From contig MCFE01000022.1 in the NCBI GenBank assembly GCA_002104905.1, positions 1-64,000 of the forward strand: a stretch of 64,000 bases of DNA, in the 5' to 3' direction. Positions 1 to 64,000 of this stretch are shown one piece after another (within the stretch, counting starts at the first letter, position 1; each line of letters opens with the position of its first letter). Position numbers and translations under genes: made by a program. Below the pieces are notes generated by a model. That model worked only from the letters and a program-made list of their open reading frames with translations, was not told the origin of the DNA and ran no database searches. Source of the DNA: Basidiobolus meristosporus CBS 931.73 (taxonomy: Eukaryota; Fungi; Basidiobolomycota).

Positions 1-184
1 TAAAGGCTCTGATTGGCTGAAATCCTTGAAATGCTAATTGGCCAGATTTGCCTAGTAAATTTGGCCAGTGATCGCCCAGAAATTCATCGCAGTTCCCCCA
101 GTCTACTGGCTATTCCAGCCACAATTCAGCTACCGCAAACCAGTATAACTTAGCTCAGATATATTCAGATTCTCACTTCCCAGG

Positions 185-303
185 CCTGGCTTTCCAGGAA
201 ACCTCTCTCAGACCTAGCTAACTAGGAAATATAGTACCAATCAGCTTCTCAACTCTTAGACCTGGCTTACCAGGAAGATATCTCTCAGACCTAGCTTTCT
301 AGG
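185..303. repeat. Array of four 14-bp imperfect palindromes (CCTRG-N4-CYAGG) in a two-copy ~77-bp degenerate duplication
   Basis: cctggctttccagg 185-198, cctagctaactagg 213-226, cctggcttaccagg 261-274, cctagctttctagg 290-303. ctctcagacctagct recurs at 205-219 and 282-296. Confidence 0.8.
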
Positions 304-390
304 AATAACTTCAGATTAACTTGGCTTCTTTAGATACTTGTCATAAGTAAATAAAGATTTCACCACTTGGTGACTTTCCTCCCCCCTAAA

Positions 391-730
391 TTAGTAAGTG
401 CCAAGAGACTGGATTATTGAAATCAACTGGGGTGTTGATAGGTGCATAAGATAATGAAAATTACATCATCAATCAGCTAATGTCTTGGCAATTGCTAAGT
501 GGTTAGGTATATCTCAGATGACTTATCACCTGGAAAGGCTTGGCAGATCAGTTGAAGATGGAATAACCATACAAAAACTGATCAGGTGTGTCAGTTAAAA
601 ATTGATTCTGAGATGGGACAAAATAGACTATAACTGGGATTAGTTATGTTTGGGTTAGGGAAAATCAGTTAGGGGACTAGATTTTCAAGTGGAGTAAAAT
701 TGGCTAAGTTTTAAATGTTGATGCACAGCA
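391..730 (-). mobile_element. Truncated LTR-like dispersed repeat (family B), inverted copy of 19892-20235
   Basis: The reverse complement of 391-730 aligns along its length with 19892-20235 (e.g. gcatcaacatttaaaacttagccaattttactcc; ccaagcctt(t/c)ccaggtgat(a/t)agtcatctgagat). It begins TGCTG versus TGTTG in the other copy. The region is free of CpG. Confidence 0.8.
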
Positions 731-1175
731 AGTTCTATGTAATTTAGTACAATACTACCTCAGAAACAAAGTTTCTGCCAAATCATTTACTTGGCAGATT
801 CAAACAAATAGTTGGCTTTTCTACTTTTTACCTTTAGCCATGTATACTTGGCACAATAAACATATTGCCATAATGATGACTTTCCTAACCCCTGACCAAT
901 TTGGAGTTCTTCCCTTCCCCCTAACCCATTGGTACTTGCCACTCCCCCTACCCTACCCTAAATTAGATATTTCTTGTAAAAGGGCCGCAGCAAGTCAACC
1001 CCCAAATTGGATATCAGATCTTAATGTACTTTGATCTCTAATAAGTCCAGCTGCCCTGATTGGGTTGGGGCTAAATCCGTTTTTAGCTCGATCCCTGAGA
1101 TTGATTGCTTGACGCAAGGTAACATATTATTAAACCGATGATTAATATGCGTATTAGAAGATTTGGGGGAAAGTC

Positions 1176-2560
1176 CTAATCAATATACCAATCCAAATGA
1201 AATGGGTGTAACAGATCCCAGTAATCTGGAATTTTAAGCAAATTTTTAACATTATCCCGAAATACCGTTATAGCAAGGGTATATAGCATTCGTAACAGTT
1301 TATTCAATTTTTGCCGGAAGAGCCTTGAATATCGCTTACAAATAGGCCAACTAGTGTCCTTGAATGCTATTCGGTGGTCAGTTGCCATAATATCACCCAA
1401 TAAGCACGTGGACCTGCTGGTGGAGGAAACCATAGTAGTATTATCACGGCAGTTATGGAAATTACCCTTGTTCTGGGTAAAAATCGAGAGCAGCAGCCTA
1501 TTTTAATATAAAGCTAGACCATTTTTTGGAGGCAGTCGTAACTGTCGGGTCCCAAAGATTAGCCCAACGTAGCATTCCGTACGTTTCCAGTAAGAAACAT
1601 AGTTAGTATTCTATTGGAAATGCAATCCAAGTCTATCGTTTGTAGGCATATTGTTAGTGCGAACCATCACCCTCGTAAGAAACCTTTGGGGCATTCAATA
1701 AATTTATAGATAGACCGTTTCTGGAAGCACGAAGATGCGTACAGCATCGCTCGTGTAGGAAGCATCTGAAGCGTTCCATTCGAAACGTGTGGCAAGCTCA
1801 TTATCTGAAGTTAATTAAGTAAGGCTACTATGCAATCAAAACGTTTTGCATCATTTTCCTCGTACAATAACAGTATCCTGAACATCCCGGCTGAGAACTT
1901 TGATAGAAGTGCCTAGCCTGGAGAATACGCATAGAACTTCAGTGCTCATGCAAGGTCTACAGTAGAATCTTCTTAACTGCCCTGTATTTGCGATCAGGGC
2001 TATCGAAATTGTTTTCGGCCGCTTTCGTAAACTGTGTCCCCCCACCATTTATGGGAAGGCACGTAGCAAAGGTAGTGATGGATCTGTTCATTGTTGAACT
2101 TCGAGTAAATAAGGTTCATGGCCCAGGCGCAGAAAGTCAGCGACATTCGGCATCACACCTAGGATTGGAATATCTGGACAGTCACTTCATGGCAAGCACC
2201 AATTGGTGTTTAGTTGGCAACACTTGGTTGTTGACGATCTGAAGCCTCACTTATCTCCCAACCATAAATCTACTTTTTATTTGTCCAATCACAGTTTGGC
2301 ATAATTGGGCTTCCGAAGTCAGGGAATCCAGATTGCTGGAACCCTTTATCACCCCGAAAAGCATGCTGCTGTATTTGTAGTAGACAGCGCAGTCATGCTA
2401 CCTCGCACCATCCAAAACAGAGTGTACAGCTTGTGCTCAGCAATACCACTTCACAATAGAATATGTCTTCAGTGGCATGGGAAAGCTGCCACAGTTGGCA
2501 TCCTTCAGCTATTTGCTATTGGTTGGTTAGTTGTTCGAGCAGACACTGACGCAAAGTAGC
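1176..2560 (-). pseudogene. Possible fragmentary or decayed multi-exon gene, product unknown
   Basis: Several short minus-strand peptide-like stretches (MSLTFCAWAMNLIYSKFNNEQIHHYLCYVPSHKWWGTQF; DNELATRFEWNASDASYTSDAVRIFVLPET) sit next to CTAAC...YAG intron-like signals. I could not build a stop-free model. Confidence 0.2.
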
Positions 2561-3293
2561 TGAGCTCGAGCGCTATTCGAAAGCCCAAGATGCAAAAGGA
2601 TATCAGATATAGTTCTTTACGGCGTGCTGAAGAATGCCAACTGAGATGCTTTTAAGCTACGTATGTATGCTAACTATAAATCAACCCCAAACAACTATAC
2701 AAACAGAGTATCTGCTTACTAAGCGCACAACACACTGTCCAGCAGATCTTCATATTTTGCAGCATGGTTAGTACCCATCACTCTATATGGGCTTTATATC
2801 ATTTTCTTGGTTCCTAACTGATTTTCCCACTAGCCTACCTAACCTAATCACATATTTTTAAATCAATTAGAAGTTGTCCCAGAGGCTACTGGCTTCTTAA
2901 TTTTGGATATAACCTATTACTAATTGAATATATTGATTTTGGAAAATATGATTTACTTCGCAATGACCGCCTACTTAATGTGGTCGACTGTTTCCATATC
3001 TAGTTCAATTTGCTTCTACCCACATTACCGAATCCATCACCATTTCATGTACAGGATGCCGAGATGGTGCGGTCGCAAGCACAGGGCATAGGCTCCGAGA
3101 ATGACACGGTAACCGGTACAAGGCGTAGACTCCGGACGGCTTATCACGCTAAATATGTGTAAATATATATACTGATTTGAATTGTAACCTTCCAATGGAA
3201 CGCGCCATATTGGGACTGAGCAAAGGCTCACAAAATTAAACCAGCCACGAAGTGCCGAGCGTATGCATCCATAATAAATTTATACCTCAAATC

Positions 3294-3396
3294 AGGCGAA
3301 GCTCTTCTTGATGGCCAATATCCATAGGCGAAGCTCTTCTTGATGGCCAATATCCATAGGCGAAGCTCTTCTTGATAGCCAATATCCATAGGCGAA
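3294..3396. repeat. 32-bp tandem repeat x3 plus a partial copy, upstream of the giant secreted gene
   Basis: Unit aggcgaagctcttcttgat(g/a)gccaatatccat, directly abutting with no spacers. Each unit has a CCAAT. It ends 360 bp before the ATG at 3756. Confidence 0.9.
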
Positions 3397-3703
3397 TTGC
3401 TCGGCCAACTACCTGAATTACAATACGATGGATGAAGGAAATTCGCGGTTAGGGCAAACTAATCACCCACAATAAAGGTATATCTTGGGGTGTTGGTTAC
3501 CACAATTGCTTGTGTAGCTACCCCGGTGTTGGCTACAGGATTTTGTGGAAAATGAGTTTGCATTGAATTGCCCATAGATAGCGTGAAAGTTTTACCCTCA
3601 AATCCTCCAAACCGAGGCTGTTGGGAAGCTCTAACAAAAAACCATCTCCCGCTGGAATTGCACGAGGTACAAAATGGAAAGTTCTTCATACCACGTGAAG
3701 GGA

Positions 3704-3712
3704 GTATATATG
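3704..3712 (+). promoter_or_regulatory. TATA-like box of the giant secreted gene
   Basis: gtatatatg about 45 nt upstream of ATG 3756. Confidence 0.45.
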
Positions 3713-3755
3713 GGCCTCAATAAGCTACATCATATACCGAGCTTATGTTGAGAAA

Positions 3756-6700
3756 ATGTTGCTCAATGTATTATTCATACTACTTTTAATAGCAAATCAG
3801 CTTGGCTTTACCTATCCCGCTCAAGTTACCCCCACCGTCAGTACTCTTGAAGTTGGTAGTATAATCAATAGTGATTATTTTACTAAACAAAACTCCCTTC
3901 GGCCAGTTGCCACATTAGCTGGAAGCTGTAATAGCAACAAGGTGACATGCCACTCAGAGGATGAAGTCAAGAAGTGTATACACGGAAAGTGGGTTATTGA
4001 AAAATGTCCATTTAAAAATGGCCAATACAAATGCTACGATTCGGATGGAGAAAAAGCGTACTGCAATTTACAATGGGCTGTCAAACACTACAGCACAGGA
4101 AAAACGACCGCGACAGTTACCGAAACTATTTTCAGCACGAAAAAAAGTGTCCGCACATACACAAAGTCCTGCAACGCAGGTGTATTTCAAAGTCAGTGTT
4201 TCAATAATAACCATGGCTTTATAGAGTGTGAAAACGGCATCGTGGTATATATCGCGTGCGATGCAGGGTGGTCGTGCACAACCGAAGGCGGAATCGGCTG
4301 TATGAACAATGTACCTCTGCCTAGTATCACCGGAGGCTCGGGTCCCTGCCAGCCTTATTCAATGAGCTGTGATTCAACGAATCCCAACATCTACACCTAC
4401 TGTGTCGATGGTGAAATGGTGGATTTTAATTGTCCGCGTGGACAGTTATGTGACCCTTTCTCTGTCACATCGAACTGCACAGCGCCACAGACGGCTTCGT
4501 CTTCGATTTCTTATCAACCGCTGGTATACACCACAACCCAAGAAACGAAGGTGGCTGTCTCCACAAAAGAGGTCAAGGTGACAAAGATCAATGAATGTTC
4601 AACAAACATAGAATGTGTCGATCCATTTCTTACAGGAGAACAACGAAAGTGCGTCAATGGCAGATTTGAAACAACTTGGTGTGCACACGGTGCAGTTTGT
4701 ATGGATTACTATGGATGGAATTACGACTGGAATATTCGCCAATGGGAAAGTGTCATCAAAACCGTTCAATGCCAATTATTCGTGGAAAGCAATGAAATTC
4801 CTAGTCCGAAACAAATATCGGCCACCTCTACAAGTAAATCCAGCAACTGTATCAGTGAATGCATAAACGGAATGATGAAGATATGTTACAATGGTGTAAC
4901 AACCATGAATGAGTGTGGTCATGGATATACCTGTCAAATGCAGGGAACTCAACCTATATGCGTTCCTCCACAGCCTTCACCGGTCATGCCAAATACAAAG
5001 GTAATTATTTCATCAACTTGCTTTAGTATACATCGATGTTAACATTGCATCCGATACAGAGAACGGAGAAGCCTCATCCCAGTGGCCATCACCACTCAGA
5101 GTCCAATAATTCCAGTCAGCATGACAGGAGTGATTCGAATGAAATAAGGAAGTCGATAGCTCCACAAACACCATCAACATTCATATCAGTAACCAGCTCT
5201 AGATCCAAACCAACAAAGGCACAAAAGAGTAAGTCCACTGATATCGTGTGCATTCCTGGCTGCGAAGATGAAAACGTGCCTCCATCGATCATTAAATGTG
5301 AAAATGGAATCCAGAAAAAATCAGCTTGCGGAGACGGATTCGTGTGTGCGATAGTAAATGGAGTACCATCCTGTAAGCAATTAAAACCGACACAATCACC
5401 ACCTCCACCATCACCAGCAGAATCCCTAAATAGGAAGACAAGCAAAGAACAACGCAGCCAAGCAGAAAAGCCTCATCAAAGTATAATGCCTAAAGTCAAA
5501 TGTGCTCCAGGCTGCGAAGCTGAAGGCGTATCTCCAGTGATAATTAAATGTAAAGATGGAAAACAGCAGAAATCCTCTTGCCAGGACGGATACATGTGCG
5601 CAATGGTGAATGGAATACCATCTTGTGAGCTTCCTATACCAACATTTTTTCCACCTCAACCATCCGGAACTTCAAGTGAGAAATCTAAAGAAACTGCAAA
5701 AATTACATCCAGTACACATCACGAGAAGTCTAAGCAATCTGTGAAGCCGAATTCCAGCAAGCCCCATGAAAGTTCTACAACAACCGAGAAGAACACTTCC
5801 AACGCACACCCTAAAACGTCACACAAAACTGATGAACATACTTCCGGTACGAATCATGAAAGGTCAAAGAAACTTGTGAAGCCTACGACCAGCGAGCGTC
5901 ATGAGAAGTCTACAGTAAGTGAGAAGCATACTTCCAGCGCGCATTATGAAATGCCACAGGGAGCTGAGAACCATACTTCAAGAGCGTATCAGGAGAAGTC
6001 AAGGAAACCTTTTAAGCTTGCATCAAGTGAGCTCTATAAAAAGTCTACAGCAACTGAGAAGCACACTTCTATCGCACATCATGAGAAGTCACGGGTAACC
6101 GCTAAGCATACTTCCAGTACTCATCATGAAAAGCCAAAGGAACCTATGAAGCCTACTCCAAGTGAAGCTCAGGAAAGGTCTACAGCAACTGAGAAGCACA
6201 CTCCCAGCGTACTTCATGTGGAGTCATTGGATACTGAGATGTACACTTCCAGTACACATCGTCAGAAGTCAAAGAAGCCTGTGAAGCCTGCGTCCAGCGA
6301 GCCTCATGAGAATTCAACAGCAAACAAGAAGCGTACTTCCAGTGCACATCATGAGAAGCCAAAGGAACAGGTACAGCCTACCTCCAGTAAAGCTCAGGAA
6401 AGGTTCACAGCAACTGAGAAGCACACTTCCAGCGCACTTGATAGGAAGTCATTGGATACTGAAATGCATACTACCAGTAAACATCGTGAGAAGTCAAAGA
6501 AGCTGGTGAAGTCTACTACAAGCGAAGCTCGGGAAAGGTCTACAGTAACTGAAAAACGCACTTATAGCGTACATCATGAGAAGTCACAGGGAACCGCGAG
6601 TCATACTTCCAGTACACAGCACCCTAAATCAAAGGAACAGGTGGAGCCTACTTTTAGCAAAGCTCAAGAAAAGTCCACAACAACTAAGAAACTCAGTCCA

Positions 6701-9700
6701 AGTGCACTTCATGAAAAGTCATTGGATACTGAGATGCATACTTCCAGTACACATCGTGAGATGTCAAAGGAACCTATAAAGCATACGTCCAGAGAGCCTC
6801 GTGAGAATTCAACAGCAATCAACAAGCGTACTTCCAGTACATCTGGTCAGAAATCACAGGCAACTGAAAGACGTAGTTCCAGCACAAATTATGAGAAGTC
6901 AAAGGAACCTGTGAAGCCTGATTCTAGCGAAGCTCAGGAAAAGTCCAAAGCAGCAGAGAAGCACACTTTTAGTGCACTTCATAGGAAGTCATTGAATACT
7001 GAGATGTATACTTCTAGCACACATAATGAGAAGTCCAAGGAGCCTGTGAGGCCTACTTCAAGCGAAGCTCAGGAAAAGTCGACAGCAAGTGAGAAGCACA
7101 CTTCCAGGGCACATCATGAGAGGTCATTGGATACTGAGATGCATACTTCCAGTACACATCGTGAGAAGTCAAAGGTACCTGTAAAGCCTACGTCCAGCGA
7201 GCCTCATGAGAATTCAACAGCAAACAACAAGCGTACTTCCAGTACAACCCATCCGAAGTCACAGGGAATTAAGAGACGCACTTCCAGCACACATTATGAG
7301 GAGTCAAAGGAACCTGTGAAGCCTACTTCAAGCGAAGCTCAGGAAGGTTTGACAGCAAGTGAGAAGCACACTTCCAGCGCACATCACGAGAAGTCAAAGG
7401 AACCTGTAAAGCATACGTCCAGCGAGCCTCATGTGAATTCATCAGCAAACAACAAGCGTACTTCCAGTACATCTCATCAGAAGTCACAGGGAACTAAGAG
7501 ACGTACTTCCAGCACACATTATGAGAAGTCAAAAGAACCTGTGAATCCTACTACAAGCGAAGTCCAAGAAAAGCCCACAACTACTGAGAACCACATTTCC
7601 ACCATACTTCATGAGAAGTCGCAGGAAACTAAGATGCATACTTCCAGTACACATCGTGAGAAGTCAAAGAAGACCTGTGAATCCTACTACAAGCGACGCT
7701 CATCAAAAATCGACAGCAACTGAGAAACACACCCCTATCGCACATCGTGAGAAGTCACCAGAAACCGCGAAGCATACTTCCAGCATACATCGTAAGGAGT
7801 CAAGGGAACCTGTGAAGCCTACTTCAAGCGAAGCTCAGGAGAAGTCGACAGCAAGTGAGAAGCACGCTTCCAGTGTACATCACAAGAAGTCAAAGGAATC
7901 TGCAAAGTCCACTTCAAGCGGCCTCATGAGAATTCATCAGCAACAACAAGCGTGCTTCCAGTACATCTCGTCAGAAGTCGCAGGGAACTAAGAGACGTAC
8001 TTCCAGTACACATTATGTGAAGTCAAAGAACCCGTGAAGCCTACTTCAAGCGAAGCTCAGGAGAAGTCGACAGCAAGTGAGAAACACACCTCTATCGCAC
8101 ATCGTGACAAGTCACAGGAACCCGCGAAGCATACTTCCAGCACACATCATGAGGAGTCGAAGGAACCTGTGAAGCCTACTTCAAGCGAAGCTCAGGAAAA
8201 GTCGACAACAAGTGAGAAGTATACTTCCAGCGCACATCACAGGAAGTCAAAGGAACCTGCAAAGCCCACTTCAAGCAAGCCTCATGTGAATTCATCAGCA
8301 AACAACAAGCGTGCTTCCGGTCCATCTCGTCAGAAGTCACAGAGAACTGAGAGACATACTTCCAGCACACATTATGAGAAGTCAAAGAAACCCGTGAAGC
8401 CTACTTCAAGCGAAGCTCAGGAGAAGTCGACAGCAAGTGAGAAGCACACTTCCAGCGCACATCACGAGAGATCATTGGATACTGAGATGCATACATCCAG
8501 TACACATCGTGAGAAGTCAAAAGCTCCTTTAAAGCATACGCCCAGCGAGCCTCATGAGAATTCAACCGCAAATATCCAGCGTGCTTCCAGTACATCTCGT
8601 CAGAGGTCACAGGGAACTAAGAGACGTACTTCCAACACACATAATGAGAAGTCAAAGGAATCTGTGAAGCCTGTTTCAAGCGAGCTCCATGAAAAGTCTA
8701 CAGCCACTGAGAAGCTCACTTCTGGCGCACATCAAGAGAAGTCGCGGGTAACCGCGAAGCATACTTCCAGTACACATTATGAGAAGTCAAAGGAACCTGT
8801 GAATCCTACTACAAGCGAAGTCCAAGAAAAGCCCACAGCTACTGAGAACCACATTTCCACCATACTTCGTGAGAAGTCGCAGGAAACTAAGATGCATACT
8901 TCCAGTACACATCGTGAGAAGTCAAAGGAGCCTGTGAAGCCTATGTCCAGCGAGCATCATCGAGAATTCAACAGTAAACAAGAAGCGTACTTCCAACACA
9001 TATCATGGTAAGTCACAGGGATCTGAGAAACGTACCTCTATCACATACCATGAGAAGTCAAAAGAACCTATGAATCCTGCTTCAAGTGAAGCTCAGGAAA
9101 GGTCTGCAGCAACTAAGAAGCACGCTTCCGGCACACCACATGAAAAGTCATTGGAAACTGAGATGCATACTTCCAGCACACATCATGAGAAGTCAAAGAA
9201 GACTTTGAAGCCTACTTCAAGCGACGCTCATCAAAAATCGACAGCAACTGAGAAACACACCCCTATCGCACATCGTGAGAAGTCACCAGAAACCGCGAAG
9301 CATACTTCCAGCATACATCGTAAGGAGTCAAGGGAACCTGTGAAGCCTACTTCAAGCGAAGCTCAGGAAAAGTCGACAGCAAGTGAGAAGCACACTACCA
9401 GCGCACATCACGAGAAGTCACCGGAAACTAAGAAACGTACCTTCAGCACACATCATGAGAAGTCAAAGGAACCTGTGAATCCTACTACAAGCGAAGTCCA
9501 AGAAAAGCCCACAGCTACTGAGAACCACATTTCCACCATACTTCGTGAGAAGTCGCAGGAAACTAAGATGCATACTTCCAGTACACATCGTGAGAAGTCA
9601 AAGGAGCCTGTGAAGCCTATGTCCAGCGAGCATCATGAGAATTCAACATTAAACAACAAGCGTACTTTCAATACATATCATGGCAAGTCACAGGGAACTG

Positions 9701-12700
9701 AGAAACGTACCTCTAGCACATACCATGAGAAGTTGAAGGAACCTGTGAAGCCTACTTCCGGTGAAGTTCATGAAAAGTCTACAGCAACTGAGAAAAATAT
9801 TTCTAGCGTATATCATGAGAAGTCACGGGAAACCGCGAAGTATACTTTCAGTACACATTATGAGAAGTCAAAGGAACCTGTGAAGCCGACTTCCAGTGAA
9901 ATTCGGGAAAGGTCTGCAGCAACTGAGAAACACACTTCCAGCGTACTTCATGAGAAGTCGCAGGGCACTGAGAAACGTACTTCCAGCGAGCCTCAGGAGA
10001 AACCTATAGCAACTGAGAAGCATACTTCCAGTTTACATCATAAGAAGGCAAAAGAGCCTGCACAGCCTACATCCAGCGAGCTTCATAAGAGGTCTACGAT
10101 AACTGAGAAACATATTTCTGGCGCACACCATGCGAAGTCGCAGGAAACTGGGCCTGTAAAGCATACTTCCAGCGAACCTGATGAAATTTCTACAGCCACA
10201 GAGAAGCTTAATTCCAGCGTGCCCAATCGCACCGACTCTAAGCAAACCGAGAAATCTCACCCCAGCAAACCTCAGCTCCCTGAATCCCGGAAGGCGGTCA
10301 AGGTTCACTCCAGCATGCATCATAGCTCAGAGTCGAAGGAAACAGAGAACCCCAACTTCAGCCAACATCACCACCCTGAGTCCAAGGAGACTAATATATC
10401 GCATTCAAGCGGGCTTCAGCGCACTGACTCCCAGGAAACTAAAAAGCCTCACACAAGCGATCCTTATCACCCTGAGACCAAGGAGACTAAGAAGCCTCAT
10501 TCCAGCGATCACCATTACCCTGACTCTGAAAAGAGTACGTCAGCCAGTGATCATAAGAAATCAAAGGAAACAAAGAAGCCAGAACGCAGTAAGCAACATA
10601 AGAAGTCACTGAAGACTGAAAAGTCGAAGGAAACTCAGAAACATATCTTCAGTACCTATGAAGAGAAGTCGAAAGATCCTGCGAAGACTACTTTTAGGGA
10701 ACATCATGAAAAGCCTACAGCAACTGAGAAGTCTCATTCTAGCAAGTACTACGAAAGATCCCATGGCGCTGTAAAGCATACCTCCAGCAACCAGCATCAT
10801 AAATCGAAGACGACTGAGCAGCCTTATTCCAGTGAGCAGTATCACCCCAATAACAAAGAATCTGAGATGCTTCGTTCCAGCATACGTCATTACTTAGAGT
10901 CCAAGAAGGATGAGAAGCCTCACCCGAGCGACACCAACGAGACACAGAAGCCTCATTCCAGCGAGTACCGTCGCACTGGCACCAAGGAAACCGAGAAGAT
11001 TCAATCCAGCAAGTCTCACCTCCTTGAGTCCAAGAAAGCTGAGACACTTCACTCTAGCGTACATCACTACACTGACTCTAAGGATACTAAGAAGCCGCAT
11101 TCTAGCCAACATCACCACCCTGAGTCAAAGAAAACCAAGAAGCTTTATTCTAGCGAGCATCATGGCATTGACTCTAAGCAAACCGAAAAGGCACACTCCA
11201 GCGATCATTACCACTCCAAGTATAAGGAGACTAATAAGCCTCATTCACGCGAGCATCATCGTACTGGCTCCAAGCAAACTAATAAGCCTCACCCCAGCGA
11301 GCATCACTACCCTAAGACCAAAGAAGCTGAGAAGTCTCATTCCAGTGGCCATCATCACGCTGGCTCTAGGGTGACTTCGAAGTCTGATTCCATCGAGCAT
11401 CACCGCTCAGGATCCAAAAAGACTGAGAAGCCTCACTCCAGCGAGCATCATCGCACAGATTCCCGCAACGAACGTCATAAGAAATCCAAGGAATCTGAGA
11501 CGACTCATTCCAGCAAGAATCATCGCACTGACTCAAAGGGTACTTACAAACCTCATTCAATTGAGCATCATCGTACTGACTCCAAGGAAACAGGGAAGCC
11601 TCACTCAAGTGAGCATCACTCTGAGTCAAAGAAGGCTGAGAAACCTAATACTAGCGAGCATCATGGCTCTGAGTCGAAGGAGGCTGAAAAGGCTCACTCA
11701 AGTGAGTGCCGTCGCAGTGATTCTGAGGAGACTAAGAAGCCTCATACTAGTGAGTCCCATCACTCCGAGTATAAGGAAACGGGGAAGTCTCGCTCAAGTG
11801 AACACCATCACACTTTGTCTGAAAAAACCGAGATGCCTCACCCAAGTCATTATCACCGCACATCGTCTAAGGAGACGAAGAAGCCTCACTCTAGCAAGCA
11901 TCATCACAGTGAGTCTAAAGAAACCGAGAAGTCTCATTCAAGCACGCATCATAGCACAGAGTCTAAGGAAAGTTATAAGCCTCACTCAAACGAGCATCAC
12001 CGCTCTGCGTCTAACAAGACCGAGAAACCTCATACTAGCGAGCACCATGGTGCTAATTCTAAGGAAACAGGCAGGGTTACTGAACCCGTAGTCACCAATA
12101 AGCACTCTGTTACTATAGAGGCTTCGAAGGAAGTAACAATTCGGCGTGATACTTCAATGGAGGTTACCATTACCGGACCGACAGTTACAGTCACTGAGCC
12201 AACAATAACTTACAAACATTCCGTGACTGTCAAACCATCCGACGTGGTGACCATCCAACCCGAGACTTCAGTTGATGTAACAATCACTGAGCCAACGGTA
12301 ACTGTTACTGAACCTACTGTGACATATAAGCAATCCGATACTAAGGAGGATTCGAAAGAAGTAACAGTTCACCATGATACTTCAATGGAAGTTACCATTG
12401 CCGGACCAACAGTTACCATCACTGAGCCAACATTAACTTACAAACATTCCGTGACTGTTGGACCATCTGACGTGGTGACCATTCAACCCGAGACTTCAGT
12501 TGATGTAACAATCACTGAGCCAACGGTAACTGTTACTGAACCTACTGTGACGTATAAGCAATCCGATACTAAGGAGGATTCGAAAGAAGTAACAGTTCAC
12601 CATGATACTTCAATGGAAGTTACCATTGCCGGACCAACAGTTACCATCACTGAGCCAACAATAACTTACAAACATTCCGTGACTGTTAGACCATCTGACG

Positions 12701-15700
12701 TGGTGACCATTCAACACGAGACTTCAGTCGATGTAACAATCACTGAACCGACTGTTACTGTAACTAAACCCACAGTAGCTTATACGCACTCGATTACGTC
12801 CGAAGAACTCAAGAAGGTGACTATTCGACACCGTAAGTCGATTGATGTTACCGTGACTGAGTCAACTCTGACATACATACATTCGGTAACCGAAAAACCT
12901 CCTAGAAAAGTGACGATTCAACCGGATACTTCAGCCGACGTGACAGTTACCGAACCAACTCTCACAGTAACTATACCTACGATAACCTTCAACTACTCAG
13001 TTACAAAGGGGGTTTCAAAAGAAGTCACAATTCAACATGAAACAATTGTAGAAACCACTGTTGCTAAGCTAACAGTAACTATCCCTAAGCCAACAGTAAC
13101 CTATAGGCACTATGTAACTGAAAGGTCACTGAACGAGCTGACCACCCGACACAAGTTTTCAGGCAGTTTAACAATTACCAAGCCTACAGTAACCTATAAG
13201 CACTCTGACAAGAAGGATATCTCAAAGCAGGCGACCATTCAGCGGCTTAAATCCATTGATACAACTGTAACTGAACTTACAGCAACCATCACAGAACCAA
13301 CAGTAACCTATAAGAATACTAATACCGAAAAAAAGTCCAGCAACGTAACAATCCGACGTAGAACTTCAGTCGATATAACAATCGTGGAACCGACAGTGAC
13401 TATAACGGAATACGGGGGCTCAGTCCGTACTATTGTTGACCGAACTATCACCGTTCAGCCTACTGTTTCTGTCCAAAGTACTACTCACACCGTTACCATT
13501 ACCAAGACTGATGGCAAGATTCACACTATCGTTGATGGCACCGTCACTGCGCATCCTTCTGTTTCTGTTGAGAGCAGTGCTCGCACCGTTGCCGCTACCG
13601 AGACTGATGGCAAGATTCACACTGTCGTTGATGGCACTATCACTGTGCATCCTACTGTTGCTGTCGAAAGCAGTGCTCGCATCGTTACCATTACCGAGAC
13701 TGATGGCAAGGTTCACACTATCGTTGATGGCACCGTCACTGCGCATCCTTCTGTTTCTGTCGAGAGCAGTGCTCGCACCGTTGCCGCTACCGAGACTGAT
13801 GGCAAGATTCACACTGTCGTTGATGGCACTATCACTGTGCATCCTACTGTTGCTGTCGAAAGCAGTGCTCGCATCGTTACCATTACCGAGACTGATGGCA
13901 AGGTTCACACTATCGTTGATGGCACCGTCACTGCGCATCCTTCTGTTTCTGTCGAGAGCAGTGCTCGCACCGTTGCCGTTACCAAGACTGATGGCAAGAT
14001 TCACACTGTCGTTGACCGCACTGTCACTATTCAGCCCACTGTTTCTGTCGAAAGCGTTGCTCACGTTGCTATGATTACCGAGACTGATGGCAAGATTCAC
14101 ACTGTCGTTGATGGCACTATCACTGTGCATCCTACAGTTGCTGTCGAAAACAGTGCTCGCACCGTTACCATTACCGAGACTGATGGCAAGGTTCACACTG
14201 TCATTGACCGCACTGTCACTGTTCAGCCCACCGTTTCTGTCGAAAGTGGTTCTCACATTGTTACGATTACTGAGACCGATGGCAAGATTCACACTGTCAC
14301 TGTGCAACCTACTGTTTCTGTCGAAAGCAGTGCTCGCACCGTTACGATTACCGAGACTGATGGCAAGATTCACACTGTTGTTGATGGCACTATTACTGTG
14401 CATCCTACTGTTTCTGTCGATAGTGGTGTTCACATTGTTACAAGTACCGAGACTGATGACAATGTTCACACTGTCATTGGCCGCACTACCACCGTTCAGC
14501 CCACTGCTTCTGTCGAAAGTGGTGCTCACATCAATACCATTACTGAGACTGATGGCAAGATTCATACTGTCGTTGGCCGCACTGCTACTGTTCAGCCCAC
14601 CGTTTCTGTCGAAAGCGGTGCTCACACTGTTTTCATTACCGAGACTGATGGCAAGGTTCACACTGTCATTGACCGCACTGTCACTGTTCAGCCTACTGTT
14701 TCTGTCGAAAGTGGTACTCACATTGTTACGATTACCGAGACTGATGGCAAGATTCACACTGTCATTGACCGCACTGTTACTGTGCAACCTACTGTTTCTG
14801 TTGAGAGCAGTGCTCGCACCGTCACCATTACCGAGACTGATGGCAAGATTCACACTATCGTTGATAGCACCGTCACTGTGCATCCTTCTGTTTCTGTCGA
14901 GAGCAGTGCTCGCACCGTTGCCGTTACCAAGACTGATGGCAAGGTTCACACTGTCATTGACCGTACTATCACCGTTCAGCCCACTGTTTCCGTCGAAAGC
15001 GGTGCTCGCACCGTTATTATTACTGAGACTGATGGAAAGGGTCACACTGTCGCTGATCGTACTGTCATCGTGCAGCCTGCTGTTTCTGTCGAGAGCGGTG
15101 CTCACACCGTTTCCATTACCGGAACTTATGGTAAGGTTCACACTGTCGTTGACCGCACTGTCACTGTGCAGTCTACTGTTTCCGTCGAAAGCAGTGCTCG
15201 CACGGTAATCACAACCGAAATTGATGGAAAGGTTGTTGACCGCAATGCCACTGTTGAGCCCACAATGTCAATTGAAAGCGGCGATCGCACTGTTACTGTT
15301 ACTGAGACAGTTGGCAAGGCTCACACTGATCGTACCGTTACTGTTCAGCCTACTATGTCTATTGAAAAGGGCACTAGTTCTGTTACTATTACTGCGGCTG
15401 ATGGCATAGCACCTACTGCGATTGACCGCAGTGTGACTCTCAGGCCTATGTCTGTCGAATGTGGCGCTCGCACTGTTACTGTTACTGTTATTGAGACTGA
15501 TGTCAAGACTCTCACTATCGCTGATCAACCCTACGTATCCATGGAAACTGGAGCCTACACCGTCACTATTACTGAGACTAATGGCAAGGCTCGCGCTGTC
15601 ATTGTGCAGCCCACTGTATCAGTCGAAAGCGCTCTCTGTACTGTTACCGTTACCGAGACTGATGGTAATGGTCAAACTGTCAATGACCGCACTATTAGTA

Positions 15701-16517
15701 TCGAACCCACGGCTTCTGCTGAAGCAGGTGCTCCCAATGTAACTGTCACTGATATTGATGATGAGATTCACACCGTCATTGTGCAGCCTACTGCTTCATT
15801 TGGAAGTGGTGCGCGCATTGTTACTGTAACAGAGGCCAACGGCAATCTTCATACTATTATTGACCGCACCGTCACTGTCCAACCTACTATTTCTGTCGGA
15901 AGTGGTGCTTATACCTTTAGTGTTACCGACACTAACGGCAAGACTCACGCTGTTATTGACCGCACTGCTACTGCACAGTCTACTGTATCGGCTGGAAGCG
16001 GTGTTCATTCTGTTGCTGTTACCGAAACTAATGGCAATGCTCGTGACGTTACCGCTCAGCCTACTATTTCCATAAAAGGAGGTGCTCATGCAGTTTCCAG
16101 AGTTACTACCAAATCTGCCACGACAAGCGGTAAGCACATTTTACAAGGCTCAATCCTCACAGCCCTCTGACATAATAATTATTCTTAGATCTCCCAGTTT
16201 CCTCCGATACCACATGTGCTCCTGGATGTGCTACTACTACTCTGGCTGTTTCTGTAACTGATATCAATCCGGTTACAGTTACGGCTATTCAAACTGTTAC
16301 TTTACACAACGTTCATACCGTCACTGTTACCCGGGCTGAGAAACAAGTGAAGACCACTCAACGTGGGGTGTGCACCGATGGCCAATATAGTTGTCTAGAA
16401 TCTGGTACTTCACCAGTCTTTTTCGTCTGCGTCAATGGACGTCTGATTCAGAACCATTGTGCTAGTGACACAGTTTGCAAAACTCTTGGTCAATCTATTA
16501 TTTGTGACTGGGAATGA
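3756..16517 (+). CDS. Giant (~4,200 aa) secreted repeat protein with eight CBM19-like chitin-binding Cys modules; five single-base indels in this sequence
   Basis: Signal peptide MLLNVLFILLLIANQLGFTYP. In-frame introns 5001-5059 and 16130-16188 join ORFs 3756, 5036, 9070 and a last exon ending CTDGQYSCLESGTSPVFFVCVNGRLIQNHCASDTVCKTLGQSIICDWE* (TGA 16515-16517). Seven more C-x(n)-C-x-NG-x6-C-x2-G-x2-C modules lie in 3920-5630. Frame breaks at about 7672, 7920, 7943, 8028 and 8963. AATAAA at about 16629. Confidence 0.85.
5680..12065 (+). repeat. Coding His/Ser/Lys/Glu/Thr-rich repeats (HEKSKEPVKPTSSEAQEKST type, then HSSEHHRTDSKETxKP type)
   Basis: Recurrent catacttccag/gagaagtca motifs every ~55-60 nt. 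Long near-exact internal duplications: 7690-7860 with 9220-9390, and 7530-7660 with 8790-8920 and 9460-9600. Confidence 0.9.
12148..16060 (+). repeat. Coding Thr/Val repeats: a 76-aa (228-bp) VTITEPTVT unit, then a 32-aa (96-bp) TVTITETDGKIHTVVDGTITVHPTVSVESSAR unit
   Basis: gatacttcaatgga recurs at 12148, 12376 and 12604 (228-bp period). actgatggcaag recurs at ~96-bp spacing from ~13507, with a 192-bp higher-order unit. Confidence 0.9.
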
Positions 16518-16749
16518 TTCCCATAAACGTTTAGTCAACGTTTGTTCGTACCCTACAAATAGACTGCCAACCTGGTTGACAATTCAGCTATTCAATAGCC
16601 AATAGACCGAAAACCTATTCTTTATTAAATAAACTGAAGCCGTATGAATTTTCTTCACACTACAAAGTAATTGCATAGTATATCTAGACAATTGGGGCAT
16701 TGGAATCCTAAACACAAGCCTGTTGCACAATTTCTTATTCTATCACAGA

Positions 16750-18570
16750 TATATTACTAATGGTTATAAATGGAAAACCACCTAACTCTTGGGCCAATGT
16801 CCTCTATATGGAGTAAACAATTCTAATACTCAAATTCAGCAGAAGTATCTATTGGGATGCATATGGCTGAAATCATGCAGCTTTCTGCACAGAGCTCTGG
16901 ACCTCCAACTACGGCTTTTTAAGGAATGCTCAGCAGCGTGCGTTGGTGGCACCGGTGGCTGTGGGCATTTGCTTTGCTGCCCTGAGTATAGAAGTAGCAT
17001 GCTTGGAATCAATATCGCTTTTGGTTGCCATTCTGTGGGTGCTATTTGTGGTAGGTCCAGGGGTAATTGAAGTATATATTGAGGGTGCAGGTGGCTGTGA
17101 GAAATCACTCTGCTGGCCTGAATGCGTGGGTGCCACTAAATAGCAGACACACCTCAATCCAAGTATGCACTAACCTATACAAGTCCCTTCACTATATATT
17201 AACAATGGTCCCAACACTACACTCTACAAATATAATCATTAACATGCACCATTCAACAAGTGTTGTCACCTTAACATCCTTCATGCATCCCTTTGATGAT
17301 AACCTTTTGGATCTATACCATTGTGAGCTCACAGGTTCCCATATATTCTGGTCTTCTGCCAGCAGAGCAAAGTCTAGCACTTTATCTGCCTGTCATTGCA
17401 ATAAGTTCACTTTCTTTGATACTGTACTTGAAAAAGTGTGGCAGCCTCTTGGTATGCAAACTCCTGTTTTAAGATCTCACCACCAATTTTGATCAATGTT
17501 AGACATCTTGACATTAGTACTTTCCTCATCAGTGGGATTTTCACTCTGCTTGCATTGGAGGATGTGGAGGATGTGTGACAAGAAGTGCCTCTCTCTAAAA
17601 GCCATCAGCCTCTTTGAAGAACTCTTTCACTGGCTGCACTTTGGTCACTTGTGAAAACAGCAATTGTCTAGTTGGTAGTTGCTCCTGGCTATTATGAGAC
17701 TCAGACTGACCTTGGCTGACAGCACTAGTTGCTACAAATTGCAGCTTTTGTCTTATGTTTTTCTGTCATTGCTTTTGGTGAACTCTCTTTCAATTGCTTT
17801 TACCTCTACTACTGCCAGGACCTTCACTGCTAATCAGACATTGTGACTCTTGTTTTAGACTGTTTACTCCTTGATATATTGTAGCTAAGCCGTGGTTTCT
17901 GGCTGCTTTTCTCTTGCTAGCACTCTTCCCACCACCTGACACTTCCTTGCTTTTTGCTTAGAGCTCTCTGCATTAAGTGTGATAGGTTCTTGAGGTACCT
18001 ACTACTTTCCTGCTGTGGTACTCTTTCTCATGTGTTTCTCATAGCTTCAAGTATGCTTAAATACATCTGAGCTCACTGATAATGTCCTAAAATCTACTTG
18101 CTTGTTTTAGTGCAGGATGTTGCAGATGGAACAGACCATGTACAGCCTGCCAGGCTTTTAGTTCATGAGGGCCCCAAGGTGTACTGGCTTCTGGATGATT
18201 GTACACTAGAGTGCTAATGGTTTCTTGCATGTTAGCCCACCCATCATCACTGCACTCAAGAGCATCTTCAGTCTTCATGTTCCCTGGTTCTTGGGCTGTA
18301 GTATATGTTGAAGTCTCTCCCATCCATGCTTTTTTAGGTATTCCTGTAGGCTTAATTATTGGATACTATTATTGTATCTCACAATCTGCACACTGCTCCC
18401 ATGTAGTCATATTGTGCTATGGCTTAATCCTGGTCTGTTTTGTGGAGCTGATTAAATTTCTTGGTTGCATCAATGACATTGAATTTTCTACTAGGGATAT
18501 TGATTGCTCTCTGTGCATTATCAACCCATCCTGTCTCTTTAGTAATTTCTGCCTCTTTAGACTGTTATAT
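16750..18570. mobile_element. Highly degenerate transposon-derived sequence, family not determinable
   Basis: Stop-riddled in all frames. CpG nearly absent from ~17130 onward. Contiguous with recognisable LTR relics. Only a weak gag-like impression on the minus strand. Confidence 0.3.
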
Positions 18571-18571
18571 C

Positions 18572-19890
18572 TATTGTGAATTTTTTAATTACACCTATAT
18601 ACTCATTGAGCTTAGTCACTTAGATCTTGTCTACAAATCTTGGAAAACTTGGATCAAATTCCTTATTGGAATTTACTTGGAGTACTTTTACCAAATCATC
18701 AAGTACCCAGAGCATAAATTTTTCAAAGTTGTCCAAACAGCCTCCAACTTGACACACATACTGTTGTGACCTTCCTCAAAATATTTTATGTGTTTTTTCT
18801 GCCAAATCTATGCCAAGATATGAATACTGCTTTACATTCAGTATATAATCAAGTGAAAACAGCATTGTCTCTTTCTCCTCCCAGTCACTTCCTATATCTC
18901 CAAGCTCTTATAGCATGTAATGAGCCCCTTGCTGTCTCTCTCTGCAATGGCTAATACTGTTAGTACTGGAATCTTTCCCTCCATTCAAAAGTTGGATTGA
19001 TCAAACTACAAAGTTCAGAAGGTGAAGATGAAGATGTTGCTGCAGGAAAGAAGCCTTTAGTATATTGTCATGAGAGAATAATCCCCCCCCCCTCAAGCAA
19101 CAGGTGAAGAAATCTTAAAGTACCCAAAGAAAGAAGAAATTTCCTTTATTGCATTTGCATTAATGGTAAAGACAACTTGCTGATTCAATGTTGTAGAACA
19201 AAAATGGTAAAAAATGCTGGGAAGACACCTCTCAGTCATTTTCAGTGTCTAAGAAGATGTATATTATACAGAATCTCTTAGTACACAGATTTTCCTAGGA
19301 GAAGAAATGAAAATCTAATTAACCAGATACCTCTGTTAGTAGATGAGATGAATCAGCAAGTATACACACCACTTATGAAGATGTGACAGTTACTCTCTTG
19401 TATAGCCTGAAAGACAAGCATCAGGGCCTTGTATCTGCCTTAGGGTCCAGTAGTGCAGATCTGAGCTTATGTCACATATATGGAAGGCTACTAGCTGAAG
19501 AATTAAGAAATTGAAGCACCCATTTAAAGGAAACAGAAAATGCCTTGTGAGCAATGCTAACCACCAAATAAGGTAGCCAAGACCCTCTAAAGCCAACATC
19601 AATCTTTCTTACAGCTACTGAAAATGGAAAGGGCTCACATCAGAGCAGTGCATAAAATGACAGCTAATGTGCAAAAAAGTTTAAATATAGAATTGCTGCA
19701 ACCACTAAAGATAAAATATTTGCATCTGCACCTAATATGACCCTAAACAGGAATTCTTGGATGTGGTACATTACTTCTGGAGCATCTCAACACCTTATGC
19801 ACCAAAAGAACTTTTACCTAATTTGAAAAAATACCAATCAAGAAAGTTTTTATGGGAAGCAACAAAATACTTGATGCAGTTTAATAGGCA
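18572..19890 (+). mobile_element. Older Ty1/copia relic: 5' LTR (18572-18915), PBS, decayed gag and protease
   Basis: 18572-18915 is a diverged copy of the LTR at 21112-21443. It is followed by tgtaatgagccc (PBS variant) and a leader matching 21444-21520. WYITSGASQHLM at ~19765 matches the copia protease W-x-x-DSGAS-x-HM motif with the catalytic Asp lost. Confidence 0.7.
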
Positions 19891-19891
19891 G

Positions 19892-20298
19892 TGTTGTGCA
19901 TCAACATTTAAAACTTAGCCAATTTTACTCCGTTTGAAAATCTAGTACCCTAACTGCTTTTCCTAACCCAAACATAACAAATCCCAGTTACAGTTTATTT
20001 TATCCCACCTCAGAGTCTATTTTTAGCTATCACACCTGATCTATTTTCAAATGGTCATTACGTTATCAACCTATCTGCCAAGCCTTCCCAGGTGATTAGT
20101 CATCTGAGATCTATCCAACCACTGTGCAGTTGCCAAGACATCAGTTGGTTGATGATGTAATTTTCATTTATCTTATGCACCTATGAACACCTGAATTGAT
20201 TTCAATCAATCCAGTCCCTTGGTGCTTACTAATTCAACTTGATCAGAAAAGTATAAATAAAGTTTACTGAACCTTTTGGTTTAGTGTGTGTCTCAACA
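19892..20298 (+). mobile_element. LTR-like repeat (family B), TGTTG...CAACA
   Basis: Starts TGTTG at 19892. gtataaataaag at ~20251. CAACA ends at 20298. 19892-20235 matches 391-730 in reverse. No TSD recognised, so the right end is uncertain. Confidence 0.6.
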
Positions 20299-20799
20299 AA
20301 ATTAAGATTCTGTCTCAGCAAAAATAAGAATCCAACAATTCAGTTCTAGTTTCTATCCAAGCCTAGTATATCTAGCACTCCAAAGAACACCAAGCCTAGC
20401 CTGCCTAGCAAACAAATATCATTGTCTTTATAGCCAACCCAGCTATATCCAAGACCAATATTAGATCAGAATCTTTCTGCTAATATTTCCACCACTCTGA
20501 CAATTCTAAGATTCTGCACTTAATTGTCCCTTTGGTTCAGTTAAGCCATTCAAGAGCTTTATTACACTTTCTCTTGGATACAACAGGCAGCTATCCAAGT
20601 AAACCTTATAAGTAATGAAGGAAGCAACATGCTTACCTTCAAAAAAGTACTCTATCTACCAGAAATAGGCAGAAACCTATAATCAGTATACAAGGCCACT
20701 GCAGAAGGATTTAGTTACAGTTTGATAGCTCTGCATGCAGGATCACTGATCAAAATAGCACCCATATTGCCCCAGGTAGAAGAGATGAGAATCTATTCA

Positions 20800-21111
20800 A
20801 TCTAACTCATATTCCATCATAGGAGGAAGCCAATGTAAGTAACTTAAATGAAGAGACATCAATGCTTTGGCACCGGAGACTTGGACATATCAATTTGGTT
20901 ATTTGAGCAAAATGATCAAAAATTGACTAATTTACTGAATACATGGATATCCCAGCTAATATGGGGCACTGTGAAGCCTGCATATATGGGAAATAAGCCA
21001 GATAACCATTCAAGAGCTTGGGGCCAATCAAAACTAAGAGAAAGTCAGGTCTAATCTACTAAGATCTATGTGGACCTATGCAAGATTTGTCCTCAAGTGC
21101 AAAGCAATTAC
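20800..21111 (+). pseudogene. Possible Ty3/gypsy gag relic into which the copia element inserted
   Basis: FGTGDLDISIWLFEQ resembles the gypsy capsid F-x-G-x(3)-D-V-x-x-W-L motif. The surrounding frames are broken. Confidence 0.3.
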
Positions 21112-21443
21112 TGTAGTAAAAGTTTGTAATTCAACCTAAATACTCACCTAACTCAGTCACTTAGATCATTACCTACAAAATCCTAGTGAATACTGACCAA
21201 ATTCCTTGTCAGGATTTACTTAGAATATTTACCCAGAACATGAAAATTCTCAAAGTTGTCCAAAAGCCCCAAACTTTGTACACATGTTCGTGGGACCTCC
21301 CTTAACCTATTCTATGTGCTTGTTATGCCAAGACCAGGTAAAAGCATAAATACTACTTTTACATTCACTACATCATTAGGTGAAAGCCACTTAATCTACT
21401 TGTTCTCCCAATCACTTCCAATATCTCCAAGACTCCTACAACA
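21112..21443 (+). repeat. 5' LTR of the copia element
   Basis: Aligns with 24665-24996, roughly 89% by hand count. Followed by the PBS. Confidence 0.92.
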
Positions 21444-22222
21444 GGTTATGAGCCCAAAGCTGTCACTCTTTGCAATGTCTACTACTGCTATTACTGGAAT
21501 CTTTTCCTCTGCTGAAAAGGCCACAGCAGAGGCACTCAGTTTCAGCTTTGACAATTCTGGATATAGGATCACTGATCCAAATGGTGCTCATATTGCTTTG
21601 GGTATCAGAGATGAGAGCCTATACTGGTTGACTTATATTCCAACATATCTGGAAGCCAACATAAGTAACTTCAATGAAGAAACACTAATGCTTTGGCACA
21701 GGAGATTTGGACACCTCAATTTTGATTATTTGTGCAAAATGATCAAAGATCAGCTAATTTCTGGAGTAAAAATTGATTCCCCAGCTAATTTGAAGCACTG
21801 TGAAGCCTGCATATATGGGAACCAAGCCAGACAACTGTTCAAGAGCTCTGGGTTAATCAAAACTAGCAAAAAAATCAAGAAAGTATGCTCTGGCAATGGG
21901 GGAAAATATACCTCAAAACTCTTCATCCACTTCTGCAAAATTCATGGGATAAAGCAAGAGATTACTGTACAATACTCTGCATTGCAAAATGGAGTGGCAG
22001 AATATCCAAACAGATCAATAATGGATATGGCAAGATCTATGATCCATGATCAAATATTATCATTTGATTTTTGGGCAGAATTGGTTGCTGCAGCTGTATA
22101 TCTCAAAAATAGGAGTGACAGCAGAATACTCTGAGATTCCACTCCATTTGAAGCATGGTATGGATACAGATCAAGTGCAGAACATCTAAGAAAATTTAGG
22201 TGTACAGCATTTGCCAAGAAAC

Positions 22223-22743
22223 TGTTATGAATAGACACAAGGCAGGAGGAAAAGCTAGGCACGGCAGGAAAGGACTTAGGTGTGGACCATCAAGGCAAGG
22301 CAGGATTCAAGGCAAGGCTGTTTATTCAAGACCTGTGTTTATCAGACTGAGGAATACTTAAGGGGGGATAGGACTATATATACTTTTTGGCTATACTGAT
22401 GCCAAGAGATATTAGCTAATACTAATGGGGTTGTGGGGTGAGGCACAGCAATGGTGCTGGGGGTAATGACATAGATGACACGGCACTGAGACAGGATGGG
22501 GAAATGGATTGGGTCACCTGATCATGTGACTAAGTCATGTGACCTGGTATTTCCATATATGGTACTGGACTATAAAAAATACGATGGAAAGCTTCCATGG
22601 AATGTTCCATTGTGTAACAATGGTTTGGAATGTTCAGGAACTTTCTGGAAGGTGGTAGAAGGTTCCAGAAGGAATCTCTTAGAAATTGAGCTAGGAAGCT
22701 GAAACTTGGCATGGGTGTTCATGGTTGTCATGTGATCATGACA
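22223..22743 (-). mobile_element. 521-bp solo LTR of another family, inserted in the copia pol region
   Basis: Termini TGTTATGA...TCATGACA. Perfect 5-bp TSD GAAAC (22218-22222 and 22744-22748). Removing it restores CTAFAKKLSRNQSNFEPKSVKCVFLGY, the copia post-integrase motif. TATA then AATAAA order indicates the minus strand. Confidence 0.92.
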
Positions 22744-24664
22744 GAAACTGTCCAGAAATCAATCAAATTTTGAGCCAAAAAGTGTAAAATGCGTATTTTT
22801 GGGCTACTGCAATGAGAGTAAGGCATACAGAATTTGCAATACTAAAGCAAAGAAGCTGATCAAGTTCCAGGATGTGTTGTTTGATGAAAATTCAAAATTT
22901 TCACAAAAATGACATCAAGTGATGACTAAAATCTGATCTTACACTTTAGAGGACTCCACAACTGTGGTTTAGCCTGAATCAGTGCCCAGGAATATCCCAG
23001 AAGTGATCATTCTAGTATCAAATGCCACGAGATCCAACCAGACAAGAAATAGCCCAAATTACTACATCAATGAGGGTACAAACATAGCCTATGCCTATTC
23101 AGTTCATATTGATGAACCCCAGACTGTAAAAGAGACCCTAAGTAGCCCTCAGACAAAGTTTTGGAGATCTGCAATGACCAAGGAGTATCAGGCCCTGATG
23201 GAAAATCAAACTTGGGACTTAATTGTATTACTAATCAACCAAAAGTTAATTAGATGCAGATGGGTCTTTAGACAAAATACAAGGCTGATGGTACAGCTGA
23301 AAAACACAAAGCAATACTTGTGTTCAAAGGATACTCTCAAACAGAAGTACTTGACTATACTGAGACCTTTGCACTGGTAGCCAAGTTTAATTCCATCAGA
23401 TTAATATTGGCTATTGCAGCCAAATATAAGTTTCTTTTACTTCAAATGGATGTAAAAGCTGCATTGTTGAATGAAGAACTTGATGAGGGCATGTATATGG
23501 ACCACCCTAATGGGTTTGGTGACCAAGATAACCCCAATTTGGTCTGCAAGCTTAAAAAATCCCTAAATGGATGCAAAAAATCACCAGGAGCCTGGAAGTT
23601 TTGAAAGGAGTAATGCTGACTATAGTATATACCATAAGCCTGATAGAGCAAGTCCAGTTCTATTAGCCCTTTATGTGGATGATCTTATTATAGCCACCAA
23701 TAACCTTGATACATTGGAAGAGACTAAATCCAGCCTATTTAAGGAGTTCAAGATGTCCAATCTAGGAGAACTCAGTTCTTACTTAGGGATAAAGTTCTCT
23801 ATAGATAGAAGTACCCAGACTATCACTCTAAGCCAGTCCAAGTATACTCAAGAAATACTAAAGAAGCACCAAATGGAAGACTGTAAACTGGCAGCTACCC
23901 CAATGGAGACAAACCTTAACTTGGTGTAAACTCTACCAAATCAAGAGAGCTTGGTTCCATCTGAGAGCCCTAATTTTCCTTATCAATCTATGATTGACAG
24001 TCTGAAGTATATCATGCTTGGAACATGTCCAGATATCTCATATTCAGTGGGAGTTGTCAGTCAACATAATCAGAATTATGGATCTGATCATATTGCAGCA
24101 GTTAAGCAGATTTTTAGATACCTAAAAGGAACTGCTGATATCTGCTTAAGGTACACCTATATAGATTCAGAACAGGATTTGTGGGATACTCTGATGCTGA
24201 TTGGGGACAAAATTTAGAAGACAGAAGATCCACCACAGGATACACCTTTCTTTGCTGTAAAGGAGCAGTTTCATGGAATTCAAAAAAGCAACCAACCATA
24301 GCTCTTTTCACCACAGAAGCAGAGTATATGGGAGCCTGTGAGACTACAAAAAAAGCAATGTGGTTAAGGAAGCTTTTTCAAGACTTTGGCTTTTGTCAAA
24401 AAAATGCCTATCACTTTATTTCAGGATAATCACAGATGTATACAATTAGGTAGAAATCCAACTTTTCATGCCAGAACTAAGCTCATATATTATAAGACAT
24501 CATCTCATATGTGAAGCTAAAGAGAATAACTTAGGTAGCTTAGTTTACTGTCCTACAGATGAAATGATTGCAGACATATTTACTAAACCATGAACTAGAG
24601 ACAAATTTGAATATCTTAGGCCAAAATTAGGACTAGTCACTATGAGCATTTAGTTGAGTGGGAG

Positions 24665-24996
24665 TGTTGTAAAATTTGTGATCCCACCTAAATATTCACC
24701 TAACTTGGTCACTTAGATCATTACCTACAAAATCCTAGTGAATACTGACCAAATTCCTTGTCAGGATTTACTTAGAGTATTTACCCAGAACATGAAAATT
24801 CTCAAAGTTGCCCAAACAGCCCCAAACTTTGCACACATGCTCTTGGAGCCTTCCTAAGCCTACTCTACATGTTTGCTATGCCAAGACCATGTAAAAGTAT
24901 AAATACTACTTTCACATTCAATAAATCCTTAAGTGAAAACCACATAATCTACTTGTTCTCCCAATCACTTCCAATATCTCCAAGACTCTGTCAACA
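24665..24996 (+). repeat. 3' LTR of the copia element
   Basis: Preceded by a polypurine tract. TGTTG...CAACA termini. Confidence 0.92.
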
Positions 24997-26498
24997 GTTA
25001 TAGCATAATTTAATCCAAGATTTACAAATATTTTTTAAAAGATTTTGTCAAGTAAAGTCCAGTTACAACAACAAAGTATAACCAAGTGAATATCAAGTTG
25101 TAATTACAAAATTGACCATACAATCCAGTAATCCTCTTGTCAAAGATTAGTTACAGCAGAAGCACTCCCACAAGTCCTCCTGCTGACATATCCTTGACAA
25201 TTCCCCTCCAGTAGCTGAGCAAGCTACAAGGCCATTGAGGGCAGAAAAGCCTAAACATGCATCATTGATCACCCTCTTGTTCTTTGGCATAGTTACTTAC
25301 AAGTTCACACCCCTTTCCTTGACACCATGGTTCCCGGTTCTTGTTGCAATATTCATTAAATATGCAAGTGCCATTACAGTTTGTGATTCCCCCAAAGCCC
25401 CTGAATATTATCTTCTCCCAAGAGGCACTTAAATGCATTGAGTACAGTGTTTCCAAAAAAACAAGTTTAAGTTAGATTATTTGCTTGAGAGATTCAATAA
25501 CTCTTATGCTTCTTTATTTTAGCTCAAGTTTTTTATAACTACTTTGTAAGAATAAAGATTTCATCAAACTAGTGACTTCCCTCCCTTAAGAGACCATAGG
25601 TTTGAATCAAGTCTCTACCCAAATGATGCAATCACATGGAATGGAGGATAGCATACCCAGAGTAAGGTACATCAATGTATGATATAAGACATGGAATTCG
25701 GTACAATGGAGGAGGCTATGAGCACGCGGGATTTTCAGTGACCGTGGCATGAATGGTTTTGATTGTCAGTGATACAAGTGGGTTTTACGATCACAATGGT
25801 TTGTATTGCAACATTCTCGCGAACATCAGTGATAGTCTTGGCTTTCATCTGCTTCACTGGTAATAGGTTTGATGGATTGGTGGTAGGAGATCTCGGTATC
25901 CTCAGATGATACACTTGTCTTTGCATGTTTTGGAGACTCAATTTATCAAATCTATAGGTAGTGGGGCCCTATTTTGCACTATCTGTACTAAGCTCCAGTT
26001 GGACTAGATGTAATGAACCGCTTCGCAGGTGCGTATTTACTTGGAAGATTGTTGCGAATACCGCTTTCTTGGCACGTTTTACAGAAAGGAAGGATTTTGC
26101 CTCCCTACACGTGGGAATGGAACGTATTTGGAATCTAACTCTAATCCCTGGTAATGACGTCCGACTCCGATAATCACTAACTTCCTATGGAAAACCGAAA
26201 TCAGGTTGGCGAATATTATCTTGATAGGAGTCAGTCGACCTAATCAGTATGGTATAGTATATTGCCTGTCATTACATTTTATTCAACTAACTCAATCAGT
26301 AAGGATTTATTAAGTCGGTCACTTGGTTAATAATAATTCAGGTCTTCTGTATTATAGTGATGGTTAAGCCACTAACCAAGGCAATAGAGCGAGTGATGGT
26401 TAAGCCAGAATGCTTTGAACAAGATGAAACTACCCTTGGATCGTTCAATAGGCAGACTGTGAATGATTGGAGAACATTCAGCCAAATCATTAGATCCT

Positions 26499-26656
26499 CT
26501 TGGCTATTCTCGATTAGCACCCATGTATACCCAGTGCTGGCGATACAACACCACCTTGGCTATTCTCGATTAGCACCCATGTATACCCAGTGCTGGCGAT
26601 ACAACACCACCTTGGCTATTCTTGGATGACACCCATATATACCCGGTGCTAGCGAC
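26499..26656. repeat. 56-bp tandem repeat: two identical copies and one diverged partial copy
   Basis: Unit cttggctattctcgattagcacccatgtatacccagtgctggcgatacaacaccac at 26499 and 26555. The third copy starts at 26611 and ends ~20 nt before ATG 26677. Confidence 0.92.
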
Positions 26657-26676
26657 TAGGCAGTGAGTGATCAAAC

Positions 26677-28479
26677 ATGGCTTCTCATCTAGTCAGGAAT
26701 GTATTCAAATCATCCCTCAACAGCTCCATTGCCATTTCAGAGTTTGTGCAGAGAATGCGGGATGCTGGGATTAGAGAAAAATTCGGAAGCTTCATCAAGG
26801 AGTGTAGCTTAGTGGAAGCAATGTATAAGGTTGTACTGGTAAAGCCGATTCTCAAGGATATCCGGGGGTGTTTCGATACAGTCGAGCTGAACGAAAACAT
26901 GGGACAACTTTCTCCCCAAGGGATCGTTCTCTATTATGTCACTGATAGCAACCTGTACAATTTCAAGGAAATATTAGGTCAAGAGAGCTACGGGTTAAGT
27001 CTAAAAGGAAGGAGCTTACTCCAGATATATACACCATCAATGAATAGTGTGCATGTACTCGACCTGATCCGACTCAAGGAGAAATTGGATGAAGTCGCCT
27101 CAAGCCTTGTTGCACTGTTGAAGTCGGATTCGCCCAAGTATGTGTATGACTGTCGGCCATTTTTTGAACAGCTCGAGCAACTTCTGGCGATAGGCTACAA
27201 GGGCCTCATCAATGTTTACGATGTTCAGGAGACGGACGAGGAGCTGTCACCAAGGATTAAGCAACTAGGGCTTCAACATTATCTCAGAGCCTATTTGGAT
27301 GCGAGTATTACCCGGCAGAAAGACGTCTGGCTTCACAGGCCTATTCATCGGGATTTAATTGTTTATGCGGCGCTGGATGCACACTGCATTCACCAGATCG
27401 CCCAGGCCACCAACAGCACAAAAAGTGTGGAAGAGACGTTCGACAAGTACCTCGAATACAAAAGAGGTACTTTCGTATCGCCCATCAAACTAGAGATCGA
27501 ATGTGATATGGAGATCATTGGCCAGAGTTTGGGAACCGAACTGCTGCCAGCAATCGAGCTACCGGACACCGACCTTTTTGTCGACAACGGGAAAAAGATC
27601 AGATTGAACAGACATTCTTCCACGCGGAATATCTCGGATTCCGAGGTTTGCGAGGCGTTCGTCCAGAAAATCCTCGCAAAGCATTCCAGCGGGAGAGGGA
27701 ATAGGGCCATAGTAGGGACCACGCTTCACCGGGTATCCCGGGTGATGTACGAAGACAGGATCGTGGGGCTGACTTGGAGGATCGGCCGAAGAATCAAGGG
27801 GCTAGAGCCTATCTTCCAAGACAAGATCAATGATTCGGTGAGCATTCTCCTCTGCGGGCCTCCTAACGTAGGTAAAACCTCATTAGTAAGGTCCTTGTGC
27901 GAGCATGTGTCCGTCGATAAATCCCTTTGCCTGATCGACACATCAGGCGAAGTCTGTGGCGGTAACTCGTTGGGTGATTCACGAGTATTCAAGCCGTGTG
28001 AACCCCACAAGCAGTACGAACTGATGGTAGACGTAATCAAGAACCACTCCCCTAGTCATATTGTGATAGATGAGATCCACACCAAGGAGGAGATGAAGCT
28101 ATGCTCGACCGTTGTCAAGCGGGGTATCAAGGTGATCGCCTCGGTGCATGGATTATTTGAAGAGTTGATTTACAACCAAGAGCTGAACGCGTGCCTGGGA
28201 GGCATCCACAAGGTTATTTTGTCTGACAACAGGGCGGACATGGTGACTTACGGCCGAAAAACTCGCATCGAGCGTCTGGAAAAATCCCTATTCGATGTCG
28301 TGATTCAATTGGATTTCAAGGAGGATTGTTTCCAATACTGCTTCATCTCCGATGTGAATGATGCGGTGGACAGAGCACTGGATAATCAATTGGTTCACAC
28401 CACGCGCAGGTACCTGGCCGAAGGTGGGCTATATGAGAAAACGTCGTACATCGACCCCAGCCAAGGAAAGCGCTGTTGA
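26677..28479 (+). CDS. 600-aa intronless fusion: DnaQ/EXD-like 3'-5' exonuclease domain with degenerate ExoI, plus Ycf45/SpoIIIAA-like AAA+ ATPase
   Basis: Exonuclease-like motifs LLQI...VHVLDL, KYVYDCR, DVQ, W-x2-RP-x5-YAALDA. Ycf45 signatures NRAIVGTTLHRVS, IVGLTWRIGR, SILLCGPPNVGKT (Walker A, 27856-27879), IDTSGEV, NHSPSHIVIDEI (Walker B), HG...LGG, KTRIER. Confidence 0.85.
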   Translation: MASHLVRNVFKSSLNSSIAISEFVQRMRDAGIREKFGSFIKECSLVEAMYKVVLVKPILKDIRGCFDTVELNENMGQLSPQGIVLYYVTDSNLYNFKEILGQESYGLSLKGRSLLQIYTPSMNSVHVLDLIRLKEKLDEVASSLVALLKSDSPKYVYDCRPFFEQLEQLLAIGYKGLINVYDVQETDEELSPRIKQLGLQHYLRAYLDASITRQKDVWLHRPIHRDLIVYAALDAHCIHQIAQATNSTKSVEETFDKYLEYKRGTFVSPIKLEIECDMEIIGQSLGTELLPAIELPDTDLFVDNGKKIRLNRHSSTRNISDSEVCEAFVQKILAKHSSGRGNRAIVGTTLHRVSRVMYEDRIVGLTWRIGRRIKGLEPIFQDKINDSVSILLCGPPNVGKTSLVRSLCEHVSVDKSLCLIDTSGEVCGGNSLGDSRVFKPCEPHKQYELMVDVIKNHSPSHIVIDEIHTKEEMKLCSTVVKRGIKVIASVHGLFEELIYNQELNACLGGIHKVILSDNRADMVTYGRKTRIERLEKSLFDVVIQLDFKEDCFQYCFISDVNDAVDRALDNQLVHTTRRYLAEGGLYEKTSYIDPSQGKRC

Positions 28480-28788
28480 TCATTGCTATCTTAAGAAACT
28501 TATTCAACCGGATGTATCAGAAGAAATGGCCGGTACTTTTACAATAGTAGGCACTGAAGGCTTCTACTTCAATTTATTACTTACAAATAATAAAGGGATT
28601 TATATCTTGCAATACAGTAATAGACCGTACAAATTAAATATACACAAATATGGAGTCATACAAAATATGCATATCAGTCGGATAAGCACACGGCGAAGAC
28701 CTCAGTAACCAAAGAGAGATATCTCGATACAGTATCGCAGATGACTAATGGACCCATGCATATGCCAAAGTATACACTGAAGCGTGGC

Positions 28789-29841
28789 TTAATTAACCTT
28801 ACAACTGTGGATCTTGGCGTGTCGTCGTAGATTACTCACAACGGAAAAGTGGCGTCCGCACCCCTCATGAGGACACTTGAATGGCTTCTCTCCAGTGTGC
28901 GAATACATGTGGGTATTCAAGGAGCTTGGCCGACTGAACCCTTTCTGGCAGATAGAGCAGTGGTATTTTTTGGCAGAGGCAGAAATGGTTCTAGAGCTAA
29001 AGGTGGACATCATAGCGTTTAGCTGGTTTGCTGGTTTGCTTCGAGCGTAGCGTCGGTCTGCTTTTAAAGTGTCCACTTGAAGCTGCGCATAAGGTGATGG
29101 TTTCATTGATCGCATGCACATATTTGGAAAGATCCAAGAATCAGGGTAACCATCCTCAGGGATGCCTGTTAGAGAATGGTCCTCACCATTCTCTAGGAAA
29201 TTGAAGGGATACACCATCAGTTGGTTTGGATCATCAGCACAGGTGGCATCGACCTTCTCGTCATGATTCCAACTCGTTTCAAAAGAAGAGAATGGCGTTC
29301 CCAAAGTGGGCGATAGAAACTCAGGTGAGCTCGCTTGAATCATCAGTTCCGAATTGCCAATGGAGTTTGGTAGATTAGTACATTGCACTGGTGAATAGAC
29401 GGATTGTGGGGAACTGGGTGCAAACTGGCTGAGCTCTGGGAGGTCACAACCCTCCAAAAATCCCTCCTTCTTTAGATAGAAATCCTTAGAGTCCCCCTTA
29501 CTTGGCAGATGATACATGGTCTCATTTAGCGATGGAGATGTGAAAATCAAAAGCCCCTCCTCTTCCATTTTGATGCCCGGCTCGCCTGATAGGGTATGTG
29601 AATCTTTGCTGGGCGAAGTAGAAGCATCATGTAAAGAAGCGGACCAAAACGCCAGCATTTCTTGTGATTCGCATTTGTCGGCAAACTCTGAAGTAGACTC
29701 TACCTTTTGTTGACCATAGTAAGAGGCTATCTGCTCCATTGCCATCAATTGCTCAAGGTGATGGTCGTGCTGGGGCGGTTCGTTGGCTTTCGAACTTTGG
29801 TATGGGATGTGACAAACGGAGAAGAGGGTGGAATTTGTCAT
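28789..29841 (-). CDS. C2H2 zinc-finger transcription factor, FlbC-like (350 aa)
   Basis: C-terminal CSICQKGFSRPSSLNTHMYSHTGEKPFKCPHEGCGRHFSVVSNLRRHAKIH closely matches my recollection of the Aspergillus FlbC finger pair. First ATG at 29841 (the track start is TTG). TATATA ~60 nt upstream. Confidence 0.85.
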   Translation of the reverse strand: MTNSTLFSVCHIPYQSSKANEPPQHDHHLEQLMAMEQIASYYGQQKVESTSEFADKCESQEMLAFWSASLHDASTSPSKDSHTLSGEPGIKMEEEGLLIFTSPSLNETMYHLPSKGDSKDFYLKKEGFLEGCDLPELSQFAPSSPQSVYSPVQCTNLPNSIGNSELMIQASSPEFLSPTLGTPFSSFETSWNHDEKVDATCADDPNQLMVYPFNFLENGEDHSLTGIPEDGYPDSWIFPNMCMRSMKPSPYAQLQVDTLKADRRYARSKPANQLNAMMSTFSSRTISASAKKYHCSICQKGFSRPSSLNTHMYSHTGEKPFKCPHEGCGRHFSVVSNLRRHAKIHSCKVN

Positions 29842-31489
29842 GATAAACAAAAATAAAAGCGAATCTAAATGTGAGTTGAGGCAGTAACGACTACTCAGGG
29901 CTATATATAGGCTGTTTGTATGTGGGATAAACCCTCCAGATACTTTGGGGAACCTTAAGTGGTCGTCAAATCATGATTGCATTCGATATGTTACTCAATA
30001 GTATGAAGATCTTCTTGCCCAGATGCATGATGGACACTATTTGTAAATCCAATTCTACGATCAAAGTAGGGGTGCCCAGCTCGGTAGGGGGCAGAGGAGA
30101 TAGTGGGATGAGAGGTGTAAAGTGGAGTGAGGTGATAGTAGGTGGGGAGCACCTGGACTATACCCCACTCAACTAAGGCGACATCAGTGCGATATTCCTG
30201 GCTGTAGAACCAATTGTCACCAGGTGTAGAGCACGTCTCCCTAAACACTCCCGAAAAACGATATTAAATCTAATCGGGATCCGTATCCAGGTAATACTTG
30301 CATTGTGTGTAATCAAGGAAAGCCTCTCAATGCATACCAATCAAGCAGCCAGTCGGCGCAGTATACTACCTCGTGGTACAGTAACAGCACCATCAATGGG
30401 CAGCATTATTCCAGTCCCTCGGAATAGTAACGGCGAGTGAGAGCGGTTTCAATTGAGGTGATGCAATATCCCTTCCATCAATGTAGACATAAATTCGCCT
30501 GTTTAATCTGCCTGCATATGATTGGATCGACATGGCAATCAAAGCATCTACCACAATCATCAACCGCAGGAGTCTTCATGATCGCCCGCCGTTTAGGGTT
30601 AGGACTGGCGTGTCCAAAATACCGGTTTGGAAGCCAATCTTTGCGTTAGACAATCCTTGTTCGGCACATCATGCTTAAATAGAAGTCTACCTCTTATTCA
30701 TAGTACTGATAATCTCTGTATTTGCAATTCAATGTCACTCGTTTACCTTCCACTTGTACTCTGCTTAACTTACATACTCAGGGGTTGGCTGTAAGCAAGA
30801 ATATCAGAACACAACCAACCCAGTGCCACCATATATAGCAATGAACCAACCAGCACGCCCCAATTTTCTGTGAAGATACTGGAGCATTGATAGCATATAT
30901 TGTATGCTAAAATCATGAAATTCGAGGACCAATCACGAATACGAACATGCGTTAATAATTCCTCCCAAACCGTTTAAAAAAGGCGTTTCCAGTTCGAGCT
31001 TAGATGGGCAGTGCAATTGTTACATTGTGTGGTACCGGAGTGACAATACCTGTTAATAAATCAGCTTGATCTTTTTAAATTCGGCTTCCCACAGTTATTT
31101 ATCCCTCTAGGTCAGCTTCCACAATGATTCGGATGATACTTTTTGGCCATGGGTCATTGCTATATACTGGGTGGGTGTTGTAGGACAAGACCTTGGGGAG
31201 TTATTTTGGTAGGAATTCCGAGAGCTCGTTGCCTCTGTAACCTCAACAGTCCTTCGTTAGGGGGACCACAAGTGATGTCAAGCATCCAAACACACTGACT
31301 CAAACAGCATTAGGTTACACTTCAGCTTACTCACATGAAATTAACGAATATCAAGTTTATCAATATATCGTGGCTATTACACAAGTGATTAGTGGGTATC
31401 ATGCTTGCTATATGCTTGTTTGTTTAAGAATTGGCTAATGTACATTATCGGATCAATTGTTACAGGGTTACTATCACCAGGATCACAAA

Positions 31490-34084
31490 ACCGTCACTAA
31501 ACCATTGGGTTAGTTTGCTATGTCCATGGCCGATCAAAATGATGCACTCACCATGGTATATGTTCTTAAACCCTTTCTGGGGGATTTTTCTAATGGTGAG
31601 GTGGATTTGGATGTAGAGTGAGCGGAAGAGCCATTCTCGTAGACTTTCTGTTGGTTGGTTAGTCAAGCTCACCTGGCCATGCATGAAACCTTTGTTACCT
31701 GAGTCCCATCAACAAACTGGATCACCTTTCTCCCATGAATATCCACAGTTTGGATTGTTCCATCAGGAAAAATAGACTTTTCCTAGGTTGGTGGGGATTT
31801 TAGTAAGCCGGTACCGTGACATTCGTACGCGAGGGCACGTATCTACCTCGTTATTGGGATATATGTATTGTACTGTGGCGTCGGGGAACTTTACTTCGAT
31901 AGTACCATCAACATGGTGCTTTTCTAGTTGGCCGTTGGCAAATTGGAACATTTCCGTCTTGTCTGGCAAGCTAGTATGGATGGTTTTCGTTTCTGCATAG
32001 AAATATACGACTTTGCCATCCTCAAAGGTTTCTTTCGCGTCCCCGTTCACAAAGCGCAACTTGGTATAACCGCTTGAACGGTGCTCCTTTGTGGTTCCAT
32101 TGCGATATAGCACCAGCCGTGTACCATTTGCGTACATACGCTCACACTTCCCATCGGGGTAGCACACCTCTTCAAAAGGTTTCATTAATCTGAGCTCAGC
32201 ACCAAGCTCATCAAGCGGGCTGTTCTGGCCTTCATTCTTATCCGGCACCACTCGAGATGGTGACGGTGTTGAGGAATGACCCTGTGCACTTTCGGTAACA
32301 CAATTTTCGATACCTGAAGCTGTGTCACTTTCATCTGTGAATTGTCTTAGCTTTTTCCTTAATAAGCTGTTTTGTTTTGTCAGAAGTGCGACTGTATGCT
32401 CAAGCTCTTGGGCTGTCACATCTAGTTTGGGCTAAAGTTCTCATTTGGTAAGAGTCGGATAGATATGAGTTGGAATGAAGAGTCACCTTGCTTCGCTGGT
32501 CCATCAATTTGGCATTTAGGTCATTGATTATCTGCTGGAGCTCCTCATTTCTTCTCGTCAACGTCACTGCTCTATCTTTCAGCCGGCTGAGCTCCGAGCT
32601 AGACTTACTTTCTTTTTTTTTTAGTTTTGAGTTTAGTTCTTTCACTGTTTCTCGCAGCAATTCAATCTCCTGCCGCTCTCTAACGAATGTTGTTAGTCAC
32701 GTAGCAACAATCAAAGCCTCGAATAAAATTACTTCTTGTTCGCGGTGGTTGCAGTGACTAATTGATGCTTCTCCAGCGTCAGTTTTTCCCGTCGCTTGTT
32801 TACTTCCGTTTCATGATGCAGCCTCTTGAGCTTTGCAAGCTCCTCGGACTTGTATTTTTCAAACAATTCCTAAGCCACGAAAGTATCATAAGTACCTTAT
32901 CTAGTCAAAGTGTGAAGCATATACGGCGTTACTTTCTCGGCCTCTAGAGCCTTAACATTGCGTATATGATCGCGGCGCAATCTATCAATATCTATAGTCT
33001 TGATATCATCGTCCGAAGTTGTTATTTTGGTGCACATGATTCAAATGAGCATTGGCTGAAGACCTACTTCACGCTCCAAACTTCGATGAGGTTGAGTCGG
33101 GGATAATGAAGATTGTATGGGTACTGTGGATGCTCTATGTACAGGTGAACGAATTTGGGTTGGTTGTGGTAATTTCGATGCGACTAGATAAAACGGTTCC
33201 GCTCGGTTATATTCAGTTCCATCACATAGAGATTGCAGTACAAATAGCGGATACCTGTGGTTTTGCATGTCATCGAGACTCCAGTTGAATTTCCTCGAGT
33301 TGCCGCCCAGTTAGGAGAGAGTCGTAGATAACTATCTTGCGGTTCCATACCATCACTACTTGGAGTAGAGAATGTAGAATCTACCAAGGATTACTGTATT
33401 AGTCCTGAAAAATAAAAGAACATAAATTCCGTGACAGGAGGCGACTCATCTACCCAAAGTTGTGGAACACATCTTTTCCAACCCGTCAATATTAAATGAG
33501 CTTGGTCTTGAGATTTTTATAGGGTTATCAAACTCCTGAGTATAGTTAATAATAATCTTGACGTGGATCCAGAAGTCAATATACTTACTGAAGTAGTCTC
33601 CGAAGCACTATCAACATCCGAGTCAACATACGACCTGTTCAACACAAGTTCAGAAAGGTTCACCTGAGTACATGGCTGGGTATTACTCACTCGGTACGAA
33701 GCTTGGGCCATTTTGAAGGAGCTGGGCTAGGCCTTGGGGGTATGTTGGACACTTCCTCCTCGAGAGCCAGGAAGCCTTTGAGCGCCTCCTCCTCCCACTT
33801 TTTTTTGGAAGCCCATTTCTGGTGAATTTTCGAGCGTTCCTCTACAAGGAAGTCCTTTTTCGTTTTAAGAGCCTCTGATTCAGTGTAGAATTTCAAACTA
33901 GGGAATACTGAAGTATCGCTAGTCGAGCTTGCGAAGGAACTCTCCATAAGAGGATCGTTGGAAGAACTCTGTTGGACCTTTGGAGATTTCTGACGAGGTT
34001 TCCAGTAAGTAAATAGAAAAGAGGCAGTACAGTTTCCAATGCTACGTTAAATCAGGTGTTAAGATATACCTCTTGGTGGGCCAT
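31490..34084 (-). CDS. SAS4: SAS-4/CPAP (CENPJ) centriole assembly protein, multi-exon
   Basis: Tcp10_C/G-box repeats (YPDGKCERMYANGT, FVNGDAKET, YFYAETKTIHT, FANGQLEKH, EKSIFPDGT) at ~31700-32180. Spliced coiled coil REKLTLEKH...NKKERQEIELLRETVKELNSKLKKKESKSSSELSRLK parallels human CPAP KERKVFEKY...DKKEREEIQTLK...KETKWSSTHSRL. In-frame GT-AG introns traced from ATG 34084. The 3' end is approximate. Confidence 0.85.
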
Positions 34085-34528
34085 TGCTCCAGAATAAGAA
34101 GAATTATCGTGTTAGTCCATGAAGCAAGGAGTGAGCAATATCTAGTGGTGATTTGGTTTAATTTATGCATGCTTTGCTATTTAACCATATAGGTAGCCTA
34201 CTAAATCAGCTGTGTGCATTCACACTGAAGGAACGGACTCCTAATTAATTCATATGCATGGATTTAACAAGTTGCTCTTGGTTGTACGGAAATGGAGTCA
34301 ACTTCACGACCTGGCGATGTAGCCACGCCACAAAGAAATAACCCCAGCCTCTGATTATTTGTATACCCTTGTGCTTACACTCGTGCCACCACAGAGCTGA
34401 GTGACCAATATATCCTTGGTGCACGGCCAACGTAGAGAAAGGATGTTCCAAGACCAGATCTTGGATTGCCTGATCAAGCGTTTGCAATGGTACAATGAAT
34501 GGCATTTATTAAATTTTTAAGTAGCTTG

Positions 34529-37500
34529 CTATTCATCCGAGCTCTGGTCCTTTTCCTCGGAAATATCCGCCGTCAACTCATTCTCGTCTAATGAATCCCC
34601 ATGCGAGCCCTTCATATGATAGACTAGCAAGGATTCGATCAGCTCAGTGTTGAATCCCAGCTCCCAATGCTCAATTTGATTCAAGATTGTTGCACTCAAT
34701 GAGCAACCATGCTCCTCCTCTTCAGGGGCCTCCTCCTCTTCTAGGGACTCGAGGAATTTCTGGAGGATGATTCGTTTGGCCGACAGACCACGTCTAACTT
34801 CTGTGTGGACTCTCTTATATCTGAATACCAGATGAGCAGCCAGGTTTTCGCGGCCCAGGTCATGGATACGCTTGATGGTGGAGTGGATCAATTTTTTCCG
34901 TAACTCGGACAACTTCTTCTCGGTCCCTTTAGGGCCATTGCCTGCGTTGAACTGGAACAACGAGTCGAAGATTGGTTGAGAAATATGGGTATCAAGCATC
35001 TGCTCGAATATTCCGGTGATCACCATCTCCACATGGAGCACTCTGTCATTCAGCAGTGCGTCTGACAATAGCGGGTCTTTCTCGGCTTCGTCCTTTACCT
35101 CCAATAATTCACGGATCTCTTGCTCCACTATGTCGTGTGTTTCCTTTGCGTTCGATAGTAGACTATGGTGGTAGTAGCTTATGGTACGTTGATTGGCAGA
35201 TAGGATTTGCAATAGCTCGCTTTCATACTATAGGGATTACGAGTCATTCTGAGAAGCTATCTCATGAATCAACGCAATCTCAATAAACTTACCTTCAGGC
35301 ATACATCGTTTGCGGCGGGCAGAGCCAAGCGAATTAGTAGCACCCACTCAGCATATTGATTACTTATCATCCATTTGAACACATCGAACCAGCTCTCGAC
35401 CAAGTACTCGGGCAAGGCCGTTGAGCGGTCAGCATCGGCAAGTTGGCTTAGCGTCCAGCCCCGAAGCATTTTTACCAGTGATTGGTAATGGTTTAACCCA
35501 TCTGATTGCCCAAGAAGCTTTTTAAATAACTCATGCCTGCTAGAGTCGCTCACCAGGTCGTTTTGGGTCAGCGTGTAGTTCCATGTGTCCTTCAATAGCA
35601 GCTCTAGCCTAAAGAACCCGATCTCTTGGCCAATCTCTACCTGCCCAGTAAACTCCTAAGAGGGATCAAATTAATGAGCTACTTCGCGTTTGCGTACAGG
35701 TATGTAATACTAACTTCCAGGATTTTCTCCTTCTTTCTGACGTGTATCAACTCCGAGAAGTGCCTGATATTCTCCAAAAGACCGGGTGGTAAGCTTTTCC
35801 CTTCATCAAGCGCGTCAATGGATGTGGTGAGTTTCATGATATCGTCCGGGGTGTACTTGTGGTAAGGAGGGAAATTGGTGGATTCCACTGGGTTCGACAA
35901 ATAAGGAAGCAAATAAAGTAGATAATAGTAGCAAGCAACCAGCTCGTTATGCGATGTGGAGTCAAGAGAATCAAAGAGCTCACGAGCTTCAGAGGGGTTC
36001 TTCAAAGCCAAGAGATAGCATATGGAAAGAGGGGTCTGTCCTTTGAAGCTTCCTTGGGCCAGATCCAACAATATGGGATCCAACTCGGAATTACCCTCAC
36101 CTGAAGACTTATCGTTGAATAGCTTCATGCATGACAATCGATATATCATCTCTAGCACTGCTCCCTTTGCATTGTGGATTGAATTCTCAGACAGAGTGTA
36201 TGGAGAGGACTTGGATGCAGAATATGATGCAACAGGACTCCAGTAGAATTCGTGGTGATCGTTGGTCGACTCTGTTGACGGTGACTCGTCAGGAATTAGG
36301 TGATGAAGCTCGGTGATCGCCTGGTCCAAGTCCAATTCTGATTCATTGGACATGCCTTGCATTTTCAGGGAGTTTTCCTGCACTTGCTCCTTAAGTAGAG
36401 AAAGATCCTGGTGGGTCTTTAGTTTTCTCCAGAGTTGAATAACTATGTAGATATCTTCCTTGGGGCAGACAGTAGAAGCAAAGCTCAGGAGCTGGAGACG
36501 ACGCCTGAGACCAACCGAGTTAGGAATGTTAGCAAGATCGTAACAAACCCTCCAAGCCATGTCTCTGGCTTCCAACATTCCAGCCGGCGCTACTTGTCGA
36601 ATCTTTTTCCCCAAACCCATCAACTTCTCGCACATGCCATATGCCGACTTGTAATCCCTGCGCTTCACTGCTGCTCTTGAAAGCAACGCATAGATCTTGA
36701 CCTCGGCTGATGGGTCATCTCTGTAGCCAAGTTTGTGTCCCAGCTCCATGATTCTGCCAGGCGCTTTGTAAGCTTTGGGATGATCATCAAGAACACGTGC
36801 AATCAACTCTAATCGATTCGGCGCTAATCTGATCTGAATTGGGAGCATTGGGATGTTTGGTTTGTGCTGCAGATTGTATTCGGCAAGAACGTGGGTGGCC
36901 TCAATCAGATCCAGCTCTTCCCTCAATGCTGCGGAACTTGGAAGCACCTTCAAACTGCTCAAAGTCAACAAAAGTGGTAAATGGATTAGAGGTCAGAACT
37001 ACAAACCAATCGTATGCCATCTTCATGAATCCCCCATCCATACTTCCAGATTCAGCATTGTCGAAAAACTCTCTCGAAGCATTAATAACCAACTCTTCGG
37101 CGGCTGGGGCCGAGAGTGGCGGCGCCTTCTCTTTTGGTAAAAGCAATTCTCTCGCCAAACGGAACCCTATCGTCAAATGCAGACAAGGTCGGTGTCACCT
37201 AGCGCTCGATACAGTGGGGAGCAGATCAACTTACCTCCACAACTCAGCAGTCCCGACAAGAATTCCTTGTATATTTCCTCGGTTGCGATTTCTCCCAAAA
37301 CGCCATTGTTGTGCAAGTCTATCATAGCTTCGAGCAAGAAGGTCCACTCGTCTTCGTTCTCGAATTTGCTTCCCATGGTATCAACCCCACCGCTGGCATG
37401 CCTGGCGATTCTGAGCAGCAACTGCTTTTGAACGGGATAGCTGCCCTCGCTATCCAGGTACCAACCTAGCATTACAGGGATGTCATATCGCTCGAGAATA

Positions 37501-40500
37501 TCGGCGGCGTTTAGGTGTACTTCCAGCTTATTGATGACAAGCTGAATATCAGTCTCATCCATCTCCTTCAGCAAGTTGAAATATTCATGAGACGATAGCT
37601 CCGTGAACTTGCCACCATTCGGGACAGCTAGCGGCTTGGCTTTCGTAATGTCGATCTCGAAATCTGGAAGGCATTCGAAAATCTGGCTCATCAGTCTCCA
37701 TTGGTCTGTGCTCCTGGATCCATACAGGCAAGCCAGTGCAAGCTGGCTTAGCAGGAGGTCCTCTGCGATGATTCTGTCTTGTGCTGGGAGCGTTGGCTTG
37801 GACTCGTTGAAAATCAAGTAACACCAATCCAGGTGCTTGGTAGAGAGCGTCAAAATGAAGTCGTACAGGAGACTCATTGAATCGCGTCCGCCCTGAGTCA
37901 CCTTCGCCGACTGGTTTCTCAAGTAGGGTATCACGAAGTTTCTGATATCTCTCACTATTCTCTGCTCATTGGTTTCGCGTAAAATCAGCTCCACAACCTC
38001 CTTCACGGTGAGCCTTTCAAACGATTCTAGCGTTATTTCCAAGCATGCTTCGGGGGAGTCGGAGTAGCATTCGTAAACTAGCTGTGAAACGGTACGAAGG
38101 TTGTCCCTAAGCTCTTCAAGCCCCTGGACTCCATTGGCGTCGCCGATCTGGATCAACCGATAGGCATGATGAATCTGCCCCGAGACCACATCAATGTTGT
38201 GAGCACGCGAAATATACCATTCACTAATGGTGGCGCCTGAAGCGGGGTATTGCACCTTGTCCTTGGGGTGAGATATATCTTGTGTGCTTAGCTCTTCAAG
38301 CGAAATGCCCAGCTGGGCCAGCAATAAAGGATTCTCGACCGGATCTTGCTCGCGCCACGCTTTCTCGGGCCACAGGCTCTCCTCATTCACCTCACTATTC
38401 ACTTTAGGTAGGAAGTCCTGGTAAGAAGAAGGATCGGCAATTTCGGGGATTTGGTCAAGGATTGCAAAGCGGTACGGCAGGAGCGCAGAACCATGTCTGG
38501 TAAATAGGATTTTCAAGGGCGAATATTTCTCAATCACCGCATATTGAAGAGCTTGCTCAATAATATTCACCTCTCGGAAGTAAATGAAGTCCTCGGCAAA
38601 AGAGCTCTCTTCTGCATGCTGCTTTTCGTCGGCATCATTGCTGGGGCTCTGGGTCGTATCTTGGTTCGTTGCTGATTCCTCGATTGCATCCATTATTTCG
38701 ACCATCGTGTTTAACCGATCCAGATATTTCAAAAAGGCAACTCTATATCTACAGTGCATCGCCTGTTCTTGTGTGAGTTGACTGAAGTTGTTGTCCAGTT
38801 TGCCTAGTGCCTCTACTACGTGATTCGTCTCTTTCAGCCCGTATTCAAGCAGGAGCTTGGCTGCTTCGGTATTCCCAGGAATCCTCATCAAACACGTCTC
38901 AATGACCCAATTACGGTCTTTTATGTTGTCCAGGTACTTGTGAAGACTTTCTTCGGTTACTTCGGCCCCGTTCCATTGAGCTTGGTATACAACATCCGAA
39001 TTCAGATTGTATAGTTTTGCGATCGATAGCGCGTTTTCATATTCGAATGCTAGGACCTTTCTTTCCAATAAGTTTATGGGCATGATCTCCGCAAATTGAA
39101 CTAGCCTCAAGCATCTTCTTGGAATAGTTACGTACTTCCCCTTGGCCGACTTCGAATCTCCTTCGAAATTCCACAGGAACGTGTTGGTAATATAATACAA
39201 AGAGCTTCCGACAAACGAGAACAGATGCTTGAAGAACGGCTGGTTCGTCTCTAATTCGTCTTCGTAGTCTACTTCTTCGTCCTGTGAAGAATGGATAAAC
39301 GTGAGCTTATTGTCCCGGTGCAGACGCGCACGAAGCATCAATGTCTCATGCTCAAGCAAGTAGAATCGATTGTCCAAAGGCTTGGAAATCTCCAGGTTGG
39401 ATTTCAAGTACTCGGGCGACTCCCCCAACATATTCAAGCGACTGGAGACTTTGAAAATCAGCATAGCCCCATGCTCGTAGCCAAGGACAATCGAATCAAC
39501 ATCCCACCACTGGGCGGAGACAACGTTGCCACTCTCCAGGCTGGGGTTGTTCTCAGACTCTCTCTTCAGCCGTTCCTGGAACTCCGAGAAAGTGAGATCT
39601 TTGTAGGCCTCAGGCTTAGCAAAGAACGACAACTCATCCCGCTTCCAATGATGGACCAAGTCAACGTTGGAGTCTTTTTCGATACGCCACACCTTCAAAG
39701 TACCCAGGAAATCGAGGGAGAGCAGGTAGTTACCATCTGGTGAAATTGTGATACAACGCACCACCTCATCGATGAAGCTCTTCTTTCTCTTGCCTAAGGT
39801 CGTGATGATATTGCGCAACTTGGTCACCACTCCGGTTTCCTCCAGCTCGCCCTGCATTTTCTTGCTGGAGCTGTTTTCTGCAGGCTCCTCAATGACATCT
39901 GCATCAAACAACTGGTAGAATGGAGAGGTGAGAGTCATTTTCCATCCCGACATCGATGGAAAACGCTTAGCACTTTCTGGGGACTGGTTAGAGCTCACGT
40001 CGGCAGGATCCTTCAATGCACCCTTGCCAGCGACATACAACATATTGGTTGTCGGGTTGATGGCTGCACTGACTACCGTTTCGTAGTGGGAGCTGAAAGC
40101 ATACTTGTGGTGCGGGGTAAAGATCCCCGAATCTAAGACACCTTCTTTGGGATAGGAAGTTCCGAGATTCTTCCGATAATTCAACGGGATTTGCGTCTTC
40201 TCGGGGAGGTTATCCTCCGAGAAATAATTGAAGAGGTAGCTTCGTAAAATACCATCGTAAGTAATGCTTATTAGCTGATAGCGATACTCTGCTCCCTCGA
40301 AATGGATGGCATCTTGTTTCCAGAATGTTGAATCCAGCAGCACTAGCTGTGCGACGGGTTCAATAAAGAATTGGTTTCCCTCAACGTCCTCAGCGGCCTT
40401 GCTGTCACCTGTTTCGGTCGATAGAGTGCCTGGTACTTGCCCAGAAGGCCGCGTATTGGCCTGTATTGAGAAGATTGGCTGGCCATTTCTATCTACAACT

Positions 40501-40991
40501 TCGATAGAGCCGTCACTTCGAGATAGTGCTAACAAAAGAGAGTCGGGGCTCCAGGTGATGCATCTCCATTTCGAAAACGGGTCACGTTTGGTGGAGTAGA
40601 CTGCATGGATAGTACTGAAATTCGGTGCGTTTAAGTGCTGGTTTTCGTTTACAAACCCCTTCAAAAAGCGGATTTCCAGCTTGCTCTCTTGGTAAATCGC
40701 AAGCTGTTGTGCGTTTGGGGAGGTGCATAATTGCCAATCATTTTTCAGCTTGGCCAACTCTTGTATCAGTACCGGGGGGACGGTGGTGGAAATGACCAAG
40801 CCGTCGAAGGTACGTGCCAGATGTGACGTAAGATATTGAAACCACCCTTGAGAGTAGGCGGGGCCGTTTAGATAATTCGAACTACCTGGCTCCCCAGCCT
40901 CATCGCCTTCCTCAGGATCCCACTCGGCTACAACAGTAAGATCATAAAGTAGTTTGTGCTTGTTGCTTACGAAATCTTCAGATTTTTCCAT
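34529..40991 (-). CDS. NBAS: NBAS/Sec39 ER tethering (NRZ/Dsl1) subunit with N-terminal beta-propeller
   Basis: N-terminal WQLCTSPNAQQLAIYQESKLEIR...DPFSKWRCITWSPDSLLLA and Sec39-like EYENALSIAKLYNLNSDVVYQAQW. Long exons 40991-~37235, ~37180-35690, ~35620-35290 and ~35230-34529. Confidence 0.88.
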
Positions 40992-41765
40992 ATGGTCTTT
41001 TGTTGATGAATTAGTAGAATATTAGCATTCCACCGTAGCCGACAATAGAAATATCTTGGGTAATGCTTACTCTATTTCTATTAGCACCACGTTTCAATAG
41101 AATCGCCCGTCCCTACCATTGAGATCTATGTTGTCATCGTCTAATGCATACGAGGCTTTCAAAAACATCCAATTCTCTATGATGTCGATATTTTCGAATG
41201 ATCAATTTTCTTGGCAAGTTTTATGATGAAAATCAACATTATTTGCTATATAAACAAAAATCTTTGCGACTCGATTCCACAAACATTTCATTATTAAATC
41301 ACACCTCTCAAGATCTTGTCTACTTGCTAAAAACCGGTTTGATTTGACCGCTAACTGTTCAACGTTCTCTCATTCCTGCCAGTCTACTTTCTTGCGATAC
41401 TACGTGCATTTCAAATCAACCGGAAGGAATCTTTTGATTTTTGTGCTCTATCGCCTTTGTTTACAAAAAGGTAGTTTTCTATTCCAACAATGCAAAAACC
41501 TGCTATTCATTAACCCATCCACCTCGATTGCTTTGAACTCCCTCAGTTAGCTTGGCACGTCCAATATATGGGGCTACGTTAAATTCGTGAACAATCAGAG
41601 TTACCAAGATATTCACGTCTACTGCAGTCAAATTCCGGCTTTATTATACATAAGACCCTCTTTTACCAGTGCAAGATCGCCTTGCATCTACTTCATTCAT
41701 CTAAACCCCCCTTTACCCTACACAAATCTCTTTGAAGCTCATCTTGAAGAAAAAGACCACAAAAA

Positions 41766-43036
41766 ATGGGAAACAACTCCTCCAAGAAAAAAAACAATGA
41801 TTCCGAGGATCGCAAAGGCAGCCACTTGCAAGCAGGCCCAGATTCGCCCGAGGTGGATTACGAAGAGGAAAATCTCGATTCCATTCTCATCCGATCCCCA
41901 GATCAGCTGCAAAACTTACTGGGCGTTGATGCTATAGCCGCACCAACTGTTTCCTCGATCGGCTCGTTGAATTTACGCTCAGGCGGTGACCGACTCAAAA
42001 CACTTAATATCGACGACATGATAGCAAGGCTGTTAGAGGCAGGATACTCAGGAAAAGTGTCAAAATCCCCCTGCTTGAAAAACGCCGAGATCACTGCGGT
42101 TTGTCAAGCTGCTAGAGAGGTCTTCCTCTCCCAACCTTCCTTAATAGAACTATCACCCTCAGTCAAGATCGTTGGAGACGTGCATGGGCAATATACGGAC
42201 CTGCTGCGTCTCTTTGATATGTGCGGCTTCCCGCCTTCGGCCAACTACCTATTCCTTGGTGATTATGTGGATCGTGGCCGGCAGAGTTTAGAGACCATCC
42301 TACTCCTCTTGTGTTACAAGATCAAGTACCCCGAGAACTTTTTCTTGCTGCGCGGAAATCACGAATGTGCCAACGTTACTCGAGGTAAAAGCGCCTGTTT
42401 GCCAAGTAGTCATGAGGATGTTTTTGGCTAATGTAGCTTGCGTTGTATTTAGTGTATGGGTTTTACGACGAGTGCAAGCGCAGATGTAATATTAAGATCT
42501 GGAAGACTTTTGTAAACGTGTTTGATACATTGCCCATTGCCGCCTTGGTAGCATCGAAGATCTTCTGTGTTCATGGCGGCCTTTCTCCATCTCTCCTGGC
42601 CATGGAGGATATCAGACGCATTGAGCGGCCCACCGACGTGCCCGACAGTGGGCTGTTGAGTGATCTGTTGTGGAGCGACCCCACCGACACAGCTGCGGAG
42701 TGGGAGGATAATGAGCGAGGAGTCTCGTTCTGCTTCGGCAAAACTGTCATCGATAACTTCCTGGCCACGCACGACATGGATCTGATATGCCGTGCCCACA
42801 TGGTTGTGGAGGACGGATATGAGTTCTTCAATGGCCGCACCTTGGTCACTGTGTTCTCCGCGCCCAACTACTGCGGAGAATTCGACAACTACGGGGCCAT
42901 CATGAACGTCAACGAGGACTTGCTGTGCAGCTTTGAGCTACTAAAACCAATCGATACGCCGGCGCTGAGACAGCAGCTTCTGTACAGCAGCAAGCGCCAG
43001 TCACCACCCAACTACAATGTACGGCAATCTGTTTAA
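41766..43036 (+). CDS. PPZ1: PPZ-type (PP1-like) Ser/Thr protein phosphatase
   Basis: MGN myristoylation-type start. [25 protein letters not shown] and SAPNYC motifs. CLKNAEI-x-A-x-CQAARE segment typical of Ppz. Intron 42385-42452 restores TRVYGFYDE. Confidence 0.9.
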
Positions 43037-43550
43037 CGACGAGCCAACTTTTCCCACCCACGTTCGCCCTCCCGTCGCATATCCCGCACATAACGCGTCC
43101 TAACCTTCGAAATTATCAGTTTTTGTTCGATCGGTTGAATTTTAATTGCCACCCCAGTTGTTCTTCCTCAACGCAGCGTTTTGAAGTCCCCTTCCTTTCC
43201 TTTACTTTTCTGTTTCTCACACCAGTCACCGCCATCAGTGGAAATCCTCCCGGTTTTGAACGCACCTTTAGTCTGTATATGTTACGTGTTAAAGTTAGAA
43301 TTAAATATCCCACTTCAAACCAACAGCCCGCGATGGAAAAAAAATCGATGGAGTGGAATGGAAAAAAAATCGGGGGGATGAAAAATTGATCGATCGGGAG
43401 AGCAATGGGAGAATTGGTACAAAAATGAATTGGCCCTGCACACCGGCTTCTCTCTTTTCTTCATTCTCGATAGCGAATTGGTTAGTATCCATGTATACCG
43501 TTCGTTCCCGACGTGGGCTGACACGGCACTATTTGTAGGGATCATTAAAC

Positions 43551-44120
43551 ATGAAAGACATCTACAAGGAGGAAGAAATCGTCGTCCCTGAGGGAGTTAC
43601 TGTTGACGTCAAGTCCAGAGTTGTCCGCGTGAAGGGTCCCCGTGGTACTCTTACCAAGAGCTTCACCCATGTTGACATGGAGATCAGAAAGGTCGGAGCC
43701 AACAAGGTCCGTCTTGCCATCTGGCACGGTGGTCGTAAGCACGTTGCCTGCCTTCGTACCATTCGTTCCCACATCCAAAACATGATCACCGGTGTCACCA
43801 AGGGATTCCTTTACAAGATGCGCTTCGTATATGCCCATTTCCCCATCAACGTGAACATTTCCGATGACTCCAAGACCGTCGAGATCCGTAACTTCTTGGG
43901 TGAGAAGGTCATCCGTCGCGTCCAGATGTTGGAGGGAGTGACCATCAAGCACTCCGAAGCCCAAAAGGATGAGATCATCCTCAGCGGCAACGACCTTGAG
44001 AACGTTTCCCAATCCGCCGCTTCTATCCAACAATCCACCCTTGCCAAGAACAAGGATATCCGTAAGTTCTTGGATGGTATCTACGTCTCCGAGAAGACCA
44101 ACATTGTCCTTGAGGACTAA
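43551..44120 (+). CDS. RPL9: 60S ribosomal protein L9 (uL6)
   Basis: [41 protein letters not shown]. Probable 5'-UTR intron ending tttgtag at ~43539. Confidence 0.97.
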
Positions 44121-44448
44121 GGTGTTGCCTTGATCTCATCCGTTTCCGAAAACCCCCAAAAGAAATAAATTCATGTTGAACTACATTGCTGTGTATCTAA
44201 TGTGACCTATACTGCTGTGTATCTATTGTGTTGGGTGTTCCATCCATTGCCCTGTCGAACGTCATTGAGAATACTTCACTGACACCAAGTCCCGCATTTC
44301 GAATACTATACTGATACGAAATCACCGAATTTGGAGGCCGAGCCAAATAGAGTGTCTCGCGCCAAAATCGGCATCCGATATCAAAATTGAGTCATTCTTG
44401 ATAATTTTCAAGTCCCACGCATTCCGAGAGAGTGAGTGTTTCTTGTTC

Positions 44449-46250
44449 ATGGCTTCCAACGTCGAAATAAGTCTGGAGAATTTGGCCAGAGAGGCCAACC
44501 TTGACCCGTTGAGCCCCGAGTTTGCTCGCTACTTAGACAAGCAGGACAAACTGGCTTACTTGCGTGAGGAATTTTTCATCCCCAGTGTGCAGGATGTTTT
44601 GCCCGAGAATGAAGGTCAGTATTTCTGATTTCTGTAAGGCCGGTTAATGTGGTGGTGTTAATTCTGTGCTCAGACAAGCCACGCGGCCCATACAAAGCCG
44701 AGGAAGACTGCATTTATTTGTGCGGAAATTCCCTGGGCCTCCTGCCAAAGAAAGCCAAGCAATACGTCGAAGAAGAGCTGGACGTGTGGGCACATAGGTA
44801 CTTATTGTTTAAGGCCCGAAGGATTTCGACTCGCTCCTAATTTTGTTCCTTTGTAGTGGAGTCCATGCACACCATCACCACAAGCATGGGAGACCTTGGG
44901 TAACTATCGACGAAGAGGTTTGCAAACTCAGTGCTAGTATTGTAGGTAGGGCCCGTTGTCGCAGCATGGCTATTGTGGGGCTTGTTTGACCGTTTATATA
45001 TAATCAAGGTGGAAAGCCTATTGAGGTGGCTTCCATGGCAACGCTTACTTCCAACCTCCACTTTTTGTTGACTGCTTTCTACAAACCTACGGAGAAAAGA
45101 CACAAGATACTTATGGAGTACAAGGCATTCCCGTCTGACCATGTAAGAATCAATCGATTCGTTCCATCCCGGTAGTTCTCGATTTATAACTCGAAGAAAG
45201 TATGCAGTTGAGTCTCAGATCAAATATCACGGATTCGATCCGGTGAAGAGCTTGGTTACCGTGGCCCCACGCGAAGGGGAATACACCATACGCACCGAGG
45301 ATATCTTGAAGGCAATTGAGGCCGAGGGCGACTCCGTGGCGGTTGTGTTGTTCAGCGGGATTCAGTACTATACAGGCCAGTTCTTTGAGATAGAGAAGAT
45401 CACCGAGGCTGCCCACAAGAAGGTACGGCTCAGACAGCATTGATGGTAGTATACTTGATGTATTCAACCTCGGAAATACCAGGGATGTATTGCCGGGTTC
45501 GATTTGGCTCATGCCGTTGGAAACGTCCCCCTCCAGCTCCACGATTGGGATGTCGATTTTGCCTGTTGGTGTACATACAAGTACCTCAACTCCGGCCCCG
45601 GTGGAATAGGCGGCCTATTTGTACACGAGAGATTCGCACACGATTTCGATAGACCTCGGTAAATATGGCGATTGTTGGTTAGCATGCGTCTCAAACACTG
45701 ACTGTCATCAATGATATATTATATGCCACAGCTTTAGCGGATGGTGGGGCCATAACAAGACTACTCGATTCCAGATGAACAGTGGTACTTGACCACCGCA
45801 CAGCCTAAGTCTACACCAATGCTAATGCTAATCTCCTTTTCAGTTAGTGACCCCCTTCCAGGTGCTGCGGGTTTCCAGATGTCCAATCCATCCGTGTTGA
45901 CCACAGTCTCACTCCTTGGTGGGCTTGAGCTCTTCGAGAAAGCCTCGATGAAGGAGCTGCGTCAGAAATCCCTGCTCCTTACTGGGTATTTGGAGTTTCT
46001 GCTAGATCAGCTGTTCGACAAGTCCACGTTCAGCATCATGACCCCACGTGATCCCTCGCAACGTGGGTGTCAGCTCTCCTTTTTGTTCGGGGAGGATGTG
46101 AAAGAGTTGTATCATCAGCTCAGCTCATCAGGGGTTGTGTGCGATATACGCGAGCCAAACAGCATTCGAATTGCACCAGTGCCTCTATACAATTCCTTCT
46201 CTGATGTGTACAAATTCATCAGCTTGCTCCGATCCATCAAACAGCAATAG
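44449..46250 (+). CDS. BNA5: Kynureninase (PLP-dependent), multi-exon
   Basis: [42 protein letters not shown] (PLP lysine), [18 protein letters not shown]. Confidence 0.95.
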
Positions 46251-46490
46251 GAGTGCATCCAGGAAATAAAAATGTTCCGGTCTATTGATCGCCCAAGTAC
46301 TAGCCAGGCAATATAGGTGTCCTTAGATTACACATGTATATGGCGCACGGAGTTTACCTAAATTTATCCCCGACTGCCATATCAAGTGATTTTTCTATTT
46401 GCTCTACTGGCCAATTGTACTTTTCATGGACTGCCCCCTCCTCATTCAGTAGCACCAAGTAACACTTGATTCCTCTTTTCCCAAGAAGTA

Positions 46491-49244
46491 ATGGGTACAG
46501 TTGGCGAGCTCATCGCTCAGATAGAGAAGCATATATTGGATGGTGTGTATCCGCTGGCAAATAATGAGATTCAGCGAGGTCTACGCGATTTCCCTGGATC
46601 AGTACAATTACAAGTAGTCGCAGTAAAGTGTTTTCATCCGTGATATCCGCTGAAGTTTTCTATTCGTAGCTTCTACGCCACAAGGTTGCTATCAGGCAAA
46701 AGCTCTTTCTTGCTGCAGTGGAGTACTTTGACGAAGTGTTGGTAATCGCCCTTCTTGTCTGAAGCGTGTATGCTTACCCTTTTTCACAGCCAAGGCCGGT
46801 TTTCCACTCATGAGCTGGTGAACCAATATTTACAAGACATCGGCAATGCTGTTCTGTACAAACGCCAAAATGAGCAGTATAGTAAGTGCTAGCCGAACCA
46901 GGCCTATCGAAAAAACCCCTCCCCTATGTTTTCTAACGCGGAAGAATCAGTCTTCTACCAGAACGCACCAAGGTTGGCCCAGCGGCAAATCCTACTCAAC
47001 GCGGCAGGTAGGAGAACGTGTTCTCCACGAACACAACCTCCCGGAATTAACCTCGCTCTTCCCCTCGGTAACACTGTAGCCTCTTTTGAACGCTCTGGGG
47101 AGTTTCTTTCCGCTTGCAAAATACGGTCAACCTTGTTAGATCACTTTGAGGAATTGCTCTCAAGTCACGGAGTAGGTTTTTTATTCCTCCGTTTCGATTC
47201 AGCCCTAATCATAGCTACACAGCCTCAGGCTATAGACCTAGCGCTTGAAGCGGAAAAAATAAACGGACCCTTACCCCCGGTGAATGGATTTCGGCGGATT
47301 ATTGGTAATCATTTCCTCGCACAGCACCAATTTCCTACTCATCTGCACAGCACCAATTTCCTACTCATCCTGACTGTTCATAGTGAAATCCATGATTCCA
47401 GCGATATTCAAGAAAAGAATTGTATTCAGGAACATTGCTACAAATCCGAAAGTACTCACCGACGAAACCGGGACCGTTTGTATCACTGAGGAGCAGTTGG
47501 AGTTGTGGTTGGAGGTTGTACACAGCTATTGTCTCTCAAGTATGGATTTCCAGGAGTTTCACGAGTTCTTTGTGATCTTTATCAAACAATGTCGGCTGCT
47601 GGACAGTAGTTGGTTGGTTTCGTATATGCATGCTACCGGTGGTGCACCAATTTACCTTCTTCGCAGTATGGGGTTGGACCTCTCCACTCCTGATAGGTTG
47701 CTCGGTTGTCTGAATTCTGCTCCTGATGCATTGCCATTTAGACACAGAATGCGTTTTCTCATGAACCATTTCGTGCATCTGGCTGTAAATTACTACCAGA
47801 TCGGTTCAGGTAATGATGATTTCTTATGCTAATTGCTTAGAAAAAGCTCCCCTCCCTTCATGCTAATCTGCACAGCTTCTGTGATGATTCCGTTGGTTCC
47901 AATCACTACTCATCCTCAAAACGCCCACGGTTGTTCGATTTCTACAGCACAAGCTCCGCAGATGGCACTGGTAAATTTTGTTGAACAAGTTACTTTGATG
48001 GCCGGACATTAATCGATGATACGTAGATCCAGAAACATATGCGTACCTCAGGTTCATGATGTTTGTATATAAGAGAGGAAAAGGCGAACTGAGCCGGTTT
48101 GATGAAGGTTATCTTGAGCACCTTTCCAACCGGCATCTTCTTGGCCTCTAACCCTCCCTACCTTCCAGAACTGGAATCCCTTTTGTCTAGGTTAAAGGCC
48201 CCTTTCATAGTGGAAAATGCCGTTCTATATGCAAAGGCTGATATCGCCCTGTTCCATGTATGTGCCAACTGATGGCCTAGCAAGAGCAGCGTCTGATGGA
48301 ATGTTTCATGATATAGGGGTCTACCTCGATGGCCATCTCGCTTTATCGGAGGTTGAATTCGAGATTGAAGGAGGCATGGCAAACACAAAGATACATTATG
48401 AATAAAGTCAACTCTGCCCCAAGCGTGGACTCCGGTATTATATCAGCCATGGGGACTTTTGACACGACCATGCTGAAATGTCGGTGGTCGCCAGTCTTTC
48501 CCTTCCGCATAATCTACTCGATGGGCTGGTGCTATTTTATGGAGGAGAAATATGTTGTACGTTGTCGGCCATGGCATTTTTTCGAGCACGCCCTGACTCT
48601 ATTGAATAGGAGGCGATCACCGAGTTTTTCGCAATTCTAGGCACCATGCCTTTCAAGTCGCTAGATCGCACACCGACCCCTCAGTGTAACAGCCCTGGCC
48701 TGAAAATCGTCTCCCCAGAAGCTTTAAGTACGCTATGCCTGGAGTATATAGTCACCAGCATCGAAGTAAGAGCGAGAGTCAACCACTTGATCAACAGATA
48801 ACTGAGCCATTTGTTTAGCGCGAGATACATCGACATGGCCCGAGCGATTCGATGATAAGCTCTCTGATGGTCGTTAGCCAATTCTTGGCTGCGGACCGCA
48901 GGTACATGGTTGACCAGATCCGTGGGATGATTCTGCAACGCAGTCGCTTGGTGTTCCCTGATTTCTTTCGCTACATATTTGGTAAGCTGGATGATCTTTG
49001 ATGCTCGCAAGCTGGCAGTTAATTGTGCATATTTGTAGATCCGGATATGGTTGTCATGATTTCACAGGTGAGTTCCGTGGTGGATTTGAAACTTGGTGAG
49101 CGGGAGCTCCGGTCAGCACTAAGAATACACATGGTAGATGCACAGAAAATGCAGGGGGACTGGAGACAAATCCTCTGCGACTATTCCCAGATGTACCACC
49201 GGTTCTTGGTTAACGCCAGCGGCGTTGCACCCAGTTTTATTTAA
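46491..49244 (+). CDS. Multi-exon hypothetical protein, family not recognised
   Basis: Chain of plus-strand ORFs (46926, 47383, 48217, 49023) with GT-AG boundaries. Likely ATG 46491. The last exon ends ...GVAPSFI* at 49244. The exon structure is only partly traced. Confidence 0.55.
47319..47370. repeat. 26-bp tandem duplication inside an intron
   Basis: gcacagcaccaatttcctactcatc(t/c) x2, between donor gtaatc and acceptor ttcatag. Confidence 0.8.
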
Positions 49245-49669
49245 TGAGACATAAGATGTGGGGGGGGCAATAAACGAACAAAGCATTATTATTCCTGGCA
49301 TGATGAGTGGTGGACATGGGAATTCCGATAGAATAGGTGATCCAGAAGTGGCTTAGACCGCTCCATTGTTTGGTGGAGAATCACACGAATGTCACCCAAA
49401 TGAGTATCCAATTGATTGTGTTCTCCAATGGCCACTGGGTTTAGGAGTTCCCCTCCTCCAACCCCAGCAAATACATCCCGTTAAACACGTGTATTGGATT
49501 TGGGTATTAACCGAATGGTGGTGTTGGAAGCGAGCTTAATTCTAACCAACCAACCAACCAACCTCGAAACGTAAGTATATTTTCAGTTATGTGACACCAT
49601 TAAAGCCTTCTCTAACCGAGGTGACCTTGTTTGTAACGTCGCGGTTCGCCAGCATAGATACCAGACGAG

Positions 49670-50847
49670 ATGCGTCGAACAAAAGTGTTCGCTGGCTCCT
49701 CGAATCCCGAGCTATCCAGACTGATTGTGGAAAGATTGGGCATCAACGAGGCGCCGGTCAGTTTGAAAAAATTCTCCAACAAGGAAACGTCGATAGAGAT
49801 AGGCGCGTCCGTGCGTGACGAGGACGTGTTCATAGTGCAGAGCGGCTGCGGCTCCGTGAACGACAACATCATGGAGCTGCTCATCCTCACCAACGCGTGC
49901 AAGTTCGCCAGCGCCAAAAGGGTAACCGCGGTGTTGCCGTATTTCCCGTATTCGAAACAGTCGAAGAAGAAATCGAGAAGCGCCATCACTGCCAAACGTA
50001 AATACCGCTTGCTTCCTCGCGTGCATCATTGAGGGGTTTATTCATCTCAGAGTTATTCTATTGCTTAGTGCTGGCCAACATGCTGACCGTGGCCGGTGTC
50101 AATCACATCATCACTATGGACCTTCACGCCTCACAGATGCAGGGATTTTTCAATAGACCGGTGGACAACTTGTATGCCGAACCCAACATCGCCAAGTGGA
50201 TCATGGAAAACGAGCCGAATTACATGAGCGGCGTGGTTGTTTCTAAAAACGCTGGGGGAGCCAAAAGGTTAGCCCAAGCTTGAGGTTCGTTGAGATTTCG
50301 TGGGATTGATCAGGCATTCTTTTGATAGAGTGACTTCGCTTGCCGACAGATTGAATGTAGATTTTGCCTTGATCCATTCGGATCCGCAAGTCCGTTTCCA
50401 CCACTCAGACAACGGAGCTATCTTGCAAGAAGGAGAAGGCATAACGTTGGTTGGCGATGTCGAGGGAAGAGTGGTGTTTCTGCTGGTAAGTCCTAGTGAC
50501 TGCTTAGTCGAGAGCCTAACTGATCCCCCTGCCGCATCAAGGATGACATGATTGATGGTTCCAAGTCCTTCATCAAGGCTGCTGATCACCTGTGCAAGCG
50601 TTGCAAGGCCACACGAGTCTATGTGGTTGCAACCCACGGACTGTTGTCGGGAGATTCGTTGAAAGAGCTGGAAGGATGCTCCAGTATTTATCAAGTGGTG
50701 ATCACAAACACCATTGCTCTTCCCGAGTCCAAGCGGCAGAACATCACCAAACTCCGGATCATCGATATTTCCGGGACCTTGGCAGAGGCCATTCGCAGGA
50801 CCCACAACGGCGAATCCATCTCGTTTCTGTTCAACACTGCTCTGTAA
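49670..50847 (+). CDS. PRS1: Ribose-phosphate pyrophosphokinase, Prs1 type
   Basis: [61 protein letters not shown]. Three introns. Confidence 0.93.
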
Positions 50848-51249
50848 GTGCCAGCAGACCAGGTTTTTTGATGCAATTTCATATCCATTCAATGAGTGTG
50901 CAGTCACCAATGATTCAATCAGCAATAAACCCACGCTCCCAGTTTAGATGGGTTGTTTAGATCGGTCGCTAAATTTAACCGCAGAATAGATGAACAAATC
51001 TTCGAAAGATTAATTCTACTTGATGCGGTGGGTTCATTAATTTCAAGGTGGCCTCTCCTACGGTCATTGCGATTCATTGGCCTTGGTGGAATTAAATGAT
51101 TCGAGGGTTTCTTAAAAATACGCTCAACCTGTAAATGGGTGTGGGGTGATGGACGAGGTGGAGTCCGGCGCATCCCTATAAAGTCTGAGGGTGTGAGTCC
51201 CAGGTTAGTCAATTCCTTCTCTTCAAGTGGTCGAGTAAATACAATCAAC

Positions 51250-52305
51250 ATGATTTTCAACCAAAGAGCCCAGATCTCTGCCTTGGGATGCTTCCTCTTA
51301 GCAACCGCCATGGTGGGTAATGTAGAAGCTGGGGTCATCCCGCAAGAAAATGCTGCGGTGGCGAATTTCAATCACTACAGCCACTCCGTCGCCGACGATT
51401 GCATTACCCCTTCTGTCACCGAAGATTGTGAGACACCTACTTCCACGGAAGATTTTGAAACTCCTACATCTGAGGACTGTGATACTGTTACCACTACCGA
51501 AGACTGTGAGACTTCTAGCACCACCGAAGATTACGAGACCTCATCCACCACTGAAGATTGTGAGACTGTTACTACTACCGAGGACTGCGAGACACCTACT
51601 ACCGAGGATTGCGAGACTGTCACTGCTACTGAGGACTGTGAAGAGACACCCACATCTGAGGACTGCGAGACCATCACTGCTACCGAGGATTGTGAAGAGA
51701 CACCCACATCCGAGGACTGCGAAACTGTCACTACTACTGAGGACTGTGAAACTCCCACAAGTGAGGAGTGTGAGACTATCACCACTACCGAGGATTGCGA
51801 GACTCCTACCACTGATGACTGCGAGACTCCAACTACCGACGACTGCGAGACCCCAACTACTGACGACTGTGAGCCGGAGGAGCCCACAGATTGTGATGAT
51901 GATAACGAGGACAAACCTACTGATGACTGCGACGATGGTGATGACAGCAAGGATCACGATAAATCCTCTGATAATGACCACGAGAAGCCAACTGACGACA
52001 CTGCTACCGATGAGCCAAAGGAGTCGGAAACCTCCGACGCGCCAGAGGAATCGGCAACTGCTGCCGAACCATCGGATGATACCGCCACCTCAGAGCCTTC
52101 AGAAAGTGCCGCACCAGAATCAGAATCTGAGCCAGCTGCATCACCATCACCATCAGAGAGCGCCAGCAGCGGCTCTGACGTGGATATCACTAAGAAAGGA
52201 ACTGCAGCTCGTGGGAACACCAGTGGTGCTGGAAGTGTGTTGGGCAATATCAATCCAGTCCATGCTGTAGCACTCGTTGTTCCACTGGTCTACATGCTAC
52301 TCTGA
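51250..52305 (+). CDS. Acidic Thr/Glu/Asp/Cys-repeat (TEDCET) cell-surface protein, probably GPI-anchored, copy 1 (351 aa)
   Basis: Signal peptide MIFNQRAQISALGCFLLATAMVGNVEAG. About 20 T(T/S)EDCE(T/E) repeats and a Ser/Glu/Ala stalk. C-terminal NTSGAGSVLGNINPVHAVALVVPLVYMLL. TATA at ~51177. Confidence 0.85.
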   Translation: MIFNQRAQISALGCFLLATAMVGNVEAGVIPQENAAVANFNHYSHSVADDCITPSVTEDCETPTSTEDFETPTSEDCDTVTTTEDCETSSTTEDYETSSTTEDCETVTTTEDCETPTTEDCETVTATEDCEETPTSEDCETITATEDCEETPTSEDCETVTTTEDCETPTSEECETITTTEDCETPTTDDCETPTTDDCETPTTDDCEPEEPTDCDDDNEDKPTDDCDDGDDSKDHDKSSDNDHEKPTDDTATDEPKESETSDAPEESATAAEPSDDTATSEPSESAAPESESEPAASPSPSESASSGSDVDITKKGTAARGNTSGAGSVLGNINPVHAVALVVPLVYMLL

Positions 52306-52480
52306 GTGTCAGAGGGGTGGCTTGACAGGATGTATTTCAAAGTTTGTGCGATTGAATCGATCCGTAGCTATGTTTTTGTAATGATACCCATACTTTGCTG
52401 TCAAAGAAATAAAGTTGATTTGGAAGCTTACTATCATAAATCTCCGTCATACCAAAAGCGCACAGTAGCTTATAATCCAG

Positions 52481-52531
52481 CATTGAATCCTACATTGAAT
52501 CCTACATTGAATCTACATTGAATCCTACATT
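52481..52531. repeat. 12-bp tandem repeat x4 between the duplicated genes
   Basis: cattgaatccta units, one with a 1-bp deletion. Confidence 0.85.
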
Positions 52532-52883
52532 GGTATTAAAAATTATATTTAGCCATGACAGATCGGCGTGATATCCGAAAATGGCTAGCTTTGTGGAGTA
52601 TGCTTACCCCAGTGGAGCACGTATGTTCGCAGAATTTTCAGGTACCGAAGTGACCATCCACACGATAACTACAAATCGTTACGAGACCAGAGTAGCTGTT
52701 TTTAGCCTTGAGGGCAATGGAGGAAGGATAAACTCTAATTTTAACCTGGTCCCTCCAATCAGGGTCCATTCGACTCTAGCCGTTAATGAATTCATTTAAA
52801 CTCCATCTATCTTGCCACGGATATATAAACCTGTGTCGGCAGATCCTCCATCATACATTCAGTCTATTCAAACACTAGCAAAC

Positions 52884-53807
52884 ATGGTTTTCAACAGAAA
52901 TACAAAGATCGCCATCTTTGGTTGCCTCATGCTGGCCACAGCTATGGTGAACAACGCTGAGGCTGGTCCGTTGGGATATGGTGAGGAGCAAGCAGTTGCG
53001 GCTTTCAATCACAACAGCCATTCACTCGATGACTGTACCACACCACTAACCACCGAAGATTGTGAGACTGTTACTACTACCGAGGACTGCGAGACGCCTA
53101 CTACCGAGGATTGCGAGACTGTCACTGCTACTGAGGACTGTGAAGAGACACCTACATCTGAGGACTGCGAGACCATCACTGCTACCGAGGATTGTGAAGA
53201 GACACCCACATCTGAGGACTGCGAGACCGTTACTGCTACCGAGGATTGTGAAACTCCCACAAGTGAAGAGTGTGAGACTATCACAACAGAGGAGTGTGAG
53301 ACTATCACCACTACCGAGGATTGCGAGACTCCTACCACTGATGACTGCGAGACTCCAACCACTGACGACTGTGAGCCGGAGGAGCCCACAGATTGTGATG
53401 ATGATAACGAGGACAAACCTACTGATGACTGCGACGATAGTGATGACAGCAATGATCACGATAAATCCTCTGATAATGACCACGAGAAGCCAACTGACGA
53501 CACTGCTACCGATGAGCCAAAGGAGTCAGAAACCTCCGACGCGCCAGAGGAATCGGCAACTGCTGCCGAGCCATCAGATGATACCGCCACCTCAGAGCCT
53601 TCAGAAAGTGCCGCACCAGAATCAGAATCTGAACCAGCTGCATCACCATCACCATCAGAGAGCGCCAGCAGCGGCTCTGACGTGGATATCACCAAGAAAG
53701 GAACTGCAGCTCGTGGGAACACCAGTGGTGCTGGAAGTGTGTTGGGCAACATCAATCCAGTCCATGCGGTAGCACTCGTTGTTCCACTGGTCTACATGCT
53801 ACTCTGA
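52884..53807 (+). CDS. Acidic TEDCET-repeat GPI-type cell-surface protein, copy 2 (307 aa)
   Basis: Signal peptide MVFNRNTKIAIFGCLMLATAMVNNAEAG. The 3' half is nearly identical to copy 1. atatataaa at 52821-52829. Confidence 0.85.
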   Translation: MVFNRNTKIAIFGCLMLATAMVNNAEAGPLGYGEEQAVAAFNHNSHSLDDCTTPLTTEDCETVTTTEDCETPTTEDCETVTATEDCEETPTSEDCETITATEDCEETPTSEDCETVTATEDCETPTSEECETITTEECETITTTEDCETPTTDDCETPTTDDCEPEEPTDCDDDNEDKPTDDCDDSDDSNDHDKSSDNDHEKPTDDTATDEPKESETSDAPEESATAAEPSDDTATSEPSESAAPESESEPAASPSPSESASSGSDVDITKKGTAARGNTSGAGSVLGNINPVHAVALVVPLVYMLL

Positions 53808-54301
53808 GTGTGAGAGGGGTGGCTTTACTCTGAATGCGAGAGGGGTGGCTTGACAGGATGTATTTCAAAGTTTGTGCGATCGAATTGATCCGTAGTTAGA
53901 TTTTTGCAATGATACCCATACTTTGCTGTCAAAGAAATAAAGTTGATTTGGAAGCTTACTTTGTTGCGATTTCGAAATTCAATAAAACCCAACCATGGAA
54001 TGAGACTCCCTAACGATTTCGGGCCGATATCGCTACCATGCATTTCACATGCAAGATTTGGTTTCTCTAATATGGTAGATTGGCTAAATAGTTTGGGTTT
54101 ATCAATGTCCGATCAGGCTTTGACTCCTGGATTTGATGAGAGTACTTGGTGAAAGTCACATGCTTCTTCCCCTTTGGTATCCCCCGTCCAGTATTGCGTT
54201 GACAACATACGTAGATCCCATCCAAAGCGAAGTCACTACAATAATATCAAGCCTTTATTTGCTCGCCTACAGCTACGTTGAGTGACCAAGTTCAAGAGAG
54301 T

Positions 54302-55633
54302 ATGATTGAAGAGAAGAAGCCCCTTTTCCAGTCCATCGCGAAAAAAGTCGGCGCTCTGTTGGTGGTGATAGGAACGCTACTCCACACCTTGAAGTTGCAT
54401 CTCCTACACTCCAAAAAGCCCCAGCCTTCGTGGAGCCTCAAATTTCACTTGGCATTCGAAGTGGTGAAAAGCCTCGTGAGCCTGGGTCCGAATGAAACGG
54501 TTGAGGATGCTCAGTCCATAGTCGGAAGAGCGAAACCTGTTTCCTATAAAGACGTGGCAACCCGCTCTTTAACCATCCCCGAAGAGTACCGCGAGCTGGC
54601 TACCAAGCGGTTTGAAGCAGCTTATCCAGAGATACTTGCGGAGCACAACCTAGAGGCAGCTCCGTTGACTGCTGAATGGATTACCTTTACTGGTCGGCAA
54701 AGGGTAATAGACGTCAAGCCAATTATCATGCTATATCTTCACGGTGGCGCGTATTATCTAGGTTCAGTAGACTCGCATAGAGATCTGGTGTTCGAAATGG
54801 TGAAGAAAACCCAAGGGGAAGCCTTGGTCATAAACTACCGGTTGGCTCCTCAGGATCCTTTTCCGTTTGCCATCCACGACGCCATAGCCAGTTATTTGTA
54901 TTTACTGGAGGCCCCTTCAAGAGAAGGCTGTAGGATCACCCCGCAGAATATCGCCATTGTAGGGGACAGCGCTGGTGGCGGCCTAACCATCGCTACGCTA
55001 CTGGCGCTTCGTAAAATGGAGCTCGCCGCACCTGCCTGCGCCATCGGCATTTCTCCCTGGGTGGATCTGACCCACTCAATGGCAAGCATCCGCCTCAACG
55101 CAAAATCAGACTACATACCCGCGAACGGACTCAAAGGCCACATCACCTCGCCGCTCATCAGCGGGAAAAAATGGATTGGTCGAACCCATTACTATGCCCC
55201 TAACAATCTTTTGACCCATCCATTAGTCAGCCCCCTCTTCGAAACGAATCTAGGCGCTTTGCCACCACTGTTGATTCAGGTCGGCGATGGTGAGCTCTTA
55301 CGCGATGAAGGTATCCTGTTTGCGCTGAAGGCCAGTGGCAACTACCAACCGCCGAATCCCTCCCAATTCACCCCAACCCCCGTGTCGCTAGAAATCTATG
55401 AAGAAATGCCACACGTATTCCACATGTTCACCTTCGCCACCGCCTCCAAAATCGCCTTCGAAAAATGCGCACATTTCATGAGAAAGGTGATCCAGAAGCG
55501 GGACTCCTCCCAGCTGCCGGACTCCAGCAACAATCATCTTTCCAAGGAGATCATCCATTACCATGGAAATGTGCAAAATCTCGGGCGAATCGTGGTGGGG
55601 GATGAGGGAAAATCTATTCTGCTCTCCTATTGA
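54302..55633 (+). CDS. Alpha/beta-hydrolase fold esterase, hormone-sensitive-lipase family
   Basis: YLHGGAY oxyanion motif, YRLAP, GDSAGGGL nucleophile elbow, ELLRDE, MPHVF. Intronless. Hydrophobic N-terminal segment. Confidence 0.92.
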   Translation: MIEEKKPLFQSIAKKVGALLVVIGTLLHTLKLHLLHSKKPQPSWSLKFHLAFEVVKSLVSLGPNETVEDAQSIVGRAKPVSYKDVATRSLTIPEEYRELATKRFEAAYPEILAEHNLEAAPLTAEWITFTGRQRVIDVKPIIMLYLHGGAYYLGSVDSHRDLVFEMVKKTQGEALVINYRLAPQDPFPFAIHDAIASYLYLLEAPSREGCRITPQNIAIVGDSAGGGLTIATLLALRKMELAAPACAIGISPWVDLTHSMASIRLNAKSDYIPANGLKGHITSPLISGKKWIGRTHYYAPNNLLTHPLVSPLFETNLGALPPLLIQVGDGELLRDEGILFALKASGNYQPPNPSQFTPTPVSLEIYEEMPHVFHMFTFATASKIAFEKCAHFMRKVIQKRDSSQLPDSSNNHLSKEIIHYHGNVQNLGRIVVGDEGKSILLSY

Positions 55634-55766
55634 TGTGGTGTAATAAAGGCTCATGCACGTTCCTCCACTTGCTAGAAAATGATGGTTGGTTGCGCGTGGC
55701 GCGTGGATAGCAAGAGATTTATCTATTTACAAAAAATCTAGTGTCAGAGCGTCGTCGCAGTGTTTG

Positions 55767-57626
55767 TTAATCCTGCTGATGCTTGGGGCTGGTGGTGAGT
55801 TCGGCTGTAGTGAGACGGACCATGAGATGGCGTTCTGGTTCGGTATCCGTGCTTTCCGGATCGTGCTCTAGGTTGGAGCTTTGGCCCCTGGATGTAGTGG
55901 ATGACGCGTCATCGTCGTCCGAAGGATTGTTCGTGTCAGACGGAAACGAAGCATGCGGTTCCAACCCCCTCAACTGGCGTTTCAAAGCATCCATCGGCTG
56001 ACTGAGAATCTGGAGGCAGTGGAGGAGCATTTCGTATTCTTTGCACGAGTGTTCGTAAGAATCAACTAGGTCACAGGTGTTGCTAAAGCAGGATCCGATC
56101 GGTTAGTCCAGGCATCTCATCAAGCTACACACGATGAGTTCTTACTCGATAAACCCTTCAATCATGGTTTTTCGTGATCTCAGCTGCTCCAAGCGTTCGG
56201 CGGAGTTTTGACAAATCGAATCCATGCCAAATGCCATCTCGTCGAATTCTGTGGAGTAGTGAAGGCTATAGAAGTAGGGAATGTGAGATCCTGTGCATGC
56301 CATGCCCTTCATCGAGTCGCACTTTACCTGTCAGCGTTCATGCTCTGCGAGATGAACTCCGAGCCCTGACCGGGGAGCACTTGGGCCGAATCAAGAGAGA
56401 TTGCGCCCATTTTCTATACAACATAATGTTAGCTGATTGAGCTAGCTTGAGGATAAGTGCCGCATGAAGTACGTGTTTTTTTGAGATTCTGTGAGTTGAA
56501 CGGTTCGCTGGAGGTTCGTTTCAGTGAAGATTCAATTTCATTTTCCGGCTCGGTCGGGCTCCACACCAAAGATTCACCAATCCGTCCGCTGCTTAGAGGA
56601 GAATGGTCCAAGAATCTTGAATCGTTGATTTCGATGTTGGACTCAGGGATCCTTTCTGGCTTCGCCCTGCTGCTGATTGTTTTCAACTCTCTTATTATGG
56701 ACTCTTCGAGTGGGTCCGGATGGAGCCGGCTATTCATCTCAGATATAGCTGAGTGAATATCCTGCGTCACAACATGAGAGTAGAAGGCCCGAGTGCTAAC
56801 TCTATACGCCTCCAGCTCGCCATGAGGAGTTTTCTTTTTACTCTGAGGTTCGTCCGAACGATATATGACCAGTCCTACTAGATCTTGAAAGAAGCGGAAG
56901 CAGTCGGAGGTGATCCGGCTGGAAAAGTCGTCTACGTTGAGATCTAGGTGGAGGAGAAAGTTTACGTGAGTCCTGGTGGACCGAATGTCGAACGTTGACT
57001 TGAACTACCTACCTGAGGTTAGATGAAGGTAACTTGCCGAAATCACCTTTAGAATAGCGCTGTGAAAGGTTTCAAAGTAGGCGTCAGCGATTTGGTTAAA
57101 TGAACAGTCGGACAGGGCTTCGTTGCCAGGGTTCTAGTAGAAATACAATGAATTTGGTGTCTTGTGAGCAAACCCTACTGGCTCATCTTACCGAAAACCA
57201 GCCTAAAACCGTTTGACCTTGAAAATTTATCAGCCTGGATATAGTGCTGATAAGATCCTTGTTGCTGGAGGTGTAACAAGTAAATCCCTAGATGATTCAA
57301 TAAACTTAACCGGCGGAACAGCCAGGAAGGTGCAGTTCAGCGGATCGAGTACCTTAACATGCAGCACCAACCCCTTTCCAAAACATTCTTCTCGCACACC
57401 ATATAATATGCCTTGATTAGGGCCTTGGCCTAAATCGGAATGCAGCCGAATGAAAATGTCTATTGTGACAAAGGTCTGAGATGAGGGCTATTATCTGAAA
57501 TAGGCGTACTCGTGCGTACCTTTGGGAATGTGTAATACAGGTGGCGTCATATGAACTAGATCTTGGGTTGTGTGAAGGGATAGAAGTATGGCCAGCTTTC
57601 AAGACGTTTTCAATAAAGGACGTCAC
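55767..57626 (-). CDS. Multi-exon hypothetical protein with a helical C-terminal part
   Basis: Minus-strand ORFs 57417-57626, 56429-56770 and 55767-56030, with splice-bounded peptides in between (NPGNEALSDCSFNQIADAYFETFHSAILK; FKSTFDIRSTRTHVNFLLHLDLNVDD). No family recognised. Confidence 0.5.
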
Positions 57627-57979
57627 GAAAAGATACTGTCATCTGAAAAGTTGGATAAATACCAATGGATTTTAAGCTTGTTGAAATTTCGGATTAAGTT
57701 TAGCCTCTCAGATCCCCAAAATCGGCGGATTGAGCTCATGGAAGCATGCGGTTGAGGAGAGCTTCAAATCCCCACTCACTTTCATCTCATCCTCAGGATT
57801 TGAAAGAATCCACTCTGACAAGAGCCAATTCAACACAATACCATCATGATACGATGTAAGATTAAGATACTTTATTTGGGTCTGCTCAAATGGAGGAAAC
57901 CGGGGGTACGTTAAACGGAGTAAATTTTTGTGGGGAGATCTTTTACAATCTTACGGTTATAGTTCATGTAACTATACTC

Positions 57980-59290
57980 CTATTCCATATCTTCGTCGTA
58001 GTTCTTGTTGCCACGACCGTATCTTTGGCCCATGTTTCTACGACGACCATATTGCATGTCCTCATCGTAGCTCATGTTTCCACGACGACCATATTTCATG
58101 TCTTCGTCGTAGTCCATGTTCCCACGACGACCGTACTCCATGTCTTCATCATAATTCATATTGCCACGACCATATCTCTGGCCCATGTTTCTGCGACGAC
58201 CATACTCCATGTCCTCATCGTAGTCCATGTTTCCACGGCCGTATCTCTGGCCCATGTGTCTGCGACGGCCATACTCCATGTCTTCGTCGTAATTCATATT
58301 GCCACGACCATATCTCTGGCCCATGTTTCTGCGACGACCATACTCCATATCATCATCGTAGCTCATGTTACCGCGGCCATATCTTTGGCCCATATTTCCA
58401 CGACGACCGTACTCCATATCCTCGTCGTAGTTCATGTTGCCACGGCCATATCTCTGGCCCATGTTTCCGCGACGGCCATACTCCATATCTTCGTCATAGT
58501 TCATGTTACCGCGACCATATCTTTGACCCATATTTCTACGACGACCGTATTCCATATCCTCGTCGTAGTTCATGTTTCCACGGCCATATCTTTGGCCCAT
58601 ATTTCCATGACGACCGTACTCCATGCCTTCATCGTAGTTCATGTTACCACGGTCATATCTCTGGCCCATGTTTCTACGACGGCCATACTCCATGTCTTCG
58701 TCATAGTTCATATTGCCACGACCATATTTTTGGCCCATATTTCCATGACGACCATACTCCATGTCTTCGTCGTAGTTCATATTGCCATGGCCCATGTTTC
58801 TGTGGCGACCATATTCCAGGTCTTCATTGTTGTTCAAGTTACCGCGACCGTATTCCATGCCTTCATTGCGCTTCATACCGCCACGACCATATCTTTGGCC
58901 CATGTGTCCGTGACGATCATACTCCAAGTCTTCATCATAGCTCATGTTGCCACGGCTCATGTTCCTACGACGTCCGTACTCCATGCCTTCATCGTAGTTC
59001 ATGTTACCGCGACCGTATCTTTGGCTCATGTTTCCATGGCGACCATACTCCATGTCTTCGTCGTAATTCATGTTCCCGTGACCGTATCTTTGGCCCATGT
59101 TTCTGCGACGACCGTATCCCATATCGTTATCGTAGTTCATGTTGCCGCGGCTGGAATCCATGTCTTCACCAAAGTTCATATTACCACGGCCATATCTTTG
59201 ACCCATATTTCTACGGCGACCAAATTCCATTTCCTCGTTATTCATTCCGTTGCGACGGCTGGTGGGGACTTGCTCATGTTGGCGGTTCAT
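57980..59290 (-). CDS. 436-aa low-complexity protein of 23-aa repeats YGRRRNMGQRYGRGNMNYDEDME
   Basis: ATG at 59290 (MNRQHEQ) with TTTATATAAAA ~60 nt upstream. Stop at 57980, with AATAAA ~105 nt downstream (tttatt 57871-57876). 69-bp unit. No signal peptide. Confidence 0.75.
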   Translation of the reverse strand: MNRQHEQVPTSRRNGMNNEEMEFGRRRNMGQRYGRGNMNFGEDMDSSRGNMNYDNDMGYGRRRNMGQRYGHGNMNYDEDMEYGRHGNMSQRYGRGNMNYDEGMEYGRRRNMSRGNMSYDEDLEYDRHGHMGQRYGRGGMKRNEGMEYGRGNLNNNEDLEYGRHRNMGHGNMNYDEDMEYGRHGNMGQKYGRGNMNYDEDMEYGRRRNMGQRYDRGNMNYDEGMEYGRHGNMGQRYGRGNMNYDEDMEYGRRRNMGQRYGRGNMNYDEDMEYGRRGNMGQRYGRGNMNYDEDMEYGRRGNMGQRYGRGNMSYDDDMEYGRRRNMGQRYGRGNMNYDEDMEYGRRRHMGQRYGRGNMDYDEDMEYGRRRNMGQRYGRGNMNYDEDMEYGRRGNMDYDEDMKYGRRGNMSYDEDMQYGRRRNMGQRYGRGNKNYDEDME

Positions 59291-60170
59291 GCTGTAAATA
59301 AAGGCTAGATTGCTTGGTAGTGCTGAAGCGTAGAGACAAGCGGCGGCTTTTATATAAACCTTGGAAGCATCGCAGCCAACGACCATGATCAAAATACAAT
59401 CTCCATTCTTGATTACTGTCGCCTGTTAGCGCGGTGGCTTGGCACATATCGCTATAATACGCGATTGTGTGTGCAACCAGCACTACCAGGAAATGGATCA
59501 TATCGCATGGGCATTAACCCCATTGTCGACCATATTATCATTTGGGCCGTAGTGGCCCTATTAAAATCCTCATGATACTTGGATATACTCGCTCCATGAC
59601 GCAAGTTTACGATGATTCTAAGCTGGAATGGCCAATGGAAGCCAGTAGATTGTCACATTGGGAGCGGGCATGTGCTATTCGACCTTTGAAAATACAAGAT
59701 CCACCCTCACGCACCATAATGCGACATCACTCGTAGTGTTCACGACGCTTACCATTTTAACGAGATCTAATCCGCCCTATGAAACCAACCAGTTTTGCAA
59801 GCATGTGCGAAGGATGATTTTGCGGTGGCTTGTATGGATGTGGAACTGATGAGGGACATACTTCACTGTGGCTGTAAAGCAGGGAGCAATGATTACCGCC
59901 TCCCCCAAACCGCTGATGAATAATACTGAGAAGATTGGAAGAATGGCATGATTTGCCGGACGAAGCAATCGTATTTAATTTCAAAGTCAACCAAGCCTCA
60001 CAAATTATATAATGAAAAGGAAATCCAAAGAATAATAACGAATCTTTCAAATATACATATCGCAACAGTTTGTTGGGGCAGATTCTCCAATGTGCCAGTG
60101 GATTCTAACAATACTCCATCAATAGTTTCCCCAGGGTCTAACGACTCGAATTGAGCAACAGAGCTGAAAA

Positions 60171-63100
60171 TTATTGTACATATTTACGGAGCGCAAAGCA
60201 AAGGGTGCTGATGGATTGAAAGCCTTGAGGGGAGGTCTTTCGAACGATATCCCGCACTGTCGAGTCCCTAGAAAGATCACCACAGATTAGCATGTTAATT
60301 GAAAATCGAATCGAATACAATGGTGTTACATACTTGAATGCTCCGTACACAGGCTCAAAGTTCCAATCCAGACTGCCCAGGTTATTAAGATCAACATTCA
60401 TCTTGAGGAAAAATTTGGTTTTGGAGTCGGGCCCAAAGAATAATGCGCTAACGTCAAAGTGTCCCTGTTGATCCATAGAGAGATCCAAAGGAAGCTTGTA
60501 TCGAATGGCAACCACGTCTCTTTCGAAGGCTTTGAAAGAATGATAGCGAGAGGCAATGATGCTTGCGACCTCACTGAAAGTGGGGGCTACGGAGGAGCCT
60601 TCGTATGCCTTCTGAATCTGGAAGCGGATCCATGCGAGGCAGAGCTCGTTTAAATCACCGTGGGCACTCGTCTCGTTTGACACAAAAGCCAAGTCTATAG
60701 CCTCCCAGCGCTTGGTTGGCAGCAACTCGACGTTCACGGAGACCTGAAGGGCGCCATCATATATGAAGGTGTTGTTCTGTGCAGATACGTGAACCGGCTT
60801 CCAACAAAGCAATGCTTCCAACAGACTGTGCTCCTCTTGAATCGAGACAAGATCCTCTTCGGAGCAGAACTTCAGATCCTCAAATGCGGATTTGGCTTGC
60901 TCAATAGCCTCAACCAAGTTCCCCTTTTGATTCTCCAACTCGCGAAGTTTCGCTAGGAGTTTTTCCTCTTCACTTGCAATCTCGCTTTGCTCTTTTCGGA
61001 AGATATCCAATTGCGTGTTCTGCTCGGCAATCGCCTCACGAAGGTTCTCCAATTGCTCCAGCTGGTCTTTAAGCTCTGATTGCTGCAACTCCTCTTCATG
61101 CTGCACTTTCTTGGTCAGAGAATCGGAGTATGCTTGAATCTTGGTAAGCATACCCTGGACCTGCTCTTTGAATTGAGCCACTTGCTTGGAATCGGTCTTT
61201 AAACTCTCCAAAGTCTCCTTGAGCTTGGTGATGACTGGGCTGAGTAGCTTTTCACGCCAGTTATACCACATATACTTGGTTGTGAGGTCAGAATGTTGTT
61301 TCAACACATTGAATTGGCCAGCAATTTCCCCACGAATCTCTTCTGAGCTCTCGTAGTACTCCTTCATCAAGGCCGAAGGCTCCGCGTTCAGCTCTCCCTC
61401 GATGATTTGAACAGCAGAAGCACCTTGCATGATGTTTTGCTTAAGCTCCTGACAGCAGAACTCCAGTAGCTGCAACTCTGAGAAAAGTACGGCACTTGTC
61501 TGGACATAATCAACTGTTGAAGGAGCCTTATCGTCGATCTCGAGAGGGGTGCCATCCTCTTCAGGAAGCTTGTGGTCTCTGAAGGACACCTCGATCAATC
61601 GAAGGAAACCCTCCACGTCGGTTGGCGTTGGCTTTTTGCTTTGCTCGTCGTAAGAAAACTCGGTTTCAGGAAGCTCTTGGTGTAAGATGTTTTCCTCAGT
61701 GTCATAGAATTGTGCACTACACATAGAATCATCCATGTTCACCTCAAACTGCTTCTCATCAAGGCCAACGCTCACGGTGGGTGGGGTGGGGGTCTTTTGG
61801 GCACGGAGAGCTGGTGATGCGTCCTGCTCGCCACCCTGCTTGGCAAGCGAACTAGGAGTCTTTACCTTGGCAAGTGAAGTGGGTGTTTCAATGGTTGAAT
61901 CAGGAGATCTCCTGTCTTGAGTGCTAGACAAGCGACGTTCCTGGGCAGTCGGTGTTGAGATGTCCATGGATATGTTGGAGCTATCGATATCATCGGGTGA
62001 TTTTGCATCCTCAAATTGCTGCGCCAGGTTTGCTCGCGAAGAGGCAGCTTCGGGTGTGGCGGGCCATCCCTTAGGACTAGCCGAAATGGGCGTGCTAGAA
62101 TCGATTTGATTCACAATCCCGCCCAAGCATTGCGTGAATTCCATTGGGATGGATTCGGTTTGGTCATCGTTGAGCTCTTTTCTGGGTTCTTCGGGTTTGT
62201 CCAGCACTTCATTTTGAATTCCCCCTACGCATTGAGTTAACTCCATGGGGAGTGACTCAGTTTGATCTTGCATCGATTGATCCAGAATAGTATCAGTTAC
62301 ATCAAAAGCAGCTTTACGTGGGGTGGACATGGAGGCTGATGGTGTCTCAGCTCCGGTGCTGATGCACTCGGTGATTTCCATGGTCATTTCTTCCGATGAC
62401 TCATCTAGATCTGGTGCTCCTTGCTGCTCAACAATTCCGCCAAGGCATTTGGTCTCATCCATAGGAAGAGACTCGGTAACATCCTCATTCCCGGATGGAA
62501 GAACGGTGTTTGATTTGCTGGGGGTGCCGTTGAATGGAATCTCTACAGTGTTGCCAGCCAGATCCATAGGCACACTTTCGGTTTCATCATCATCTAGCAA
62601 GCAGAATTAGCGCACAGGGACAAACGTGGGAGGGGATCTTCATAAGCTTACTTGGCTCGTCTGTGCGATCAAACATATCAAATGCCTTTTTCTGGGTTTC
62701 CTGTGAGTCTGACTTTCGCTCGCCTCCATATCCCCCGAATCCTCCAAACCCAACATCATGTACCAGAGGACGACTAGGGATACCCCAAGATACTGAAGAA
62801 GGAAAGTGGGTAATAGGATTGCTCAGTGCACTCTTTTTGGACTCTGATGAACTGATGTCGGCTTCTTCTTCAGCTACAGTACTCTTTATAGGGGTGTTGT
62901 TGCTGTTGGCTAATTCTTCGGGAGCTTGATAAAAAGGTTAGGAATTACCAACGCAGACCATTCATTGCGAAAGTACCTTGCTCGGCGGTGAAGCTTTCAC
63001 TCAAATCCATATCTGAGGTCTCTGGCTCAAATGCTGGATCCTCATTTTCTTTGTTTTCAGCGTCGTCACTAGAAGATGGTTCCTCTTGGGCTTCGGTGGA

Positions 63101-64000
63101 AGTTTGCACGGTGTTCTCCTTTTGCTCGTCTTCCTCTGCTTGGTCTGTTTCTTCGGAATTTTTCGACAGAGCAGCATCTTCATCATCAGCCGAGTCCTTG
63201 ACATGGACTTCGAAGCTGCGATCACTATGGTATTCATGTTACTAAGAAGGTTCACGAGTGTGTATCTTTAAAAGAATCGCGTACTGTGATTCAGAGCCAT
63301 TTTCCGAATGAAAGGATGTATCGGCCTCGGTGCTTCTGCTTTCATCCAACGACAGGCGCAAATCAAACGCATTGCTAAATAGCAGCATATTAGATCGCGT
63401 TACGAAAATATCGGAACAAGAGGCAAGTAGATACCTGGTGCGAGCAACCGATGATAGGTCAGGTATTTGAAACAAGCTTTCCCCAGTAGCTTTCTCATCA
63501 GGCATTTCGAATTCGGAAGGAAGGGAGAACAGTTGACCCTCCTGTTCCTCAACCTCATCCTCATCTGGGCTCTCTTCGATCCCTTCATTCTTCCAACCTT
63601 CATTTTCTCTATCAAAGAGTCTATTCCAAAGGGTGTAAGCTCAATAAACTTGCTGATGAGATCATCGTAGATGTTATCAGCTTACCTAACGTGAGCAGTG
63701 GCAGCAAAGCTTACTCTACGTCCCACCGCTTTCTTGATTCGTTTTCTTTGCTCGCTTGAATAAAAACATTAGAATCTGGCGAAAGGTGAGCAGTGGCAGG
63801 CAGTCTTATTACCTTGTGCTTGATTCCACAACAGTTTCGCGTTCATACTGACTGTTGGCTGAACTAGGCTCCAACTCTGTTTCCTCATTGCTTCTTAGAA
63901 TACTTCTAGCGGGTAGCTGAAGATAGGGTCAAGTTTAGTTTTGGTATATAATGCTGGCACGGTGTTGAAAGTTCCTTACTGTGATTCTTCTTTTTTTGGA
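60171..64000 (-). CDS. SPC105: Kinetochore scaffold Spc105/Spc7/KNL1, 5' end beyond the window
   Basis: Spliced N-terminal SILR (63893-63904) and RRVSF (63706-63720) PP1-docking motifs. MELT-like repeats (PMDET, TMEIT, PMELT, PMEFT). Spc7-like FLRLIEVSF, LLEFCCQEL, WYNWREKL, followed by a coiled coil and an RWD-like end. Confidence 0.93.

Follow-up and report, generated by a model that had tools for sequence, protein, structure and literature searches.

A predicted giant secreted protein of Basidiobolus with putative chitin-binding modules at both ends: a candidate fungal peritrophin-mucin

In insect intestinal mucins, six-Cys chitin-binding domains surround mucin domains and the C-terminal domain is divergent, and the cysteines of peritrophins follow the spacing CX13-15CX5CX9CX12CX7C (PMC3065741). 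In the window analysed here, a 64-kb stretch of DNA from Basidiobolus meristosporus CBS 931.73 (contig MCFE01000022.1), a locus on the plus strand presents the peritrophin-mucin architecture, taken as a functional class and not as homology: a signal peptide, several modules that may bind chitin, a repetitive spacer and no anchor. The composition of the spacer (His/Lys/Glu/Ser/Thr) is atypical for this architecture. We give about an even chance (roughly 50%) to the reading that the locus is a real, likely intact gene found only in Basidiobolus, whose product would be a giant chitin-tethered protein of the wall or matrix acting as a peritrophin-mucin. Nothing on this protein was found in the literature on Basidiobolus adhesive, CBM19 or transcriptome data.

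As read from the sequence, the locus is one three-exon gene at window positions 3756-16517 (+) with two 59-nt GT..AG introns, and every element listed in the original prediction was recovered in its place. Exons and pieces were taken separately for the searches and for folding. The parts of the gene are as follows.

3756..5000, plus strand: exon 1, 415 codons, ATG-first; signal peptide (about aa 1-22) and modules M1 to M5; N-terminal KD19 1.97
5001..5059, plus strand: intron 1, 59 nt, GTAATT..ACAG, with a TTAAC branch-like site, phase 0
5060..16129, plus strand: exon 2, about 3,690 codons once the indels are corrected; all pieces between the indel sites are open
16130..16188, plus strand: intron 2, 59 nt, GTAAGC..TTAG, with a CTGAC branch-like site, phase 1
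16189..16517, plus strand: exon 3, with a CAPGC half-motif at 16215-16229, module M8 and the stop TGA at 16515-16517

The open frames run over 3756-5039, 5027-7720, 7545-9008 (with one stop), 8938-16167 and 16179-16514. Both introns of the original prediction proved canonical, and the exons are joined in phase. Without removal of intron 1 the frame stops at 5040, and splicing of intron 2 brings M8 into frame. Read contigs over 4892-5518 confirmed the DNA of intron 1, differing from the window in no more than a single base (5416 A>G, seen in X2 alone). The corrected product comprises 415 + 3690 + 109 = 4,214 aa, with a mass of about 462 kDa before glycosylation. No RNA run containing the stretch was found.

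A third intron at 7656-7716 (GTGAGA..ACAG, 61 nt), which would rescue the frameshift at 7675, was rejected as improbable, since what would be its two splice sites are plain repeat consensus (CGT GAG .. ACA GCA), found again in many other units. A minus-strand ORF at 13420-15141 (573 aa) was not accepted as a gene, since it reflects a repeat unit without stop codons in that frame. Over fifteen 32-aa units, dN/dS was 0.67 in frame and 0.71 and 0.82 in the other two frames, which is uninformative as to coding constraint.

Exon 2 contains five single-base indels: an extra base near 7675, a missing base near each of 7919, 7941 and 8028, and an extra base near 8961.

7675..7675, plus strand: extra base relative to the repeat consensus and to the paralogous copy at 9139-9361; not corrected by contigs
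7919..8028, plus strand: three missing bases (behind 7919, 7941 and 8028), most likely assembly errors; contigs of both runs insert G, A and A
8961..8961, plus strand: extra C, most likely an assembly error; the base is omitted in X2 contig record 14

Four of the five were corrected by contigs from independent 2016 genomic runs (X1 and X2) and are therefore most likely assembly errors. Record 14 of X2 was assigned to this locus because after 8961 it is identical to window positions 9101-9138. The original prediction had listed the indels as possibly real, which most likely does not hold for these four; the fifth, at 7675, was left uncorrected. At this site, one X1 contig (depth 122.8) spans the position with no gap, in agreement with the window, and the 'left out' call in X2 derives from a paralogous stretch. 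Because the contigs do not correct 7675, the copy could be broken.

We nevertheless consider it unlikely that the window holds a broken allele or pseudogene, with indels that would be real in this haplotype or strain and with no full-length product. Besides the X1 contig at 7675, such a copy would account for the scattered substitutions between the window and the read contigs. It would also fit the contigs correcting 7919, 7941 and 8028, the word depth of which is about half that of their surroundings (about 100-120 versus 200-240); this could mean that there are two haplotypes, Logan's contigs retaining only one. However, the window's version at 7919, 7941, 8028 and 8961 occurs in no contig of the genomic runs, and all five indels lie within 1.3 kb with recent internal duplications (7610-7834 versus 9139-9361, about 95% identical), at which the polishing of long-read assemblies typically fails. 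Moreover, the reading frame stays open over the other 11 kb or so; 7.2 kb of this lies downstream as a single frame that ends in an in-phase intron and an intact module. The gene is most likely real and this copy intact. The locus also serves as a warning: the single-base errors that persist in long-read assemblies concentrate in coding repeats with internal duplications, where they can give giant genes the look of pseudogenes.

In an exhaustive search of 1.84 billion representative proteins, the family was restricted to Basidiobolus, with only five relatives, all from this genus. The gene itself has no public protein model, and its best public match is 37% identical. Specifically, the B. ranarum relative P0001 (37% identity) shares with it the leader, M1-M4 and M6-M7, and also the beginning of the His repeats, and P0002 and P0004 show the same order of modules followed by His repeats. 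The Cys residues were invariant in an alignment of exon 1 with four Basidiobolus relatives. In the three relatives for which contigs were fetched, the sequence ends in the His repeats, at the contig end or within about 100 bases of it. With three public copies ending near contig ends and no public model for this gene, the complete architecture has remained hidden until now.

The N-terminal leader is the only hydrophobic stretch with KD19 above 1.6, and the call of a signal peptide is based on its hydropathy and on the finding that it is conserved in P0001 of B. ranarum. Hydropathy along the whole protein revealed neither a TM helix nor a GPI-type tail. The C-terminus is the polar end of M8 (..GQSIICDWE), and the maximum KD19 of exon 3 is 1.14; the alternative end without splicing, ..GKHILQGSILTAL, is too short for a GPI signal. 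Additionally, no catalytic domain was found by Pfam in any of the scanned pieces. The picture of a non-enzymatic, secreted and anchor-less protein with chitin-binding-type modules at both ends, as originally predicted, is thus borne out at the level of sequence.

Exactly eight six-Cys modules are present, seven N-terminal and one C-terminal, and an HMM built from the eight detected no further copy in any frame of the window.

3927..4064, plus strand: M1, Cys58 to Cys103; PF03427 24.0 bits alone and 20.9 bits in context (cut-off 20.1)
4170..4301, plus strand: M2, six Cys; 57.9 bits with the module HMM, M2 being among its eight building sequences
4347..4478, plus strand: M3, six Cys; CBM_14 17.0 bits, under the 22.1 cut-off
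4596..4772, plus strand: M4, with a long Trp/Tyr-rich insert ahead of the last Cys
4848..4961, plus strand: M5, short form with a CxxxC start
5249..5374, plus strand: M6, CxxGC type
5501..5626, plus strand: M7, CxxGC type; close counterparts in P0001 at 417-464 and 514-561
16371..16505, plus strand: M8, CBM_14 17.3 bits and CBM_19 12.9 bits, both sub-threshold

All eight follow the spacing C-x3-8-C-x7-11-C-x8-10-C-x5-8-C-x7-23-C, and aromatic residues are enriched at four positions of the module alignment. The insert of M4 is also kept in P0001 and P0002, and M5 is missing from P0001. The count of six Cys agrees with CBM14/peritrophin-A; the spacing CX13-20CX5-6CX9-19CX10-14CX4-14C of that family was found in none of the eight.

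The modules had been labelled CBM19, and a check against PF03427 upheld this for M1, the only module above the Pfam cut-off for CBM_19 (20.1 bits), whereas the other seven fail every Pfam cut-off. M8 also scores with CBM_19, and the remaining six modules do not match it. The best CBM_14 (PF01607) scores, 17.3 bits for M8 and 17.0 bits for M3, do not reach the gathering cut-off of 22.1. M2 and M4 gave weak Pfam matches to unrelated families only, so that no chitin-binding Pfam family was matched by M2; M5-M7 gave no Pfam match. Across the 29 modules of the family, seven match CBM_19 (best E 7.7e-6) and six match CBM_14 at E <= 1, with every other family matched by three at most. One module of the paralog P0005 passes CBM_19, and two paralogs carry the UniProt name 'CBM19 domain-containing'.

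The AF2 model of M8 (pLDDT 92.9) has CBM14-type folds as its nearest solved structures. Of the 14 top VIA neighbours, seven bind chitin and belong to the CBM14/peritrophin type (Der p 23, two Avr4 structures, Blo t 12, the CBM14 of CHIT1, Der f 23 and tachycitin). Against CBM14-type structures, the model reached TMq 0.49-0.63 and Z 2.7-4.8 at 17-28% identity, and the matches are individually weak (Foldseek E 0.4 or worse, Z <= 5.1), as expected for a domain of 50 aa. Judging from these profiles and this fold, a divergent six-Cys family bordering on both CBM14 and CBM19 is the most fitting description of the modules, and we infer that they bind chitin.

An eggshell Cys-rich protein was rejected as a homologue, as a profile of the 29 modules run against PDB sequences matched only its C..G..C......C half-motif. 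That this was all the profile retrieved, that seven of the eight modules fail Pfam, and that fusexin and SIX effector domains score equal to CBM14 in VIA would suit modules that do not bind chitin and serve as generic disulfide knots in contacts between proteins or with another glycan. The protein might then belong to an extracellular matrix or biofilm, with a beta-solenoid or a His-rich metal-binding stretch as its working part. We regard this as improbable: CBM_19 and CBM_14 are the most frequently matched families among the 29 modules, and chitin-binding domains dominate the structural neighbours of M8.

Between M7 and M8, four repeat regions were delimited.

5651..10128, plus strand: His-rich region A, 15-aa units in 45-aa (135-nt) super-units, e.g. 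KHTSSTHHEKSKEPV / KPTSSEAQEKSTASE
10129..12069, plus strand: His-rich region B, 16-aa (48-nt) units, e.g. KPHSSEHHRTDSKETE; His 14%; TRF periods 48 and 96 nt
12070..13434, plus strand: Thr/Val region C, 76-aa (228-nt) units; T 24%, V 15%; TRF period 228, 92% matches
13435..16128, plus strand: Thr/Val region D, about 28 units of 32 aa (96 nt), e.g. VDRTVTVQPTVSVESGAHTVTITETDGKIHTV; TRF period 96

The His/Ser/Lys/Glu repeats (5651-12069) cover about 2,130 aa in 15/16-aa units, close to the 2,100 aa foreseen. Region A showed TRF periods of 45 and 135 nt and a recurrence of His at lags of 15, 30 and 45 aa; it consists of S (16-20%), T (13-14%), K (13-14%), E (12-13%) and H (8-9%) among others, with no Cys. 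S and T together make up about 30-33% of the spacer, which is probably disordered and O-glycosylated. A 1,036-aa part of it has a pI of 9.45 and a charge of +52 at pH 7 and +186 at pH 5.

This steep rise in positive charge would suit a protective coat for passage through the animal gut, in which the modules shield the chitin of the fungal wall from the chitinases of the host and of insect prey and the His-rich brush turns polycationic in the acidic stomach. Avr4, a CBM14 protein, shields fungal chitin against plant chitinases, and the modelled fold of M8 is similar to those of Avr4 and of the CBM14 of CHIT1. Additionally, two articles describe Basidiobolus as associated with the herptile gut (PMC10964425, PMC7466969). 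The gut-coat role is pure inference, however, and the protein is far larger than known chitin-shielding effectors, which makes this role an unlikely one.

The Thr/Val repeats amount to about 1,350 aa at 12070-16128 (455 aa in region C and 898 aa in region D), in line with an expected 1,300 aa. In a single-sequence AF2 model, region D was folded as a beta-solenoid with four strands per 32-aa unit (pLDDT 82, pTM 0.81; two of five models confident). In VIA, the model scored Z 18.8 with CsgA and 14-17 with further beta-helices, and Foldseek against the PDB returned nothing at E <= 1e-3. Region D is predicted to be a beta-solenoid rod, although repeat sequences readily yield predictions of this type. 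Among the neighbours of the modelled solenoid are curli CsgA, two-partner-secretion (TPS) adhesins and the Awp adhesins of C. glabrata, a further point for a matrix protein whose modules bind no chitin. With the Thr/Val region as query, word-based protein searches gave no match at either of two lengths, and neither did ESM Atlas searches by features and by shape; low complexity and length windows leave both results with little weight.

Under the reading of a chitin-tethered wall or matrix protein, the product would be exported and held without a covalent anchor. Its eight disulfide-knotted modules, multivalent at the ends, would grip, non-covalently, the chitin fibrils in the wall or spore coat of the fungus itself. 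The spacer of about 2,130 aa would be disordered, O-glycosylated and mucin-like, with a positive charge climbing steeply below pH 6, and the Thr/Val units (about 1,350 aa) would stack as a beta-solenoid rod. The long middle part might either cross-link fibrils or project as a hydrated, charged surface layer.

The two-ended layout without an anchor would also fit a bridging molecule, such as a glue of the capilliconidial droplet or the spore, with one end on the chitin of arthropod cuticle and the other on the spore wall. The family is confined to a genus known for adhesive capilliconidia, and animal wet adhesives likewise hold cationic Lys/His-rich disordered stretches. However, arthropod chitin is covered by a waxy epicuticle, which makes direct chitin-mediated attachment less obvious, and the genome appears to contain several paralogs of the same design, a pattern that fits a general wall or matrix family at least equally well. 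A role as glue seems rather improbable to us; this role, the bridging of two chitin surfaces and the location in the capilliconidium, all put forward in the original prediction, have no support so far.

The life cycle of Basidiobolus depends on sticking to arthropods and passage through the vertebrate gut, with occasional human infection. More speculatively, and with considerable doubt, the chitin-tethered protein might belong to a genus-specific family that evolved independently in Basidiobolus as a counterpart of the arthropod peritrophin-mucins, in which half-megadalton, two-ended chitin tethers with an acid-switched His brush and a solenoid rod form a protective or adhesive outer coat. With such a coat, spores might adhere to arthropods that carry them and/or withstand the acid and abundant chitinases in the stomach of an amphibian or reptile host. 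If the modules do bind chitin, the protein would represent a type of fungal wall or surface component not previously described, mucin-like and non-covalently tethered at both ends.

Compared with the insect intestinal mucins and peritrophins (HaIIM86, T. ni IIM), the protein shares a signal peptide and six-Cys domains flanking repetitive Ser/Thr-rich spacers; in both, the C-terminal domain is unlike the upstream ones, and neither a membrane anchor nor an enzyme domain is present. Unlike them, it is of fungal origin, and apart from the weak module match no sequence homology can be detected. Its Cys spacing is different as well (C-x3-8-C-x7-11-C-x8-10-C-x5-8-C-x7-23-C here versus CX13-15CX5CX9CX12CX7C), the spacer is rich in His/Lys/Glu rather than Thr/Pro, and the Basidiobolus protein adds a predicted rod of the beta-solenoid type and is about five times larger.

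With the CBM19 of fungal GH18 chitinases, for example at the C-terminus of yeast Cts1, the link is that M1 and one paralog module pass PF03427; those enzymes carry a single C-terminal tail, whereas here GH18, the customary but not obligatory partner of CBM19, is missing, most modules are sub-threshold and the array is seven plus one. The solved CBM14 binders (the CBM14 of CHIT1, tachycitin, Avr4 and Der p 23) are the nearest folds to the M8 model, each match being insignificant, and the CBM_14 scores remain at or below 17.3 against the cut-off of 22.1. Large size, secretion and long Ser/Thr-rich tandem repeats are shared with the GPI-anchored adhesins (Als, Flo, Epa and Awp), and the predicted beta-helix is similar to the A-domains of Awp3b and Awp14 (Z 12.8-13.8). 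In contrast to these adhesins, the protein lacks a GPI signal as well as any PA14 or Ig-like ligand domain, and its attachment to the wall is likely non-covalent, through chitin-binding-type modules at both ends.

At 3756-16517 on the forward strand, where the original prediction had placed the gene of a giant secreted protein, six long open pieces are distributed over three frames. The gene was confirmed as an observation by these open pieces and by two canonical short introns read from the sequence at two of the junctions between them. Five single-base indels, identified by comparison with neighbouring repeat units, account for the remaining frame breaks, all in exon 2 between 7670 and 8965.

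Features of the giant gene (window coordinates)
3756-5000, + strand: exon 1, 415 codons
5001-5059, + strand: intron 1, 59 nt, GTAATT..ACAG, with TTAAC as branch-like site roughly 20 nt before its 3' end, phase 0
5060-16129, + strand: exon 2, 3690 codons after indel correction
near 7675, + strand: indel, one extra base
near 7919, 7941 and 8028, + strand: indels, one missing base each, the three jointly restoring the frame
8961, + strand: indel, one extra C
16130-16188, + strand: intron 2, 59 nt, GTAAGC..TTAG, CTGAC branch-like site, phase 1
16189-16514, + strand: exon 3, 109 codons, followed by the stop at 16515-16517

Intron removal brings a complete Cys module into frame at the extreme end of the protein. 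The corrected gene comprises 415 + 3690 + 109 = 4,214 codons, and the product has a mass of 462 kDa, summed over the 4,209 residues read piecewise; searches and folding likewise used single exons or pieces instead of a joined spliced model. Both flanks (1-3700 and 16600-21200) are gene-poor, with no upstream ORF reaching 90 aa, none above 141 aa over the 4.7 kb downstream, and G+C down to 36-42%. A 573-aa ORF on the reverse strand (13420-15141), opposite the 96-nt array, was rejected as a gene and regarded as a by-product of a repeat unit free of stops in that frame.

The gene was compared over 3650-9100 with Logan contigs (word depth about 200) of two genomic runs from 2016 on a single sample, here X1 and X2, which contain 83-85% of the words sampled from 4900-9100. 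Contigs spanning 4892-5518 bore out the intron-1 DNA with at most one differing letter (5416 A>G, X2 only), so the reading-frame break there is no error and needs splicing. In exon 2, every piece between the five indel sites is open. Contigs of both runs insert a G behind 7919, an A behind 7941 and an A behind 8028, and the window's version of these sites was found in no X1 or X2 contig. The C at 8961 is missing from an X2 contig that then matches 9101-9138 exactly and thus derives from this locus, not from a paralogous unit. At 7675, the sole call leaving out the base comes from the same X2 contig aligned to a paralogous stretch, and the one X1 contig covering the site (depth 122.8) agrees with the window. 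The original prediction had named real indels, with no full-length product, as the outcome that would speak against it; four of the five are contradicted by independent read contigs, whereas 7675 matches the window in X1. A third intron (7656-7716, GTGAGA..ACAG, 61 nt) would mend the frame across 7675, but both its ends are ordinary repeat consensus and the fit was considered a coincidence.

These indels might also mark a broken allele or haplotype. Minor variants drop out of contigs, word depth in the contigs correcting 7919-8028 is roughly half that of their neighbourhood, and the half depth together with scattered substitutions between window and contigs may stem from heterozygosity or from remaining assembly errors. 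Transitions predominate among the substitutions in 3650-9100, which include 3713 G>A, 3899 T>G, 3917 A>G, 7117 T>C, 8096 C>T and 8869 G>A. However, all five indels fall in the only recently duplicated stretch of the gene, and the other 11 kb or so is free of them, so failed polishing is the likelier cause and a broken haplotype is improbable. In this region, 7610-7834 and 9139-9361 share about 95% identity (about 10 differences and one gap in 224 nt), a recent internal duplication in a His-rich array that is still being reshuffled. Overall, the gene is probably real and intact.

The anatomy agreed throughout with the original prediction of seven Cys modules plus a terminal one, His-rich and Thr/Val regions, and no membrane anchor or catalytic domain. 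The N-terminus (MLLNVLFILLLIANQLGFTYPA..) is the sole strongly hydrophobic stretch (KD19 1.97) and aligns with the leaders of relatives. Eight six-Cys modules (numbered from the N-terminus; M1-M5 in exon 1, M6 and M7 opening exon 2, M8 C-terminal) share the pattern C-x3-8-C-x7-11-C-x8-10-C-x5-8-C-x7-23-C with conserved cores C-x-[ND]-G and C-x2-G-[YFW]-x-C, and an HMM built from them found no further copies anywhere in the six-frame translation of the 64-kb window. Between M7 and M8, 5651-12069 encodes about 2,130 aa, with 15-aa units in 45-aa super-units followed by 16-aa units (e.g. KPHSSEHHRTDSKETE), composed of S 16-20%, T 10-14%, K 13-15%, E 12-13% and H 8-14%, with one Cys in all. A 1,036-aa part of this region has a pI of 9.45 and a net charge of +52 at pH 7 and +186 at pH 5. 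In the protein encoded by 12070-16128, 76-aa units make up 455 aa and 32-aa units 898 aa (Thr 21-24%, Val 15-18%, pI 5.6). Exon 3 finishes with ..ICDWE, hence there is no GPI-type tail, and no TM helix or catalytic Pfam domain was found in the protein. A lone CAPGC motif in exon 3 (16215-16229), equal to the start of M7 and near the CIPGC of M6, is separated from M8 by 47 Thr/Val-rich residues and may be a remnant of a CxxGC-type module split by insertion.

The modules had been called CBM19-like, which the PF03427 HMM upheld for M1 (24.0 bits alone, 20.9 in context; cut-off 20.1) but not for M2-M8. M8 scored 12.9 bits against CBM_19; sub-threshold CBM_14 scores were 17.3 for M8 and 17.0 for M3 (cut-off 22.1), M2 and M4 weakly matched unrelated Pfam families only, and M5-M7 gave no match in the Pfam scan. 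Among 29 modules from this gene and five relatives, each scanned against Pfam, CBM_19 was hit in seven (best E 7.7e-6), CBM_14 in six and every other family in at most three. An AlphaFold model of M8 based on the 29-module alignment (pLDDT 92.9) is a small five-strand beta domain. Its top Foldseek matches were the human chitotriosidase CBM14 (5hbf, 6so0; TMq 0.49-0.63, 27-28% identity), Der p 23 and tachycitin (TMq 0.63), and the top 14 VIA-align matches included Der p 23 (Z 4.8), two Avr4 (3.8), Blo t 12 (3.6), CHIT1 CBM14 (3.5), Der f 23 (3.4) and tachycitin (2.7). Each match is statistically weak, as must be the case with a domain of 50 aa, and the unrelated small domains of fusexin and SIX effectors score alike; the recurrence of chitin binders among the modelled neighbours is the signal. 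The modules thus appear to be a divergent family of six-Cys domains at the border between CBM14 and CBM19, plausibly chitin-binding. Chitin binding is the probable function, and binding of something other than chitin, to which the sub-threshold scores and unrelated matches would be open, seems unlikely.

Exon 1 was searched exhaustively with phmmer in a set of 1.84 billion representative proteins, which gave five matches (E ≤1e-3), all from Basidiobolus: B. ranarum K7432_016645 (37% identity, E 1.6e-63) and K7432_012838, and B. meristosporus CBS 931.73 ORX89337.1 (partial), ORY04490.1 and ORY04489.1 (both named 'CBM19 domain-containing' in UniProt). By this search, the family appears to be Basidiobolus-specific. 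The leader and all Cys of M1-M4 are kept in relatives, and a B. ranarum relative lacks both M5 and an intron at the site of intron 1. Three of the five continue into His/Ser/Lys/Glu repeats and end there, no more than about 100 bases from the end of a contig; therefore, the full design has so far been invisible in public assemblies. No public protein model exists for the giant gene. The B. ranarum models (L001:812-2888 for K7432_016645, L003:3692-7127 for K7432_012838) both end in His-rich repeats by the contig end, and the final five residues of K7432_016645, out of frame with the single long exon 812-2701, look like an annotation artefact.

Single-sequence AlphaFold modelling of ten 32-aa units predicted four strands per unit (pLDDT 82, pTM 0.81; two of five models confident). 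VIA-align placed the model in the beta-solenoid class, with curli CsgA (Z 18.8), SufB/SufD (about 17), the two-partner-secretion adhesins EtpA and HMW1 (14.9), a beta-helical antifreeze protein (14.6), Fap2 (14.3) and C. glabrata Awp3b (13.8) and Awp14 (12.8). Neither Foldseek nor the Atlas shape search matched the model, and no sequence relatives of the region were found. The Thr/Val region is predicted to be a beta-solenoid rod, an outcome that repeat sequences are prone to give.

Taken together, the protein is anchorless and of a secreted type. Its two ends carry small, multivalent disulfide modules, and between them lie a Ser/Thr-rich stretch that is charged and very long and a block of strand-rich repeats. 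The original prediction of a molecule bridging chitin surfaces was partly supported, in its secretion, missing anchor and two-ended modules, and not in a CBM19 assignment beyond M1. We suggest, with a probability of about 0.5, a chitin-held wall or spore-coat protein acting like a peritrophin-mucin. The modules would hold chitin, the middle would be disordered and O-glycosylated, and the protein would stay on chitin in the wall or spore coat of the fungus itself, either cross-linking fibrils or projecting a hydrated layer with pH-dependent charge. A role as a wall or matrix tether, taken by itself, is a tentative proposal. A coat protecting against gut chitinases and acid is an unlikely role, and so is the capilliconidial or spore glue also proposed originally. 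Our run and literature searches found no RNA, proteomic or binding data for the protein.

Assembly limits have hidden this unusual architecture. Insect intestinal mucins carry six-Cys chitin-binding domains around mucin domains, with a divergent C-terminal domain, and their mucin segments are believed to keep the chitin-binding domains spaced out along chitin microfibrils (PMC3065741). The likeness is a functional analogy, not family membership, and the giant protein would be a multi-module, chitin-binding, mucin-like secreted protein.

What the first reader, a model, noticed from the sequence alone, without database searches (positions are those of the whole stretch)
31490..34084. Compact SAS-4/CPAP centriole gene in what appears to be a terrestrial fungus
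Seen: a spliced gene with the CPAP coiled coil and Tcp10_C G-box. It is roughly half the length of human CPAP, and the last G-box repeats are replaced by a Ser/Thr/Lys tail (KVYENGSSAHSTSKSTSPLEKSPRK). Known: SAS-4 is a core centriole protein, absent from Dikarya, whose G-box binds STIL/Ana2. Basidiobolus lacks flagella but has a centriole-like nucleus-associated organelle with a ring of singlet microtubules. Inference: if the host is non-flagellated, this gene may build a remnant centriole of altered symmetry.
Basis: partly seen in the sequence, partly recalled or inferred. Interest (0 to 1): 0.72.

Follow-up and report, generated by a model that had tools for sequence, protein, structure and literature searches.

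The report
Centriole gene SAS-4 in tail-less Basidiobolus
A fungus that has no swimming cells and no normal centrioles (Basidiobolus meristosporus) keeps an expressed, well-conserved copy of the core centriole-building gene SAS-4/CPAP with a shortened end domain, which gives a direct way to test whether the odd microtubule-bearing body beside its nucleus is a leftover centriole.

Summary
The window is the first 64 kb of contig MCFE01000022.1 of Basidiobolus meristosporus CBS 931.73, 100% identical over 22.5 kb. Minus-strand gene K493DRAFT_404217 is a genuine SAS-4/CPAP/CENPJ orthologue. Pfam Tcp10_C scores E 2.7e-23 and zebrafish CPAP G-box crystals score E 6.5e-32. An AlphaFold model (pLDDT 92.5) superposes on them at 1.2-1.9 Å.

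- **STIL surface:** all eight zebrafish residues that contact STIL are kept.
- **Expression:** spliced cDNA contigs confirm 10 of 11 internal introns. They show the public 485-aa model is wrong; the product is 596 aa, or 615 aa from the upstream ATG.
- **Selection:** the syntenic B. ranarum orthologue has saturated synonymous sites but few replacements (G-box 82% identical).
- **G-box end:** A conserved Ser/Thr/Pro/Lys tail replaces it. Zoosporic fungi and animals keep the full domain.
- **Not special:** the compact size is normal for fungal SAS-4.
- **Not found:** no tubulin-binding PN2-3 motif, in Basidiobolus or in chytrids.

A role in a remnant centriole is plausible but untested. This scan had not reported this gene before. 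It has reported STIL-like, Plk4, CEP120 and CCDC77 genes elsewhere in the same genome. I found no paper on any of this.

The parts
31411..34083 (-). Transcribed span of the SAS-4/CPAP gene (K493DRAFT_404217) as covered by cDNA contigs
   Evidence: Run X3 contigs cover 31411-31496 at the 3' end and reach 34083 at the 5' end. They carry canonical GT..AG joints on the minus strand.
33691..33947 (-). Exon with the favoured start codon (ATG 33947-33945). It encodes the N-terminal block conserved with B. ranarum.
   Evidence: The ORF is. The cDNA contig reads through 33990-34069 and ends at 34083, so 33947 is the first ATG of that transcript. The block is 70% identical to B. ranarum. The JGI model also starts here.
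34070..34084 (-).
   Evidence: It parallels the 15-nt first exon of the B. ranarum annotation. B. ranarum has Ile at the position of Met 33947. The X3 cDNA contig does not splice this intron.
33589..33634 (-). Exon 2
   Evidence: Joints 33634|33691 and 33535|33589 in cDNA. Same 46-nt size in B. ranarum.
33454..33535 (-). Exon 3 (Ser/Thr-rich region, skipped in the public 485-aa model)
   Evidence: cDNA joints 33535|33589 and 33380|33454. Model.
33255..33380 (-). Exon 4 (Ser/Thr-rich region, skipped in the public model)
   Evidence: cDNA joints 33380|33454 and 33183|33255.
33068..33183 (-). Exon 5 (Pro/Ser-rich region, skipped in the public model)
   Evidence: cDNA joints 33183|33255 and 32998|33068. 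Same 116-nt size in B. ranarum.
32933..32998 (-). Exon 6, start of the long helix (coiled coil)
   Evidence: cDNA joints 32998|33068 and 32869|32933. AF2 helix.
32733..32869 (-). Exon 7 (coiled coil)
   Evidence: cDNA joint 32869|32933. Same 137-nt size in B. ranarum. The intron after it (32680-32732) is not confirmed: one X3 contig reads through it.
32487..32679 (-). Exon 8 (coiled coil, with the ERQEIELL...LTRRNEELQ block shared with chytrid SAS-4)
   Evidence: cDNA joint 32431|32487. Same 193-nt size in B. ranarum. BLASTP against Spizellomyces.
31847..32431 (-). Exon 9: end of the coiled coil, a variable linker, and the first ~12 strands of the G-box including all STIL-contact residues
   Evidence: Tcp10_C E 2.7e-23. 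Zebrafish CPAP E 6.5e-32 with F978, Y994, Y996, H1003, F1015, Q1019 and E1021 identical and T1005 changed to Ser. 100% identical to P0001 residues 234-428.
31699..31782 (-). Exon 10: three more G-box strands
   Evidence: cDNA joints 31782|31847 and 31647|31699. Alignment. AF2 strands.
31552..31647 (-). Exon 11: last G-box strand (KVYE), then the conserved Ser/Thr/Pro/Lys tail ending ...SPRKGLRTYTM
   Evidence: cDNA joint 31496|31552. 21 of the last 23 residues are identical in B. ranarum. The tail is disordered in AF2, pLDDT 48-57.
31494..31496 (-). Stop codon TGA, the first three bases of the last exon (the rest is 3' UTR)
   Evidence: The cDNA joint skips 31497-31551. B. ranarum has the same stop-only last coding exon.

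Best explanation
This is the Basidiobolus meristosporus orthologue of the core centriole-assembly protein SAS-4/CPAP/CENPJ. It was inherited vertically from the flagellated fungal ancestor and is kept in working order in a fungus with no flagellum.

**Shown here:**
- The gene is intact, spliced and transcribed.
- It evolves under strong purifying selection.
- It encodes an N-terminal conserved block, a Ser/Thr/Pro-rich stretch, a long (~160-residue) helical coiled-coil region, a linker and a G-box beta-meander.
- The STIL/Ana2-binding edge of the G-box is fully conserved.
- The G-box stops about three crystal strands (about 46 residues) early. It ends in a short disordered tail that is conserved between species and carries a full CDK-type site ([ST]-P-R-K).

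**Inferred.** The protein most likely still works as in animals and chytrids. It would dimerise through the coiled coil and be recruited by the genome's STIL-like protein under Plk4 control. It would then help assemble or stabilise the ring of microtubules in the nucleus-associated organelle, making that organelle a remodelled centriole.

Loss of the last strands removes the beta17 edge used for the head-to-tail G-box contacts seen in zebrafish crystals. Any vertical 'ruler' fibril should therefore be altered or absent, and the tail may put this end under cell-cycle phosphorylation control.

I put identity as SAS-4 at about 0.97 and the centriole-remnant function at about 0.5.
For: **Identity.**
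- Pfam Tcp10_C and a PDB sequence match to CPAP/Sas-4 TCP domains.
- AF2 model with pLDDT 92.5 and 16 strands. The top 11 Foldseek hits are all CPAP/Sas-4 G-box crystals at rmsd 1.2-1.9 Å.
- The G-box tree puts Basidiobolus inside a clade whose named members are all zoosporic fungi.

**Organism.** 100% identity over 22,465 bp to GCA_002104905.1 MCFE01000022.1.

**Function retained.**
- Spliced cDNA contigs.
- A syntenic orthologue in B. ranarum with the same 13-exon layout.
- pN 0.19 against saturated pS 0.84 overall, and pN 0.095 in the G-box.
- A third lineage, about 88% identical, also holds the gene (run X4).
- All eight STIL-contact residues defined in PMC3776556 are kept.

**Context.**
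- Earlier scan notes report STIL-like, Plk4, CEP120 and CCDC77 genes in this genome. I did not check these.
Against: - There is no localisation, interaction or loss-of-function data.
- I could not fetch the STIL-like, Plk4 or any SAS-6, CEP135 or delta/epsilon-tubulin gene of this genome, so the partner set rests on unchecked notes.
- No PN2-3 tubulin-binding motif (PF25779, FLKRGEG-type SAC) is detectable. The microtubule-building activity of CPAP may therefore be absent, although the motif is equally undetectable in centriole-bearing chytrids.
- The truncated G-box lacks a region whose mutation impairs centrosome localisation in flies (the MC3 cluster, PMC3776556).
- One cDNA contig retains intron 32680-32732, which would give a truncated product.
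- Taxonomic descriptions state that Basidiobolus mitotic organelles are 'not centrioles' (PMC6492006).
Confidence: 0.55

Rival explanations
1. The gene is a true SAS-4 orthologue that has been re-used for a job unrelated to any centriole-like structure. Examples would be tethering pericentriolar-type material (gamma-tubulin, pericentrin or Cdk5rap2 homologues) at the spindle pole, or another scaffold role. Under this reading the nucleus-associated organelle is not centriole-derived.
For: The PN2-3 tubulin-binding module is not detectable and the end of the G-box is lost. Both fit a change of function. PCM components are conserved throughout fungi whereas centriole proteins are generally not (PMC6070874). 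Purifying selection shows function but not which function.
Against: The STIL-binding edge is fully conserved, which is hard to explain without a STIL-like partner. Earlier notes report STIL-like, Plk4 and CEP120 genes in the same genome. That is a module with no known role outside centriole assembly.
Confidence: 0.3
2. The gene is a decaying relic of the flagellated ancestor (or a transcribed pseudogene) with no remaining function.
For: The host has no flagellum. The G-box is truncated. One cDNA contig retains an intron that introduces a stop.
Against: The reading frame is intact across 12 coding exons. Ten introns are precisely spliced in cDNA. Replacement differences are far below saturated synonymous differences against B. 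ranarum, with the G-box 82% identical and 21 of the 23 tail-end residues identical. Exon structure and synteny are conserved.
Confidence: 0.03
3. The gene came by horizontal transfer from an animal host or gut protist, or is assembly contamination, rather than by descent within fungi.
For: Basidiobolus lives in animal guts. The G-box is about as similar to animals (44-45% to zebrafish) as to chytrids (41-48%). Deep nodes of the G-box tree are weakly supported (0.57-0.60).
Against: The gene sits in a 235-kb fungal contig between NBAS/Sec39 and a C2H2 zinc-finger gene, with the same neighbours in B. ranarum. It has short fungal-type introns. It groups with zoosporic fungi. The SAC motif that nearly all animal CPAPs carry is absent here, as in chytrids. 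DNA runs cover it at the same depth as its flanks.
Confidence: 0.04

Closest known systems
CPAP/CENPJ of vertebrates (zebrafish G-box/TCP crystal structures 4BXP, 4BXR, 4LD1; human CPAP, 1338 aa)
   Same: - C-terminal single-layer beta-meander G-box, 44-45% identical, rmsd 1.2-1.9 Å to the AF2 model.
- All eight STIL-contact residues kept, including the microcephaly glutamate (human E1235, zebrafish E1021).
- A long coiled coil precedes the domain.
   Different: - Less than half the length.
- No detectable PN2-3 (LID/SAC) tubulin-binding motif and no A5N region.
- The G-box ends near zebrafish residue ~1079, so beta15-beta17 and the conserved GRVRxKDxxGxVI end are missing.
- A conserved disordered Ser/Thr/Pro/Lys tail stands in their place.
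SAS-4 of zoosporic fungi (Spizellomyces punctatus SPPG_02988, 763 aa; Rhizophlyctis, Synchytrium, Blastocladiella, Paraphysoderma, Neocallimastix)
   Same: Closest relatives in the G-box tree. Similar size. Collinear coiled coil, linker and G-box (33% identity over 445 aa to Spizellomyces). The animal-type SAC motif is likewise not detectable.
   Different: Those organisms have flagella and canonical centrioles. Those aligned here (Spizellomyces, Rhizophlyctis, Paraphysoderma) keep the full-length G-box. Spizellomyces keeps a weak LID-like motif at its N-terminus, which Basidiobolus lacks.
Coemansia reversa spindle pole body with a centriole-like ring of nine microtubules (McLaughlin et al. 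2015, as discussed in PMC6070874)
   Same: A non-flagellated zygomycete with a microtubule-containing cylinder at the spindle pole, discussed as a possible degenerate centriole.
   Different: No orthologues of SAS-6, CPAP or CEP135 were found in the Coemansia genome (PMC6070874). Basidiobolus does keep SAS-4.

Membership tests
SAS-4/CPAP/CENPJ | C-terminal G-box (TCP) domain, Pfam PF07202 Tcp10_C repeats | tested here: met
   Exon ORF E 2.7e-23, 81.7 bits against a cut-off of 36. P0001 E 4.5e-34 with 3 stretches.
SAS-4/CPAP/CENPJ | G-box fold: one elongated, solvent-exposed antiparallel beta-sheet | tested here: met
   AF2 pLDDT 92.5 with 16 consecutive strands. The 11 best Foldseek hits are all CPAP/Sas-4 TCP crystals, rmsd 1.2-1.9 Å. 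This rests on a predicted model, not an experimental structure.
SAS-4/CPAP/CENPJ | Conserved STIL/Ana2 proline-motif binding edge (zebrafish F978, Y994, Y996, H1003, T1005, F1015, Q1019, E1021) | tested here: met
   Seven residues are identical and T1005 is Ser in the phmmer alignment. The residue list comes from PMC3776556. Binding itself was not tested.
SAS-4/CPAP/CENPJ | Full-length G-box (17 crystal strands plus the conserved C-terminal GRVRxKD...VI stretch; beta1/beta17 head-to-tail contact) | tested here: not met
   Both Basidiobolus species lack the last ~46 residues that chytrids and animals keep. cDNA confirms the stop. Strand count and the beta1/beta17 contact come from PMC3824074.
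SAS-4/CPAP/CENPJ | Dimerising coiled coil N-terminal to the G-box | tested here: met
   AF2 gives helices of 128 and 32 residues at pLDDT ~96. The region aligns with the coiled coil of Spizellomyces SAS-4. Dimerisation was not tested.
SAS-4/CPAP/CENPJ | PN2-3 tubulin-binding region (Pfam PF25779; LID helix and FLKRGEG-type SAC motif) | tested here: inconclusive
   Not found in P0001 or P0156 by Pfam at E ≤ 0.1, by motif or by an HMM built from 83 homologues. It is equally absent from centriole-bearing chytrids, so the test may lack reach in fungi.
SAS-4/CPAP/CENPJ | Orthology: groups with SAS-4 of related taxa, at a conserved locus | tested here: met
   The fungal clade has only zoosporic fungi as named members. 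Deep support is weak at 0.57-0.60. Synteny and exon layout are shared with B. ranarum.
SAS-4/CPAP/CENPJ | Localises to and is required for assembly of centrioles | not testable with these tools
   This needs microscopy and genetics in Basidiobolus.
Mammalian TCP10/TCP10L (short G-box-like paralogues) | Short mammal-specific protein with only the Tcp10_C-like end, without the SAS-4 coiled-coil architecture | tested here: not met
   The Basidiobolus protein is collinear with fungal SAS-4 over 445 aa including the coiled coil, and it groups with fungal SAS-4.

The most novel reading that the evidence does not exclude
Basidiobolus keeps a working Plk4 / STIL-like / SAS-4 / CEP120 assembly module with no cilium to serve. 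The module builds the ring of singlet microtubules in its nucleus-associated organelle. That organelle would then be a living intermediate between the centriole and the fungal spindle pole body. The clade-specific shortening of the SAS-4 G-box, with its phosphorylatable tail, would be part of how the lattice was remodelled away from the canonical 9x3 form.
Probability: 0.3. Interest if true: 0.85.

Novelty: new variant of a known kind. Interest (0 to 1): 0.62.

Why it matters
Reviews and surveys state that centriole-assembly proteins are absent from all fungi except the flagellated chytrids. They also state that centriole and flagellum were lost together, once, on the way to land (PMC6070874, PMC6559791, PMC1599754).

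Basidiobolus has long been known to have a centriole-like body with an aberrant microtubule pattern, but no molecular link to centrioles has been published in the library I could search.

An expressed, constrained SAS-4 with an intact STIL-binding surface turns 'is this organelle a remnant centriole?' into a direct experiment: localise the protein, test partner binding, or disrupt the gene in a culturable fungus. The naturally truncated G-box is also a ready-made test of the proposed head-to-tail 'molecular ruler' role of that domain.

Tried and rejected
- **Sequencing runs.** The look-up of sequencing runs listed no RNA run. Run X3, labelled 'DNA?', turned out to hold spliced contigs and served as cDNA evidence.
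- **Word-index protein searches.** With P0001 and with the G-box region of P0156 they returned only five hits each. They say little about other fungi.
- **Exhaustive HMMER search.** Only the best 150 of 1725 hits are shown. A divergent SAS-4 in other non-flagellated fungi cannot be excluded. Among 30 hits looked up by name, the only non-flagellated fungi were the two Basidiobolus species.
- **PN2-3 searches** were negative.
- **dN/dS ratio** could not be computed because synonymous sites are saturated. I report pN against pS instead.
- **Partner genes.** I could not obtain the Basidiobolus STIL-like, Plk4, SAS-6, CEP135 or delta/epsilon-tubulin sequences by reference. No complex prediction was run and the rest of the toolkit was not checked.
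- **Joined model.** The joined spliced model was not sent to any search or folding tool. Searches used exon references and the public models P0001 and P0156 as proxies. The joined model was assembled only inside local scripts for translation, length and the pairwise comparison with B. ranarum.
- **Rejected readings:** pseudogene, animal-derived transfer or contamination, and a TCP10-like paralogue (see rivals).
Full report
**Where the window comes from**

The exhaustive protein search with the G-box exon returned P0001 as best hit. The cluster look-up names it ORY05736.1, hypothetical protein K493DRAFT_404217 of Basidiobolus meristosporus CBS 931.73. UniRef calls it a 'Centromere protein J C-terminal domain-containing protein'. 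Its encoding contig is GCA_002104905.1 MCFE01000022.1, positions 21483-43947. That stretch is 100% identical over all 22,465 bases to window 21483-43947. The window is therefore the first 64 kb of that contig.

Earlier notes of this scan had named the same organism, and I confirmed it independently. Basidiobolus is a non-flagellated zygomycete. [quoted passage not shown] Its mitotic organelles are described as 'incorporating microtubules (but not centrioles)' (PMC6492006).

**Gene structure**

I read the exons by hand and by script. I then checked them in two ways.

*Comparison with B. ranarum.* The orthologue P0156 (K7432_003051, 630 aa) lies in a syntenic locus: PP1-type phosphatase, NBAS/Sec39, Tcp10_C gene, C2H2 zinc finger (compare). 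Mapping its protein back onto its DNA gives 13 coding exons. These include a 15-nt first exon and a last coding exon that is only the stop codon. Seven of its exon sizes match my model: 15, 46, 116, 137, 193, 84 and 96 nt.

*cDNA evidence.* Laying public runs on the gene showed that the contigs of run X3 are spliced. Ten joints with CT..AC ends on the plus strand (GT..AG on the minus strand) coincide exactly with my introns:
- 33635-33690
- 33536-33588
- 33381-33453
- 33184-33254
- 32999-33067
- 32870-32932
- 32432-32486
- 31783-31846
- 31648-31698
- 31497-51

The last of these runs from 31497 to 31551. The gene is therefore transcribed and spliced.

Two points stay open:
- **Intron 32680-32732.** It has the same position and size class in B. 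ranarum, but one X3 contig reads through it, and no spliced contig across it was listed.
- **The candidate first intron 33990-34069.** The cDNA contig reads through it and ends at 34083. That favours Met 33947 and a 596-aa product.

The public 485-aa model skips the exons between 33535 and 33068 and uses a different, unsupported 3' end.

**What the protein is**

*G-box.* The large exon scores Pfam Tcp10_C at E 2.7e-23. It matches the crystallised G-box/TCP domains of zebrafish CPAP (E 6.5e-32) and Drosophila Sas-4. An AlphaFold2 model of P0001:305-481, built with a 61-sequence alignment, has mean pLDDT 92.5. It shows 16 consecutive short strands followed by a disordered tail. Its 11 best Foldseek matches in the PDB are all CPAP/Sas-4 G-box structures, at rmsd 1.2-1.9 Å and 44-45% identity to zebrafish.

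*Coiled coil.* Upstream, AlphaFold2 predicts a 128-residue helix and a 32-residue helix. This region and the G-box align collinearly with Spizellomyces SAS-4 (33% identity over 445 aa, E 2e-62).

*Phylogeny.* In a FastTree of the G-box of all retrieved homologues, the two Basidiobolus proteins fall in an 18-tip clade. Its named members are all zoosporic fungi: Spizellomyces, Rhizophlyctis, Borealophlyctis, Synchytrium, Polyrhizophydium, Entophlyctis, Lobulomyces, Neocallimastix, Blastocladiella and Paraphysoderma. Support for the clade is weak (0.57). Together with synteny, fungal-type introns and even DNA read depth, this argues for vertical inheritance rather than transfer or contamination.

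**Is it functional?**

Against B. ranarum, synonymous sites are saturated (pS 0.84) while replacement differences are few (pN 0.19 overall). Constraint varies by region:

| Region | Identity | pN |
|---|---|---|
| N-terminal block | 70% | 0.163 |
| G-box | 82% | 0.095 |
| Linker | 30% | 0.466 |
| Last 23 residues of the tail | 21 of 23 | not computed separately |

A third lineage, about 88% identical at the DNA level, also carries the gene on a 21-kb contig (run X4).

The zebrafish residues that contact the STIL proline motif are F978, Y994, Y996, H1003, T1005, F1015, Q1019 and E1021 (PMC3776556). I mapped them through the alignment. The E1021V crystal entry fixes the numbering. Seven are identical in Basidiobolus and T1005 is Ser. 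The glutamate mutated in human microcephaly (E1235) is kept.

**What is different**

*The end of the G-box is missing.* In the C-terminal alignment, both Basidiobolus proteins follow the family consensus up to ...IQFVDGT(Q/K)KVYE. They then switch to a Ser/Thr/Pro/Lys tail ending (K/R)(S/T)PRKGLRTYTM. Chytrids, Paraphysoderma, unnamed relatives and animals continue for about 46 more residues, ending in the conserved GRVRxKDxxGxVI stretch.

The zebrafish domain has 17 strands (residues 950-1106). In crystals it forms head-to-tail contacts between beta1 and beta17 with an ~8 nm repeat, proposed as a vertical 'molecular ruler' (PMC3824074). By my mapping the Basidiobolus sheet stops near zebrafish residue ~1079, so it lacks beta15-beta17 and the rest. 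The STIL interface covers the N-terminal half of the sheet (PMC3824074) and is untouched.

The tail keeps a full CDK-type consensus. It reads SPRK here and TPRK in B. ranarum, a change that keeps the phospho-acceptor. That it is a regulatory site is my inference.

*No PN2-3 tubulin-binding region is detectable.* Pfam PF25779 hits an animal CPAP and one unnamed homologue, but neither Basidiobolus nor the chytrids. Most retrieved homologues carry the FL[KR][KR]GxG SAC motif; Basidiobolus and Spizellomyces do not. A profile built from 83 homologues scores nothing in Basidiobolus and only a weak LID-like match in Spizellomyces. Centriole-bearing chytrids fail the same test, so I treat this as inconclusive.

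*The 'compact' size is not unusual.* Named fungal SAS-4 proteins are 467-944 aa, with Neocallimastix at 1615 aa.

**Interpretation**

The identity of the gene is secure. Its role is inferred.

The most economical reading is that SAS-4 still works with a STIL-like partner. Earlier notes of this scan report STIL-like, Plk4, CEP120 and CCDC77 genes on other pieces of this genome. I could not fetch those sequences, so I did not test them.

A Plk4-STIL-SAS-4-CEP120 set has no known function outside centriole assembly. That makes the microtubule-bearing nucleus-associated organelle the obvious candidate site of action.

The main rival is re-use of SAS-4 as a scaffold unrelated to a centriole remnant. 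Pseudogene, transfer and contamination readings are poorly supported.

Whether SAS-6 is present here is unknown to me.

**Novelty**

[quoted passage not shown] None were found even in Coemansia, which has a centriole-like ring (PMC6070874; PMC6559791).

I searched the full text for:
- Basidiobolus with centriole or centrosome terms;
- Zoopagomycota with centriole terms;
- zygomycetes with SAS-6;
- the gene's accession numbers.

None of these searches found a paper reporting SAS-4 in Basidiobolus.

The protein does carry an automatic UniProt name pointing to CENPJ, so the bare domain hit is public. What is new here:
- the corrected, cDNA-backed gene model;
- evidence of expression and constraint;
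- the conserved STIL surface;
- the clade-specific G-box truncation with a conserved tail.

**Method note**

Exon references and the public proteins P0001 and P0156 were used instead. The joined model was built only inside local scripts.

Noticed in passing
window 31411-34083 (run X3): Run X3 is listed as 'DNA?' with no RNA on record, but its contigs carry ten exact GT..AG splice joints. It is effectively a transcriptome assembly of this strain, with 0-1 differences from the window.
   Followed up: yes
window 31483-33947, public model K493DRAFT_404217 / ORY05736.1: The deposited 485-aa gene model skips the cDNA-supported exons between 33535 and 33068. It also ends in ...SPRK-VTVL through a GTTTAA donor that the cDNA does not use. 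The cDNA-backed product is 596 aa and ends ...RTYTM.
   Followed up: yes
window 32680-32732: One X3 contig (32487-32738) reads through this 53-nt intron, which would put a TAA stop right after exon 7. This could be intron retention or unspliced pre-mRNA. No spliced contig across it was listed.
   Followed up: partly
window 32293-32383: X3 shows a low-support joint (side 29, depth 12.8) that skips 89 bases, with GT..AG ends on the plus strand, inside exon 9. It could be an antisense transcript or an assembly artefact.
   Followed up: no
window 34529-40991, minus strand: The NBAS/Sec39 gene just upstream appears under-annotated. The public model is 852 aa, while B. ranarum has a 2110-aa product (L002 2634-9295). 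The window ORFs 37173-40991 (Nbas_N, WD40, Sec39), 35679-36971 (Sec39 end) and probably 34529-35595 look like one gene that ends only ~450 bp before the SAS-4 transcript start.
   Followed up: partly
window 60171-62600, minus strand: An 809-aa ORF with Spc7/KNL1 kinetochore and Knl1 RWD C-terminal domains (E 2.6e-33 and 2.8e-11).
   Followed up: no
window 31427-34195 (run X4): A 21-kb contig from a run with the same species label is only ~88% identical. It replaces 33481-33684 and 32995-33062 with unrelated letters of similar length. It is a diverged Basidiobolus lineage, or a second haplotype or homeologue, that also carries the gene.
   Followed up: partly
P0161 (Synchytrium microbalum), P0124, P0147: A few other homologues also seem to end early within the G-box, with 7-22 residues after the EExxFPDG strand. 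These may be truncated gene models rather than real variants.
   Followed up: no
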